Notes: generated from the sequence alone by a model not told the origin. A DNA stretch of 64,000 nucleotides from an uncultured Fidelibacterota bacterium (GCA_913040915.1 CAJWHW010000003.1:9701-73700), one strand, 5' to 3'; positions 1 to 64,000 are shown, counted from the first letter of the stretch. Program-made: numbers and translations.

Positions 1-396
1 CATGTAACCATAATTCATACAATACAATGATAAACCAGCGATAATAGTATGTCTTGCTAAATAAAATGCAAAAAACCAAAAAGGAAATTCACCATTCAAC
101 ACCAGGTACAGCACAATTGCAATTATGACAACAAAATCAGCAATTGGATCTAACCATTTTCCAAAATGTGTAACTTCATGTGCACGACGAGCAAAATAGC
201 CATCTAAAGCATCAGATAAAACAGCCAACATAATTAAGGTTGCCGTCAACCATTCAAAACCTGGAAATGCCATACTGTAAATGATTGGTATTGCAGAAAG
301 CGCACGTAACATACTGATAAAGTTGGCAAGAGTCAGTACCCTTGTTGGGTCACCAATAATTCGGTCTTTAAGTTTTAGCTTTTTGTCTTTGTTCAC
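1..396 (-). CDS. CDP-alcohol phosphatidyltransferase family protein (5' part only; gene runs off the left edge of the window)
   Basis: Not in the ORF track because it is truncated by the window edge. My own minus-strand translation from a GTG at 396..394 gives VNKDKKLKLKDRIIGDPTRVLTLANFISMLRALSAIPIIYSMAFPGFEWLTATLIMLAVLSDALDGYFARRAHEVTHFGKWLDPIADFVVIIAIVLYLV... This contains the family motif D-x2-D-G-x2-A-R-x8-G-x3-D-x3-D. The start codon choice is uncertain. Confidence 0.7.
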   Translation of the reverse strand, partial: MNKDKKLKLKDRIIGDPTRVLTLANFISMLRALSAIPIIYSMAFPGFEWLTATLIMLAVLSDALDGYFARRAHEVTHFGKWLDPIADFVVIIAIVLYLVLNGEFPFWFFAFYLARHTIIAGLSLYCMNYGYM

Positions 397-1693
397 CTTG
401 AAATTCCGATGTATCTATATTATCCAAATCTAAAATTTGATCACAGATGGATTGAATAAATAGTTGATCATGAGAAACAATAATAAAATGAATATTTGTC
501 ATACATTCTCTTAAAAATAACCGCAGTTTTTTTCGTTGATTCCAACCTAATCCAAAAGTGGGTTCATCTAAAATAAGAATATCAAATTTTGAATGAGCTA
601 GCGCCACAATAATAAATATTCTAAGCACAGCCCAGGGTAGATGAATTCCCTGTATATTTTTAATGCGATCCCAATAAATATTGAATCGCCTTAAACGATT
701 ATTAAAGGTCTTATCCAATTCTACATTAAAAATACCATTTTCAGTTAACTGTTTTATAAATTCTTCCGGTGTCTTTAATTGCAATAAATATTCCGGAAAT
801 TGATCCGCATATCCGATCAAGGGTTTATCATTCCCATTAACAGATATTTTTATTTGACCTATTTGGGGCTTTAAATATCCAAAACACATTCCAGCAAGAG
901 TGGTTTTACCTGAACCATTCTCACCTATTAAGCCAAAAGAACGACAATTTTTTATGGACAAAGTGAGATTTGAATAAATATTTCTGGATTGTTCGTAATG
1001 AAAACACAAGTTTAGAAAACTCAAATTAAGATAACCAGGTGGTATTAAAATCTCATTGTACGAAACATTGTTTTGTTTTTTCAATGAAGAAAATGAGTTC
1101 AAACTCAATTCCCAAGTTTTATCTCCGTATTTTAAATCATTTTGTTCGGATGAAACCCAGATGACAATGCCGTTTGAATTATCTATCCATTCCCGCAACC
1201 AGCTTATTGCTAAATTTTTATTTACGTCTGATAAAAATGACAATCCATCATCTATTAGTAAAATATCAGGTTTTGTATTTAACGATGTAGTCAGATTTAA
1301 CAATTCTTTTTCCCCACCTGATAAAAAGCCTGGATTCATATAAGGGTCAATAGTTGATGGTAATTTCTTCAAAATTGCTGTTAAAATCTTTTTCACTTCA
1401 ATTGGTTTAAGCCCAGAACATTCTGAAGTGAATGTTATTTCATTTTGAACAGTAGGTGTCAATATCTGTTGGTCAGGATTTTGAACAATACGGTAAATAC
1501 TAGGATCCTCTACAATAACATCAATTTCAAAATTTTGATCATGTCTATAGACGGGATTTTCAAGGCAAGATAAAAATACACTTTTTCCCACTCCACTTTC
1601 ACCATAGATAATATTAATTCCTTTAGAAAATTTAATCTCCTGCTGATAAGATATAAATTTTTTGAAATGAATATTGATTATATAATCAATCAC
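368..1693 (-). CDS. Fused two-domain ABC transporter ATP-binding protein (ECF/CbiO-like), asymmetric sites
   Basis: 441 aa with no TM segments. NBD1 has Walker A GESGVGKS, Q-loop VQNPDQQ, signature LSGGEKE and Walker B ILLIDDG (Asp where the catalytic Glu is expected). NBD2 has Walker A GENGSGKTT, Walker B ILILDEPT and H-loop VSHD, but no recognisable LSGGQ signature. It overlaps waaA by 8 nt. Confidence 0.8.
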   Translation of the reverse strand: MIDYIINIHFKKFISYQQEIKFSKGINIIYGESGVGKSVFLSCLENPVYRHDQNFEIDVIVEDPSIYRIVQNPDQQILTPTVQNEITFTSECSGLKPIEVKKILTAILKKLPSTIDPYMNPGFLSGGEKELLNLTTSLNTKPDILLIDDGLSFLSDVNKNLAISWLREWIDNSNGIVIWVSSEQNDLKYGDKTWELSLNSFSSLKKQNNVSYNEILIPPGYLNLSFLNLCFHYEQSRNIYSNLTLSIKNCRSFGLIGENGSGKTTLAGMCFGYLKPQIGQIKISVNGNDKPLIGYADQFPEYLLQLKTPEEFIKQLTENGIFNVELDKTFNNRLRRFNIYWDRIKNIQGIHLPWAVLRIFIIVALAHSKFDILILDEPTFGLGWNQRKKLRLFLRECMTNIHFIIVSHDQLFIQSICDQILDLDNIDTSEFQGEQRQKAKT

Positions 1694-2975
1694 GGATCAA
1701 ACTCCTAATGATTCGAGTAGCAGAGCCTAAATTATTATGAATAACATCTGTGGCAGCAAAACTCGCCTTTATAAAATAGGATTCATCAAAAGCAAGATGT
1801 CTTAGTTTGGTTATGAACTCATCTCCATGCTGAATACAAAAACCACCACCATATTTCAGAAGTTCTTCACCCTCATGCGCATGGTGATATTTTGGACCAA
1901 ATATTACTGGTAAACGAGCAATTGCAGGTTCCATCACATTGTGAATTCCTGTTGAAAATCCGCCACCGACATAGGCGATCATTCCCTGCCAATAGAGTTT
2001 AGATAGAACACCAACAACACCCAGAATAACAACTCTGTCATCAGGCAATTGGAGAGTATCCTTACGTATAATGGAAGGCTCAATCCCTAAATCTGAAAAT
2101 AGAACCTTAATCCTGTTAATTTCAGATTCATTTGGTTCGTGTGGTGCATATAATACTTTCCAGTCAGGATTGGATTGAAGAAAGGAGAATAAAACAGGAA
2201 TAAGAAATCGGTCATCTTCCGTATGTGCACTACCAATAATAATTCTTTTATCCCTATTTAGAACCGATTTTTGGTGTTCATTAGTGAATTCATCTGAAGA
2301 TTGCTTGACCATATCATAACGTGGATTACCAAGAGAACGTAAAATAGGACTTTTCCTGTTTCCCACGATATTCCTAATACGATCGTAATCTTTTTTTGCG
2401 ACGGTATATATTGTTGTAATAGAACAATAAATAGCTTTATAAAAACTTCGAAATCCAAATTTGGATTTTAAGGATCCATCTTTGACTATTGCTGCAAAAA
2501 TATTTGAATGAATTGCCATTCTTTCCAAGCTCCAAATTAGGTTAGGCCAAATATCATAGGATGCAAAAATCACCTTCTTGGGCCGAATAATCTTCAGTGC
2601 CTGCCTTACAGTCCAAATAAAATCAAAAGGAATATAAAATCTAAAATCAATATCATCACTCGTTGCATTTTCATATCCAGAAGGTGATGAAAAACTGACG
2701 ATACAAATCACTTCCGGCTCCACTTCTTTTAATCCTTTCAATACAGGTAGGACTTGATGATACTCACCAAGACTTGCTGAGTGAAACCAATATATTATGT
2801 GTGATGAATCTATATTTTTAAAGTATAACTTTAATTGCGATATTGAATTAAACTTACCTTTAATACTTTGTCTTAATTTTAGATGAAAAAAAGATGCTAT
2901 ACATGCCCCAGTAAATAATAAAGGATACAAAATTAAGTTATAAATCACTGACCAAAAGACTTTCATCTTAATCAA
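1686..2975 (-). CDS. waaA: 3-deoxy-D-manno-octulosonic acid (Kdo) transferase
   Basis: 429 aa with an N-terminal TM helix. The HSASLGEY motif and the C-terminal GGGFSTGIHNVMEPAIARLPVIFGP block match GT30 Kdo transferases. It overlaps the upstream GT9 gene by 4 nt. Confidence 0.85.
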   Translation of the reverse strand: MIKMKVFWSVIYNLILYPLLFTGACIASFFHLKLRQSIKGKFNSISQLKLYFKNIDSSHIIYWFHSASLGEYHQVLPVLKGLKEVEPEVICIVSFSSPSGYENATSDDIDFRFYIPFDFIWTVRQALKIIRPKKVIFASYDIWPNLIWSLERMAIHSNIFAAIVKDGSLKSKFGFRSFYKAIYCSITTIYTVAKKDYDRIRNIVGNRKSPILRSLGNPRYDMVKQSSDEFTNEHQKSVLNRDKRIIIGSAHTEDDRFLIPVLFSFLQSNPDWKVLYAPHEPNESEINRIKVLFSDLGIEPSIIRKDTLQLPDDRVVILGVVGVLSKLYWQGMIAYVGGGFSTGIHNVMEPAIARLPVIFGPKYHHAHEGEELLKYGGGFCIQHGDEFITKLRHLAFDESYFIKASFAATDVIHNNLGSATRIIRSLIRD

Positions 2976-3967
2976 TTAGGAATTGAATTAAAAATATCTT
3001 TTACTGAAATACTATCCATACATACCTGAGTTTTTCTATAACACGGTATGCTACCATTCTGCGAACATGGCCTACACCAGACATCATCCTCAATTATTGT
3101 AGAACTATCTAAATAAGCACCGGCACCTGTCTGTCTGGATGTTGGCCCTAAAATCATGGTAACTGCGACATCCAAGGCTTCCGCTGCATGAAGTAACCCT
3201 GTATCACTGCCTACAACATAATCAGATTGAGATAAAATAGCTAGTGACTGCCGTAATGTCGTTTTTCCTGCAAGATTCAAAGCATCTGGTAGTTTTTCAG
3301 CAATTTGAAAACAAATTTTGTCCTTGCTTGAACCAATAATGACCACATCTTTTTCTATTTTTTTAATTAGGCTGATATATTTTTTTATAGACCATTGCTT
3401 CTGTCTCCAAGCAGAACCTGGTACTATCGATAGATATGGACCTTCTATGGAATTTGATTTCAATAATTTTATAGCAAAAGATTTTTCTGCTTTTGATACA
3501 AATAAAGATGTACCTGGAACTTCATCGCCATTTTTCCAAATATTACCTAAATGTTGGTGATACATTTTTCTAGTAGAAAAATTTTCAGAGAACTGATTTT
3601 TATGAAATTGGAAAAGCATAAACCTATTCCATCGCGGCTTTTGTAATTGATATATAGGGTTTGAGATTTGCATTGTCAGCAATTTTGAACGTAATGAATT
3701 ATGTAAATCATAAGTTATATCATATTGCTTATCTTTGATAAATGTTGAAAAATTCCATAGATCTTGAATGGATTTGTTTCTTTGGATTCCTATTACTTCA
3801 TCAATGTCATGATGAAATTCTAATAAAGGGACAAATTGATTTAATGTGAGAAATGTTATTCTGGCCTTTGGGTAATTTAGTCTTATAGTTTTCAATGGAG
3901 ACGTAGCCAGAATAATATCTCCGATAGAACTAAATCGGATGATCAGAATTTTCTGATCAAATGACAT
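2972..3967 (-). CDS. Glycosyltransferase family 9 (LPS heptosyltransferase-like)
   Basis: 331 aa. The N-terminal ILIIRFSSIGDIILATSPL and C-terminal VVGSDTGLLHAAEAL motifs are typical of GT9 (RfaF/WaaC-like). It sits in an operon with waaA. Acceptor specificity cannot be inferred. Confidence 0.8.
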   Translation of the reverse strand: MSFDQKILIIRFSSIGDIILATSPLKTIRLNYPKARITFLTLNQFVPLLEFHHDIDEVIGIQRNKSIQDLWNFSTFIKDKQYDITYDLHNSLRSKLLTMQISNPIYQLQKPRWNRFMLFQFHKNQFSENFSTRKMYHQHLGNIWKNGDEVPGTSLFVSKAEKSFAIKLLKSNSIEGPYLSIVPGSAWRQKQWSIKKYISLIKKIEKDVVIIGSSKDKICFQIAEKLPDALNLAGKTTLRQSLAILSQSDYVVGSDTGLLHAAEALDVAVTMILGPTSRQTGAGAYLDSSTIIEDDVWCRPCSQNGSIPCYRKTQVCMDSISVKDIFNSIPN

Positions 3968-3971
3968 AATT

Positions 3972-4991
3972 TTATTTTACCCGTAGTGTGTTAAAAACCA
4001 CAAGATCAGTCAAGGATTGTTTTACAGCTGATTCAGGATAAAATTGAATAGCATCTATTGCATTATTGGAAAAATCATCCAGTTTCTGGCGTGCATATTT
4101 AAAGCCGCCAGACTCTTCTACCATCCATCGAATCTCTGATAATACTTTCTTTGTTTTAGTTTTAGCACGAAGCAGTTTTTTTAAACGACGGTTTTCTGAT
4201 TTCGTCATATTGGAATACGAAAATATTAGGGGCAAGGTCATCATATTTTTCTTTACATCCCCACCTCCATTTTTTCCGGTGTCACTTTCACTTCCTAATA
4301 AGTCAAATAGGTCATCCTTAATTTGGAATGCCATGCCTAAATTTTCCCCATAATCAAAAGTCGCTTTTCTATCTTTGTCCGTCTTCGTAGTCGTAATTGC
4401 TCCCAGCTCACAACTTGTGGCAATTAAAGAAGCTGTTTTTTGATTAATCATATCAAAATAAATTTTCTCTGTCATGGATTTAGTAATACTTTTTTCAATT
4501 TGTAGAATTTCACCAGCGCTTAACATTTCAGCAGTATTCGAAATTCTTTCTAGAGCATCAAAATCTTTGATTTGAATCATATTTATAAGTGCTTTACTTA
4601 AAATAAAATCTCCCATAAGAATCGAAATTTTATTTTTCCAAATTTGATTAATTGAGGGCTTTCCTCTTCTGATTGTTGCATCATCTACCACATCATCGTG
4701 AATTAGAGTGGCAATATGCAAAAGTTCCATCATTGCAGCTGCTTTATAACTGTTTAGTGTCGGTTCACCACATAGTCTAGCAGATAAAATTGTTAAAATT
4801 GGGCGGATATTTTTGCCTCGATTCTTTATCATATACTTTGAAATAGAATTGATAAGACGAACCTCAGATTTTAACGCATTTTCAAATTCTTCTTGAAAAA
4901 CTTTAATGTCATCAATAATGGGGGCAGTAATTTGTTTTAATGTGACTAAATCTTTATGCATAACTAAACAGAAATTACCGAAGCGAACCAA
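3972..4991 (-). CDS. Polyprenyl diphosphate synthase (trans-isoprenyl diphosphate synthase, long-chain IspB-like)
   Basis: It carries both aspartate-rich motifs, LIHDDVVDD and FQIKDDLFD. The track ORF starts at a TTG (4991). An ATG at 4961 (MHKDLVTLKQI...) is an equally plausible start. Product chain length cannot be inferred. Confidence 0.85.
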   Translation of the reverse strand: MVRFGNFCLVMHKDLVTLKQITAPIIDDIKVFQEEFENALKSEVRLINSISKYMIKNRGKNIRPILTILSARLCGEPTLNSYKAAAMMELLHIATLIHDDVVDDATIRRGKPSINQIWKNKISILMGDFILSKALINMIQIKDFDALERISNTAEMLSAGEILQIEKSITKSMTEKIYFDMINQKTASLIATSCELGAITTTKTDKDRKATFDYGENLGMAFQIKDDLFDLLGSESDTGKNGGGDVKKNMMTLPLIFSYSNMTKSENRRLKKLLRAKTKTKKVLSEIRWMVEESGGFKYARQKLDDFSNNAIDAIQFYPESAVKQSLTDLVVFNTLRVK

Positions 4992-5009
4992 AGGTGTTCA
5001 AACAGTTAT

Positions 5010-5729
5010 CTACCTGTTGACCATCCACGATACACCTATACTTATTTCATATAAAAAAATTAAAGGAAATGCCATTATTATCATTGAAACAGGGTCTGGA
5101 GGTGTAATAAAAGATGATAAAATGAGAATCACAATTATAGCGTGTCGTCGATAATGGCGCATGAATGGCGGCGTCAGGAGTCCAATAACAGATAACAATA
5201 GCGAGACCACCGGTAATTGAAAAATGACACCCGAGCCTAGTAATAACCAGGTTAAGAAACTAAAATAATATTGGATAGAAAAATTATTTTCCACATGGCC
5301 TCCACTTATACCACTAAAAAATTCTAATGAAAATGGTATTAAGATAAAATAGCCAAAACTGACTCCGATAATAAATGAAGAAAATGCAAAAAAAACTACA
5401 GGAATTGCATATTTTTTCTCATTTACCTTAAGTCCTGGGGCAACAAATTTCCAAAATTGATAAATCAAAACCGGTAAAGCGATGATGAATCCTGATATAA
5501 ATGAAATAAACCATTTAATTATAAACATTCCCTGTACTGATAAAACCTGAAGGTAAATTGCACTAGAAGTATTTTTTGTTGGTAAAAGTAAGAACTTTAA
5601 AATTTCATCAATATATCCAAATGAAAGAGCAGAGCCAATAACAATAGCTAATAAAGATTTTACTAATCGCCATCTTAATTCTTCAAGGTGTTCTAAAAAA
5701 CCCATTTCATTAGGTGATTCATCATGCAT
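5010..5729 (-). CDS. tatC: Twin-arginine translocase subunit TatC
   Basis: 239 aa polytopic membrane protein. The N-terminal MGFLEHLEELRWRLVKSL matches the conserved TatC N-terminus, and about 6 TM helices are visible. Confidence 0.9.
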   Translation of the reverse strand: MHDESPNEMGFLEHLEELRWRLVKSLLAIVIGSALSFGYIDEILKFLLLPTKNTSSAIYLQVLSVQGMFIIKWFISFISGFIIALPVLIYQFWKFVAPGLKVNEKKYAIPVVFFAFSSFIIGVSFGYFILIPFSLEFFSGISGGHVENNFSIQYYFSFLTWLLLGSGVIFQLPVVSLLLSVIGLLTPPFMRHYRRHAIIVILILSSFITPPDPVSMIIMAFPLIFLYEISIGVSWMVNR

Positions 5730-6666
5730 TTTTCTGTTTATCTAATAATTGTTGAGCCATCATTACCGGAGATGATTGAATTGATTGCAAAGATCGTGTA
5801 GTTTTATTAAGAATTGATATTTTCTCTTTTGTCCAAAATACATTTTCTAAACTTTCTCGGATTAAATCAGAAACTCGTGTTCTATACCTATTTAATCTCC
5901 TATCATCCACTAAACCAATTTTTTCCATCATTTTTAAATGATTCTGAATACCTAAAAATAATTCCACTATACCATTATCCTGGTTAGCAATTGTATTGAA
6001 TACCGGTGGTTCTATTTTTTTATTAGTTGAAAAATTATGAATAATATTCTTTAGTAAAGATGCTAAACGATTTGCTCCATCTCTATCAGCTTTATTAATT
6101 ACAAATATATCTGCAATTTCAATTAGGCCAGCTTTCATTAATTGAATCTCATCACCAGACTCTGGGACTAACAATACAATGGTCAAATCTGCGGCTTTTG
6201 CTATATCATGTTCACCTTGGCCAACACCAACAGTTTCAAATAAGATTATATCTTTCCCACTGGCAGAAAGGATGTCTGCAACTTCCTGGGATTTTCTTGC
6301 TAAACCACCTAATTCACCATGGCTACCCATACTTCGGATAAATACACGCTCATCCCATAGATATTTATTCATGCGTACACGATCGCCAAGAAGAGCGCCT
6401 CCAGAAAATGGACTAGTGGGATCAATGGCAATTACTCCAACTCTGTGATTATTGGATAGGAATATATCTATCAATGTATTGGTTAGAGTACTTTTTCCTG
6501 CACCGGGGGGGCCGGTAATACCTATGCGATATGATTGGGAAGAGTTTTCAAATAGTTCTTCAAAAAAGGAATAAGGAATAGTTTGGTTATTCTCGATTTG
6601 TGTAATTGCTTTTGAAATAGAACCGGCATCATTTTTTAATATACCAGAGATTAGAGATTCAGGCAT
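5722..6666 (-). CDS. meaB: MeaB/ArgK-family G3E GTPase (methylmalonyl-CoA mutase-associated type)
   Basis: Motifs present: GITGPPGAGKSTL (P-loop), SPFSGGALLGDRVRM, FIRSMGSHGELGG, ETVGVGQGE and NKAD. The 3' end overlaps the tatC start by 8 nt. Confidence 0.85.
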   Translation of the reverse strand: MPESLISGILKNDAGSISKAITQIENNQTIPYSFFEELFENSSQSYRIGITGPPGAGKSTLTNTLIDIFLSNNHRVGVIAIDPTSPFSGGALLGDRVRMNKYLWDERVFIRSMGSHGELGGLARKSQEVADILSASGKDIILFETVGVGQGEHDIAKAADLTIVLLVPESGDEIQLMKAGLIEIADIFVINKADRDGANRLASLLKNIIHNFSTNKKIEPPVFNTIANQDNGIVELFLGIQNHLKMMEKIGLVDDRRLNRYRTRVSDLIRESLENVFWTKEKISILNKTTRSLQSIQSSPVMMAQQLLDKQKNA

Positions 6667-7383
6667 CTATGAATCAAATTCCTGTATAAAGATGTTATAA
6701 TTATTGATGGTTAGCTCTCTTCCTTTTCTTGAAATATATCCTTCTTTTTCCAGTAATTTTAATGCACGAGAGACTGTTTCTCTTGATGTACCAGACATAT
6801 TTGCTATATCCTGCTGAATAGGAGCTTTTGAGATATTGACACTTCCTTTTTTAATCACACCACTTTCATCTGCAATTCTTAATATACATAAAGCAATACG
6901 TTTTTCTGCAGCACTTAAAGAAAGACTCGCAATTTGTCTATCGCTTTTCCTTAACCTTAAAGCCATCTCCTTTAAAAGTTGAATTGCAATTTGTGGGTAA
7001 CCTTTTAAGACAATTAAAAAGTCACTTCGGTTCAAAGTCAAAACCTCTGTATCATCAAGTGCAATAACATTTGCTGATCTAGATTCACCATCTAGAAGGG
7101 ACATTTCACCAAAAAATTCTCCATCATTCAATATTGCTAAAATTACTTCCCTCCCTTCTTTACTAAGTCGTGTAATCTTAACACTGCCCTTTGTGACAAA
7201 AAAACACTGTTCAGCTTCGGTCTCTTCCAATAGGATTATATGTCCTGCTTCATATTCACGTGACACCATTTTTTCCGATATATAGCCCAATTCTTTTTCA
7301 GGTAAATCCCAAAATAATGATACAGATTGTAAAAGTTGAATTTTGTCCATATTAAAAGATACCAAGACATCAGGTATTTTCAA
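6667..7383 (-). CDS. Crp/Fnr-family transcriptional regulator
   Basis: 238 aa. It has an N-terminal cyclic-nucleotide-binding-type beta-roll (GEFFGEMSLLDGESRSANV) and a C-terminal HTH (TSRETVSRALKLLEKEGYI). There is no FNR-type N-terminal cysteine cluster. Confidence 0.85.
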   Translation of the reverse strand: MKIPDVLVSFNMDKIQLLQSVSLFWDLPEKELGYISEKMVSREYEAGHIILLEETEAEQCFFVTKGSVKITRLSKEGREVILAILNDGEFFGEMSLLDGESRSANVIALDDTEVLTLNRSDFLIVLKGYPQIAIQLLKEMALRLRKSDRQIASLSLSAAEKRIALCILRIADESGVIKKGSVNISKAPIQQDIANMSGTSRETVSRALKLLEKEGYISRKGRELTINNYNIFIQEFDS

Positions 7384-7473
7384 ATTTTATATATCAGAAT
7401 AATGTAGTTTTTATTGAGCAAGTTAACTTGTATGACTAACAACAATTTGCCTAAAATATACCTTAACAGTTGG

Positions 7474-7503
7474 TTGACTATGTTTTTCAAGATTTTGTAA
7501 TAT
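7474..7503 (+). promoter_or_regulatory. Putative sigma70-type promoter of rpsT
   Basis: TTGACT (7474..7479), an 18-nt spacer ending in TG, then TAATAT (7498..7503). An AAGGGAG Shine-Dalgarno-like element lies about 10 nt upstream of the ATG at 7535. This is pattern matching only. Confidence 0.45.
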
Positions 7504-7534
7504 TGCCAGCTTTAAACTAAAGGGAGAATATTAA

Positions 7535-7789
7535 ATGGATAGACATCCACAGCAGATTAAAAGGGAACGGCAGGATATAAAAAGAAGAGCTAGAAATGTA
7601 GAAAATATGTCTAAACTTAGAACACATATCAAGAAAGTTTTATCAACTAAGAAAAAAGCTGACGCAGAAAAAGTTTATTCAGAAGCAGTAAGTGTAATTG
7701 ATAAGGCTGTAAATAAAAACTTGATTCATAAAAATACCGGCGCGAGACGAAAAGCTCAAATAACACACCATCTGAATTCCCTTAGCTGA
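7535..7789 (+). CDS. rpsT: 30S ribosomal protein S20
   Basis: 84 aa, highly basic. The layout KRERQDIKRRARNVENMSKLRTHIKK...IHKNTGARRKAQITHHL is typical of S20. Confidence 0.9.
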   Translation: MDRHPQQIKRERQDIKRRARNVENMSKLRTHIKKVLSTKKKADAEKVYSEAVSVIDKAVNKNLIHKNTGARRKAQITHHLNSLS

Positions 7790-7808
7790 TTAAAGGTTAA
7801 TCTTTTTT
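7788..7808 (+). terminator. Weak candidate rho-independent terminator after rpsT
   Basis: GATTAA-AGG-TTAATC hairpin (6-bp AT-rich stem, 3-nt loop, overlapping the TGA stop) followed by TTTTTT. The stem is weak. It lies in the 23-nt gap between convergent rpsT and guaB. Confidence 0.3.
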
Positions 7809-7812
7809 ATAA

Positions 7813-9282
7813 TTAAGCTTCAGATATCTGATAATTTGGGGCTTCTTTTATAATTCGGACTTCATGAGGGTGATTTTCTTTAATACCAGCAGCTGTTATC
7901 TGAATAAATTTTGTACTCTGTCCGAATTGAGAAATCGTTTTGCAACCGCAGTATCCCATAGATGAACGAATACCACCTATTAATTGATGGATCGTATTTC
8001 TAACTTGCCCCCTATAAGGTACCATTCCTTCAATACCTTCAGGAACTAATTTTGTAGAATCAGCACCTTCTTGGAAATATCTATCGCCACTTCCCTCTTG
8101 CATTGCTTCCATAGAACCCATTCCACGATAAGATTTATACTGGCGACCTTCATATAAAATCGTTTCTCCGGGACTTTCATCCATCCCAGCAAGCAAACTG
8201 CCCAACATCACAGAATCTGCACCTGCAGCTAGAGCTTTTGCAATATCTCCGCTATAACGAAGCCCACCATCAGCAATCACAGGAACTTTACTATCTCTAG
8301 CCACATCTACAGCATCCATGATTGCAGTCAATTGTGGCACTCCTACTCCTGCAATTACTCTCGTGGTACAGCTTGCACCGGCACCAATCCCTACTTTCAC
8401 GCAATCTACACCCGCATCAATTAAGGCTTGAGTACCATTGCCCGTTGCAACATTACCAGCTATAACAGCAATTTTAGGAAAGGTATTCTTTATGGCTTCA
8501 ATTGTTGATAAAACACCCTTAGAATGACCATGTGCAGTATCTATTACAATGGCATCTACTTCTGCATCAGCTAGGGCACCTGCTCTATCAATAGAGTCAT
8601 CTGATACACCAACAGCTGCTGCAACTCTAAGGCGTCCGTTCTTATCCTTACAAGCGTTAGGATTATCTTCTTTTTTCTGAATATCTTTAACTGTAATAAG
8701 TCCAGTTAAATTTCCATTATTATCTACCACTAACAATTTTTCTATCCGATGTTTCTGAAGAATGTCTTTGGATTTTTCTAATGACGTTCCAATTGGTACT
8801 GTTACCAAGTTTTCTGAAGTCATTCTTTCAGATACTTTTAAAGAATTATCAGTCTCAAAACGTATATCACGATTTGTAAGGATTCCAACTAGATGTTCAT
8901 CTCGAATTACAGGTAAACCACTAATCTTATATTTCGCCATGATGTTTTTAGCTTCTGATATTGTTGAATCAAAGGTTATCGTTACAGGATTGATGATCAT
9001 TCCACTTTCTGACCGTTTGACTCGATCAACCATTTGAGCCTGGTCTTCTATAGACAAATTTTTGTGAATAATACCCATACCTCCTGTTCTTGCCATAGCA
9101 ATAGCCATTTCACTTTCTGTTACCGTATCCATTGCAGCACTTAAAATGGGAATATTTAGAGTAATTTCTTTAGTTAAACGAGTAATTAACTCCACATCAC
9201 GCGGTAAAACTGATGACTCCTGCGGAACAAGTAATACATCATCAAAGGTCAATGCCTGTTGAAATGGTGGACGATTATTCAC
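7813..9282 (-). CDS. guaB: Inosine-5'-monophosphate dehydrogenase
   Basis: 489 aa. It has [11 protein letters not shown] at the N-terminus, an inserted CBS pair, the catalytic-loop [11 protein letters not shown] and the [17 protein letters not shown] block. Confidence 0.95.
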
Positions 9283-9284
9283 TA

Positions 9285-10811
9285 TTACTCCAAGTTAGTT
9301 TTGTTTAAAATATTATTTATCAATTCGCCTGTTATTATGGAGCCTAATATAAGATCAATTTCTTTCTTGTAGAACCTATCACCCGTACTATATCTACAAA
9401 ATGAATTTAAAAATTTTAGTACTGATCCAGTCCCCCTGCCAGGTTTTATACCATTTGATGCCTGGTAATTGGCAGCTCCTGCAATAAAAAGCTCAATTGC
9501 TAAAATATTGGCTATATTTTTTTGAATTTGGAATAGTTTCAAACCAGACCAGGGAGCCATACTTACAAAATCTTCATGCCCACCAGAAGTCGGTATAGAA
9601 TCAATACTTGCAGGATGTGCCAATGTTTTATTTTCAGAAACAAGTGCTGATGCTACTACATGCGGAATCATATAACCCGATTCTAGTCCAGGATTATTTG
9701 CGACAAAAGGCATGATCTTATGATCAATTCCTTTCATAAAATAATGAGATCTTCTTTCCGAAATAGCACCTAATTCAGACATTGCGATTGCTAGTATATC
9801 TAAAGACTGGGCTACATGCTCAGCATGAAAATGGCCTGAATTAGCAATTTTACCATTTGTTAAAACCAAAGGGTTATCACTTACACTATTTATTTCATTA
9901 TTAATTATATCTGCAGCCATAAAAAAACTGTCTCTACTGGCGCCATGGATATGTGGAATACATCGAAAACTGTAGGGATCCTGCACTATATCACAATTTT
10001 TGTGTGATTGGACAATTTTACTTCCATGAAGTAACTTGAGTATATTATTTGCTACAGTTCGTTGCCCAGGGTGCTTTTTAAGATATTGAATTTCTTTGTT
10101 AAATACATTTCTACTAGAAAAACTATTTTCAACAGATAAAGCACCAGCTATATCCGCAGTTTTTAGTAGCATCTCACCATCCAATAATGCTTTTATACCT
10201 AATGCTGTTGATACTTGAGTACCATTAATTAAGCTCAATCCTTCTTTTGGATGCAGTACTAAGGGTTTGATACCAGCCTTCTTTATTGCTGTACTCGCTG
10301 ACATTGTTCTGCCTTGATATAATACTGAACCTTCACCAACCATAGCAAGTGCCAGGTGTCCCAATGGCGCTAAATCTCCACTCGCCCCTACAGAACCTTT
10401 TTCTGGGATTATTGGTAAAACATCTTTATTTAAAAATTGAATTATTTTATTTGCAACTTGAGGACGAACACCGCTATAACCTTTTACATATGTTAATAAT
10501 TTTAAGATAAATATAGATCGTACAACTCCTGGTTCTAAAGGATCCCCAAAGCCAGAAGCATGACTGCGAACTAAATTCAATTGTAGTTGTTTTTGGTCTC
10601 GTGGCTTAATGGAATGCTGACTGAGTTTTCCAAAACCAGTATTTACGCCATAAATTATTTTTCCAGCTTCTATTTGACTAAGGAGAAGCTGACGTGATCT
10701 TTTTAAATTTTTGACTGATTCTTTGGTGATAGAAACCTTTACAGGTCCCTTAAAAAGTGGGGCAAAATCCTTATAAGAAAAAGAACGGGGTGAAATACTT
10801 AGGTTTTCCAT
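9285..10811 (-). CDS. hutH: Histidine ammonia-lyase
   Basis: 508 aa. It has the MIO-forming GSVGASGDLAPL motif, and the LVRSHASG segment has the Ser-His pair typical of HAL rather than PAL/TAL. Confidence 0.85.
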   Translation of the reverse strand: MENLSISPRSFSYKDFAPLFKGPVKVSITKESVKNLKRSRQLLLSQIEAGKIIYGVNTGFGKLSQHSIKPRDQKQLQLNLVRSHASGFGDPLEPGVVRSIFILKLLTYVKGYSGVRPQVANKIIQFLNKDVLPIIPEKGSVGASGDLAPLGHLALAMVGEGSVLYQGRTMSASTAIKKAGIKPLVLHPKEGLSLINGTQVSTALGIKALLDGEMLLKTADIAGALSVENSFSSRNVFNKEIQYLKKHPGQRTVANNILKLLHGSKIVQSHKNCDIVQDPYSFRCIPHIHGASRDSFFMAADIINNEINSVSDNPLVLTNGKIANSGHFHAEHVAQSLDILAIAMSELGAISERRSHYFMKGIDHKIMPFVANNPGLESGYMIPHVVASALVSENKTLAHPASIDSIPTSGGHEDFVSMAPWSGLKLFQIQKNIANILAIELFIAGAANYQASNGIKPGRGTGSVLKFLNSFCRYSTGDRFYKKEIDLILGSIITGELINNILNKTNLE

Positions 10812-10891
10812 CGACTAATTTAGGATTTTGTAACCTTTCATTCAAAATATTGTTAGGCAACATAATGAATCTATTACGATTAGGAAATAGT

Positions 10892-13705
10892 TTAAGATTG
10901 AATTGATTCCAAATGAGAGAAAACACTCATTTTTACAGGAATGGAATTAGCAAATATTTCGCCATATCGTTTTGTCACAATTCTATTATCTAAGCAAATA
11001 AATTTACCATTGTCATAGGTCGTTCTTATCAATCGACCAAATCCTTGCCGAAATCGGATAGCGCATTCTGGCAATGCATACTCCATGAAACTATTTCCAC
11101 CATACTTATTAATATAATCACCATAAGATTTAACTAAAGGTTCGGTTGGCACATCAAAGGGCAATTTAACTAATACTAGTATTTCTAATAGATCGCCAGG
11201 TAGGTCGACACCTTCCCAAAAACTGTTTGTACCAAATAAAATACCATCAGGTTGTTGATGCATTCCTTTAATAATTGCAGGCCTTGATGCACCTCTGATT
11301 TGGGCAAATAACGGTAAATCCCTACCACCTGGTTTTTCTCTTAGAAAATTTGCTGTATCGGAAAGTAACTTTCTTGATGTGAATAATACCATCATCCGTT
11401 TTCCATAGGTATTATGTAAATGATAAACTAAATCTGAAATTTTTTCTGGATTATTTGAAATTTCACTTAACCCACCATATTGATAGTAGTTTACCTGCTC
11501 TTCATATATAAAAGGGCTTGAAAATTCTTTTGTTATGATATTTTCTTGTTCAAAAAGTCCTGATCTTTTCAAAAAATAATCAAATTTATTATTAACCTTT
11601 AATGTTGCGGATGTTAGGAATGTGTGATCAAATCGACTAAAAAGCTTTGCATTGAGTGTTTCAGCAACATCTACTATAGATGCATGAAGAGAGATGATTA
11701 ATTTTTCATTAGAAGTATTTCGTTTAAAATAATCACCTTCCATCCAATAAACCCAATCTAAATCTTGATTCTCCGTCAATCGAATTAGGTTTGTCATGAG
11801 TCCCATTATTGTATCTGAGCTTCTATCCAGAACAGAATGTAGTACTGGGTATTCTGATCTTTTTGGGTCTAGTTCTAAAATTGCTTTTTTAAGTTGATCA
11901 AGAATTTTGAAGATTATTTCTAATCCCTGTTTTAAGGTAAATATTTCTGTCTGAACAAAATTATAGGTTTGCTCAATATTATTAAGTATAGGTTTATCTT
12001 GATAAGCTTTAGTAGGCGTAAACCTGTGTTGATTATCTTCGGCTAGATTAATCATAAAATCTTTTAAAATATTTTGGGCTTCCTTTATGGCATCCTTCAA
12101 TTCATTTCGCATTTTAGTAATACCGGGCTCTAGTTCCCCTATTTGATTGAGCATATTATTCCATCTAGCAGATCTGGGAAATGATGGATCTATTGATTGA
12201 AGTAAATGTGCTGTTCTCTTTTCACTCCAATCAGTTTTAAACTGATCATAAGCTGATTTAATGAGATTATGACTCTCATCTACAACTACAGCATTAAATT
12301 GAGGTAAAAAACCAGGAGATTCAGCTTCGGTCATCAATAAAGAATGATTTATCACAAGTATATTCGCTTTATAAATTTCAATTTTTAGTTTGCCATAGTA
12401 GCAACCATGGTTCCGGTTACAAACTTCTCCAGTACAAAATCCCGGTTCACTACAGATAGCAGATTTAAGCCATGTTCTCCTTGAATTCAGAAACCCTGAG
12501 CATTCGGAAAGGTCTCCAGTCTTCGTCCACTCTAGCCAGAAAAGTAATGGGAGTAATGCTTCTATATCAATTTCATCAAGGGTTTTATAATCCCCGATTA
12601 ACCAATTAAAACGAGTTTTACAAACATAATTGTTACGTCCCTTCATCATAACTGCTTTAATGGTCACATTTAGAGATTCTGCTAATAAGGGTAAATCTTT
12701 ATAAAATAACTGATCTTGCAAGGGTTTGGTATTGCAGGCAATTACAGTTGGACCATCTTCTTCTGATTGTAAAGACTTTTTAAAGGCGCCGAATAAGTAG
12801 GCTAATGATTTTCCCAAACCTGTACCTGCTTCAGCAACTCCAACAAACTTTTCACCATTTAAGACCGTTTCAGCCATTTCAGCATAAGAAACTTGATTTA
12901 AACGGTGTTCAAAATTTGGATGGACAGATGTCAATAAGCCATTAGGGCCAAAAACGTCTTTAGCCGAAATTTCAGAAATTGAGTTTTTACCTTGCCACCT
13001 AAATGTATTTCCATGGTAATCGTGTGTTAACTTTAAGTTAGTGAGACCTTGTTTCATGTCTCCCCTCTTCGTCAATTCATTGCCAAGGTCCACATATAAT
13101 TGTTTATTGGGAATTTCAGAACCTTTTATAAGGGATAAAACCTTTGAAATTACTTCCAGAGGATAACATGCTAAATGCTCAACCAACTTGATAAAAATAA
13201 GACCTGTATTTTCAGTATCTTTCTCAGCTCTATGGGCTCCTTTTGATGATAATCCAAAATGCTCTGATAATGCACTCAGATTAAAAACTGGTAAATCAAA
13301 ATATAACGATCGAGCTAACTGCAATGTGTCATATTTTAAATTATCGGGTTCATCTCTACCCAGTCTAGTACATAACTGACTTAAAAACTTTTCATCAAAA
13401 TGAATATTATGGGCGACTAGTGGATTATCACCCAAAAAGTGAAGAAAATCATCGACTATCAATTCTTCTGTCGGTGCTGTACTCACCATTTTATTTGAAA
13501 TGCCGGTGATCTCTGTGATCATTGGGGAGATATCTCTTTCTGGATTAATTAAAGATACAAATCGATCTGAAATTTCTCCATCGATAAAACGAATAGCAGC
13601 AATTTCAATAATTCGGTCATTATAGGGGTCTAAGCCTGTCGTCTCATAATCAAAAGCAGTGAATTGAGAAAGATTTAATTTTTGTAATACTTCTTTTATT
13701 TTCAA
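10892..13705 (-). CDS. dinG: DnaQ-like 3'-5' exonuclease fused to DinG/XPD-family ATP-dependent helicase
   Basis: 937 aa. The N-terminal domain carries Exo motifs FDYETTGLD, HNIHFDEKFL and HRAEKDTEN. The helicase part has AEAGTGLGKSLAYL (Walker A) and VVDESHNL (DEAH-like), plus a Cys-rich insert (VCKTRF...ECSG...CSEPGFCTGEVCNRNHGC) where the Fe-S domain would lie. Confidence 0.85.
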   Translation of the reverse strand: MKIKEVLQKLNLSQFTAFDYETTGLDPYNDRIIEIAAIRFIDGEISDRFVSLINPERDISPMITEITGISNKMVSTAPTEELIVDDFLHFLGDNPLVAHNIHFDEKFLSQLCTRLGRDEPDNLKYDTLQLARSLYFDLPVFNLSALSEHFGLSSKGAHRAEKDTENTGLIFIKLVEHLACYPLEVISKVLSLIKGSEIPNKQLYVDLGNELTKRGDMKQGLTNLKLTHDYHGNTFRWQGKNSISEISAKDVFGPNGLLTSVHPNFEHRLNQVSYAEMAETVLNGEKFVGVAEAGTGLGKSLAYLFGAFKKSLQSEEDGPTVIACNTKPLQDQLFYKDLPLLAESLNVTIKAVMMKGRNNYVCKTRFNWLIGDYKTLDEIDIEALLPLLFWLEWTKTGDLSECSGFLNSRRTWLKSAICSEPGFCTGEVCNRNHGCYYGKLKIEIYKANILVINHSLLMTEAESPGFLPQFNAVVVDESHNLIKSAYDQFKTDWSEKRTAHLLQSIDPSFPRSARWNNMLNQIGELEPGITKMRNELKDAIKEAQNILKDFMINLAEDNQHRFTPTKAYQDKPILNNIEQTYNFVQTEIFTLKQGLEIIFKILDQLKKAILELDPKRSEYPVLHSVLDRSSDTIMGLMTNLIRLTENQDLDWVYWMEGDYFKRNTSNEKLIISLHASIVDVAETLNAKLFSRFDHTFLTSATLKVNNKFDYFLKRSGLFEQENIITKEFSSPFIYEEQVNYYQYGGLSEISNNPEKISDLVYHLHNTYGKRMMVLFTSRKLLSDTANFLREKPGGRDLPLFAQIRGASRPAIIKGMHQQPDGILFGTNSFWEGVDLPGDLLEILVLVKLPFDVPTEPLVKSYGDYINKYGGNSFMEYALPECAIRFRQGFGRLIRTTYDNGKFICLDNRIVTKRYGEIFANSIPVKMSVFSHLESIQS

Positions 13706-13717
13706 TGGTTATTCAAA

Positions 13718-14932
13718 TCAGGAAAAAAGGATTTTAAAATAAAATAAAGGATTGGATAGTTCATCTTTTGGAATTTCATGTGATAACATTCCTGAGATGA
13801 TCTCTTGGACCTCTTCATTTCTGGCAGCTCGATTAATTACAAAGTTTAATAAAAAGCGTGACCTGGCAAGATTTTGTAATTTGGTGCTTGTCCTGAGTTC
13901 TTTACCAATTTCGTACCATAATAATTGATCATATTCGCTAAATGCATTTTTAGAATAATTTCCCGATGTTTTACTTTTTGCTGCAATCTGCATTGCATAT
14001 TTTGCAGATACCATTGCATTTCCAATCCCTTCACCTGTGAATGGATCAATCAAACCTGCCGCATCTCCTAACAGCATAAATCCATTCCCATGATTTTCCC
14101 TATGGATCCTTCCTAATGGTAAATTCCAACCAATTGGTTTTTCTAATTGTTTAGCTCCTTCAAATCGATCTTTGAAATATTCAGAATTTGTAATTTCATC
14201 CAAAATTTGTGTAAGCGTTCGACTATCTTTTTTGATATCATTTTTACTAAGACCTAAACCTATATTGGCAATACCATTTCCAGCTGGAAATAACCAAAAA
14301 TATCCTGGATTAACCTCCTTCACATAATGCAATTCTATTTGATCCTTAAGACCTTTTACACCTTCATAATAACAACGAATTGCAACTGAAGTGTTATCCA
14401 TATCCATTTCATACAGTCCTAACTTCCTAGCAACAATCGAATTATACCCATCACACCCCATTACAATCGATGCTTCAATTTTCTGTTTATCTCCTTTTTT
14501 TTTCCTACCTTCAATACCAACAACTCTTCCATTATCTTGAAGTAAGTCTGTTACAGAAAAACCCTGAATTGTATCGGTAACTTTTTCTGCTTGTTGGAAA
14601 AGAAAATGATCAAAAATCTCCCGTTTTATCACAAATCCTTTTGTGATATAATCATTCTTTTTTGAACCATTGAGATAAACATTAAAATTTTTATGACTTG
14701 GAGCGCCAAAGGTGATTCTATTGATAACTGCACCATCAAGATTTTCAATTTCTTCTAATAAATCAAGTTCACGGAATATTCTAACTGATTTTCCCGATAG
14801 AGCATCACCACATATCTTATCTCTTGGAAAGGTAGATTTATCAACTAATAGACACTTTAGGCCTGCTCTATGTGCATATAATGCGGCTGTAGAGCCAGCT
14901 GGACCAGCACCTACAATAATAACATCATACAT
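13718..14932 (-). CDS. Geranylgeranyl reductase-family FAD-dependent oxidoreductase
   Basis: 404 aa. It has the YDVIIVGAGPAGSTAA dinucleotide fold, the KICGDALS motif and LLGDAAGLIDPFTGEGI, as in the GGR/ChlP family. Confidence 0.8.
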   Translation of the reverse strand: MYDVIIVGAGPAGSTAALYAHRAGLKCLLVDKSTFPRDKICGDALSGKSVRIFRELDLLEEIENLDGAVINRITFGAPSHKNFNVYLNGSKKNDYITKGFVIKREIFDHFLFQQAEKVTDTIQGFSVTDLLQDNGRVVGIEGRKKKGDKQKIEASIVMGCDGYNSIVARKLGLYEMDMDNTSVAIRCYYEGVKGLKDQIELHYVKEVNPGYFWLFPAGNGIANIGLGLSKNDIKKDSRTLTQILDEITNSEYFKDRFEGAKQLEKPIGWNLPLGRIHRENHGNGFMLLGDAAGLIDPFTGEGIGNAMVSAKYAMQIAAKSKTSGNYSKNAFSEYDQLLWYEIGKELRTSTKLQNLARSRFLLNFVINRAARNEEVQEIISGMLSHEIPKDELSNPLFYFKILFS

Positions 14933-14934
14933 TT

Positions 14935-15747
14935 CTATAAATCATCAGAAAAATCCACACCAAAAGATGGATATACAATTCCATATCGAAAATAATTCAC
15001 AACTCTTAGCATGTAAAATAACAATGCAATTGGAATGAAAAACCAAGGCGCTCGAACACATAAAAACATAGCAAAAATAAATAGAGGATAAAATCTTACA
15101 CGCTGTAAATGACGGATTCGATTAGGCCAGATCAACGTAATAAGAGGAAAAGGTAAGGTAACCATTCCTGCCGTACTAATAATTGGGTCATCAAAATAAA
15201 AGCCTAAGATAACTGCTGCTGATAATGATAATGTTGAAAATAAAAAATTTTGTTCTTTTTGATCCCAGTCAAAATTATACCATTCACCCTTTGTCTCATC
15301 GTATTCAAGATTAACTTGAAAAGCAAATAAACATCCCATAAATGCAAAAACATATGGGGTGATTCCTATAAAATTTGCAATTGAAGCGCGATGATCTATC
15401 CATCCAATTAAAATTAAAAGTAAGGCTATGAAAGTATGGAGAAATATTTCACTTCCACTTAATCTCTTTAATCCAGCTATCCAAAAAGATTTTGGTTTTA
15501 AAATAAAATAAAATAAGACTGTTACAGCAATAAGCTTTATGAGTCCATATTCCCACCCAGTCCAATCCATGTAGACAAATCGGTTTTCCTGTCCTGAACC
15601 GAGTACAAATCCTGATACGGTTAAAGTCCAAATAGAGAATAATTGAGTGATGCTTATGGCATCTAGCTTTTTTCCAAAATCCGAAAAACGATTCCTGTTC
15701 CTATTGTAAAATTTTGAATCTGGTGGAAAAATTCGTTCAACAATCAT
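14935..15747 (-). CDS. Polytopic membrane protein of unknown function
   Basis: 270 aa with about 7-8 hydrophobic helices. I recognise no motif. It lies 2 nt upstream of the reductase gene and 3 nt downstream of the NSS transporter gene. Confidence 0.6.
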   Translation of the reverse strand: MIVERIFPPDSKFYNRNRNRFSDFGKKLDAISITQLFSIWTLTVSGFVLGSGQENRFVYMDWTGWEYGLIKLIAVTVLFYFILKPKSFWIAGLKRLSGSEIFLHTFIALLLILIGWIDHRASIANFIGITPYVFAFMGCLFAFQVNLEYDETKGEWYNFDWDQKEQNFLFSTLSLSAAVILGFYFDDPIISTAGMVTLPFPLITLIWPNRIRHLQRVRFYPLFIFAMFLCVRAPWFFIPIALLFYMLRVVNYFRYGIVYPSFGVDFSDDL

Positions 15748-15750
15748 TTT

Positions 15751-17118
15751 TTAACCAACTATAGGTGATCCGGTAACAAGCGAAATAATTTCATTTAGAA
15801 GAATAAAGCCTACCACAATTGCAGAAATTGAGAATAAAATTTTAACAAGCCCACCATCAATATCTTTATCCATCCCTTTTGATAAATCACGAATAAATTC
15901 AGATACTCCCCATTTGTAAAGAACAAATACTGCAGTCAAAAGTCCACCTATAGGCAGCATGTATTTTGATGATAAATAATCTAATACATCAAAGAAACTC
16001 ATATCAAAAATCGAAGTGATATTGAATGCTCCCATGGACAGAGAACAAAATACACCTACCACAGTCACGACTGATCCAAAAATTATGGTGGCTTTTTCAC
16101 GACCCCAGCCTTTTGCATCGATGAAATATGCTGTTATCACTTCTAAAATAGAAATTGCAGAAGTCAAAGCAGCCATAAATAATAGAAAGAAAAATAATGA
16201 TCCCCATATTGCACCACCAGCCAGTTTAGGAAAAATAGTTGGCAATACTATAAAAATGAGTCCAGCACCTTCGCTGGGATTAGCCCCCATAGCAAAAACA
16301 GTTGCAAATATCGCTACACCCGCCATCATAGCAATAAGCGTATCCAACATTATTATCCAAACAGCAGACGTCAATAAATTTTGATCTTCTTTTAGGTAAC
16401 TACCATATGTTATCATAGTTCCCATTCCTAAACTTAGAGTAAAAAATGAATGTCCTAATGCTAATACGATGCTTGATGCAGTTAAATCATCAAATTTAGG
16501 TTTAAATAAAAATTCCAATGCCTGTGCTCCATTTGGTAATGTTAAACCTCGTACCATGAGCATTACCAGAATAACTAAGATAGCAGGCATCATAATTTTT
16601 GTCCATTTTTCAATCCCTCCTTTTACTCCTTGTATGATAACAAAAATAGTGATTATCATAAAGATAATTTGCCAAAAAACAGGAGGAATTGTATCTGAAA
16701 TAAAATCTGAAAATAACTTACCTGAGACTTCAGGTTTCCCTGCTAAATCCTGAAAACCACCTGTCAGAGAAATAAGTGTATACTTCATTGTCCATCCCCC
16801 AACAACACCATAAAAGGATAGAATTACAAATGCCGATGCCACACCAAGCATTCCTACCCATTTCCAATTGGAATTTGGGGCAACGGTTGCAAAAGCGCCT
16901 ACAGGACTTAATTGCGTTTTTCTCCCTAACACAAATTCACCAATTACGATAGGCAGACCAACAACAAAAATGCAAAGTAAATAAACAACTGTGAATGCTG
17001 CCCCACCATTCTCACCCGCCATATGTGGATATTTCCAAATGTTTCCCAAACCTACTGCGGAACCCGATGCTGCTAAAATAAATCCTATTCTTGATCCCCA
17101 CTGCTCTCGATTATTCAT
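15751..17118 (-). CDS. Neurotransmitter:sodium symporter (NSS/SNF) family transporter
   Basis: 455 aa. The N-terminal WGSRIGFILAASGSAVGLGNIWKYP is the NSS hallmark, and the protein is multi-TM throughout. Confidence 0.9.
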   Translation of the reverse strand: MNNREQWGSRIGFILAASGSAVGLGNIWKYPHMAGENGGAAFTVVYLLCIFVVGLPIVIGEFVLGRKTQLSPVGAFATVAPNSNWKWVGMLGVASAFVILSFYGVVGGWTMKYTLISLTGGFQDLAGKPEVSGKLFSDFISDTIPPVFWQIIFMIITIFVIIQGVKGGIEKWTKIMMPAILVILVMLMVRGLTLPNGAQALEFLFKPKFDDLTASSIVLALGHSFFTLSLGMGTMITYGSYLKEDQNLLTSAVWIIMLDTLIAMMAGVAIFATVFAMGANPSEGAGLIFIVLPTIFPKLAGGAIWGSLFFFLLFMAALTSAISILEVITAYFIDAKGWGREKATIIFGSVVTVVGVFCSLSMGAFNITSIFDMSFFDVLDYLSSKYMLPIGGLLTAVFVLYKWGVSEFIRDLSKGMDKDIDGGLVKILFSISAIVVGFILLNEIISLVTGSPIVG

Positions 17119-17527
17119 TTATATTTTCTTCCTTCTCTTCATTTTCTATTGGACTTTCCATTACCTGATCGAATTTATCCAAGTGTGCATCTACAATAGC
17201 ATCAATCATACCGTAAACGTAAATAATTCCTATCCACCAAGCATATTTATTCCGTTTGGAAAGATAACGATACTTTGATAATTCACGATTCTTCAAATCA
17301 TAATTATTATATATGTTTTTATTTCGAGACCAAGCTTCATAAGCAGCATATTCTAAACTAATGATTATTAAAGATTTGACCCATTTACCGTTATATACCT
17401 GTCCCAACCCTGGTACGAGAGAAAAATAGAATGCTTTTCTTGGGCTTTTTGTTTGAATATTCTCTTTGGTATTAGCAAGGATAATTCCAGAAATCAAAAT
17501 TGTGCATATTAAATATTTATGATCCAT
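17111..17527 (-). CDS. Small membrane protein (DUF5683-like PGLGQxYN motif)
   Basis: The track ORF extends to 17554 and overlaps ridA by 19 nt. The ATG at 17527 (MDHKYLICTILISGIILA..., a signal or TM-like start) is more plausible. It contains VPGLGQVYNGKWVKS and an acidic C-terminus. Confidence 0.55.
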   Translation of the reverse strand: MDHKYLICTILISGIILANTKENIQTKSPRKAFYFSLVPGLGQVYNGKWVKSLIIISLEYAAYEAWSRNKNIYNNYDLKNRELSKYRYLSKRNKYAWWIGIIYVYGMIDAIVDAHLDKFDQVMESPIENEEKEENINE

Positions 17528-17535
17528 TGAATTAA

Positions 17536-17916
17536 CTAACCAAAAGCGATACATTCTATTTCAACCTTTGCCCCTAAAGGAAGAGCTGAAACTTCGACGG
17601 TAGATCTGGCTGGATAGTCAACATCACCAAAAAAATCTTTAAATGATTCATTTACATAATTAAAACCACCCAAATCAGTTAAAAATACTGTCAGTTTAAC
17701 TATATGAGTTTTATCTACTCCAGATTCTTTTAGTATCGCTTCAATATTTTGCAACGCTCGAAATGCTTCTGATTTAATTCCGCCTTCTACAAGTTTTTGC
17801 GTATAGTGATCAATTCCAAGTTGACCTGAAGTAAAAATAAAACCGTTATACTGTACTGCTTGATTATAGGTGCCAATTGCTGCAGGTGCAGCATTTGTTT
17901 GGATGATTTTCTTCAT
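17536..17916 (-). CDS. ridA: RidA/YjgF-family reactive intermediate deaminase
   Basis: 126 aa. It has APAAIGTYNQAV...GQLGID and the C-terminal ARSTVEVSALPLGAKVEIE, as in the RidA family. Confidence 0.9.
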   Translation of the reverse strand: MKKIIQTNAAPAAIGTYNQAVQYNGFIFTSGQLGIDHYTQKLVEGGIKSEAFRALQNIEAILKESGVDKTHIVKLTVFLTDLGGFNYVNESFKDFFGDVDYPARSTVEVSALPLGAKVEIECIAFG

Positions 17917-18356
17917 AATAGTGATTCAAGTTTGTTTTCTAGACATATACATGGAAGTCCTATGTCTTCATTAAGCTCTCTATATGCATCTCCGGAAAAT
18001 TTTCTTAGAAAAAATTCACCAACAGCAGCAACGGTTGTCTCAAATAAATGACCACCAACGGTTTTCATTTCATGATTGGATAATATAACATGAGCATGTA
18101 CAAATGGTTCTCCATCTTTTAAAGTCACATTCCCTTCATAGCTTACCAGTTCCCAGACATCATCAAAGTGATTTTGAAAATATTCTTTTTTTTCTGTATC
18201 ATAAGCACCAATTCCAGTTTCCTTTACCGCACCAATCCCTGAAATTTTTGCATTTTTAATATTTTGATCTTTACAAAATTGAGTTAAAGTACTCATAACT
18301 TTTTCATTTTTTTCAATATATATAAAATAATCTATACCTTTACATTGAAACTGCAT
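17913..18356 (-). CDS. PPC (DUF296) domain protein
   Basis: 147 aa. The pattern ISGIGAV...VSYEGNVT...PFVHAHVILS...VGGHL is typical of the PPC/DUF296 fold. It overlaps ridA by 4 nt. Confidence 0.65.
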   Translation of the reverse strand: MQFQCKGIDYFIYIEKNEKVMSTLTQFCKDQNIKNAKISGIGAVKETGIGAYDTEKKEYFQNHFDDVWELVSYEGNVTLKDGEPFVHAHVILSNHEMKTVGGHLFETTVAAVGEFFLRKFSGDAYRELNEDIGLPCICLENKLESLL

Positions 18357-18359
18357 CTT

Positions 18360-20933
18360 TTATCCTTTCAATACATCTGTTATCAATTCATGAGTTTTTT
18401 CCATCACTAGTTCTAAAGACTTTATATCTTTGCCACCAGCGGTTGCAAGATGGTGTTTACCGCCGCCGCCACCACCCATAAATCCGCCGATTATTTTGGC
18501 TAAATTTTCGGCCGTAACACCTTTATCTATAAGGTCGTTTGAAACTATAATTACGGCAGACGGCTTACCTTCTACTTCACTAAAGAGAATACCAACTCCG
18601 CTACTCAAGTGTTGAAATAATTTATCTCCCAAGCCCTTCAGCTGATCCATTGAATTTGTATTTACTTGTTTTAATAGTATTTGATAATCTCCAATGGATT
18701 CAATTTCCTTTGATAAATCCAAATCTTGATTGGATTGCAAAAAGTGATGTTTTAGTTGTTTTTCCAGGTCCTTCTTTTCATTGAGAAGATTTTCTACACG
18801 TTCAGTAATGTCATTTGGTGGTGTTTTTAGTATTTCCTGTAACTCTTGTAATATAAACGAATTCTCCTGCATTTTTTCTACAGATTTTTTTCCAGTGATA
18901 GCTACAATACGCCGAACACCTGATGAAAGTGAAGATTCTTCAGTTATTTTAAAAGAACCAATATCTCCGGCACGATCTACGTGCGTACCACCACATAATT
19001 CCATAGAAAATTCGCCCACTTTAACCACCCTCACTTTTTCACCATATTTTTCTCCAAATATAGCCTCTGCACCTTCGGATTTTGCTTCATCAAAACTTTT
19101 AACTGAAACTTCTAAATTACTATTTAACAGAATTTGCTTATTAACTATTGTTTCAATTTGTATAATTTGGTCTGTAGATATTTTTTCAAAATGAGTTAAA
19201 TCAAATCTTAGATAATCTGGATGGACCAAAGAACCAGCTTGATTCACATGCTCACCAAGAACTTTCTTAAGAGCTTTATGCATTAGATGTGTTGCAGTAT
19301 GATTCTTACGAATAGATTGACGACGTGGCTCATCCACCCTACACTGTACCATGCCTTTTCCTTCCATAGATCCTGTACAGATATGGATGAATGAATCGTT
19401 ATCCTTTTTTACATCCAATACATGAAGGGAAATTCCGTCTCCTGTAATGGATCCTTGATCCCCAATTTGGCCCCCAGATTCCGCATAAAATGGTGTTTGA
19501 TTTAAAACTACAAAAATTTGGTCTTCTAAAATAGAATATTGCCGAATTTCTGCTTCGCATTCTATTGTTTCATATCCTAAAAATTCAGAGTCATCACCTT
19601 TGGAAACAATTATCCACTCTGTTTTATCTGTCTCAGTTTTGAAGTTACCTGAGTCCTTAGCCCGTTTTTTTTGGTCATCCATAGCACTGATAAACCCTTT
19701 TTCATCCACAGCTAAATGTCTTTCACGGGCCATTAGCTGCGTAAGGTCCAATGGAAATCCATACGTGTCATAAAGCTTAAATGCATCTGAGCCACTGATC
19801 TCTGACCCTTCCAATTTGGCAACTATTTTTTCAAAATGATTGATACCGCGATCTAAAGTATGATTAAAAGATGATTCTTCAGATTCAATAACTTTTTCTA
19901 AATGAGCCTTTTTTTCCACAACTTCAGGGAAAATACTACCCATAATCCCTCCAACGGTTTCTACCAGTTTATATAAGAAAGGATCGTATAGGCCAAGTGT
20001 CCTCCCAAACCGGGCACCACGCCTTAATATTCTCCTTAAAACGTATCCACGACCTTCATTAGATGGCAGAGCACCATCTGCAATGGAAAAGCACAACATA
20101 CGAATGTGATCTGCAATCACTCGAAAAGGGATTGGGTTTTTTTCATATGATGTATTTGATAGAGTCTCTATCCTTCTGATAATAGGTAAAAACAGATCCG
20201 TGTCATAATTACTATTTTTACCTTGAAGAACTGCTGCTATACGTTCTAGTCCAGCACCAGTATCCACATGTTTATCTGGAAGATCTTCCAAAGAACCATT
20301 TTTATTACGATTATTTTGGATGAAAACTAGATTCCATAATTCCCAGTATTGTTCCGATTTATTGACACCTGAAGAATCTTGTTTTTTTAGATCATCCCCT
20401 ACAAAATAATGTATTTCTGAGCATGGGCCACAAGGTCCAGTCTCGCCCATTTCCCAAAAGTTATCTTTTTTACCACAGCGTAATATTCGTTCATCTGGGA
20501 TATCTGTGATATCCATCCAAAGGTTGTAAGCTTCGTCATCGTCCTTATAAACTGTAGCCCAAAGACGTTCCTTATCTAATTTCCATACTTCTGTTAATAA
20601 CTCCCAGGCCCATTTTATAGCTTCTTTTTTATAATAATCACCAAAGGACCAATTCCCAAGCATTTCAAAAAATGTATGATGAAATGTATCTACACCAACT
20701 TCTTCCAAATCATTATGTTTACCTGACACTCTTATGCATTTTTGGCTGTTTACTGCACGAATACTTTTTGGTTTTGCTTGACCTAAAAAGATTGGTTTAA
20801 ATTGATTCATTCCTGCATTGGTAAATAAAAGAGTCGGATCATCATGGGGAACAACAGAAGAACTTCGAACAACTTTGTGATCTATATCTTCAAAATATTT
20901 TATAAATGAGTTTCTAATATCTGTGGAATTCAT
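18360..20933 (-). CDS. alaS: Alanine--tRNA ligase
   Basis: 857 aa. It has FTNAGMNQFKPIFLG and HHTFFEMLGNWSFGDYYK in the class II core, the editing-domain HTATHLMH...CGGTH motifs and a C-terminal DHHA1-like GGGGGKHHLA block. Confidence 0.95.
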   Translation of the reverse strand: MNSTDIRNSFIKYFEDIDHKVVRSSSVVPHDDPTLLFTNAGMNQFKPIFLGQAKPKSIRAVNSQKCIRVSGKHNDLEEVGVDTFHHTFFEMLGNWSFGDYYKKEAIKWAWELLTEVWKLDKERLWATVYKDDDEAYNLWMDITDIPDERILRCGKKDNFWEMGETGPCGPCSEIHYFVGDDLKKQDSSGVNKSEQYWELWNLVFIQNNRNKNGSLEDLPDKHVDTGAGLERIAAVLQGKNSNYDTDLFLPIIRRIETLSNTSYEKNPIPFRVIADHIRMLCFSIADGALPSNEGRGYVLRRILRRGARFGRTLGLYDPFLYKLVETVGGIMGSIFPEVVEKKAHLEKVIESEESSFNHTLDRGINHFEKIVAKLEGSEISGSDAFKLYDTYGFPLDLTQLMARERHLAVDEKGFISAMDDQKKRAKDSGNFKTETDKTEWIIVSKGDDSEFLGYETIECEAEIRQYSILEDQIFVVLNQTPFYAESGGQIGDQGSITGDGISLHVLDVKKDNDSFIHICTGSMEGKGMVQCRVDEPRRQSIRKNHTATHLMHKALKKVLGEHVNQAGSLVHPDYLRFDLTHFEKISTDQIIQIETIVNKQILLNSNLEVSVKSFDEAKSEGAEAIFGEKYGEKVRVVKVGEFSMELCGGTHVDRAGDIGSFKITEESSLSSGVRRIVAITGKKSVEKMQENSFILQELQEILKTPPNDITERVENLLNEKKDLEKQLKHHFLQSNQDLDLSKEIESIGDYQILLKQVNTNSMDQLKGLGDKLFQHLSSGVGILFSEVEGKPSAVIIVSNDLIDKGVTAENLAKIIGGFMGGGGGGKHHLATAGGKDIKSLELVMEKTHELITDVLKG

Positions 20934-20935
20934 AA

Positions 20936-22492
20936 TTAAAAGGAAAAACTTGTTTCTATGCTAGTCATATTTATCATCTCATCATTGTCCATTACATCAC
21001 CGTCTCCATTCAAATCTTGGAATGTGCGGCGGAAAATATAGGTGAATATCATCCCATTTCCCATTCGAAGTCCAACATTATAGCCCATGATGGTAGATTC
21101 TGAATATTCAAATTCAAATGGGTTGGGTACATTCCTTTGCTGATAGAACCAGGAAGCGCGGTCAATTTTGCTGATAGATTTCTTAAGTTTTAAAATTGCC
21201 ATAAAACTTTGGTTTGCAGTCTCTTCAAATTTATTGATCGTTTCACTATACTGTTCACCTTTTAAATTTTGATAAGATAAACCGACATCAAATAAATTAC
21301 CTAAATCAAGATCTAAACCTGAAAAGATTCCATTTTGTTTTCCATAAATTCCCAATTTATTTGCTTTGGTTTGAATCACCCCCTGATTTCCAGAAATACC
21401 TTGAAAAGTCGCTCGTTCAATTTCATATGAACGATTAAAATACCCAAATTCAAACTTCCCATTAGGTGCCATTCTAAATTCCAATGAAAAACGTGCAGGT
21501 CCTAATTTCATGGATAATCCTAACGGAATGATACCGTAACCAACATCTTCTTTGTCTCCGCTTATAGGATTTATCGTTTTACCCAATAGTGTAGCATATT
21601 GTGCATAGGCGTCCATTGCAATAGGCCCATCTCTTAAAAGCGGTATACCTACATCGAAAGCAAAAGAATGAATACCTTCTGACTCTTCATCAATATTTAA
21701 AGGTTCAGGTTTTGTTTGTATATCAGTATCTAAAACAATTATGGTGTCTAAATTCCAACCAGTGATACGGCTATCCAAAGTATCTGTAATACCGTCTCCA
21801 TCAATATCCAATTCGCTAGGATCACTATCCGCCCACCCATCTCCATCCGAATCTAACCAATATAGTTTATCATTAGGAAAATCATCAACTAGATCTGGAC
21901 GTCCGTCATCGTCAGAATCACGCAGTCCTAAATACTGGTTACGGTCACCTGCCCATGAAAAACTACCATTAAATCCGTAAGCCATCGGCGCAGTTACTCT
22001 TATACCTGACAAGCCAAGGTCTTCCTTAAAATCATTTGTAAAACCGTATATATTTAGGCCCATTGATTTTGCAACAAATTCCATTCCAACTTTTCTAACT
22101 TGCGGATATAATAATGTATTTGTGTAATTACTTATTAGAATTCCGTAACCCATAGTTACATGATCCAATGCACCTACTTTAAAATAATTCTCCCCATAGC
22201 GATTACCATATTTTATATAATATATTTTATCAATTAACGTATTTTTTACTTTCTCTCCAGAAGAAAAGTCCCATTCATCCTTATGAATATTTCCATCCTG
22301 GTCAATATAAAATACCAGATCTAACGCTATAGATAATTTTCCAAAAGGCAGGATTGGACGTAGGGCTAATTGGTTCCAGATTTTGCCATCGATTGTCACT
22401 GCACCGAAAGCACCCTGTACAGATTTATCATTCTGCGCCTTAATCAGGTTTGCTGAAAAGAATATTAAAATTATTTTTGTTTTAAGGCGCAT
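20936..22492 (-). CDS. Predicted outer-membrane beta-barrel protein with inserted thrombospondin-type-3-like Ca-binding repeats
   Basis: 518 aa with a signal peptide (IFFSANLIKAQ). It shows alternating beta-strand patterns and a C-terminal ...SIETSFSF ending in Phe. The central DSDDDGRPDLVDDFPNDKLYWLDSDGDGWADSDPSELDIDGDGITD block forms the repeats. Confidence 0.6.
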   Translation of the reverse strand: MRLKTKIILIFFSANLIKAQNDKSVQGAFGAVTIDGKIWNQLALRPILPFGKLSIALDLVFYIDQDGNIHKDEWDFSSGEKVKNTLIDKIYYIKYGNRYGENYFKVGALDHVTMGYGILISNYTNTLLYPQVRKVGMEFVAKSMGLNIYGFTNDFKEDLGLSGIRVTAPMAYGFNGSFSWAGDRNQYLGLRDSDDDGRPDLVDDFPNDKLYWLDSDGDGWADSDPSELDIDGDGITDTLDSRITGWNLDTIIVLDTDIQTKPEPLNIDEESEGIHSFAFDVGIPLLRDGPIAMDAYAQYATLLGKTINPISGDKEDVGYGIIPLGLSMKLGPARFSLEFRMAPNGKFEFGYFNRSYEIERATFQGISGNQGVIQTKANKLGIYGKQNGIFSGLDLDLGNLFDVGLSYQNLKGEQYSETINKFEETANQSFMAILKLKKSISKIDRASWFYQQRNVPNPFEFEYSESTIMGYNVGLRMGNGMIFTYIFRRTFQDLNGDGDVMDNDEMINMTSIETSFSF

Positions 22493-22650
22493 TTTAAGTA
22501 AGAATTAGGAAGATAAAATTACCCTACGTCATTTTACTGAACAACGTGTAAATGAACCATTTCTGACTATTTATAATCGTATAATCGCTCAGAAAAAATA
22601 AATCAAAACATATTCAGATAAATACAAACTTTTTTTTAATTTTAATAATC

Positions 22651-23262
22651 TTGCATCGAGTAATTCAGATTAGTTTTTTCAAACAAATTATCGGTTTTAT
22701 TATTTGGTTTACAGTTCTATTTCCACAAGTGAATCAAATAAAAACACTTAATTTAGAGTCCAAAGTAAATGGTATTATGATTCTTATGGAATTAGATACC
22801 TTACCGGATTTAGCGAATATAACTGGTTGGCAGGCAAACTCAGGGTGGTTTTATATAACACTTTACCAATTTAAAGGTGATTCTTCCAAACTGATGCCAA
22901 AAATTCTAAATAACAGTATCCGGGACTTTCAATTCATTCGGACCAATGAATCAATACAATTAGGTATTCGCCTTAATAATCCTATTCAAAATCATGAATT
23001 TTCACTAAAGGATGAAAAAAATACATTAGTGGCATCTCTGCATTATTCCACTGAATATTTGGCTCAATCAGATACCATCAAACAAATGGAGTTAGAGCAG
23101 CCGAAAAACATTATTAGCGATAATTTTAAAAACTGGCTTTATATCACCAGCACAGGACTTACAGCAATAGGAATCCTAAATAGTTTCAATGATAATATAG
23201 ATCATAAAACTACTATTGGGTTAGGCATTTTGATTTTTACCTTTATTCTAGATAAAATTTGA
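22651..23262 (+). CDS. Hypothetical protein with N- and C-terminal hydrophobic segments
   Basis: 203 aa ORF starting at a TTG. It is one of only three plus-strand genes and I recognise no motif. Confidence 0.45.
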   Translation: MHRVIQISFFKQIIGFIIWFTVLFPQVNQIKTLNLESKVNGIMILMELDTLPDLANITGWQANSGWFYITLYQFKGDSSKLMPKILNNSIRDFQFIRTNESIQLGIRLNNPIQNHEFSLKDEKNTLVASLHYSTEYLAQSDTIKQMELEQPKNIISDNFKNWLYITSTGLTAIGILNSFNDNIDHKTTIGLGILIFTFILDKI

Positions 23263-23361
23263 TTGAAAAAATGAAAGAATCTGTCATATTTCTAGCAATT
23301 ATCTGGGCAATAGTTTTTATCATTATGGGCGTTTATCTCCGATTCAAGTATAAAGATCGAT

Positions 23362-25023
23362 TTGATGAATTGGATAAATAAACTTCTTTTAAATCTGTCA
23401 ATCATTTCTCTTATAAGCGCAAGCGAATTATCTGTTCGACAATCTTACCATACCCTTTTTCTCGATAGCAGTAATGTCTGTGGTACTCCGTACATAAACA
23501 ATATAATTCGCCAAGGCCCCAGCGAACTAACAGAAGCTGAAAAATTAAAGATGGATGAAGTTGGACTGTTTATTCAGGGTAATGAAATTATTTCAAAGAA
23601 ATCTACTGATTTAGATCAAATATATGATACAGAACATTTTCGGTTTTATTATACTCTCGATGAATCATCTATTCATGTTGTGGAAAATCAAGGTTATGTA
23701 ATCACTATGGGTGAAGTGTTTGAAAATGTCTGGGACTTTTTTATGGATACTCTGGGATTCGAACAACCTCTTTTAAATCCGGAAAATGATCATTCACTAT
23801 ACGAAATCTATATTGAATATTTATCCCCTCAATATTTTGCTCTAACATATGGGCAAGGTTTTGGAGCATCCTGCCATGGATTTATAAAAATGCGAAATTC
23901 ATATTCTGGTTCACAATTTGATGATAATACAGTATTAGAAAATATCCAGGTTACAGCAGTACATGAATTTTTTCATGCAATTCAATTCAGTTATAATTGT
24001 TATGAAGAATTCTGGTTTATGGAAGCAACTGCAGTCTGGAGTGAGGATGAATTATTTAATGATATCAATGATTTCTATCGTTATATACCTACTTTTTTTT
24101 CAAACCCAGATGATCCCATTGGCACAGAAGGTAATTTCATGTATGGGACCTGTATCTTTTTCCAGTATATTGATGAACATTTGGGAGGGCGAGAAACCAT
24201 CCGCAAAAGCTGGGATTATTCTAGAGATTATGCCAGCCCAACAAAAAATATAAGTTACATGTCAATAGATGCTGCACTTCAGGATAACAATTCCAGTTTA
24301 GAAACGGCAATAAATCAGATGCGGATAGCGAACCTAATTCTTAGTTCCAATGAAGCAGCTGGTATTTATGCGTATGATGAAGCTGATGGCTATTTAACTG
24401 TGGTAAATCATCCACCAAAAGAAGATTACCTAATATTTGAAAAAGGGAACATTGATCAGATTGAAAATTTTTCACTCCAACGCTACAGTTCACATTATTA
24501 CTCTCTTACTACTGAATCTCCCGTATCATTATCACTAATAGCAACAAGTGGAGAGTTTTACTTTACATCGGTAGTGAAAATTTATGGGACTGACCAATGG
24601 GTAGTAAAGAGTGGATCAGAACTCAATATAGATCCAAAAATTGGGATTGATTGGATCGCATTAATTGTTTCTGCAATTGGAAAAGATGCAGATAATTGGG
24701 ATTATATTTTACGCTTAGATGATGGCTATTCAGAGGATTATACATTTTACCCACCTTACCCTAACCCTTCTTATGGACAAAGCATAAACTTTCAATTTCA
24801 AGTAATCACAGAACAAACTGTTGATTTTCGAATAATTGATTTATTAGGTCAGGAAATTTGGCATATCTCTAACTATTATGATGAACCCGAAGTCATAACT
24901 ATTGTTTGGCATGGAACAAACCATTTTGGCAAACAGGTCGCAAATGGTATTTATTTAGGTATTATGAAAGGAGAATCAAAAACAACACTACAGAAGTTTA
25001 CCTATTTAAAAAAATCAGATTGA
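23362..25023 (+). CDS. Secreted HExxH-motif putative zinc metalloprotease with T9SS C-terminal sorting domain
   Basis: 553 aa with a signal peptide. It has the VTAVHEFFHAIQ motif. The C-terminal roughly 85 aa (YPPYPNPSYGQSINFQFQV...GIYLGIMKGESKTTLQKFTYLK) match the T9SS type A CTD pattern. The likely ATG start is at 23365. Confidence 0.65.
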   Translation: MMNWINKLLLNLSIISLISASELSVRQSYHTLFLDSSNVCGTPYINNIIRQGPSELTEAEKLKMDEVGLFIQGNEIISKKSTDLDQIYDTEHFRFYYTLDESSIHVVENQGYVITMGEVFENVWDFFMDTLGFEQPLLNPENDHSLYEIYIEYLSPQYFALTYGQGFGASCHGFIKMRNSYSGSQFDDNTVLENIQVTAVHEFFHAIQFSYNCYEEFWFMEATAVWSEDELFNDINDFYRYIPTFFSNPDDPIGTEGNFMYGTCIFFQYIDEHLGGRETIRKSWDYSRDYASPTKNISYMSIDAALQDNNSSLETAINQMRIANLILSSNEAAGIYAYDEADGYLTVVNHPPKEDYLIFEKGNIDQIENFSLQRYSSHYYSLTTESPVSLSLIATSGEFYFTSVVKIYGTDQWVVKSGSELNIDPKIGIDWIALIVSAIGKDADNWDYILRLDDGYSEDYTFYPPYPNPSYGQSINFQFQVITEQTVDFRIIDLLGQEIWHISNYYDEPEVITIVWHGTNHFGKQVANGIYLGIMKGESKTTLQKFTYLKKSD

Positions 25024-25884
25024 TTCTGTAATTGTTCGAATCTCTTTTAGAATTTCTAAATAGTTTTCTTTTCCTTCTGTAAATCTAGAAATGTATTTCA
25101 TAGGTTTATCTTTTCTACCTACCAGAATGACATTAGCACCAGCTTCTTTTCTTGCTACTCTATCAATATTAGATAAAAACTGTTCATATTTATCTAATTT
25201 AATCCTGTATTCCTCGAGTTGAAGTGAGAGTTCTTGCACATAAAGCGAATAAGATGATTTAGGGTCTTGAAATAATGATTCATTTAAAACCTTATTAAAA
25301 TAATCAATATGCGGATCCAACAATTCTCTTTTATAACGGATGGTGTACAGGTGTTTTTTCAAAGGGATTGCTTCTTCATCCACATAAATGATCATCTTTT
25401 TAACTTTTTTAAAACCCTTTTCTAGTTTTTCTCTTTCTTTCGTATACTGTCTTTGAGATTTCTGAATAGAAATACTAAGGGAACGTAACATTTTTTGATA
25501 AGTAACGTTAGTGTCTGATGGGATTGTTTCGAGATCTATTGTATCTGTTTTTTTCATCTTACGTACTAATTTAACCAATTCCCTTGTAAGACTATCAACT
25601 TCTAAAATAGCATTGTTCATTCCTGTGTAACTGGGATCCAATCTCTCATATATTCGCAAATCATTATCTAAATAATACCGTAACTCCTTTTTCATTATTG
25701 GTTGCAGGTCATCCATATTTCTTGTTTCGGTTTTAGACCATTGCCGAATATTCAAGATCTGAACATCTACGGAATATACGTCATGCAATCTCCAAGGCTT
25801 AATTCGTCCCGCACAGTCCGCAAAAAAAAACAGGGTTCCCACTATTGCGAAAACCCTGGTCAATGCAAATAAACTGAAATTCAA
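25015..25884 (-). CDS. Hypothetical lipoprotein, coiled-coil rich
   Basis: 289 aa. It has a lipobox-like LFFFADC and a K/E/L-rich heptad-like sequence. Its stop overlaps the stop of the convergent gene (TCAGATTGA, 25015..25023). It overlaps the glutaredoxin gene by 4 nt. Confidence 0.55.
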   Translation of the reverse strand: MNFSLFALTRVFAIVGTLFFFADCAGRIKPWRLHDVYSVDVQILNIRQWSKTETRNMDDLQPIMKKELRYYLDNDLRIYERLDPSYTGMNNAILEVDSLTRELVKLVRKMKKTDTIDLETIPSDTNVTYQKMLRSLSISIQKSQRQYTKEREKLEKGFKKVKKMIIYVDEEAIPLKKHLYTIRYKRELLDPHIDYFNKVLNESLFQDPKSSYSLYVQELSLQLEEYRIKLDKYEQFLSNIDRVARKEAGANVILVGRKDKPMKYISRFTEGKENYLEILKEIRTITESI

Positions 25885-26120
25885 ACTTTCAAATTCCCTT
25901 CATTGTAATATTGAACCAGGTTATCAAACCCACCAATGGGTTTTTCATCAATCACAATTTGGGGAACAGTACGTCCACCGGTCAATTTAAAAAGATCATC
26001 ACGACTAATCTCTTTTTCTTCAATGTCTATAGTTTGAAAAGGGAGACTCAATTCATTCAATAAACTTTTGGCAGAATTACAGGGTCCACACCAACTAGTT
26101 GAGTATATTTTAATTTTCAT
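25881..26120 (-). CDS. Glutaredoxin
   Basis: 79 aa. It has the CGPC active site, TVPQIVID and GGFDNL motifs. It lies 2 nt downstream of the C25 gene. Confidence 0.85.
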   Translation of the reverse strand: MKIKIYSTSWCGPCNSAKSLLNELSLPFQTIDIEEKEISRDDLFKLTGGRTVPQIVIDEKPIGGFDNLVQYYNEGNLKV

Positions 26121-26122
26121 AT

Positions 26123-29100
26123 TTATTTCAAAAAGAGCAATTTCTGTACTTTAGTTTTTTCTCCATACTTCATAACAGCAAAATAAGTTCCTGAAGAGAC
26201 TGAATTTCCTAACCTGTTTGTACCGTTCCATATAATTTTATAATGCCCGGAAGCCAATATCCCATTTTGTAACTCAGCTATTTCTCGACCTAGGATATCA
26301 ACAATAAATATTTTTATTCTGCCTGTAATCGGAATAGTATAATCCAAACTTGTTACAGGGTTAAATGGGTTAGGATAAGGCGAATTTAATACAAATTCGT
26401 TTGAATTTATTTGATCATCTACTGCTAATGGAGCAACATAATTATCTGGTGCTTCCGTTGTGAAACGAATGACCCTTTCATTTACTAATGGGGCTGCACC
26501 AGGTGCATAAACATTATTAAAGACATACTGTAAACCGTAACTTTTTGTCGGAGATTCTATCCCAACAGTAGAATAATTTTTTGTTACATCCACATCTTCA
26601 ACCTCTAAATATTGAAAATCAATAACACCGTCCCCTGTTGCAGTAGGCATAGATGATTGATCATGGAGAATAATTTGAAACGTCTCTTCTGTTTCTTCAT
26701 CATAGCCATTTAATGCTCTCGACCATTCAATAATAAATCGACCTATTTCTTCATCGAACCAAGTATATACATTGATCCAAATATCTATAATTTCATCATT
26801 ATTTGTGTCAATGGTTTCCAAATCATCGGAGAAAGGAGCTAACAACGCTTTGGGCCCCATATACATTGGAATTGACATATTCCAAAAATAATCAATATAA
26901 CAAGGAACGAATGATGCCCATCCATTTGAACTTACTGTTATTTGATTATAATTAATCCCATGATATTTAAATGTAAATGGAAGCTCTATATTTACGTGGT
27001 CATCATCATCTAATTGGTAATGTGTACCACCACTCCCTCCAAAACCAGGATCCAATTCCACCCAATTAAATTCAGGTGTTTGTTCATAACCCACATCAGT
27101 ATCATCATAGGCCCAATAACCGTACCTGTTCGGTGCAACAGGATTATTCGTTGTAGGTGGTGAAATATGAAGTTGAACTTTTTGGGAAAAAAAAGTATTC
27201 CCTTCTTTTTGTAATTCAATTAAAAATGTTAAGTCACTGCCATAAGCAACTTCTTCAATGGAAAAATTATAATTTGTTGTATGAGATGATGTTGTAAATG
27301 GATTAAACGAAGACAAAATATCTGACGCACTATTCAGAGTAATAGTCACACCTTCTGTCAATGCAGAAACTCCAATCCATAGATCTTCATATGAACCTGC
27401 GGAAAAATTTGAAATGGATAATTCGGGTGAGATCTCTGTATTAGGTGTAACAGAACTACTTTCAAATGAAATATTGAAGAAAGGTAGTTCAACATCAACG
27501 AAAAATTCGCAAATCAAATTTCCATTTCCATCTTCCAATAACCCAATCACACCTTGACCAGCATCTAAATTGTTTATTACAAATTCAATGCTAGGCAGAT
27601 TCACACTATTTCCTGGAGCTATAACAGGAACATCCAATGTAAATGTATTCGGTGATACCCTATCAGAAAAAATAACCTGCCCAGAAAAAGCGTTGGAAGA
27701 ATTTCCAGAACTATTTTCCAATGTAATAGTCAGGTTGACCAATTCCCCAAGCACAGGTTTGTCATCGCTGTTTTGTCCGATAACATGAATATTTGATAAT
27801 AACAAAGTGTTATTTGTTGGCTCTGGATTAACTACTTCATGACCCTGTATAAATCCGCCTTTATTAGCATAGACATTTAATGAACTGACTCCGGACATAT
27901 CTATAGTTGAAATAAATTTTCCTGATGCATCCGAAATTCCCTTAGCAATCAATACACTTCCATTCATTACACTGATTACTGCGCCCTTGACTGCATCTCC
28001 ATTGTTATTTTTTACTGTTAAATTCAATAATCCATCTTGAGATTTGAATGGACCAACTTCAAAATTAAACTGCTCTGGAGTATCAACATACACCTGGAGT
28101 GAAGGGTCACCTAAAATGTTATAAACATGTGCATAAAATTCCTGAGCTTCACCAGGTCCATTTTGAGCAGGAAATTCTTTAATTAAACCTGATTGTCCTG
28201 CCTGCATAGCAGGACCTAATTCCACAATGTCATGATTTAATATTGCATCGTACATATATGCATTAATTACATTATTATATTTTGTGCTTGTGTGAAGATC
28301 GGATGGTCCGACAAATGCCACTCCGCCTTTAGGTACCGAAGGAGTTCCACCTCTCATCACAGCTTCAGCGAAACAAGGATCCACATTATTGGCAAAATCG
28401 TTTGAGTTACATACATAACTCATGAAAACCGGAGTTAGCCAGCCATTATTCAAATCATTTACATCATCTACATGAAATTCCGGATAGTGCCATCCATTTG
28501 CATCACCCCATCCTCGGTAATTCACTATTCCTACACCACTATTTATTGCAGGAATTATATACGGTGCTCCCTGCTGAACAGGTGGATAAAAAACCGTATC
28601 AACTTGGCTATATCCAAAATCTAATAATTCATCCATCAGCCAATATGATGTCCATTTAGGTGTAATCGGAATTGGATACGTATTGGCATAATTTCCAGCA
28701 ACAATGAGTCCACGACTTAACCAATTAGCATCATACGCAAGTGGGTCCCTAGCGTATTTTATTGTTTTTGCCATCATGACCGCTAAATCAGATAAAGAAT
28801 CAATTGAAAATCTGCCAATAAAGACATCTGGAATATTATCATTACCAATAATGTAGGTGTATCTCTGATCTGATACGTCATTCTCCGGACCGTAATAAAA
28901 AGATGGAAATGCAGCAAAGCCATCCACATCACCAAGCAAAAGAACATACTCTAACATAGGATTTTCAGACAACTTATTTGAAATTGTAGTTTTTATTGCT
29001 TCTGCTGTCTCTCCTGCTTCTGACAGCGGAATGACCTGAACATCAAATCCTTGGGAATTTTTGAATTCAATAAAGTCACCTAAATAGTTCACAATACCAT

Positions 29101-29308
29101 CTGGTGTAATTATCATGAATGTACCTCTCTGGGGATTGATTTGAGATGGTAAAATATTATACTCATTCATAACCATATTTGTAAAAGCCATCGGTATTGG
29201 ATTTCCTATGATTTGTTCCTTTGTTTTACCACGGAATAATTTTCCTTCTCCATAAACAAAACATAATGAAAATAGAAAATAAAAGATAAATATTTTATTC
29301 AGTCTCAC
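26123..29308 (-). CDS. Peptidase C25 (gingipain-like) family protein with T9SS C-terminal sorting domain
   Basis: 1061 aa with a signal peptide. C25 blocks are YVLLLGDVDG...VSDQRYTYIIGNDNIPDVFIGRFS, VNYRGWGDANGW and FMSYVCNSNDF (the Cys position). Ig-like spacer domains follow, then a 225-aa module shared with two other proteins (26456..27130). The CTD is PYPNPFNPVTSLDYTIP...GTYFAVMKYGEKTKVQKLLFLK. Confidence 0.8.
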   Translation of the reverse strand: MRLNKIFIFYFLFSLCFVYGEGKLFRGKTKEQIIGNPIPMAFTNMVMNEYNILPSQINPQRGTFMIITPDGIVNYLGDFIEFKNSQGFDVQVIPLSEAGETAEAIKTTISNKLSENPMLEYVLLLGDVDGFAAFPSFYYGPENDVSDQRYTYIIGNDNIPDVFIGRFSIDSLSDLAVMMAKTIKYARDPLAYDANWLSRGLIVAGNYANTYPIPITPKWTSYWLMDELLDFGYSQVDTVFYPPVQQGAPYIIPAINSGVGIVNYRGWGDANGWHYPEFHVDDVNDLNNGWLTPVFMSYVCNSNDFANNVDPCFAEAVMRGGTPSVPKGGVAFVGPSDLHTSTKYNNVINAYMYDAILNHDIVELGPAMQAGQSGLIKEFPAQNGPGEAQEFYAHVYNILGDPSLQVYVDTPEQFNFEVGPFKSQDGLLNLTVKNNNGDAVKGAVISVMNGSVLIAKGISDASGKFISTIDMSGVSSLNVYANKGGFIQGHEVVNPEPTNNTLLLSNIHVIGQNSDDKPVLGELVNLTITLENSSGNSSNAFSGQVIFSDRVSPNTFTLDVPVIAPGNSVNLPSIEFVINNLDAGQGVIGLLEDGNGNLICEFFVDVELPFFNISFESSSVTPNTEISPELSISNFSAGSYEDLWIGVSALTEGVTITLNSASDILSSFNPFTTSSHTTNYNFSIEEVAYGSDLTFLIELQKEGNTFFSQKVQLHISPPTTNNPVAPNRYGYWAYDDTDVGYEQTPEFNWVELDPGFGGSGGTHYQLDDDDHVNIELPFTFKYHGINYNQITVSSNGWASFVPCYIDYFWNMSIPMYMGPKALLAPFSDDLETIDTNNDEIIDIWINVYTWFDEEIGRFIIEWSRALNGYDEETEETFQIILHDQSSMPTATGDGVIDFQYLEVEDVDVTKNYSTVGIESPTKSYGLQYVFNNVYAPGAAPLVNERVIRFTTEAPDNYVAPLAVDDQINSNEFVLNSPYPNPFNPVTSLDYTIPITGRIKIFIVDILGREIAELQNGILASGHYKIIWNGTNRLGNSVSSGTYFAVMKYGEKTKVQKLLFLK

Positions 29309-29343
29309 AGCTATTCCTTTTGATTGATATTCGATAGGTTATC

Positions 29344-31677
29344 TTAATTTTTTAATATTAAACATTTTTTCACAACTTGACTATTCTGTGAATCGATACG
29401 GATGAAAACCATTCCAGAACTATTGGGAACCCCGCTCATGCTGCTCAAATTAAAATTAATTAAATTCCTACCTGGTGATAATCTTTGAAATTTTTGGAAA
29501 TATATTTCCTGTCCAAGTAGATTATATGCCTTTACTGTTGCTTCCCCACCAGGGAAATTAGTTAAATCTATTTGAAATGAACCATTTGATGGGTTTGGAT
29601 AAAGTCCACTTATTCTCATCGGATTTTTAGGTGCTTTATTAATATTCGTTTCTGTGATACCTAAGTAATCATCCATAGTAGAAAACAATGTTAAAGATTG
29701 TATTTCCCAACCACGATAATTCACAGTTTGATCAGGTAAAAAAGATAACCGTACCTTAATATTAGAAAATTCATTCAGAGACGTAGCGGATATTAAATCT
29801 GTACGAAATTCTTCCCATTGATTACCTGTCCAACTTTTATTTACTAAAACATTTGATCCTTCATCTAAAATAGATAAGGAAACATGATCATAGTCCCATT
29901 CTGTCTCAAAGCGATGATCAATGGTAACAACAAGACGGTTTGTCCCTGTTACATCAATTAAATCGGACTCCATCCACTGTAGAGTTTGTGAAGAATCGCC
30001 ATTCTCATAATAAAATTCTTCTTGAGATTTCAGAATTAGGTTCTCTGTACACCATGGCCCTTCAGAATTAGTCCAAATCCAAGAATCGCTCAATGATTGC
30101 GGATTACCATACCAATAAGGTACTGTCATTTCCATATTGCTGGTTATTGTAATATTATTATGCCAAGGCATCATTTCTCCATCCATCTTAAAGGATAGTA
30201 TGTAATTCCCTTCATAAAGAGAAAAATTATTTGGACCGGTTGAAATTTGTATCTCATCTTTTCCAAATTCATTTTCAATAAATCCAGTTATCGTATTATT
30301 GTCAGTTGTTTCATGATAAAGGTTCAGTATTAATGATCGTAAGGGGGCAGGTTCAAGATAAATATCTTCATTGGTTATACCACTATTATTGGTTACGACT
30401 GTTACTTCTTTTGGGATATATCCCTTTGCACGAATAGAAAGTGTATATGTACCAGCATCTAAAATTCTTCTGTATCTTCCAAATTCATTTGTCAATCGTG
30501 GTTTTAGAACAGAGCCTGTATGCTCTAAAATTTCTACAATTGCATTTTCTATAGGCTGGTTACTTGTTGCATCCGAAATAATTCCGGTGACCTGTGCCGC
30601 ATCAGTATAATAACCGAGGGCACGGTCCATTAAATAAACCATTGCCGGCTTGTTACGTTCTATTGTATCTTCAATTAAAGTGCTGCCTGGCTGAAGATTT
30701 GCTGTTCCGCATTCTACCAGATACTGTATACAACCTGTTTCACGATAAAACCAATCATGAAGTTTTCCATTCCTTGAGCCGCTGTATACAGATAAATAAG
30801 TACCTGTTCCATCTTCAGTCTCTATGAGCCCCGCAAAGTGATCTGCTATAGATTTCATTACGTTTAAATCTGGAGAATCTTTCGTTTCTTCCCAGCGCCA
30901 GCTGGTAAATACTTTTTCTGATAGATTACCTGAGCGTGAGCTGTGCCAAACGATTGAGAAGACAAAATTGTTTTCTAAGGCTAAGTCCCTAATAGCGATT
31001 GCTTCTCCTTCAGAAAAAGGTTCTTCACCCTTGTAATAATCATAATGTGATGCGTAATCAGAATTGTCTGGTTCTAAAAATGTATCTCCAAACACCCAAT
31101 TAAAGTTAAAATTACGGTTCAGATCCACCCCGTCTATATCGTTGCCAATCGAAGGATCATAATCGAATAATTCATTCGGATACGGACCTTCAGGACTTAA
31201 ATCTCTTTTTGTTTTTCTATAACTGACATCCAAGCCTTCATGCACGACATTTAACCCATCTGGGTTAGCAGTAGGAATAATCCAAATCTCTAAATATTGC
31301 TTAAGGATATTCATATGCGTGAATATACTATTATCAGGAAACAATAAATCATCTATCAGATCTAATACTATTTCGTTGCCCAATATTTCTTCGGCATGAA
31401 CCTGCCCAACAAATAAAACACTGGGCTCATCTTCTCTAACATCAACATTATCTGAAATTTTTACCGCCAAAATAGGTATTTGGTCATGAGTAGAGTAACC
31501 AATTGTATCTACTCGGTACCATCCATCCAATTCTTCTAATTGATCCAGTGAATCTAAATATGCATAAATTTCATCCACGGTATGATAGCGACTATCTAAT
31601 ACCTGTCCATAATTAGGATTGCCTAAATGAAATATAATGAGAATAGAACTTATATTAAAAATTGAGGATAATTTCAT
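29344..31677 (-). CDS. M14-family zinc carboxypeptidase with CarboxypepD_reg-like domain and T9SS C-terminal sorting domain
   Basis: 777 aa with a signal peptide. It has VGQVHAEEILG (HxxE), IPTANPDG, VDLNRNF and VWHSSRSG (second His ligand region). A GIISDATSNQPIENAIVEI...GTYTLSIRAKGY regulatory-like domain follows. The CTD is LYPNPSNGSFQIDL...MVFIRIDSQNSQVVKKCLILK. Confidence 0.8.
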   Translation of the reverse strand: MKLSSIFNISSILIIFHLGNPNYGQVLDSRYHTVDEIYAYLDSLDQLEELDGWYRVDTIGYSTHDQIPILAVKISDNVDVREDEPSVLFVGQVHAEEILGNEIVLDLIDDLLFPDNSIFTHMNILKQYLEIWIIPTANPDGLNVVHEGLDVSYRKTKRDLSPEGPYPNELFDYDPSIGNDIDGVDLNRNFNFNWVFGDTFLEPDNSDYASHYDYYKGEEPFSEGEAIAIRDLALENNFVFSIVWHSSRSGNLSEKVFTSWRWEETKDSPDLNVMKSIADHFAGLIETEDGTGTYLSVYSGSRNGKLHDWFYRETGCIQYLVECGTANLQPGSTLIEDTIERNKPAMVYLMDRALGYYTDAAQVTGIISDATSNQPIENAIVEILEHTGSVLKPRLTNEFGRYRRILDAGTYTLSIRAKGYIPKEVTVVTNNSGITNEDIYLEPAPLRSLILNLYHETTDNNTITGFIENEFGKDEIQISTGPNNFSLYEGNYILSFKMDGEMMPWHNNITITSNMEMTVPYWYGNPQSLSDSWIWTNSEGPWCTENLILKSQEEFYYENGDSSQTLQWMESDLIDVTGTNRLVVTIDHRFETEWDYDHVSLSILDEGSNVLVNKSWTGNQWEEFRTDLISATSLNEFSNIKVRLSFLPDQTVNYRGWEIQSLTLFSTMDDYLGITETNINKAPKNPMRISGLYPNPSNGSFQIDLTNFPGGEATVKAYNLLGQEIYFQKFQRLSPGRNLINFNLSSMSGVPNSSGMVFIRIDSQNSQVVKKCLILKN

Positions 31678-31716
31678 AGTGTGTATACTAAGTATTTAAG
31701 TACTAACTCTAAATTA

Positions 31717-34700
31717 TTACTTTAAGTATGTTACCTTACCTCTATTTATATTTTTACTTGTATTGAATTCATAAAAATATATTCCACTTGTAACTAATTG
31801 TCCTGCAATATTCATACCATCCCAATAAATTCTGTAATTGCCACCAAAATCTGGTAGAATTAATTTATCTGTTACTACTCTTCCGGTAATATCATAAATC
31901 CGAAAATTAACAGCTTCCTTTTCCGGCATAAAAAATTCAAAAGCCACCTTGCCATTGAAGGGGTTAGGATAAGCTGGCTTTAAGGAAAATTCAGTAGGAA
32001 TATCACAATCAAAGCATTTTGGTTCATTGGATAATAATTCTGCCTTTGACAGAATGCGACCATAATAATTTGCCAGATCCTCCTTTCCTGAGCTTCGGTA
32101 ATCAACCCAATCCAAAAAGAATTCTTCTCCTGAATAGTGTGTGATTTGGAGATTTTGCTGTTTATGATAAGCAATACAAATAGGGACTCCATTTATATCA
32201 GTTGTCATACCCTGTCCGACTTTAAACCCAGATCCATATAAATCAACTCCATTAATTAATAATGGATCGTCATTGATATATCCCCGTCCGTCTTCCCATA
32301 TAACCATAAATTCATCACCCGTAACATTTTCAACCGTAGGCATATAATTATCAATAGAATCATTCACAACCGAAGTAAATTGAACAAATTCACTAGAAAG
32401 TGAGCCATTTTCTAAATTTAATAGTTGACCAAATATTTCAAAGTTTTGTCCATTTCTGAAATCTTCCCAAACAATTAATGCTTTTGTCTGTGTATCGTTC
32501 ATTGAAAAGGAAAAGTTTGTTTGATCATTTTCATCATCAGTGACAATAAGTCCGTTGGTTTCCCATAGTTTATTGCCATCCCAATCAACTTTTTGGGCAT
32601 AAATATCCGCAAAATTACCAATCTGATTCCATAAACAAATTATGCCTGTGCCATCATCTAGTGTTTTGACCTGCAGAGAACTAGATGCCGAAAAATTATC
32701 CGTTAAATTAATCCCACCAGGATTCCATCCTATTTCAGTATTACCGTTTTGATCGATCTTTAAATATTTAATCACTATATAGGAACCAGAAGGGTTCCAT
32801 TGCTCATTCATCCAAAATACCATGAGTTTATTATCTGGTGTAGGTATAGCTGTTATAAAGAAATCATCATTACTAGCATCCACTAGTTCCACTCCACCAC
32901 TTTCTAATATCGCATTTCCTTCGTTATCTAAATATTGAAAATAAATATTATTGTCCCATAATCTGCTCTCAGACCAAAAACATCCAACACCGCTTCCTAT
33001 AGAAACCAGTTTTGCATTTCTCATATCAGCTTCAGAAGATATTGCAACCCCTACAGAGTCCCACAAATTTTCAAATGATTCATCTAACTTATTAATTCGA
33101 AGATATTTCGGTGTAGAAGTTGCATCATATGTACCAACGAAAAAATTATTATCATCTTTAATAACAATAGGTAATGCAATTTCATCTGAAGAATTGTCAC
33201 TGTAAGAGAGTTGCTTACCATCTTGGTATAGTACAGAATTTTCAGTAATTCTTGTTCCATAGATTCTTTTTGCTGAACGATTATCTTCCCATGTAAGAAA
33301 AAAATCATTTTCGCCTTTCCGAAACCGTGATGTGTATTTTATGTCCCCATCTAAACCAACCATTGCAGTAATTCCACTATTTCCCCAAACAGTAGAACCA
33401 TTATCTATTTTTTGAATTTTGAGATCAATGCTTCCTGTCCCTTGATCTGCATAAATAATATAGAATTGATCATTAGTTGACCCTATCAAAATGGGTGAAA
33501 ATTGATACCCGTCTGAATTGGTAAGATTAAGCGGCTCAGCTGGAAATGTACCATCAGCATTGATTGTACGCACCATAATCTCAATATCAGGAAAAGTGCC
33601 ACGTTCCCATGCTACATTAAGCCCACCATTTTCATTGGAATTGAACCTTGCACTAAAATCTCGATATGCCCCGGGATCAATTTTTACACCATTACCCCAT
33701 TCACGATCACCATTTACGTTCACTTTTTGAAAATATTGATCTCCATCAACAGCATCATCTCTATAATCTGTCCATTTAACAAATACTTCGCCTAGTGAAT
33801 TTCTTTTCACTCGTGGTTTTGCCTGCAATGTTTCATCATCAGAAATTGCTTTTTCATTTGTAAATACCAAGCCGCTTTCATTCACAAATTGGTAATATAC
33901 TTTTGAGTTCGCGTCACCTCTTTTCCAAGTAACAAATGAAGTTTCTCCATTTACAAATGTAGCACGAGGCTTTGTCTCTTGATCAGTGGTATTTGCTATT
34001 GGAATACCATTTTCTGCAAAAACCGCTGTCATATCCATATTGAGGCGTTGACCATAAATATTTGCATTTTCACCTTCTCGGTAATCAGCCCAAGCAATAA
34101 ATGCCTGATTGTCTCCTGCATATTCAATGGTCTTTGCATTTTGATTTCCACCTTCAACAGCTATTGCAACGCCAACTCCGGGTGCAACTATCTCATTATC
34201 TGCAGAAACATGGGTTCCATATATATCTTCATCCACTCCGCCACGCTTATCCTGCCAGGTAACAAAGACACCACCAAGGCTATCTGTACACATATTGATA
34301 GTTATTTGATTCCCATCAACTTGAGCCAGTGCAATTCCATTTTCATCCATTAAGAGATTTCCATCTGAATCTAAATGCTGAATAAAAATATCTCCCTGTG
34401 CATCAAATCGATAATCAACCCAGGCAATAAACACACCCCCGTTACCATCTTCGATTGAAACAGGGTCTTCTTGCCTACCAGGCAGATTAGTAACGATTGC
34501 TCCAGACTCACCCCATAGCATGGACCCATCATGATTAACTTTATGTGCAAAAATGTTTCGCATGCCGTATCGTGTATCTGACCACACAAAAATTGCTTCA
34601 CCTTGATCACCAGGAGAAACAGTCCTATACCATTCAATATGTACACCCTGTCGGATGGGTGCACCATCATTCGAATCAAAACCTGTTGAATAGGTTAATG

Positions 34701-34776
34701 ATACAAACATAATTGAAAAAACTAATTTTTTCATTTTCATCATTCCTTCGTCAAATTTATGTTGTTTTATAAACAA
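31717..34776 (-). CDS. Large secreted repeat protein (about 15 WxDxR...IYxQ units) with T9SS C-terminal sorting domain
   Basis: 1019 aa in the track ORF. The likely true start is MMKMKKLVFSIMFVSL (34734..34743). It has repeated units of about 55 aa, such as FVWSDTRYGMRNIFAHKV, AWVDYRFDAQGDIFIQHL, TWQDKRGGVDEDIYGTHV, AWADYREGENANIYGQRL, VWEDFRNGQNFEIFGQLL and DWVDYRSSGKEDLANYYGRIL. The CTD is AYPNPFNGKVAFEF...GIYFYEFNTSKNINRGKVTYLK. Confidence 0.7.
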   Translation of the reverse strand: MFIKQHKFDEGMMKMKKLVFSIMFVSLTYSTGFDSNDGAPIRQGVHIEWYRTVSPGDQGEAIFVWSDTRYGMRNIFAHKVNHDGSMLWGESGAIVTNLPGRQEDPVSIEDGNGGVFIAWVDYRFDAQGDIFIQHLDSDGNLLMDENGIALAQVDGNQITINMCTDSLGGVFVTWQDKRGGVDEDIYGTHVSADNEIVAPGVGVAIAVEGGNQNAKTIEYAGDNQAFIAWADYREGENANIYGQRLNMDMTAVFAENGIPIANTTDQETKPRATFVNGETSFVTWKRGDANSKVYYQFVNESGLVFTNEKAISDDETLQAKPRVKRNSLGEVFVKWTDYRDDAVDGDQYFQKVNVNGDREWGNGVKIDPGAYRDFSARFNSNENGGLNVAWERGTFPDIEIMVRTINADGTFPAEPLNLTNSDGYQFSPILIGSTNDQFYIIYADQGTGSIDLKIQKIDNGSTVWGNSGITAMVGLDGDIKYTSRFRKGENDFFLTWEDNRSAKRIYGTRITENSVLYQDGKQLSYSDNSSDEIALPIVIKDDNNFFVGTYDATSTPKYLRINKLDESFENLWDSVGVAISSEADMRNAKLVSIGSGVGCFWSESRLWDNNIYFQYLDNEGNAILESGGVELVDASNDDFFITAIPTPDNKLMVFWMNEQWNPSGSYIVIKYLKIDQNGNTEIGWNPGGINLTDNFSASSSLQVKTLDDGTGIICLWNQIGNFADIYAQKVDWDGNKLWETNGLIVTDDENDQTNFSFSMNDTQTKALIVWEDFRNGQNFEIFGQLLNLENGSLSSEFVQFTSVVNDSIDNYMPTVENVTGDEFMVIWEDGRGYINDDPLLINGVDLYGSGFKVGQGMTTDINGVPICIAYHKQQNLQITHYSGEEFFLDWVDYRSSGKEDLANYYGRILSKAELLSNEPKCFDCDIPTEFSLKPAYPNPFNGKVAFEFFMPEKEAVNFRIYDITGRVVTDKLILPDFGGNYRIYWDGMNIAGQLVTSGIYFYEFNTSKNINRGKVTYLK
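32044..34600 (-). repeat. Protein-level tandem repeat array (WxDxR...IY[GF]Q unit of about 55 aa) inside the 31717..34776 CDS
   Basis: The motif recurs through roughly residues 60-911 of the translated ORF. Unit boundaries were judged by eye and the units are diverged at the DNA level. Confidence 0.6.
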
Positions 34777-34785
34777 ATAATTTTA

Positions 34786-35823
34786 TTATTGATTAATTGA
34801 GAGTATTTGTAATCCTTCGCGGGAACAAACAATTAAATTTTCACCCCAGAACTCTGTTTTGTAAACATAGCCTATAGGAAATAGGCCTTTCTCAATGGGC
34901 TTATTTGGATCGGTAATATCATAAAGTGCAATCCCCTTCGATCCAAGAGACAATGCAGCAATTCCATCATTTACAGAAATATGATCTACAGTCAAATCCT
35001 GTGCAAATCTCACATGTGAATTGCTTGAAGCAGAAAAAACATTATAAGGTATATAAGCAGCTCCAACATCATCACATGAGACAAAAACCCCAGCATCTGC
35101 TAATACAACTTTCTCTGCATTCCCTTCTGTATCAACTCGACCTATGAATTCAGGATCAGCTTCAAGTGAAGCTAATTCATATAATTCCACGCCTAACTGA
35201 TCTACAGCGAGAGCAATATAATTTTCTCCATTAGAGTCTATTCCCTGAGGCTTACCTGGTGTATACAGTTCACCGGCACTCCCCTCTGGATATACCGGAT
35301 TCCAAAAAGAATAACCAAAAACTTCGTAAGGTTCATAAATACTCCACTTTAGACCATCATCATTATCTGCTGCATACATCACAAAGCGACCCGTATCTAT
35401 TGGAAAAGAAACAAATTCTCTAGTCCTTGCACTCATGATTGTATTAATAAAGCTTAAGTTGGAATCACCTACTGTATAATTAAAAATTTGCACATCTTTA
35501 TTTGTTTCAGATGAAAAGATCAGATTATTAGTAATATCAATTTCAATAAGTGAGAGATCATCAAACTCTAAAAAGGATCCCAATTCATAATACCCACTGA
35601 AATCACTCAGTTTTATTTTATCTTTTAGATTCCATATTTGTATCCCTGATTGTCCTGCAGCAATGAAAGCTGTATTGCCGTGAATGGCCACATCTCTTGA
35701 AAAGCCTGTTGTATTTAATACTTCAACTTCCGTTACAGACCACAAATCTTCTACATTAGGTTCAATACACCCAAATAATAATATACTAATAACAGCTATA
35801 AAATGTTTTCTAATATCGATCAT
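34786..35823 (-). CDS. Lipoprotein with LVIVD-like beta-propeller repeats
   Basis: 345 aa with the lipobox ILLFGC. It has repeats of the form AIHGNTAFIAAGQSGIQIWNL, VNDGIAALSLGSKGIALYDITDPNKP and GENLIVCSREGLQILSI. It overlaps the upstream OMP gene by 14 nt. Confidence 0.55.
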   Translation of the reverse strand: MIDIRKHFIAVISILLFGCIEPNVEDLWSVTEVEVLNTTGFSRDVAIHGNTAFIAAGQSGIQIWNLKDKIKLSDFSGYYELGSFLEFDDLSLIEIDITNNLIFSSETNKDVQIFNYTVGDSNLSFINTIMSARTREFVSFPIDTGRFVMYAADNDDGLKWSIYEPYEVFGYSFWNPVYPEGSAGELYTPGKPQGIDSNGENYIALAVDQLGVELYELASLEADPEFIGRVDTEGNAEKVVLADAGVFVSCDDVGAAYIPYNVFSASSNSHVRFAQDLTVDHISVNDGIAALSLGSKGIALYDITDPNKPIEKGLFPIGYVYKTEFWGENLIVCSREGLQILSINQ

Positions 35824-36841
35824 ATACCATATCCCATTCTATTTTGCACCAAAATTGAATTTGATTAAAACTTTTTAAATCTTTTACCCATTCATATGCT
35901 GAATCAGTTGTGCGAATTCTATATCTTCCTGTAAACAAAACTGATACTGCTTCAAATATCTCTTTTTTCACCCATACATCATATTTAGAATCTATGTGAT
36001 CTCTTCCTGCATGGAGCGGGTCATCAGGGTCTTCAGCTCCATACTTTCTATATTCTTCACGTATTGAAAAACCAATTTCATCAACAATTGGAATATTTCT
36101 ATGTATTTTAACTGGCATATACCATTCCATATTGTTATAGGAACGATTAAAACTACTTGGTCGCTCAGTTGATAAATGAGATGTACTTCTTGCATGTCCA
36201 CGGTTGATTTGAAAAGATATAGTTGCTATCCTTTTAATCTTATAATTCACCCTTCCTTTGATATAATGAATATCTAAATCAAACTCCGTAAATGGTTTAT
36301 CATAATATCGTTGAAGATAGCCTGTACTTAGGTTGATCCAGGACTCTCTTAATATCTTTTGTGTGATTGTAATACTTTGATTTCTATCGGTAAAATAGCA
36401 AGGAGCTAGCAAATCATTGCTAATATCACGGTTAATATAATGTCTCAGATAAAAACTATTTAAGTGTCTAACAGAATATTTTATATTTTTATAACTTCCC
36501 CATTTATAAATCGCATCCAGTCCACCACTCCAATATTTTCTTTCAGTGTTATTTTGATAATCAGACCAACTGTAAAAACCATTTATGGAAAAATCTTTTC
36601 TTCTGGAATGCCAAACAGACTTTTTTCCTGATAATCGTAATTTATAAACAAAACTGTCAAAAGTTGATGCACCACCCATGAGAGAATTATCAAGTGCTGC
36701 TTCACCAAATTCATATGTAGAAAATCGTAAAACATTATTATCATACCCACCAGTAATCCCGATGGTATACTCAATAGGTGTTTTACCCAGTAAGTATGAT
36801 GAAATAAAAATAATGTAAAATATATATTTTTGAGAATTCAT
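35810..36841 (-). CDS. Predicted outer-membrane beta-barrel protein, unknown family
   Basis: 343 aa with a signal peptide. It has alternating hydrophobic and Tyr/Arg-rich strands throughout (GITGGYDNNVLRF, YKLRLSGKK, INGFYSWSDY...) and an aromatic C-terminus (...WDMVYDRY). It overlaps the upstream gene by 1 nt. Confidence 0.5.
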   Translation of the reverse strand: MNSQKYIFYIIFISSYLLGKTPIEYTIGITGGYDNNVLRFSTYEFGEAALDNSLMGGASTFDSFVYKLRLSGKKSVWHSRRKDFSINGFYSWSDYQNNTERKYWSGGLDAIYKWGSYKNIKYSVRHLNSFYLRHYINRDISNDLLAPCYFTDRNQSITITQKILRESWINLSTGYLQRYYDKPFTEFDLDIHYIKGRVNYKIKRIATISFQINRGHARSTSHLSTERPSSFNRSYNNMEWYMPVKIHRNIPIVDEIGFSIREEYRKYGAEDPDDPLHAGRDHIDSKYDVWVKKEIFEAVSVLFTGRYRIRTTDSAYEWVKDLKSFNQIQFWCKIEWDMVYDRY

Positions 36842-37719
36842 TAATATAAAATAAAACGAGTAAGGACCACTTTATCCTTATCTGCAACTTCAATTGAATA
36901 AGTGTGTCTCCCTTTTGGTACAGGTATCTCACAAGATCGCCATTTACCCGGAACTTTATCATCCCTTCCTAAAATTTGTGATGCAGATGAGCGCTCAGAA
37001 TTAAAATAATAAGTACCAATGACTTTTTTACCTTCCTTCACTCTAATGCGATATGATTCTTCCTGGCCCATAGAATCAGAAAACTCTAATCGATTCAAAA
37101 TTCTTAGATTATTTTTCCCCCTTGCTTCTATTTGCAAAGGTAATTCCGATGTACACTCAAAATATTTAATCTCTTTTTTATTCGAGATTAGACTGACAGC
37201 ATTTTGATGAACCATTGGAGTAAGCACTTTTTTGTTTTTTCCTATTGATTCAAAATTTTTTGCCAGAACCCGAATTAAAACTGGGTATTTTAACTTTTCA
37301 TTCGATATCAATTCTATAGTTTGGGTTCCTTTTTCTAGGTTAATGAAATAGTTACCAGAATGTGTGTATTTATGTTTTGGGTGTTGTATAGATTTAATGG
37401 ATTTTTGAACTTTGTATCTATGATTTACTTGAATAGTATCTACTCCATTTAATACTATTTTATAATTAAAGGGATGACTTTTATTCTTCTTTTTTATCAC
37501 AGGATATCGTGAAATGAATTCTAAACGTGTAGGGCCTTCTATCGTATAAATAAGTCCTTCATTATTGATGGGATAGTAGAGTCTTCTTTTGGAATTAATA
37601 ATTAAAATCTCTTTATTTTCCCCATTTTTACTGGGCTTCAAAAGTTTTGCTTGCAGTGGCACCGCCATGGTTACAAAAAGAATAAATAGAATTGATTTAG
37701 AGTAGACTGTCAGGTTCAT
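36841..37719 (-). CDS. Secreted hypothetical protein, Lys-rich
   Basis: 292 aa. It has a signal peptide (ILFVTMAVPLQA) and I recognise no motif. In the track ORFs it overlaps the upstream PGA-system gene by 23 nt. Confidence 0.5.
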   Translation of the reverse strand: MNLTVYSKSILFILFVTMAVPLQAKLLKPSKNGENKEILIINSKRRLYYPINNEGLIYTIEGPTRLEFISRYPVIKKKNKSHPFNYKIVLNGVDTIQVNHRYKVQKSIKSIQHPKHKYTHSGNYFINLEKGTQTIELISNEKLKYPVLIRVLAKNFESIGKNKKVLTPMVHQNAVSLISNKKEIKYFECTSELPLQIEARGKNNLRILNRLEFSDSMGQEESYRIRVKEGKKVIGTYYFNSERSSASQILGRDDKVPGKWRSCEIPVPKGRHTYSIEVADKDKVVLTRFILY

Positions 37720-38863
37720 GTTGTATTAAATGCTCTTTAATTTTTGTTTTACTTTGGAGACCAACCATAAACACACATCCTCCTACAACAAATAAGCAAA
37801 TTGCTGCAACAATTAAATTATAGCGTTCATCAGCATAAAGGCTTCCCGTACCAATATCCGGAATAGGGATTGGTGCAAAGGGCATGTTAAACTGTTCTAT
37901 GAGCGGTCTGATATTGAGAATGTGAATTCCAGGAATATCCATTTTTATCATTTTGGAAAATACTCCTTCAATTCCGCCAGGACGAATAATATCGGTCACA
38001 TTTTTACGGTTTACGACTCCAGGTGGTAATAATTTTAAATTAAAACTAGTTCCTAAGCTGGCAACACCTCCACCAACATTGATTACAGCTTTATAATTCA
38101 TTTTTGGTAATATAGAAGAATATGTCATCATACGATTTTGAATATTATCAGCTAATTTTTCCATTTTGATAAGTGGCAGTTGATGATTTGCTATATTTTC
38201 GGTTATTAGTTTCCTCCCTGATGGAGATAACAAACGTCCCATATCATTTCTTCCACCAATTGAAGCTGCAACGCTTTTCGCTGGAATAAGACTATTGTTA
38301 AAGAGAATTGATTCCATATCTAGCCAGGTGAAATCAACCTGATTGGCACCCCATTGAGAAGCACCAACACTTGTAATGGTAATTGGATATACCCCTAACG
38401 ATTTACATGCCGTTAAAACAGCAATATTCGCTCCTGGCATAGAACCTGTCATTAGAATTGCAACCGTATCACTTTCTTTTAGATCAACCTGATACATTAA
38501 ATCAACAATAGCAGCTGAAAAATTAGGATCCAATGTTGTCAATTTCGCATCCAGATCTCCTTCATCTGTTGTAATTAAACTAAATGGACTCCCCACCAGT
38601 CCTGTCTCATTTGGATCATTTTCTATATCAATAAAAATGCCCTGTTCCATTCTACTTTCTTTCAGCAAATTCATTGCTTTTTCCATTAGACGAGCTGCTT
38701 TCACCTTATGTTCATAGGAAGGAGATACATCAATGGTTTTTGTATTCAAAGCAATTAGAAAACAAAGCAAGGATAGAATGGATAAACTCACCAGAGTCGA
38801 TGTCTTTTGAATAGCAGGAATAAAGGGTTGTTTTTTATAATTATTCAAACAGTACTCCACCAA
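37697..38863 (-). CDS. Poly-gamma-glutamate system third component (bitopic membrane protein, PgsA-replacing type)
   Basis: 388 aa with N- and C-terminal TM helices flanking a large extracytoplasmic domain (MTGSMPGANIAVLTACKSLGVYPITITSVGASQWGAN). It lies immediately after pgsB-pgsC. I recall a conserved 'poly-gamma-glutamate system protein' family in this position, and this needs an HMM check. Confidence 0.55.
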   Translation of the reverse strand: MVEYCLNNYKKQPFIPAIQKTSTLVSLSILSLLCFLIALNTKTIDVSPSYEHKVKAARLMEKAMNLLKESRMEQGIFIDIENDPNETGLVGSPFSLITTDEGDLDAKLTTLDPNFSAAIVDLMYQVDLKESDTVAILMTGSMPGANIAVLTACKSLGVYPITITSVGASQWGANQVDFTWLDMESILFNNSLIPAKSVAASIGGRNDMGRLLSPSGRKLITENIANHQLPLIKMEKLADNIQNRMMTYSSILPKMNYKAVINVGGGVASLGTSFNLKLLPPGVVNRKNVTDIIRPGGIEGVFSKMIKMDIPGIHILNIRPLIEQFNMPFAPIPIPDIGTGSLYADERYNLIVAAICLFVVGGCVFMVGLQSKTKIKEHLIQHEPDSLL

Positions 38864-39284
38864 ATAATAACATCACAGCCAGTTTTACCAAAACAGCAGT
38901 CAGAATTACGACTGCAACTGTACGAATAACTCCTTGCCGGTCCATCCAATTTGCAATTAGGCCAGGAATTATATTCCCAATTACAGCGACTGAACCTAAT
39001 TCTTCAGGCATAAAGATAAAATTTCGAGATATATAACCAAAAAAGAATCCAAGAATTAAGGCCAATACAATTCTACGTTTGCCATATAAAAACATAAATT
39101 TCCCCATTACCTGGATAATTGCCCAGACTAATATTGCAACTCCGAACGTGACTAAAACCTGGATCGGATGGTGAAGATAAAGGGAAATATAACCAGGAAC
39201 AATAATCCCTCCCGCCGTGACTCCTAGAGTCTCTGACAATACTAAACTTAATACAATTCCTAGTCCTATGCTGATCTCAGCCAT
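38841..39284 (-). CDS. pgsC: Poly-gamma-glutamate synthesis protein PgsC/CapC
   Basis: 147 aa with four TM helices. It aligns along its whole length with Bacillus CapC as I recall it (GIIVPGYISLYL..., MFLYGKRR, GNIIPGLIANWMDRQG). It overlaps pgsB by 8 nt. Confidence 0.85.
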   Translation of the reverse strand: MAEISIGLGIVLSLVLSETLGVTAGGIIVPGYISLYLHHPIQVLVTFGVAILVWAIIQVMGKFMFLYGKRRIVLALILGFFFGYISRNFIFMPEELGSVAVIGNIIPGLIANWMDRQGVIRTVAVVILTAVLVKLAVMLLFGGVLFE

Positions 39285-40458
39285 GGTATCGATATTCTGC
39301 TATTTTATTTAGTAGTTCTTGTCCAGCACCGACCTGATTTCCAATTGCATAAATCAATGTATCATGAGGCAAATCAATTAATGTATCTACAACAGTATCA
39401 AAATTATCATTCAATCCAATTATTTGTACTTTGGTACCTGGGGAATGGTGCAATAATCTTTGGACAGTATTTTCCACCTTATCACCTCTGATAATGAAAT
39501 GGTCAGGTTTTATCTCTTCAAGTGTCAATTCAATCATTTGGCGCGTACGAATAGGACGGTCGTCACGGGAATTAAAAAAAACACAGGTGCCTCCTTCAGC
39601 GGGATAACGGTCAATAATAAATTTCCATATCTGCAAAGTTGAAACGGGGTCATTAGCAGCCATACCATTAATAAATTGAATTCGTTTATCGTCCTTATCA
39701 AGGTACCATGCTATCAGAGCTCCTAAATCTGGCTTAACCTTGTGCATACCAGATAAAGCAATATCTCTGTCAACACCAACTTTAGTACAGACATCCAAGG
39801 CTACTGCCACGTTCGCTGGATGTTCCATATAGCTGAAATTGTCTAGATCTTTTAGCGTAATTTGTGTTTCATCTGACTGAATAAATTCTGTGTTATTAGC
39901 TGCGGCAACATTTTTTAGTATTTCAGGTTTTTGCTCTTCTCCTGTTATAAGTGTTCCGCCTACTGGAATAGTATTGCATAGAGAGTATGCTACATCATCT
40001 TCAGTCGGTCCCATTTCATCTAGATGGTCTGGACGTACATTAGTAATTACAGCTATATGTGATTGAACCATTTGATGCTCAGCTATCCACTGGTATTGAG
40101 GCTGTACTGCCATGCATTCCATCACAACTGCATCAGGTTTTTCATCTGCGAAATAGCTTAATAGTCTTGTTTGTTCACCTATGGACGGTAGACGCAAGCG
40201 ATGTATGATTCTGTCCTTTCCTTCAGCGTCAATAACTCTAGGTGCCGTGCCTGTAGTTTTTGCAAAGGTTCGGATACCTGCTTCACGAAGTCCCGCTGCT
40301 ATTAACCTTGTTACACTCGATTTTCCCCGGGTTCCATTAACATGGATTCTTAATGGGATAGCGGCCAAAGACCGCATATGATATTGAAATTCAAGAATTC
40401 CCGCGATGCATAAAGCTAATGCCAATGCACCGAGTACAATCAAGGGAGTGATGGACAT
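39277..40458 (-). CDS. pgsB: Poly-gamma-glutamate synthase PgsB/CapB (Mur-ligase-like amide ligase)
   Basis: 393 aa. It has an N-terminal TM helix, then IHVNGTRGKSSVTRLI, ECMAVQPQYQ, VITNVRPDHLDEMGPT, INGMAANDPVST and FFNSRDDRPIRT, closely paralleling Bacillus PgsB as I recall it. Confidence 0.9.
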   Translation of the reverse strand: MSITPLIVLGALALALCIAGILEFQYHMRSLAAIPLRIHVNGTRGKSSVTRLIAAGLREAGIRTFAKTTGTAPRVIDAEGKDRIIHRLRLPSIGEQTRLLSYFADEKPDAVVMECMAVQPQYQWIAEHQMVQSHIAVITNVRPDHLDEMGPTEDDVAYSLCNTIPVGGTLITGEEQKPEILKNVAAANNTEFIQSDETQITLKDLDNFSYMEHPANVAVALDVCTKVGVDRDIALSGMHKVKPDLGALIAWYLDKDDKRIQFINGMAANDPVSTLQIWKFIIDRYPAEGGTCVFFNSRDDRPIRTRQMIELTLEEIKPDHFIIRGDKVENTVQRLLHHSPGTKVQIIGLNDNFDTVVDTLIDLPHDTLIYAIGNQVGAGQELLNKIAEYRYHG

Positions 40459-40483
40459 ATAAGATTAGAAAAACCCTCCGGAT

Positions 40484-43400
40484 TTACTGGTACCCCAATA
40501 CCATCCGTATCAACGCAACCATGTCCATTACATTCACTAAACCATCTCCGTTGATATCACCAAAATATTCATTCACTAAGCCTTCATTACCAAGATTGTA
40601 GTCAACTAATAAGAGCACATCTTGAACATTAACTTTTCCATCATAATTCAAATCTCCAGCAAGACGTATTGTACTCCCACGAGTTGTAATTAATAATGCT
40701 TTACCATCACCTAATTCCATAGCTGCTGGATGATACTCATCATTGAATGTATATTGTAATCCAACAGTCATTGTTTGATCTTCAATCCCAACAGTACAAT
40801 AATTACCATGAATCTGGTCCCAACTATAAGCACCATAAGATGTATTATTAAAGTCCATATATTGTATAAGAATATCACCATCACCTGTTGGTGTAGAATA
40901 GTATTCAGGATCGAATAAAACTGCTTGGAAGGTTTCAGTCGAATTATTCTGATATGTTCTGACTCTTGACCATTGGATATAAAACCTTTTTTGATCCTCA
41001 TCGTACCAGGTATAAACGCGACCATTATTGGTTAATTTTAAATCATCCCAAAAGACAGCAATCATTCCACCGGGACCACCAACACCAGGAATTTGATAAT
41101 TGCGAAAAGATTCTAAAGTAGACTCGCCCATAGCAATCCACCCGTTGGAACAGATACTTACCTGATCATATTCCTGACCATAAAATTTAAATGTGAAGGG
41201 CAAATTTATTGTCTCTACATCATCTTGGTTATTCCCACCATCCGTTAGGGATGATAAATGAGTACCACTTCCTCCATATCGTCCATCAATTTCAATCCAA
41301 TTATATGTAGGAGATATAGTATATCCAATATCACCACTGTCATATATGTAATATCCATGGGCATCCGGACCAACCGGATCTAATACTGTTGGTTCACCGA
41401 TCTGCACTTCAACAATAGAGTTTGACGTATACCCTTGTTCCGTTTCTATATTAACAATAAAATGGACAATCGCTCCTGGTATTGTTTGTGCTAAAGCTCG
41501 TACCTGAAAATAATCATTACCATTGAGTGAAGAGCCACCAATGGGTACGGTTGTCCATGTGCCGAATGGATCCAAGATTTCTATAAATGGGGATGCACAT
41601 GTAATTGTCCCCGTCACAGCGATTGCATTTGTCGTTCCAGAATTTCCTAATTCAATTTTAATAAAGGAAGTTTCACTAGGTGTCAAAATATCAATTGCAG
41701 ATCCAATCACATCTATATCAATGGCATTTATATTATTTCCAGAAACATTTACATTCAATGCACCAGTAGTTGTGTTTCCTTCGATATCATAAAAATTTAT
41801 TAAAAGATCTAAGTTCGAACCTTCCTGTAAACCTTCTTCTAATGTAATTATAAATGGTGTTGGCGCATTCACAGTATTACCTACTGCAATGGATCCATAA
41901 TTAACTGTGGCAGATTCTATCATCACGCTACTAGATCCACTTGTAATAACTCCATTAATATTACCAGCATCATCACTACCAAAGTTTGTGGCGCTCACAA
42001 ATATTTCTAGTGTTTCACCACCATTAGCAATACCATCTCCATTTCCACTAGATGCACCATAATTATCATCATCAATAGTAAGCGTTGTTTGTAAAAGATT
42101 GACAGCAACTCCTGGATCATAAATCTGGAAAGAACTTTGATAAGGATAGTGATTTTTCTTGGTTACCGTAATTAATACTTCCCCTGTTTCTGATGATGTA
42201 ATTGGTAGACGAATAAATCCATTATCATCAGTATAACCTGATTCAAAAATTTCTCCATCCTTAAGTATTGTAACCCACGCATCTTCTAAAGCGCCATTAC
42301 CCTTGGTAACAGTAACATCTATAAAATTCGTACCCTTGGCTAAAGAATATAGATGTTCAACCGTTATTTGATCTGGGTAACTAGTCCACATGGGCAATGA
42401 TGACTCCCCCATCAGATTATTCCAATGTGTAAAAATATGACAATAGTTATCTGGATTAGTTGGATAATTTTTATACAGTTGCATTTTCCCATACATTAAG
42501 GCTGCACCTACTGTCTCAATACCTTCAATCAATGCCCCATAATAAAAGCCCATATCCACCATGTTATTAAACATTGTATGGGTCCCCAATGTAGCCGTTC
42601 CAATACATGCGACAGATCCTTTTGGATTTGATGATGTACCTGCTCGTATGAAAGATTCAATCAGAGCTTCTTCACTTCCAAACGAACCGGTTCCACAGGT
42701 AATAACTGTTGCCACTGGTAACATGAATCCGTTATTTGTATTATTAACATTTCCAGAAGTAAAACCACTGACACCATAATAGCCACGATAATTAAAAAAG
42801 GAAACACCTTCTGATAGTCCGGCCTGCATTTGATTGGCAAAAGACCCGCTGTAAACAGTGTTAACTTCTTCAAAACCTGCTACATCTAGCATTTCATGGA
42901 TCATTTCATTGCTGATCACACAAGAAACACCAGAAGTAGTTGGATCTCCAACTAAGCAGGCTCGTTGAAACCAATTGTCTCCCAAGTAAGGATTAGATTC
43001 ATAATTAAGTGTTTTACTTATTATTGTAGCCAGTTCAGAACTTGTATCAAATGATAGGCGGCCTAAAAACACTTCCGGAAATTGATCATTCCCTTCCAAG
43101 GTTGAGTATGGATGATCCCCATCACCATTATAATATGACCATGAATCTGACCATGTAGGAATGTCGTAGGTTCCTTCTGCATCACCTACAATGGTAACAA
43201 ATACAGGTGGGTTATCCCAGTCTTCATAGGCATCTTGAATATATGCCTTCAAATTATTTCTATTATTTACAATGGCAGAAGTGTTTATATAATTCACTTC
43301 ATACCCAACACGATTTTTCCATTCCATTAATTCTTCAACATAATTCATCATTGAAGTACTTAGATTATTAGGTAACACGTAGAGGATTGCTGGACGCTGG

Positions 43401-44065
43401 TAGTCAACATTTCTACTTATTGTTGAATAATTTACTACCAAGGATTTATATAGATCTTCAAATGCACGTGATTTTTTTTGAGGGATAAATGGCTCAGTCA
43501 TCATGCCATTTTCTACAAGTTCAACTTCTACACTATGGATGATTGACAACTCTTTTGTAACAGGGTTGTATTGAAACGGCGTGACTGAGACTTGGACCAT
43601 GGTCAAATCACGAAAAATTATTGGTTCAGATACCGTTGCTATTGATGACGGATAAATACTGTCTCTTTCATAAGAGCGGCCTTTAGTAATCTTTCCTGTC
43701 AAATTAGGGTCCCAACTCTCAAATGGACAAACATCAATATTGTTTAATGTTTCAGTTTCTTCAATATTAACCTGTACTGAATAAGATTTTCCTGGTTCTA
43801 CAGCATAAAATGTTGAAACTGTAGGCAAATATGGTTCCCCTGGATTAGCTATAGATCCTGCATTTAGCATTTCTGGTTTTATAAAAACGGATCCATCTTG
43901 CTCAATTTGTTTTAATTCATATCCGGGCATCTCATAACGAATTTTCTTGCCTTGCAATGATGAAATATCATTAAAACCATCATAGACCACTGGTGCTGGG
44001 TTTTCTGCAGCATAGCCAAAGGTTACCGCTACCATGATTACAAGTTGAATGCGAATTTTTGTCAT
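40484..44065 (-). CDS. Peptidase C25 (gingipain-like) family protein with C-terminal dockerin-type repeats (no T9SS CTD)
   Basis: 1193 aa with a signal peptide. C25 blocks are VFVTIVGDAEG...NDQFPEVFLGRLS, FNYRGYYGVSGF and TVITCGTGSF. Ig-like domains and the shared 227-aa module (40682..41362) follow. The C-terminal GDLNYDGKVNVQDVLLLVDY...GDINGDGLVNVMDMVALIRMVLG forms two dockerin-like Ca-binding segments (40493..40657). Confidence 0.8.
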   Translation of the reverse strand: MTKIRIQLVIMVAVTFGYAAENPAPVVYDGFNDISSLQGKKIRYEMPGYELKQIEQDGSVFIKPEMLNAGSIANPGEPYLPTVSTFYAVEPGKSYSVQVNIEETETLNNIDVCPFESWDPNLTGKITKGRSYERDSIYPSSIATVSEPIIFRDLTMVQVSVTPFQYNPVTKELSIIHSVEVELVENGMMTEPFIPQKKSRAFEDLYKSLVVNYSTISRNVDYQRPAILYVLPNNLSTSMMNYVEELMEWKNRVGYEVNYINTSAIVNNRNNLKAYIQDAYEDWDNPPVFVTIVGDAEGTYDIPTWSDSWSYYNGDGDHPYSTLEGNDQFPEVFLGRLSFDTSSELATIISKTLNYESNPYLGDNWFQRACLVGDPTTSGVSCVISNEMIHEMLDVAGFEEVNTVYSGSFANQMQAGLSEGVSFFNYRGYYGVSGFTSGNVNNTNNGFMLPVATVITCGTGSFGSEEALIESFIRAGTSSNPKGSVACIGTATLGTHTMFNNMVDMGFYYGALIEGIETVGAALMYGKMQLYKNYPTNPDNYCHIFTHWNNLMGESSLPMWTSYPDQITVEHLYSLAKGTNFIDVTVTKGNGALEDAWVTILKDGEIFESGYTDDNGFIRLPITSSETGEVLITVTKKNHYPYQSSFQIYDPGVAVNLLQTTLTIDDDNYGASSGNGDGIANGGETLEIFVSATNFGSDDAGNINGVITSGSSSVMIESATVNYGSIAVGNTVNAPTPFIITLEEGLQEGSNLDLLINFYDIEGNTTTGALNVNVSGNNINAIDIDVIGSAIDILTPSETSFIKIELGNSGTTNAIAVTGTITCASPFIEILDPFGTWTTVPIGGSSLNGNDYFQVRALAQTIPGAIVHFIVNIETEQGYTSNSIVEVQIGEPTVLDPVGPDAHGYYIYDSGDIGYTISPTYNWIEIDGRYGGSGTHLSSLTDGGNNQDDVETINLPFTFKFYGQEYDQVSICSNGWIAMGESTLESFRNYQIPGVGGPGGMIAVFWDDLKLTNNGRVYTWYDEDQKRFYIQWSRVRTYQNNSTETFQAVLFDPEYYSTPTGDGDILIQYMDFNNTSYGAYSWDQIHGNYCTVGIEDQTMTVGLQYTFNDEYHPAAMELGDGKALLITTRGSTIRLAGDLNYDGKVNVQDVLLLVDYNLGNEGLVNEYFGDINGDGLVNVMDMVALIRMVLGYQ

Positions 44066-44073
44066 AAGAGCCT

Positions 44074-44718
44074 CTAATATATGATCAATAAGTGAAAAAA
44101 TCCCGGGTAATAAATACTGCCCACATAAACACCAATACCTGATACGGCTAAAAATGGTGCCATTGGCAATGCCCGATCTTTGTCAAAGTCTTTCACCAAT
44201 GAAACGGCTAACCATGTAAATAAACTCAATAGTGAAGCAGAAAATAGCGTTATTGCCATTCTCATAGGGCCTAACCATGCTCCAAGTACAATTCCCATTT
44301 GAATATCACCATATCCCATCCCTTGTCTTTTAGTAACCATCTTCAGAAGTAACATTATTATCAGAGGAATAACTGCACCAACGAAAATTCCCCAAAGCGC
44401 TGCAGTAATATAGGTTAACTTAAGTAAAACATTTACAATTATACCGATGACACCCAGAAGGATAAAAATCAATGGGATTTGAAATGTGTAAAAATCTATA
44501 ACTCCGATCCCCACAAGCAATGTGGAAATAAATGCAAAAATAATCGCTTCACTTAGGGGCAGGCTTAGGAAAGCCCATATCCAGATTAAACTACACATTA
44601 ATTCTAGAAGAATATTTTTTGGTTTAATGTGATACCCATCAATACTTAGCCAATTAATGGTTTGTTTCAATCCAAACCCCGATAGGCATCCACAAATTGT
44701 TGTTAAAAGTAATTCCAC
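44074..44718 (-). CDS. pilD: Prepilin peptidase (A24 family), short form
   Basis: 214 aa polytopic protein. It has GVIDFYTFQIP (first Asp region) and GMGYGDIQMG (second Asp, GxGD). The Cys-rich N-terminal methyltransferase region is not obvious. Confidence 0.75.
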   Translation of the reverse strand: MELLLTTICGCLSGFGLKQTINWLSIDGYHIKPKNILLELMCSLIWIWAFLSLPLSEAIIFAFISTLLVGIGVIDFYTFQIPLIFILLGVIGIIVNVLLKLTYITAALWGIFVGAVIPLIIMLLLKMVTKRQGMGYGDIQMGIVLGAWLGPMRMAITLFSASLLSLFTWLAVSLVKDFDKDRALPMAPFLAVSGIGVYVGSIYYPGFFHLLIIY

Positions 44719-44720
44719 TT

Positions 44721-45968
44721 CTACAGGCCGGATTGCAGCGCAGCACCCATGTGAAAAACAGGTAAATATGTCAGGACAACCATCAACGCTAAAATAGCAC
44801 CCACCATCAGGATTAATAATGGCTCAATTAAGGTGGTCATTCTCTCTACCAACGCATCTACTTGCTTCTGGTAGTAATCAGCGGCGCGATCTAGCAAATC
44901 ATCTAATTCACCGGTCTCTTCACCAGTGGACGCTAATTGTAACAGTATTGATGGGAATACTTCTGTACGACGGAGAGCTGTTGAAATATTATATCCATCT
45001 CGTATGTAATCAGATGCATCTTCAACAGCTTTTTCATAGACACGGTTATCAACAACTTTTTTCAATAATGCTGTGGATTCTAAAACAGGTACACCAGCAC
45101 CAATTAAAATTCCAAAAGTCTTACAAAATTTATTTAGTATAGATTGTTCTAATAATACTCCAAATACGGGGACTTTTAGTTTAAATGAGTCAATTACAAA
45201 TCCACCACGTTGAGTTTTAGAAATCAACCATATTATAAAAACAACAATGAATCCCATAAAGATCATAAATCCAGCATTAGCCTGCAACCAGGCACTTAAA
45301 TCAATCATTTTACGTGTGGCCAGAGGTAGTGACGCTCCTAGAGTTGCATATACTTCAGAAAATTTAGGAATGATAAGTAACATCATGACAAGAAGCATTA
45401 CGCCAAGAAAAACAACCATAAAGATTGGATAGCTCATGGCTGATTTTACCTTTCGTCGTGTATCATCTAGACTTTCTAGATAGGATGATAATTGTTCTAG
45501 TATTTCATTTAGGTTACCACTTACTTCACCAGCTTTCACCATGGCGACAAACAAAGTATTGAATACACCGGGATGTCTTGATAAAGATTCGGAAAGATTA
45601 AGACCCTTTCTGATATTTTCACTGACAGTGGTTAGAATTCGTTTAAACTTTTTGTGTTTTTCTTCAGCTCCAAGACTATGTATAGCTCTTTCAAGTGTCA
45701 AACCAGCAGCAAACATTGTTGCTAACTGGCGTGTGAAAAATACAATATTTGAAAGTGGAATTCTATTCTTAGCTCTTTCAATTGAAAGTTGTATCTCATC
45801 TATAAATGGTCCTAAAAAATCAAATGAATCATCCACTTCCTTCAATGTGATGACCATTTGGCCATTTGCCGATAATTTTTGAATGGCTAAGTCCAGAGAG
45901 TCTGCACGTATTTCCCCTTCCTTACGCTGTCCTTCTGAATTTTTAGTTAAATATGAAAAAATAGCCAC
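44721..45968 (-). CDS. pilC: Type IV pilus inner-membrane platform protein PilC (GspF family)
   Basis: 415 aa with two GspF-type repeats (FTRQLATMFAAGLTLERAI; FCKTFGILIGAGVPVLES) and three TM segments. It overlaps pilB by 1 nt. Confidence 0.9.
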   Translation of the reverse strand: MAIFSYLTKNSEGQRKEGEIRADSLDLAIQKLSANGQMVITLKEVDDSFDFLGPFIDEIQLSIERAKNRIPLSNIVFFTRQLATMFAAGLTLERAIHSLGAEEKHKKFKRILTTVSENIRKGLNLSESLSRHPGVFNTLFVAMVKAGEVSGNLNEILEQLSSYLESLDDTRRKVKSAMSYPIFMVVFLGVMLLVMMLLIIPKFSEVYATLGASLPLATRKMIDLSAWLQANAGFMIFMGFIVVFIIWLISKTQRGGFVIDSFKLKVPVFGVLLEQSILNKFCKTFGILIGAGVPVLESTALLKKVVDNRVYEKAVEDASDYIRDGYNISTALRRTEVFPSILLQLASTGEETGELDDLLDRAADYYQKQVDALVERMTTLIEPLLILMVGAILALMVVLTYLPVFHMGAALQSGL

Positions 45969-47686
45969 TATAAATCTTCAACTGTTGATCTCATAACTTC
46001 TTCTATAGATGTTGTACCATCCAAAATACGTTCTAACCCAGCTTCCCTCAGTGTTACCATTCCATTATCTAAGGCAGCCTGTCTTATATCATCTTCATTA
46101 GCATTTTCAAAAACAAGTTTTCTGAGTTCTCTTGCCATTGGTATCATTTCAAAAATTGCTAATCGTCCCTTGTAGCCCGTATTACGGCATTCTGTACACC
46201 CTTTTCCATGGTAAAGCGGCCCTTTTATACGGCTTGATTCTAAGCCAACCAATGCTAATTCTTCATTTGATGGTTTATATTCTTCTTTGCATGATTTACA
46301 TATACGCCTTACCAAACGCTGGGCCATAACCAGATTTAAACAAGAACCAACCAGAAACGGTGCAATTCCAATATCAAGCAAACGTGTTAATGTTCCCGGA
46401 GCATCATTTGCGTGAACCGTTGAAAAGACTAAGTGACCAGTCAGTGCAAACTTTACCGCAATATCCGCTGTTTCACCATCACGGATTTCGCCAATAAGCA
46501 ACACATCAGGATCTTGACGCAAGATTGAACGCAGCGTTGAACCAAATGTAAGTCCAATATCTTCAAATACCTGTACCTGGTTCACTCCATCTAACTGGTA
46601 TTCCACTGGATCTTCAACAGTAGTTATATTAGTACGTTCACTTTTGATCTCTTTTAAAGCAGCGTATAGGCTTGTCGATTTACCGGAGCCTGTTGGGCCG
46701 GATACCACAACCATACCGTAAGGCTGATTAATTACCTTTTTAAAAACCCCAAGATTTCTTTTAGGAAAACCTAATGAAGTTAAATTGAAATCAAATCCAG
46801 TTTTATCTAAAAGACGCATTACAATCTTTTCCCCATAAACGGTTGGCAGTATTGAGACACGAACGTCGAGCTCTTTTCCGGGAGACTTTATTGAAAATCT
46901 ACCATCCTGGGGTAATCTTTTCTCTGCAATATTTAATTTTGACAGAATCTTAATTCGGGTTACTAAACCACTTAAGGATGTGACTGGTGGTGTCATAATC
47001 GTCTGGAGTACACCGTCAATGCGAATTCGTACATAAAGCTGTTTTTCCATAGGTTCAATATGCACATCTGTCGCACGCTCTTTAATGGATTCCTGTAAAA
47101 TCAAATTAACTAACTTTACAATAGGAGCATCTTCTTCTGAAGCTTTGTCCGGAGATAGATTAACTTCTTCTTTAGAGCCTTCATCACCAGAGATAACTGT
47201 AATATTGTCTAATACATCACTCACTTCTGCAGTTTTTTGGATCTCTCCATAAACTCTATCGAGCGATTTTTCCATCATGTCATGACCACAGACAATAATA
47301 TCAGGATTAAGGTTTGTTAATCGCTTGATGGAATCAATAGCCACTAAATCTTCAGGATCTTCCATGGCAACGGTAATTGCTGAATCATTTTTGTTTACTG
47401 CCAATACTCTGTTCGTTCTGGCAAAATCTTCAGGTATCATGGCAGCAATATTGGCATCGGCTTCCAGTAAAATAAAGTTGTCTGCTTTGCGGTATCCTAA
47501 CTGTTGAGCAAAAGCCGTTACAAAATCATCTTCTTCAATGATACCCATCTCAATAAGAGTAACGCCTATTTTTTCATTAGTTGATTTTTGTTGTGCTAAC
47601 CCTTCATTTAATTGGCCTTCTGTGACTTTTTCATTATGAAGAAGTATCTCACCTAATTTTGAAAATTGTGGGTTAAAATCATTCAT
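45968..47686 (-). CDS. pilB: Type IV pilus assembly (extension) ATPase PilB with MshEN-like N-terminal domain
   Basis: 572 aa. It has GPTGSGKST Walker A, the Asp box, Walker B LLIGEIRD, the His box and the tetracysteine CKSC...CTEC. Tandem MshEN-type motifs occupy residues 10-62. Confidence 0.9.
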   Translation of the reverse strand: MNDFNPQFSKLGEILLHNEKVTEGQLNEGLAQQKSTNEKIGVTLIEMGIIEEDDFVTAFAQQLGYRKADNFILLEADANIAAMIPEDFARTNRVLAVNKNDSAITVAMEDPEDLVAIDSIKRLTNLNPDIIVCGHDMMEKSLDRVYGEIQKTAEVSDVLDNITVISGDEGSKEEVNLSPDKASEEDAPIVKLVNLILQESIKERATDVHIEPMEKQLYVRIRIDGVLQTIMTPPVTSLSGLVTRIKILSKLNIAEKRLPQDGRFSIKSPGKELDVRVSILPTVYGEKIVMRLLDKTGFDFNLTSLGFPKRNLGVFKKVINQPYGMVVVSGPTGSGKSTSLYAALKEIKSERTNITTVEDPVEYQLDGVNQVQVFEDIGLTFGSTLRSILRQDPDVLLIGEIRDGETADIAVKFALTGHLVFSTVHANDAPGTLTRLLDIGIAPFLVGSCLNLVMAQRLVRRICKSCKEEYKPSNEELALVGLESSRIKGPLYHGKGCTECRNTGYKGRLAIFEMIPMARELRKLVFENANEDDIRQAALDNGMVTLREAGLERILDGTTSIEEVMRSTVEDL

Positions 47687-47705
47687 AGAATATTTCCTTT
47701 CAGTA

Positions 47706-50639
47706 TTAATCGCACTCTACTGGAGATCGAACCAATAAAATATCTAATGGATCACTCGTTGTAATAGTTGGAATCATTAATGTAGCGCTGATACTTGATG
47801 TAAAATCATCATAACTGCAGATTGGAGGATCATCAGTTGATGTATTTGCCAGATTACAAAGTTCTTTCAAATATCGAACAGATATACTCGCATACCCATC
47901 TTCATCAGTTAAAACAATTGGTTCGCATCCAATCATTGAGTAGCCATTCCATTCTCCGTCACCTTCTCCCTGATCAGCTGTACCTTCTAAACCATCTAAA
48001 CCAAAATCATCAAAATTCTCAGAAACTTCAGATACATCCCACTCACCATCACCTGTTGTGTCAATTGCATCATGGATATTATTATAATTTCCCCAATCAA
48101 CGGTCTCAGGGTCATCATCAGCTCCATAGTCCCTCCATGAAAAACAGCCATCATTTTCGCCAGCTAATATATCTCCTGAGTCTTCTAAAGTATCCAGTCC
48201 CCAATCTTCGTAGGCTTCATATCCTACTTCTACCCAGCGACTAACACCTGTACCTACAAATGACACTGGAGCACCTACTACTGGGTTTCCATAATAGTCA
48301 ATAACAATCGCCGTGACTGTAATGTCAACGGAGTCTGTAGGAAATGGTATGCTAAAATCATGGTAGGTTGCATTCGATGTAAGTGTCACCGCTCCTGGCA
48401 GGAAAAACAAGGTAGCATCTCCTTCACCTTCATTAATGTAAGACGATAGAAAATCACTTTCACCATCACCATCCAAGTCACCAGTCGCTGTTGTTGCCCT
48501 AACTTTTCCAATATCACCAATCGCATCTGTGGAATAAATTATAAATGATCTAGCCATACCAACAGTTGCTTCACCACTTTGAACACCTTCATTATTTGTA
48601 AAACTTACGCCTTCAACTACAGCATCAATAGTTGTATCAGGAGGCAGAGGAGCAATATCCCAATAAACGTAGGTTGTATCTTCTACGGGGTTACCATGTA
48701 TATCTGAAACAAGTGCGGCACACTCAGTCCGATAAAAACCTCCACCTACAGCTTCAGTACTGTTTGGATCATATTCAGCTTCTATACGATGAGGTTGTCC
48801 AGAAGCAATTGTTACAGGTACATCAATGACAGTTAGATCATTGCTACCATCCTGGTCACAGTCACAAGTAGCAACAATTCTTACTGGTCCTGGTTCGGAC
48901 CCACTATTAATAGAAACCGTAGCCACACCATTCACAGTATAAATTGTAGCCGATGTTTGCCCAGGTGTCTCTAAGTAAGCGTCACCAACTAAAGGTTCAA
49001 TTGTGAAGACGACTGGGGTTGGTGTGTTTATTAGTGTTCCATTATCATCATAGACTTCTGCCTTAATAAAAGTCGACTCAAGCCCACCACCATCTCTAAC
49101 AACAATATCGCCTGGTATTGACGCTGGAATCTCCATAAACGCACAGGTTTGAAAAGATGGATCTTCTATATAGACCTGTAGTGAATCTTGGATTAAGGTT
49201 GATGAAAACCCTGGGTGAGAAAACGTCGCCGAAATATCGGATACACCAACATCTTCCGGATTTCCTAAGTCTGTAAATACAGCAGTATCTGTACCTACAG
49301 TATCTGTTAAACCTATAGCATTAATAAAACCTAGGGTGGCTTCATAATTGATTTGAGCATTCCCAACGGGATTTCCGAGCTTATTGAGCAGCCGCGTTAC
49401 AATATTTGCAACTGTCTCCCCTCCATCAAGGGCAATTACATCTGTGTCTGTAGTAACAAAAAGATTGTAGGGCCACACATCATCTTCAGAATAGACATTG
49501 AATCTTTCACCTTCTGTAATTTTATCTCCAAATTTTGCAACTACAGTTACACCTTCAAAATTCGGCGTTCCAGGATTATCTTTATAGGTATTGCCGCCGT
49601 CATCAAAATGAGCAATGACCTGCCCATCTGAATTAGATACACTGCTCTGATAATTTATTGTACCCACATCAACATTGCTTGATGTGGCAACAAATTCTAC
49701 AGATTGTCCTGATATTGGATTTCCAGCTGTATCAGTAACCGTTGCAATGAGCCTGGTTTGAGATGCATCCCCTGCTATATCTTCACCAACCACGACTGTA
49801 TTATTCGATTCATCAAATGAGACTGGTAAGATCTCCATTGAGAGTCCATTATCGGTTCCAATGATAACTTGGACTGAATCAGATATGGACAAATCAAAAC
49901 CTTCATGGGTAAATGTGCATACAATATTTGCTGGTCCAATATCTTCTGGAACCCCATTATCCTGAAAAGTTAAGGTAACTGCTCCTGTGCTATCTGTTTC
50001 ACCTTCAGAATCAATAAAGCCCCGATCCGTATCAAATGATAGGATAACATTTTGAAGAGGTATATTTGATTTATTCAACAGTCGCGCTTCTATTTCTGCC
50101 GTAGTAGCGCCATTATCTAACTTGATATTGTCCACGTCCGATGAAACGAATAGTGTATATGGCCACACATCATCCTTTTCCTGATAAACATTAAATTGAG
50201 CTTTTGCCGTGATAGTTGTATTTGCATATGTCGCAGTAACAGTTAGACCTTCATAATCAGGCGTTGTTGTCCTGTCAACCATTTCTTCTGAACTGTTTGG
50301 CTTAAACGTGTTCACCACCTCTCCATTCTCATCAGTATTAACAGACCTACCATTAGTATAGTCTCCACCACCGCCACCATTATCTGAAAATGTGATGCTT
50401 TCATTTTTTATCGGAGTTCCGTCTGAATTATTCAGTGTAAACACCATACGCATATTAGATGAGCCAGATACAACTTCACCAACTGATGTACCATCATTTG
50501 TAACAGCCTGTAAGGAATTAAGTGTCAGTGTAGCATTCGGGTTTGTGGTCTCTTCAGGCAGTCTTTCATCACAAGCAAGGTTCATAAAAATAATGCCGTA
50601 GAAAATGGGATAAATAGATTTTGATTTAATTTTAAACAT
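47706..50639 (-). CDS. Large lipoprotein with bacterial Ig-like (Big) domains and acidic Ca-binding-like C-terminal region, embedded in the pilus operon
   Basis: The track ORF (to 50792) overlaps pilQ. The ATG at 50639 gives MFKIKSKSIYPIFYGIIFMNLAC (signal peptide plus lipobox Cys) just 10 nt after the pilQ stop, for 977 aa. It has two tandem super-repeats of about 230 aa and a D/E/G-rich region (TGDGEWDVSEVSENFDDFGLDGLEGTADQGEGDGEWNG). Confidence 0.75.
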   Translation of the reverse strand: MFKIKSKSIYPIFYGIIFMNLACDERLPEETTNPNATLTLNSLQAVTNDGTSVGEVVSGSSNMRMVFTLNNSDGTPIKNESITFSDNGGGGGDYTNGRSVNTDENGEVVNTFKPNSSEEMVDRTTTPDYEGLTVTATYANTTITAKAQFNVYQEKDDVWPYTLFVSSDVDNIKLDNGATTAEIEARLLNKSNIPLQNVILSFDTDRGFIDSEGETDSTGAVTLTFQDNGVPEDIGPANIVCTFTHEGFDLSISDSVQVIIGTDNGLSMEILPVSFDESNNTVVVGEDIAGDASQTRLIATVTDTAGNPISGQSVEFVATSSNVDVGTINYQSSVSNSDGQVIAHFDDGGNTYKDNPGTPNFEGVTVVAKFGDKITEGERFNVYSEDDVWPYNLFVTTDTDVIALDGGETVANIVTRLLNKLGNPVGNAQINYEATLGFINAIGLTDTVGTDTAVFTDLGNPEDVGVSDISATFSHPGFSSTLIQDSLQVYIEDPSFQTCAFMEIPASIPGDIVVRDGGGLESTFIKAEVYDDNGTLINTPTPVVFTIEPLVGDAYLETPGQTSATIYTVNGVATVSINSGSEPGPVRIVATCDCDQDGSNDLTVIDVPVTIASGQPHRIEAEYDPNSTEAVGGGFYRTECAALVSDIHGNPVEDTTYVYWDIAPLPPDTTIDAVVEGVSFTNNEGVQSGEATVGMARSFIIYSTDAIGDIGKVRATTATGDLDGDGESDFLSSYINEGEGDATLFFLPGAVTLTSNATYHDFSIPFPTDSVDITVTAIVIDYYGNPVVGAPVSFVGTGVSRWVEVGYEAYEDWGLDTLEDSGDILAGENDGCFSWRDYGADDDPETVDWGNYNNIHDAIDTTGDGEWDVSEVSENFDDFGLDGLEGTADQGEGDGEWNGYSMIGCEPIVLTDEDGYASISVRYLKELCNLANTSTDDPPICSYDDFTSSISATLMIPTITTSDPLDILLVRSPVECD
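49164..50537 (-). repeat. Tandem protein-level duplication (227 aa + 231 aa) inside the pilus-operon lipoprotein
   Basis: Unit 1 (49857..50537) ends ...EGLTVTATYANTTITAKAQFNVYQEKDDVWPYTLFVSSDVDNIKLDNGATTAEIEARLLNK...VQVIIG. Unit 2 (49164..49856) ends ...EGVTVVAKFGDKITEGERFNVYSEDDVWPYNLFVTTDTDVIALDGGETVANIVTRLLNK...LQVYIE. Confidence 0.75.
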
Positions 50640-50649
50640 GCTGCACTCC

Positions 50650-52083
50650 TTATTCAGAATCTTCTTCAGATTCATCATGATCTTGTTGACTATGACTATC
50701 ATCATCTTCACGTTTATCATTTTTTGGCCCTTTGATAACATAATCTTCAAATTCAACCATATCTTCAGACTTTGTAATACCTGTATATGCATCTACAACA
50801 ATCTTTGGTGTTATTTGGATAATTAAATCTGTTTTACGTTCGACGATACCATTCGATGTAAACAATTTTTTCCCCAACCATGGAATTTTGCTTAAGACCG
50901 GGACTTGGTAGGTAGTCCTTTTTTTATCATTACTTAGTAAACCACCAATGATAATTGACTCACCGTCCCTTACCCTTATCGTCGTAGATGAAATTCTGCT
51001 TTTTACACGTGGAATATTCTGGTCCGGGCCTATAAACTCGAATATTGTAGATACTTCTGGCTCTACCTTACAGGTTATATACCCATCTGTATTCACTGTA
51101 GGCAGTATATTCAGCTTGATCCCTACTTCTTCACGCTGTACCTGTACCTGACCCCCAACACCACCTGAACTAAGGATGTAGGGTACAATATCAACTAATT
51201 TAATATTGGCTTCACGACCGTTTATTGTTGTCAGCCTTGAGTTTGCCAATACTTCAGCTTTGTTTGTTTTTTGAAGCATGTCCAGTGTAATATCAAAAGC
51301 AGTGAGTTGTCGGCTAAAGTACCGTGGGATAATGGCTGTTTCATCTTTTTTATCACTCAATCTATTGAACAGCATTGTCGCAGGGAGATCACCAAGTGTC
51401 TGCTCTGCAGGGACTACGGAACCACCCCCGTCTGTTTCAGGAACACCATTTTCAGCTAAAATAGTTTTATAATTTGATAGTTTAGACCAATCAATTCCCA
51501 GCTGCTCTTCTACATCTGCCGCAACTTCAATCAACCTAGTCTCTAACATAATCTGGATTGCAGGAACATCAATTTCTCGTACAACCTGAATGATTTCAGC
51601 GATTTTTTTTGGAGAAGCATTAACCAAGAGTTTATTACCAGGGATATCAACCTGAACCTGACCTGAAATGTCCTGGAGTAAGTTTTTCACATCTTCAGCT
51701 GATGCATATTTAAGCTCTATGACATGGGAAGAGACACCCACTTCTTCTTTTAACTTTTTGGGATCAGCAATTAAAAAAGAATTACCAACTACTTCGTAGC
51801 TCAAGCCAACGGCTCTTACAACCAAGTTAATCGCCTGTTCTATTGGAACTTCATCCAAATGAATAGATATTTTATCTTGCCTGTTCACATTGGGATCAGT
51901 CACAATATTATATCCACTTTCTGATGCTAAGATCGCTAGAATACTTGGTAAAAAAGCATCTTCAGCGTGTACACTGATTAATTTTTCTTCGTTAGACTGA
52001 GTAGGCTCGCTATCTTGACCCCAGAGCGGAAAAATAACTGCCCATATCAGCGCAAGAAGTTTTACCTTTTGTAAATAGTTCAT
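50650..52083 (-). CDS. pilQ: Type IV pilus secretin PilQ (short form, acidic C-terminal tail)
   Basis: 477 aa with a signal peptide and N-domains. The secretin core ends in VPVLSKIPWLGKKLFTS...DLIIQITPKIV, followed by a tail of about 35 aa, ...KGPKNDKREDDDSHSQQDHDESEEDSE. Confidence 0.9.
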   Translation of the reverse strand: MNYLQKVKLLALIWAVIFPLWGQDSEPTQSNEEKLISVHAEDAFLPSILAILASESGYNIVTDPNVNRQDKISIHLDEVPIEQAINLVVRAVGLSYEVVGNSFLIADPKKLKEEVGVSSHVIELKYASAEDVKNLLQDISGQVQVDIPGNKLLVNASPKKIAEIIQVVREIDVPAIQIMLETRLIEVAADVEEQLGIDWSKLSNYKTILAENGVPETDGGGSVVPAEQTLGDLPATMLFNRLSDKKDETAIIPRYFSRQLTAFDITLDMLQKTNKAEVLANSRLTTINGREANIKLVDIVPYILSSGGVGGQVQVQREEVGIKLNILPTVNTDGYITCKVEPEVSTIFEFIGPDQNIPRVKSRISSTTIRVRDGESIIIGGLLSNDKKRTTYQVPVLSKIPWLGKKLFTSNGIVERKTDLIIQITPKIVVDAYTGITKSEDMVEFEDYVIKGPKNDKREDDDSHSQQDHDESEEDSE

Positions 52084-52104
52084 TGTGGCATATCCCTTTA
52101 AGAT

Positions 52105-52704
52105 TTAATTCTTTTTATTATTTTTTTTCAAATAGCTGTAATCAGTTCCGTGCACCCAAACCAGATTTTGATTTGTCATGGGATTGACCTTACTCTTTTG
52201 ATTGAAGCTTGTGTTCAGATTACCGGGAGCTGGATAAGCTTTAAGACCAGCACTTGTTCGGATAAGTACTTGGGTCGCATCAATCAACTCGACCTTACCA
52301 ATATTTTCTATGTTATCTCCCACCGATACAGTATAAGCTTTACCTCTGTAATCTATTTGAGCTTGAAAGTGATTATTCCTCTGATACACCAGGGCAACAC
52401 GTACTGCATTTCGGTTTCTTCTGGAACGCCTACCTGTACCGTCAGCCATCGTTAATACATTTGTCAGCATCATTGGAGTATTGTTCAATGAAAATCGAAA
52501 ATCGCTTCTCTCAGCCAAACGGTTTTCTAGATAAGCGATAATATCTTCTAATTCTTTGTCTGTACCAAATTGCAGATTATTTGACCTCTCTTTTAGTCGA
52601 TTATATTTTTTATTCATTGGAAATAGCTTAAAACTGGTAGCAATCAGGGAAACGATTGTTATGCCAACCAACAGATTCCATATAGTCACTGATCTTTCAC
52701 TCAT
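52105..52704 (-). CDS. PilP-like pilus assembly protein
   Basis: 199 aa with a single N-terminal TM helix. The C-terminal beta-rich YTVSVGDNIENIGKVELIDATQVLIRT segment resembles PilP. Its position between pilO and pilQ supports the call. Confidence 0.6.
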   Translation of the reverse strand: MSERSVTIWNLLVGITIVSLIATSFKLFPMNKKYNRLKERSNNLQFGTDKELEDIIAYLENRLAERSDFRFSLNNTPMMLTNVLTMADGTGRRSRRNRNAVRVALVYQRNNHFQAQIDYRGKAYTVSVGDNIENIGKVELIDATQVLIRTSAGLKAYPAPGNLNTSFNQKSKVNPMTNQNLVWVHGTDYSYLKKNNKKN

Positions 52705-53276
52705 TAGGATACCTTCGTTTTTGATTTGACAAGCGTTATCGTTGAGAGACTGACAACAAATTCTTGATCTATTAAGTCTTCTTCCTGAATATTTGCTTTT
52801 ATCCGTTGAATTCCATTTTTCACTTCAAATTCATCAATTGTGATTAACCTCGGTGATCTCTCTATCTCAGAAAGAAATTCCCCAAATTGCTCAAATGTGC
52901 ACTCAAGTGTTATGATGTACGGTGCTTCGAAGTATGTGGTTTTATTTTTTCGTGGTTTCGGCTTTATACCCAGCAGCTCAATATCTAAAGCTTCTAACAT
53001 ATTGGTTAGATTATTTAAAAATGGGAGATTCGCATCGTCAGCCAGAGAGTCTGCTTGTGACAAGGCCAGATTCTCCTGAAATAATGTAAAGACACGGTCT
53101 AACTGACTAGCTAAAATTTGTGCACTGATTAAATTCTCATTCAGCTCAGCCTGCTCATCTTCCAACAGCCTAATATCAAATGGTTTTTCCCCGATCATTA
53201 TGGAAGAACTGACCCAGAATGTGATGGTAAGTAAAACCAGAGCGCCAAATAATAATATATTTCTTTTTTCAGCCAT
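52704..53276 (-). CDS. pilO: PilO-like pilus assembly protein
   Basis: 190 aa with an N-terminal TM helix, a coiled coil and an alpha/beta domain. It sits between pilN and the pilP-like gene, with a 1-nt overlap downstream. Confidence 0.65.
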   Translation of the reverse strand: MAEKRNILLFGALVLLTITFWVSSSIMIGEKPFDIRLLEDEQAELNENLISAQILASQLDRVFTLFQENLALSQADSLADDANLPFLNNLTNMLEALDIELLGIKPKPRKNKTTYFEAPYIITLECTFEQFGEFLSEIERSPRLITIDEFEVKNGIQRIKANIQEEDLIDQEFVVSLSTITLVKSKTKVS

Positions 53277-53284
53277 CTATCTCT

Positions 53285-53878
53285 CTATGAATAAGATTTA
53301 CGTCGATTCTTCTTAATTGTGGCTTCAATCTCAAAGCGTACAATATCCTGTCCTCGTACATTTATTTTGCTGTGACCAACATATTTGATTTTTCCAAAAT
53401 TTTGGGAGAAATTTTTATTCCTGCGCAGCGTTTGAACATATTCATCGATAATCTCAAAATCTTTGCGATCTTCAAAGGTAAGTGCAATACCACGAACTAC
53501 CAGTTTTTGCTTTTTATATCGCAGACCCGTTATTGCCATATCATCCGGTGTCATTGTTCCAAGAATCTCTAAATTTTGAGCCCAGAGATATCTGTTCTGC
53601 TCTAAATCAGCAAAGGCAAGGATATCATCCTTGGACAAATTTTTTCCTTCAGTCTGAAGCTTGGCAATTTCATCCTTTAATCTTTGAATTTCTTCTTTCT
53701 TCTGATCAATTATTTTGTTGTATCCTAATCCTATCATCCATGTTCGAATATTTACACCCAACAGAATAATCAGTAAGACTGCGAATGTACCCCATCTGAA
53801 CTGCTCCCTTATTCGCTGAAGTCTTGTTTCTGCACTCTCAGCTTTATTCAGGTTGATAAGAATGAACTGCCTATCCAT
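53285..53878 (-). CDS. pilN: PilN-like pilus assembly protein
   Basis: 197 aa. The N-terminal FILINLN resembles the INLLP PilM-binding motif, followed by a TM helix and a coiled coil. It overlaps pilM by 8 nt. Confidence 0.7.
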   Translation of the reverse strand: MDRQFILINLNKAESAETRLQRIREQFRWGTFAVLLIILLGVNIRTWMIGLGYNKIIDQKKEEIQRLKDEIAKLQTEGKNLSKDDILAFADLEQNRYLWAQNLEILGTMTPDDMAITGLRYKKQKLVVRGIALTFEDRKDFEIIDEYVQTLRRNKNFSQNFGKIKYVGHSKINVRGQDIVRFEIEATIKKNRRKSYS

Positions 53879-54929
53879 TAGACATTCCTCCCCGAATACT
53901 CAAGCCCATCGCAGTGGCATATTGACTCTTATTTGTTAATGAAATGGAATCGCTCCCTTCAATATTTTCAAATGGATCGAATGAAGTGCATTCAATATTC
54001 AGTTTACTTGTAATAAAATCTGAAAGACCCTTGGTCTCACCACCACCGCCCAATAAAAATAGTTTTAAGAAAAAACTCTGACCAGTTTGTTTCGCATAAA
54101 ACCTCAGTGATCGTCTTAAATCTTCAACTAAATTATCGTAAACAGTACGCTCAGCAATTCCAACACCTGTAGATGGTTCATCGGTTTCAACGCTGCCAAC
54201 AGCGGCTAAACCACCCTTGTAGAGTAAATCTTGTGCTTCTATATAACTAATTTCTTTTAATTGAGATAATTCTTTAACAAAATGGTGTCCACCTATAGGT
54301 AAATCTCTAGTAAAAAACTGTTTTCCTTTCCCATAGACGACTAAACTAGATGAAACTGCGCCAATGTCTAAGAGTACTACTAGACCGTCTTCTGGCAGAT
54401 CTTTTACTAGCGTAAATGCATTACTGATGGCAATCGGATTCACATCAACTACACCTGGTTTCAAACCACAATCTTTTATGAGCTCCATATGCCCATTTAA
54501 AACGCCTTTGGTACAGGCAACTAGACCAACGTCAATTTTATCCACTTCCAGTTCATTTGATCCGATAATTTGATAGTCTATGATAGCATCCGTACCATCC
54601 ATGGGAATATGCTTTCTAGCTTCAAAGGTCATAGCAGACTCTAACTCATCTGAAGGCATTTCCATGGTTGTGATTTGTTTAACACTTGCATTTGAACCAC
54701 TGATTCCGGTTGTCAGGACCTTAACCTTTTTGGGGTTCAGCCCTTGTTGACGAAACAATTCTTTCACAGCCATGACCCAGTGTGTTTTATCGATTTTCTC
54801 CGGATCATAGGCTGAGTTTGGTTCAGGAACTAATCTTGTTCCCGCATCCAAGACTTTAAATCCATCTTTTACCTTTTCAACTGTGACCAGTTTAATAAAC
54901 TGTCTGCCAATATCTAGACCGAGGTACAT
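53871..54929 (-). CDS. pilM: Type IV pilus assembly protein PilM (actin-like ATPase fold)
   Basis: 352 aa. It has the LGLDIGRQFIKLV phosphate-1 motif, VLLDIGAVSSSL and LLGGGGETKGL. Confidence 0.85.
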   Translation of the reverse strand: MYLGLDIGRQFIKLVTVEKVKDGFKVLDAGTRLVPEPNSAYDPEKIDKTHWVMAVKELFRQQGLNPKKVKVLTTGISGSNASVKQITTMEMPSDELESAMTFEARKHIPMDGTDAIIDYQIIGSNELEVDKIDVGLVACTKGVLNGHMELIKDCGLKPGVVDVNPIAISNAFTLVKDLPEDGLVVLLDIGAVSSSLVVYGKGKQFFTRDLPIGGHHFVKELSQLKEISYIEAQDLLYKGGLAAVGSVETDEPSTGVGIAERTVYDNLVEDLRRSLRFYAKQTGQSFFLKLFLLGGGGETKGLSDFITSKLNIECTSFDPFENIEGSDSISLTNKSQYATAMGLSIRGGMSNG

Positions 54930-54950
54930 TATTTTCCTATTCTTTATACT

Positions 54951-63923: not shown

Positions 63924-64000
63924 TTACTTCAGAAGCACCATTTTGTAGGACTTAGAGTAGTCATCAGTCAATAAACGATAAATATAGGTTCCTCCACTCA
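63924..64000 (-). CDS. 3' end of another T9SS-CTD protein (gene starts beyond the right edge)
   Basis: My own minus-strand translation ends ...SGGTYIYRLLTDDYSKSYKMVLLK-TAA (stop 63924..63926). This is the typical last beta-strands of a T9SS type A sorting domain. Confidence 0.55.
   Translation of the reverse strand, partial: SGGTYIYRLLTDDYSKSYKMVLLK

Follow-up and report, generated by a model that had tools for sequence, protein, structure and literature searches.

Genes at the locus

The DNA window analysed here spans 64,000 nucleotides of a marine Marinimicrobia (SAR406) bacterium and carries, on its minus strand, a gene for a 1193-aa protein of the C25 peptidase family that ends in a dockerin (Table 1). 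The open reading frame described in the initial annotation was recovered exactly and its translation agrees, as does its spacing of 8 nt from a short pilD-like gene and of 25 nt to pgsB. The ribosome-binding site of the C25 gene overlaps the pilD stop codon, and in the main clade synteny covers the entire pilMNOQ-pilBCD cluster. The gene is followed by a cassette for poly-gamma-glutamate (PGA) and, further downstream, by a triad of T9SS cargo genes that includes a second C25 protein (hereafter the paralogue). This triad recurs beside genes similar to the dockerin-bearing C25 gene in two other loci (L112 and L142). At the RNA level, four metatranscriptome runs yielded contigs at least 99% identical to the window and located inside the C25 gene.

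Table 1. Features of the C25 locus, in window coordinates
Feature	Position	Strand	Evidence
pilB	45968..47686	-	Pfam T2SSE
pilC	44721..45968	-	Pfam T2SSF
Short pilD-like prepilin peptidase	44074..44718	-	Pfam Peptidase_A24
C25-family protein with C-terminal dockerin, 1193 aa	40484..44065	-	ORF, translation, Pfam domains
Sec-type signal peptide, aa 1-20, MTKIRIQLVIMVAVTFGYA followed by AE	44006..44065	-	Sequence reading; predicted cleavage site
Gingipain-type propeptide, aa 40-216	43418..43948	-	Pfam Propeptide_C25 (PF08126), 92 bits
Peptidase_C25 catalytic domain, aa 237-545	42431..43357	-	Pfam PF01364, 153.5 bits, cutoff 23
Arg427 codon (Thr209, base of RgpB S1 pocket)	42785..42787	-	Alignment; putative substrate-binding function
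Tyr429 codon (canonical catalytic His211 position of RgpB)	42779..42781	-	phmmer and MAFFT alignments agree
Cys457 codon (catalytic Cys244 of RgpB)	42695..42697	-	Alignment to 1cvr; codon checked
His496 codon, T-H-T motif (Tyr283 of RgpB L5 loop)	42578..42580	-	Alignments and literature; candidate relocated catalytic His
Ig-like domain, aa 564-645	42131..42376	-	Peptidase_C25_C 16.6 bits (below cutoff); model beta strands
Beta-sandwich domains, aa ~655-890	41396..42103	-	All-beta secondary structure, pLDDT 80-90
NIDO-like domain, aa ~896-1130	40676..41380	-	PF06119 precomputed for many orthologues; highly conserved
Type-I dockerin, aa 1136-1190, two Ca-binding loops each with a helix after	40496..40660	-	Dockerin_1 (PF00404) 29.0 bits, cutoff 22.9
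PGA cassette following C25 gene	34786..40458	-	NCBIfam matches; same order in all loci
pgsB	39277..40458	-	NCBIfam equivalog TIGR04012, 414 bits
pgsC	38841..39284	-	NCBIfam equivalog
TIGR04332 gene	37697..38863	-	Subfamily match
u292, envelope gene of PGA cassette	36841..37719	-	
u343, envelope gene of PGA cassette	35810..36841	-	
u345, lipoprotein beta-propeller	34786..35823	-	Invariant lipobox Cys and propeller match
Downstream T9SS-cargo triad	26123..34776	-	Pfam, NCBIfam
1019-aa repeat protein, T9SS cargo	31717..34776	-	
M14 carboxypeptidase, T9SS cargo	29344..31677	-	
C25 paralogue, NIDO-like domain and T9SS CTD	26123..29308	-	Pfam, NCBIfam

Domain architecture and relationship to gingipains

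The protein is built, in order, of a signal peptide, a gingipain-type propeptide, the Peptidase_C25 domain, Ig-like and beta-sandwich domains, a NIDO-like domain and a type-I dockerin, an architecture matched by 676 homologues. The signal peptide displays a basic n-region, a hydrophobic core and G-Y-A ahead of the predicted cut, no lipobox Cys was seen on reading its sequence, and the AF2 model of the protein (overall pLDDT 76.6, with parts of the catalytic domain at 50-70) places a helix of low pLDDT at aa 2-19. The propeptide matches the pro-domain of RgpB (4ief_A) both in profile searches (E=6e-22) and in Foldseek comparisons (TM 0.80). The catalytic domain is in turn matched to RgpB 1cvr (profile E=4.5e-35; Foldseek E=1.8e-23, TM(target) 0.82), with the structural alignment covering the catalytic and IgSF parts of RgpB. 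The beta-sandwich region is the least conserved part of the protein and gives CARDB/Big_1-type matches in homologues. PF06119 does not match the query protein itself at E<=0.01, and two homologues (L110 and L116) exceed its cutoff at the same position.

The assignment to the C25 family made in the initial annotation is supported by alignment, the protein being closer to RgpB than to PorU, and the analogy with PorU that had been drawn from it is not supported. A paralogue of the PorU-type T9SS sortase, cleaving C-terminal domains (CTDs) and attaching cargo, would be in keeping with C25 membership and with the several T9SS cargo proteins of the window. However, no match to the NCBIfam T9SS_sortase model (NF033707, cutoff 420 bits) was obtained at E<=0.01, and even the paralogue reaches just 41 bits against it. 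The family profile does not match PorU, the Foldseek TM to PorU is 0.16, far below that to RgpB, and the propeptide is of gingipain type. It has been described that PorU keeps a CTD, which binds PorV, and that a Cys/His dyad is defining for it (PMC10202324); the protein studied here has no CTD and its dyad is not intact, with Tyr429 at the His position. A PorU-type identity was consequently rejected as extremely improbable.

A remodelled active site

In RgpB, the catalytic Cys follows the fourth core strand, and its counterpart Cys457 is invariant in 116 orthologues and present in 148 of 151 diverse clade members. The catalytic His of the G-H-G motif, which follows the third core strand (His211 of RgpB), is replaced by Tyr429 in the C25 protein. 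At this column the orthologues have Y or F, and across the 151 aligned sequences it is occupied by Y, F, W, I or L, with no H in any of them; in the paralogue, too, the canonical His is missing and W stands there. Loss of this residue could mean loss of activity. Changes are likewise manifest in the S1 pocket, where Asp163, the acidic anchor that confers Arg/Lys specificity, aligns to Cys382 (T or C in the clade). Glu152 of RgpB falls in an alignment gap. Thr209 of RgpB has a role in the S1 pocket (PMC9559808), and the Arg427 found in its place is kept in 150 of the 151 sequences. Gln282 and Trp284 also line this pocket according to the literature. His496 is retained in 138 of 151 sequences, and it and Cys457 are, respectively, the one His and the one Cys of the catalytic domain conserved above 90%. 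Three acidic residues at or close to active-site positions, D317, D374 and E470, are also conserved in the clade alignment. Judged from these alignments, the clade (661 clusters at E<=1e-30) is a large, uncharacterised one with a remodelled active site.

These substitutions bring up the idea of a catalytically dead pseudo-peptidase, working as an adhesin or scaffold whose caspase-fold, NIDO-like and Ig-like domains only bind ligands. No clade member in the alignment has kept the equivalent of His211, the positions of Glu152 and Asp163 are altered, the former His loop (428-432) is modelled with low confidence by AF2 and binding-type domains are many. Nevertheless, the conservation of Cys457, of His496 and Arg427 and of the three acidic residues counts against a dead enzyme, and the retention of an inhibitory propeptide is hard to explain for one and argues instead for a real protease kept latent. 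An inactive protein is in our opinion improbable.

A dockerin in place of the T9SS tail

The two dockerin-like Ca-binding segments previously noticed at the C-terminus were confirmed by a Dockerin_1 match above the Pfam cutoff. The loops (D1138-D1149 and D1170-D1181) are accompanied by two terminal helices in the AF2 model (1147-1157 and 1179-1189), and the Ca-ligand positions D1138, D1142, D1149, D1170, N1172, D1174, N1178 and D1181 are invariant in 69 orthologues. The family profile matches solved dockerins (E=2.8e-5). No other protein in the window holds a dockerin pair.

A T9SS tail would attach the protein to lipopolysaccharide. No such tail was detected in the C25 protein by Pfam or NCBIfam (Por_Secre_tail, TIGR04183), nor within its last 200 aa by a local CTD HMM searched with its filters disabled, and the modelled C-terminus consists of two helices, not a beta-sandwich; the reported lack of a CTD is thus borne out. 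Six CTD-bearing proteins had been counted elsewhere in the window, of which five are supported here (59913..63887, 31717..34776, 29344..31677, 26123..29308 and, on the plus strand, 23362..25023). Across the clade, 24 of 150 representatives end in a dockerin, 82 in a CTD and none in both, which makes the two modules alternative, mutually exclusive tails. Given this exclusivity and the lack of a T9SS signal on the dockerin protein, a display route separate from that of the paralogue, which has such a signal, is plausible, as the initial annotation had proposed.

Cohesins were searched for in ten uncharacterised window proteins (Pfam, E<=10), in five neighbouring unknown proteins (PDB-profile searches) and in flanks of up to 10 kb beside other dockerin genes, and none was found; the earlier remark that no cohesin partner is evident therefore stands for the proteins scanned in the 64-kb window. 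Dockerins are also present on other secreted Marinimicrobia enzymes, an M14 peptidase and a GH53 enzyme. These cases, together with the dockerin-bearing gingipain-like C25 peptidase published for Ca. Stygibacter of the Cloacimonadota (Williams et al. 2021, PMC8542988), rule out that the combination of C25 and dockerin is unique.

Conserved linkage to the PGA cassette

The order C25-pgsB-pgsC-TIGR04332-u292-u343-u345 is found in 64 further distinct species-level genomes (65 with the window), and the C25 genes lying directly upstream of pgsB comprise 60 distinct genes of dockerin type, four of CTD type and one unclassified (n=65). The reverse test gave the same picture, since all pgsB-anchored loci having upstream sequence carry the C25 gene, or at least its dockerin tail, there. 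In locus L108 the C25 gene comes after a 300-nt divergent intergenic region and stands 76 nt ahead of pgsB, and in L110 a CTD-type gene ends 49 nt ahead of it. The sequence upstream of the pgs-linked copies is more variable: pilC and pilD in 41 cases (40 dockerin-type genes and the unclassified one), pilC only in six, a divergent pilin/pilT cluster in ten and other genes in four. What is conserved next to the C25 gene is the PGA cassette and not pilD. The gene keeps its position in relatives, and of the two associations suggested by the initial annotation, co-occurrence with pgsBC holds in 65 loci while that with pil genes is clade-specific. What had been a speculative link to PGA gains comparative support from an adjacency to pgsB maintained in the 64 further genomes, under four upstream arrangements and with either tail.

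The pilus connection deserves attention on its own. The protein might be a cargo or accessory of a type IV pilus or type II secretion-like system, exported by PilBCD/PilQ or acting on pilus proteins. The tight junction with the pilD-like gene, the synteny of the pil cluster in the main clade and the fact that pil genes of some kind adjoin every pgs-linked copy of dockerin type, but not the CTD-type copies, would favor such a role. Yet the neighboring pil genes change with the lineage, from pilBCD on the same strand to pilin/pilT on the opposite strand in ten lineages; six lineages lack pilD and four have no pil genes upstream. Besides, the lineages are few and non-independent, and dockerin-type paralogues in L031, L107, L116, L122, L128 and L133 are devoid of pil neighbors. 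A pilus function is accordingly improbable.

A more serious alternative is a general nutritional exoprotease that works with M14 carboxypeptidases on external proteins, kept near the cell by its dockerin, the pgs and pil adjacency being that of a cell-surface gene island and no sign of a common function. The gingipain fold and precursor layout fit this reading, as does a large family with many paralogues per genome, such as three tandem copies in L133. The gene adjoins an M14 carboxypeptidase and a C25 paralogue in the window, and the same company is seen in L112 and L142 without pgs genes. In the outgroup, in MAGs that bear the labels Cloacimonadota or Lentisphaeria, the homologues have an M14 carboxypeptidase gene and a second C25 gene as neighbors instead of pgs genes, which also fits general proteolysis. 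The presence of dockerins on the M14 peptidase and the GH53 enzyme points the same way, and the extracellular peptidases reported for Marinimicrobia MAGs include C25 peptidases (PMC8359207). Furthermore, pgs-linked and unlinked Marinimicrobia copies cannot be told apart by any residue of the catalytic domain. What this alternative leaves unexplained is the same-strand, short-gap adjacency to pgsB in 65 distinct genes, which has been kept while the upstream genes were rearranged in four ways and the C-terminal module was exchanged. We regard it as possible but on the whole unlikely.

Proposed role

Since the C25 gene heads a conserved cassette in Marinimicrobia, its most likely role is that of a capsule-coupled cysteine (trans)peptidase. 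We tentatively propose, with a probability of about 0.4, that the protein is a dockerin-tethered enzyme made as an inactive precursor and functionally coupled to the PGA capsule. The multidomain gingipain-like precursor would be exported by the Sec route with its inhibitory propeptide first. Once outside, it would still be an enzyme, with Cys457 putatively paired with His496, and its S1 pocket, predicted from the aligned residues to be basic, would prefer acidic groups. Through its dockerin the enzyme may be bound non-covalently to a partner whose gene lies elsewhere in the genome. As lead gene of the Marinimicrobia cassette it would be made together with the PGA machinery, and the enzyme would then trim, release or anchor poly-gamma-glutamate, as a counterpart of PgdS or CapD in Bacillus.

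Several observations count against this proposal. The active-site signature occurs as well in hundreds of clade members away from pgs genes, the paralogue included; the RNA contigs cover the C25 gene only, none being seen for the pgs genes; the proteins scanned for a cohesin yielded no partner for the dockerin; and we know of no clan CD enzyme that cuts gamma-glutamyl bonds. Even so, the gene position and the remodelled site suggest a capsule-linked surface enzyme of a kind previously uncharacterised.

Comparison with known systems

The closest known relatives are the gingipains RgpB and Kgp of Porphyromonas gingivalis (MEROPS C25), with which the protein shares the inhibitory propeptide, the caspase-fold domain and the Ig-like domain. 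RgpB is its best match in sequence and fold, and both have the nucleophile Cys at the same position. The differences lie in the replacement of His211 by Tyr, in the disappearance of the Asp163 charge anchor and of Glu152, in Arg427 and His496 at pocket positions, in some 550 extra residues (beta-sandwich, NIDO-like) and in the dockerin that stands in place of the T9SS CTD. The hosts differ too, a marine free-living bacterium versus an oral pathogen. PorU, also a C25-family cysteine enzyme, offers a precedent for transpeptidase activity.

The C25 protein of Ca. Stygibacter, another member of an FCB-group phylum, likewise combines a signal peptide with a Peptidase_C25 domain and a dockerin at the C-terminus. 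That genome encodes PGA synthesis too, although adjacency of C25 and pgs genes is not reported there, and it has a cohesin scaffoldin of 3755 aa that carries a T9SS CTD, for which a cellulosome-like complex was proposed (PMC8542988), whereas no cohesin was found among the window proteins scanned. The Cloacimonadota homologues retrieved here have CTD tails and are not beside pgsB. The dockerin itself resembles the clostridial type-I dockerins, such as that of CelS of C. thermocellum, in its two 12-residue Ca-binding loops with a helix each. Dockerins of C. thermocellum carry an S-T pair at loop positions 10 and 11, where the C25 protein has V-Q and V-M. In contrast to the clostridial modules, this one is borne by a peptidase-like protein of a two-membrane bacterium, and no cohesin for it was found among the proteins scanned.

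The Bacillus PGA-processing enzymes differ from the C25 protein in fold (the latter belongs to clan CD and gave no GGT or NlpC/P60 match in Pfam or NCBIfam), and the C25 protein has a host with two membranes and a putative activity on PGA. In gene organization they are alike: CapD (GGT family) is encoded within capBCADE and PgdS (NlpC/P60), also a cysteine peptidase, after pgsBCAE, so that a processing gene lies in or beside the PGA operon, just as the C25 gene does here.

Domain architecture and fold

The reading frame proposed in the initial annotation was confirmed, and its product combines a C25 propeptide, a C25 peptidase domain and a terminal dockerin, with a weak Pfam match to the C25 Ig-like domain. 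At its start the sequence has the form of a Sec signal peptide (MTKIRIQLVIMVAVTFGYA/AE) and lacks a lipobox. Both predicted dockerin loops are present, each a calcium loop of the canonical pattern D-x-N-x-D-G-x-x-x-x-x-D with a helix after it, and no variation occurs at the calcium-ligand positions among 69 orthologues. The segment also exceeds the Pfam dockerin cutoff, and an AlphaFold2 model built on these 69 orthologues (pLDDT 76.6, pTM 0.61) ends in two helices. Among solved structures, clostridial dockerins were matched both by the single sequence and by a profile (best E=2.8e-5). This is the sole dockerin pair within the window. A large protein database holds 676 homologues; the 120 matches listed share 48-99% identity, nearly all have the same architecture and many bear a NIDO annotation.

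Features discussed in the text; positions are those of the window unless residues or another locus are named
Feature	Position (strand)	Length	Observation
Protein without Pfam family	20936..22492 (-)	518 aa	Three EF-hand or thrombospondin-type-3-like calcium loops
C25 paralogue	26123..29308 (-)		T9SS C-terminal sorting domain (CTD)
M14 carboxypeptidase	29344..31677 (-)		Ends in T9SS CTD, not dockerin
Triad of CTD proteins	26123..34776 (-)		1019-aa W-x-D-x-R repeat protein, M14 carboxypeptidase, C25 paralogue
Poly-gamma-glutamate (PGA) cassette	34786..38863 (-)		No PgsA; TIGR04332 protein, u292, u343, u345
C25-dockerin gene	40484..44065 (-)	1193 aa
Propeptide_C25	aa 40-216		92 bits, above Pfam cutoff
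Peptidase_C25	aa 237-545		153.5 bits, above Pfam cutoff
Dockerin_1	aa 1136-1190		29.0 bits, Pfam cutoff 22.9
Helices after dockerin loops	aa 1147-1157, 1179-1189		AlphaFold2 model
Transcript contigs, C25-dockerin gene	41068-41441, 41631-41813, 42848-42998		At least 99% identity
Prepilin peptidase	44074..44718 (-)	214 aa	Weak Peptidase_A24 match (38 bits); no second N-terminal Pfam domain
Big_1-repeat ORF	47706..50792 (-)	1028 aa	Overlaps secretin ORF by 143 nt
Secretin ORF	50650..52083 (-)
M14 carboxypeptidase, related locus L031	8804-11110 (-)		Ends in dockerin above Pfam cutoff
InhA-like (M6-type) protein, related locus L033	1227-4529 (-)		Dockerin_1 module above Pfam cutoff and terminal T9SS CTD together
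Dockerin-rich island, related locus L133	4365..16509 (+)		Three tandem C25-dockerin paralogues, then FG-GAP/thioredoxin protein also ending in dockerin

The analogy drawn earlier with PorU, the T9SS sortase of the C25 family, was not borne out. In Foldseek comparisons the model resembles the gingipains RgpB (E=1.8e-23, TM 0.82; pro-domain TM 0.80) and Kgp (TM 0.72), as against a TM of 0.16 for PorU (E=3e-12); the family profile gave no sequence match to PorU, and the NCBIfam PorU model did not match the protein. PorU membership was rejected on these three grounds, which identify the protein as a gingipain-type precursor and leave a PorU-type sortase highly improbable.

Active site

Alignment with RgpB, performed with phmmer and independently with MAFFT, places the nucleophile Cys244 opposite Cys457, the catalytic His211 opposite Tyr429 (N-Y-R-G-Y-Y-G here, N-Y-T-G-H-G in RgpB), Glu152 opposite a gap and Asp163 opposite Cys382. 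Among 116 orthologues Cys457 is invariant and the canonical His position is always Y or F. A HMMER search with the catalytic domain against 1.84 billion cluster representatives retrieved 6014 clusters at E<=1e-3, 661 of them reaching E<=1e-30, and the best 150 clusters (38-59% identity) were aligned with the query. At position 429 the seven commonest entries, which account for 147 of the 151 sequences, are Y (62), F (40), W (28), I (9), L (5), T (2) and a gap (1), and His never occurs in this alignment. Cys457 (148/151) is the only Cys, and His496 of a T-H-T motif (138/151) the only His, conserved above 90%, while Arg427 is kept in 150 of 151. His496 aligns with RgpB Tyr283, between Gln282 and Trp284, and Arg427 takes the place of Thr209. 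In RgpB the Gln282/Trp284 loop lines the S1 pocket and Thr209 forms its base (PMC9559808, PMC4357240). The same signature is found in the window's C25 paralogue and in homologues from MAGs labelled Cloacimonadota or unclassified (L034, L035).

From these alignments we infer that the protein would still be an active enzyme with a relocated His, and that its S1 pocket would have changed from acidic to basic. The alternative, a non-catalytic adhesin, would accommodate the missing canonical His; retention of the inhibitory propeptide disfavours a dead enzyme, and this explanation is considered improbable. A large C25 clade (the 661 clusters) has kept the nucleophile with the textbook His moved or lost, so that the label "gingipain-like cysteine peptidases" may misdescribe its chemistry. 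No report of family-wide loss and relocation of this His was found in the literature searched.

Genomic context and the poly-gamma-glutamate cassette

As initially annotated, 8 nt separate the end of the short Peptidase_A24 prepilin peptidase coding sequence from the C25-dockerin start codon, and 25 nt its stop codon from the downstream pgsB (PgsB, TIGR04012, 414 bits), which is followed by pgsC. The whole block is syntenic in about 30 loci (51-81% identity) from Marinimicrobia (Neomarinimicrobiota, SAR406) MAGs and SAGs, all of which keep the C25-dockerin gene at this position. Its order is pilM-N-O, secretin, Big_1 lipoprotein, pilB, pilC, pilD, C25-dockerin, pgsB, pgsC, TIGR04332, the conserved unknown genes u292, u343 and u345, the 1019-aa CTD protein and M14-CTD. 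Horizontal transfer was rejected: the GC content is like that of the neighbours, and synteny of the gene extends throughout the clade.

A pgsB-anchored scan recovered 33 loci, only from Marinimicrobia, and wherever upstream sequence was available a C25 gene or its dockerin tail preceded pgsB. A further 76 loci came from a broader scan based on alignment, and 105 distinct C25-like genes remained after removal of duplicates. Where their downstream sequence extends to 1.5 kb or more, pgsB follows 60 dockerin-type genes and does not follow 10; the corresponding figures are 4 and 15 for CTD-type genes, and 1 and 0 for genes with an unclassified tail. These 65 C25-pgsB pairs represent the window and 64 further genomes. 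One CTD-type C25 gene (1810 aa, L110) lies 49 nt before pgsB and is followed by the same six cassette genes.

The upstream side varies. Of the 65 pairs, 61 have upstream sequence of 1.5 kb or more; among these, pilC and pilD precede 41 (the unclassified gene and 40 of dockerin type), pilC without pilD precedes 6, a divergently transcribed pilin/pilT cluster 10 and unrelated genes 4. The C25-dockerin gene of L108 lies 76 nt before pgsB and after a divergent intergenic region of 300 nt. Because of this variation, the conserved unit is C25-pgsB-pgsC-TIGR04332-u292-u343-u345. Co-occurrence with pgsBC was upheld in 65 genes, whereas adjacency to pilD is limited to one clade. A role as cargo of, or accessory to, the neighbouring type IV pilus or type II-like machinery would suit the 41 pairs behind pilC and pilD, and has a slim chance of being correct given the other upstream contexts.

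Several observations concern the flanking genes. No pilD-like gene lies between pilC and C25 in the lineages L061, L062, L090, L092, L098 and L100-L102. Classical PilD has an N-terminal methyltransferase domain; the prepilin peptidase of the window shows no second Pfam domain there and so presumably resembles the short TadV/archaeal-type peptidases. The Big_1 gene is syntenic between pilQ and pilB, and its true start is probably downstream of the annotated one, since orthologue conservation is absent before an invariant L-S-C lipobox (C74); from that start the product would be a lipoprotein, with a D-rich and Cys-rich C-terminal part. Within the cassette, the last residue of u343 is aromatic, as in outer-membrane barrels. 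The lipobox Cys of u345 is invariant, and u345 matches an LVIVD-type propeller of eight blades. Together with the TIGR04332 protein and u292, u343 and u345 may constitute a PGA export apparatus for a two-membrane bacterium.

The triad of CTD proteins recurs beside a gene like C25-dockerin in two MAGs labelled Lentisphaeria (L112, L142), without pgs genes, and no catalytic-domain column separates pgs-linked from unlinked copies. Both results oppose a strictly PGA-specific role. They would fit a general nutritional exoprotease, for which the neighbourhood reflects only a surface-gene island; set beside the recurrent C25-pgsB pairs, this explanation appears somewhat unlikely.

Dockerin and T9SS tails

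Absence of a T9SS CTD, as initially claimed, holds: neither Pfam nor NCBIfam detected one, a local CTD HMM run unfiltered found no match in the last 200 aa, and the modelled C-terminus is helical, not a beta-sandwich. Five of the six CTD proteins annotated elsewhere in the window were confirmed; the sixth was not. Tails of 150 clade representatives comprise 24 dockerins, 82 T9SS CTDs and no combination of both, and the other 44 are mostly fragments. In a neighbour-joining tree of the genome loci, which is rough, lacks support values and is read only qualitatively, dockerin-type copies all fall within the Marinimicrobia clade and outgroup copies carry CTDs.

The M14 carboxypeptidases of Marinimicrobia show the same tail swap (window and L031). 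Dockerins above the Pfam cutoff also terminate an AhpC/redoxin and an FG-GAP/thioredoxin protein of this phylum, with a weaker match in a GH53 fragment (19.3 bits, cutoff 22.9). As other proteins end in dockerins, the module is regarded as a general Marinimicrobia localisation module, not one peculiar to the C25 gene. In the InhA-like protein of L033, at least, the dockerin is a binding module, not an export signal, and, judging from the redox-type carriers, some dockerin proteins may remain in the periplasm. This exchange of tails on the same families (C25, M14, M6-like) suggests that one phylum has two display systems side by side. The literature searched contains no mention of dockerins in Marinimicrobia and no report of dockerin/CTD swapping across several enzyme families.

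No cohesin was evident in the window, as the initial annotation had noted, by Pfam at E<=10 on ten uncharacterised proteins or by profile-versus-PDB searches of the 1019-aa CTD protein, the Big_1 lipoprotein, u292, u343 and u345. Pfam likewise detected none among ten neighbours of other dockerin genes, and none lies near the dockerin-rich island of L133.

Expression

Contigs at least 99% identical to the C25-dockerin gene were present in four of six marine metatranscriptome runs, which shows that the gene is transcribed in nature, or at worst that DNA was carried over. They are the only contigs at this identity across the 34-52 kb span, which suggests that its RNA is more abundant than that of the pil and pgs neighbours. 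These contigs are sparse fragments within the C25 gene, and none in the six runs spans the C25-pgsB junction. Scans for promoters and terminators around the gene gave counts no higher than in shuffled sequence.

Interpretation and comparison with known systems

The preferred reading, with a probability of roughly 0.4, is that of a Sec-exported, precursor-type C25 enzyme with a non-canonical active site, tethered by its dockerin in place of T9SS-mediated attachment and coupled in function to the PGA cassette, where it would most likely trim, release or anchor PGA. A more far-reaching proposal, unlikely as a whole, envisages new clan CD catalysis in which the partner of Cys457 would be a His that has moved to the L5 loop and an Arg would occupy the S1 pocket. 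On this view, the missing enzymes that process or anchor PGA in two-membrane producers would be the pgs-linked members, and the group they recognise would be the free alpha-carboxylate of gamma-linked glutamate. Their dockerin would fasten them to capsule or envelope, perhaps with no classical cohesin involved, and Marinimicrobia would operate a phylum-wide dockerin display system alongside T9SS.

Marinimicrobia are abundant, uncultured ocean bacteria, and to our knowledge their surface biology has been inferred from genomes only. The conserved seven-gene unit couples a C25-type protein to PGA synthesis in a two-membrane bacterium. The literature searched held no report of a conserved C25-PGA cassette in Marinimicrobia and nothing relevant on C25-type proteins linked to PGA synthesis in two-membrane bacteria. 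Should the capsule link be wrong, the gene would remain a well-supported, transcribed candidate for a surface or periplasmic protease, albeit an ordinary one.

The combination of C25 and dockerin domains is already published: a dockerin-bearing C25 peptidase has been described for Ca. Stygibacter (Cloacimonadota), together with PGA synthesis and a cohesin scaffoldin (PMC8542988), whereas no cohesin was detected among the window proteins scanned. As for the Bacillus PGA-processing enzymes, the C25-dockerin protein is homologous to neither CapD nor PgdS, although in the preferred reading it would be their functional counterpart.
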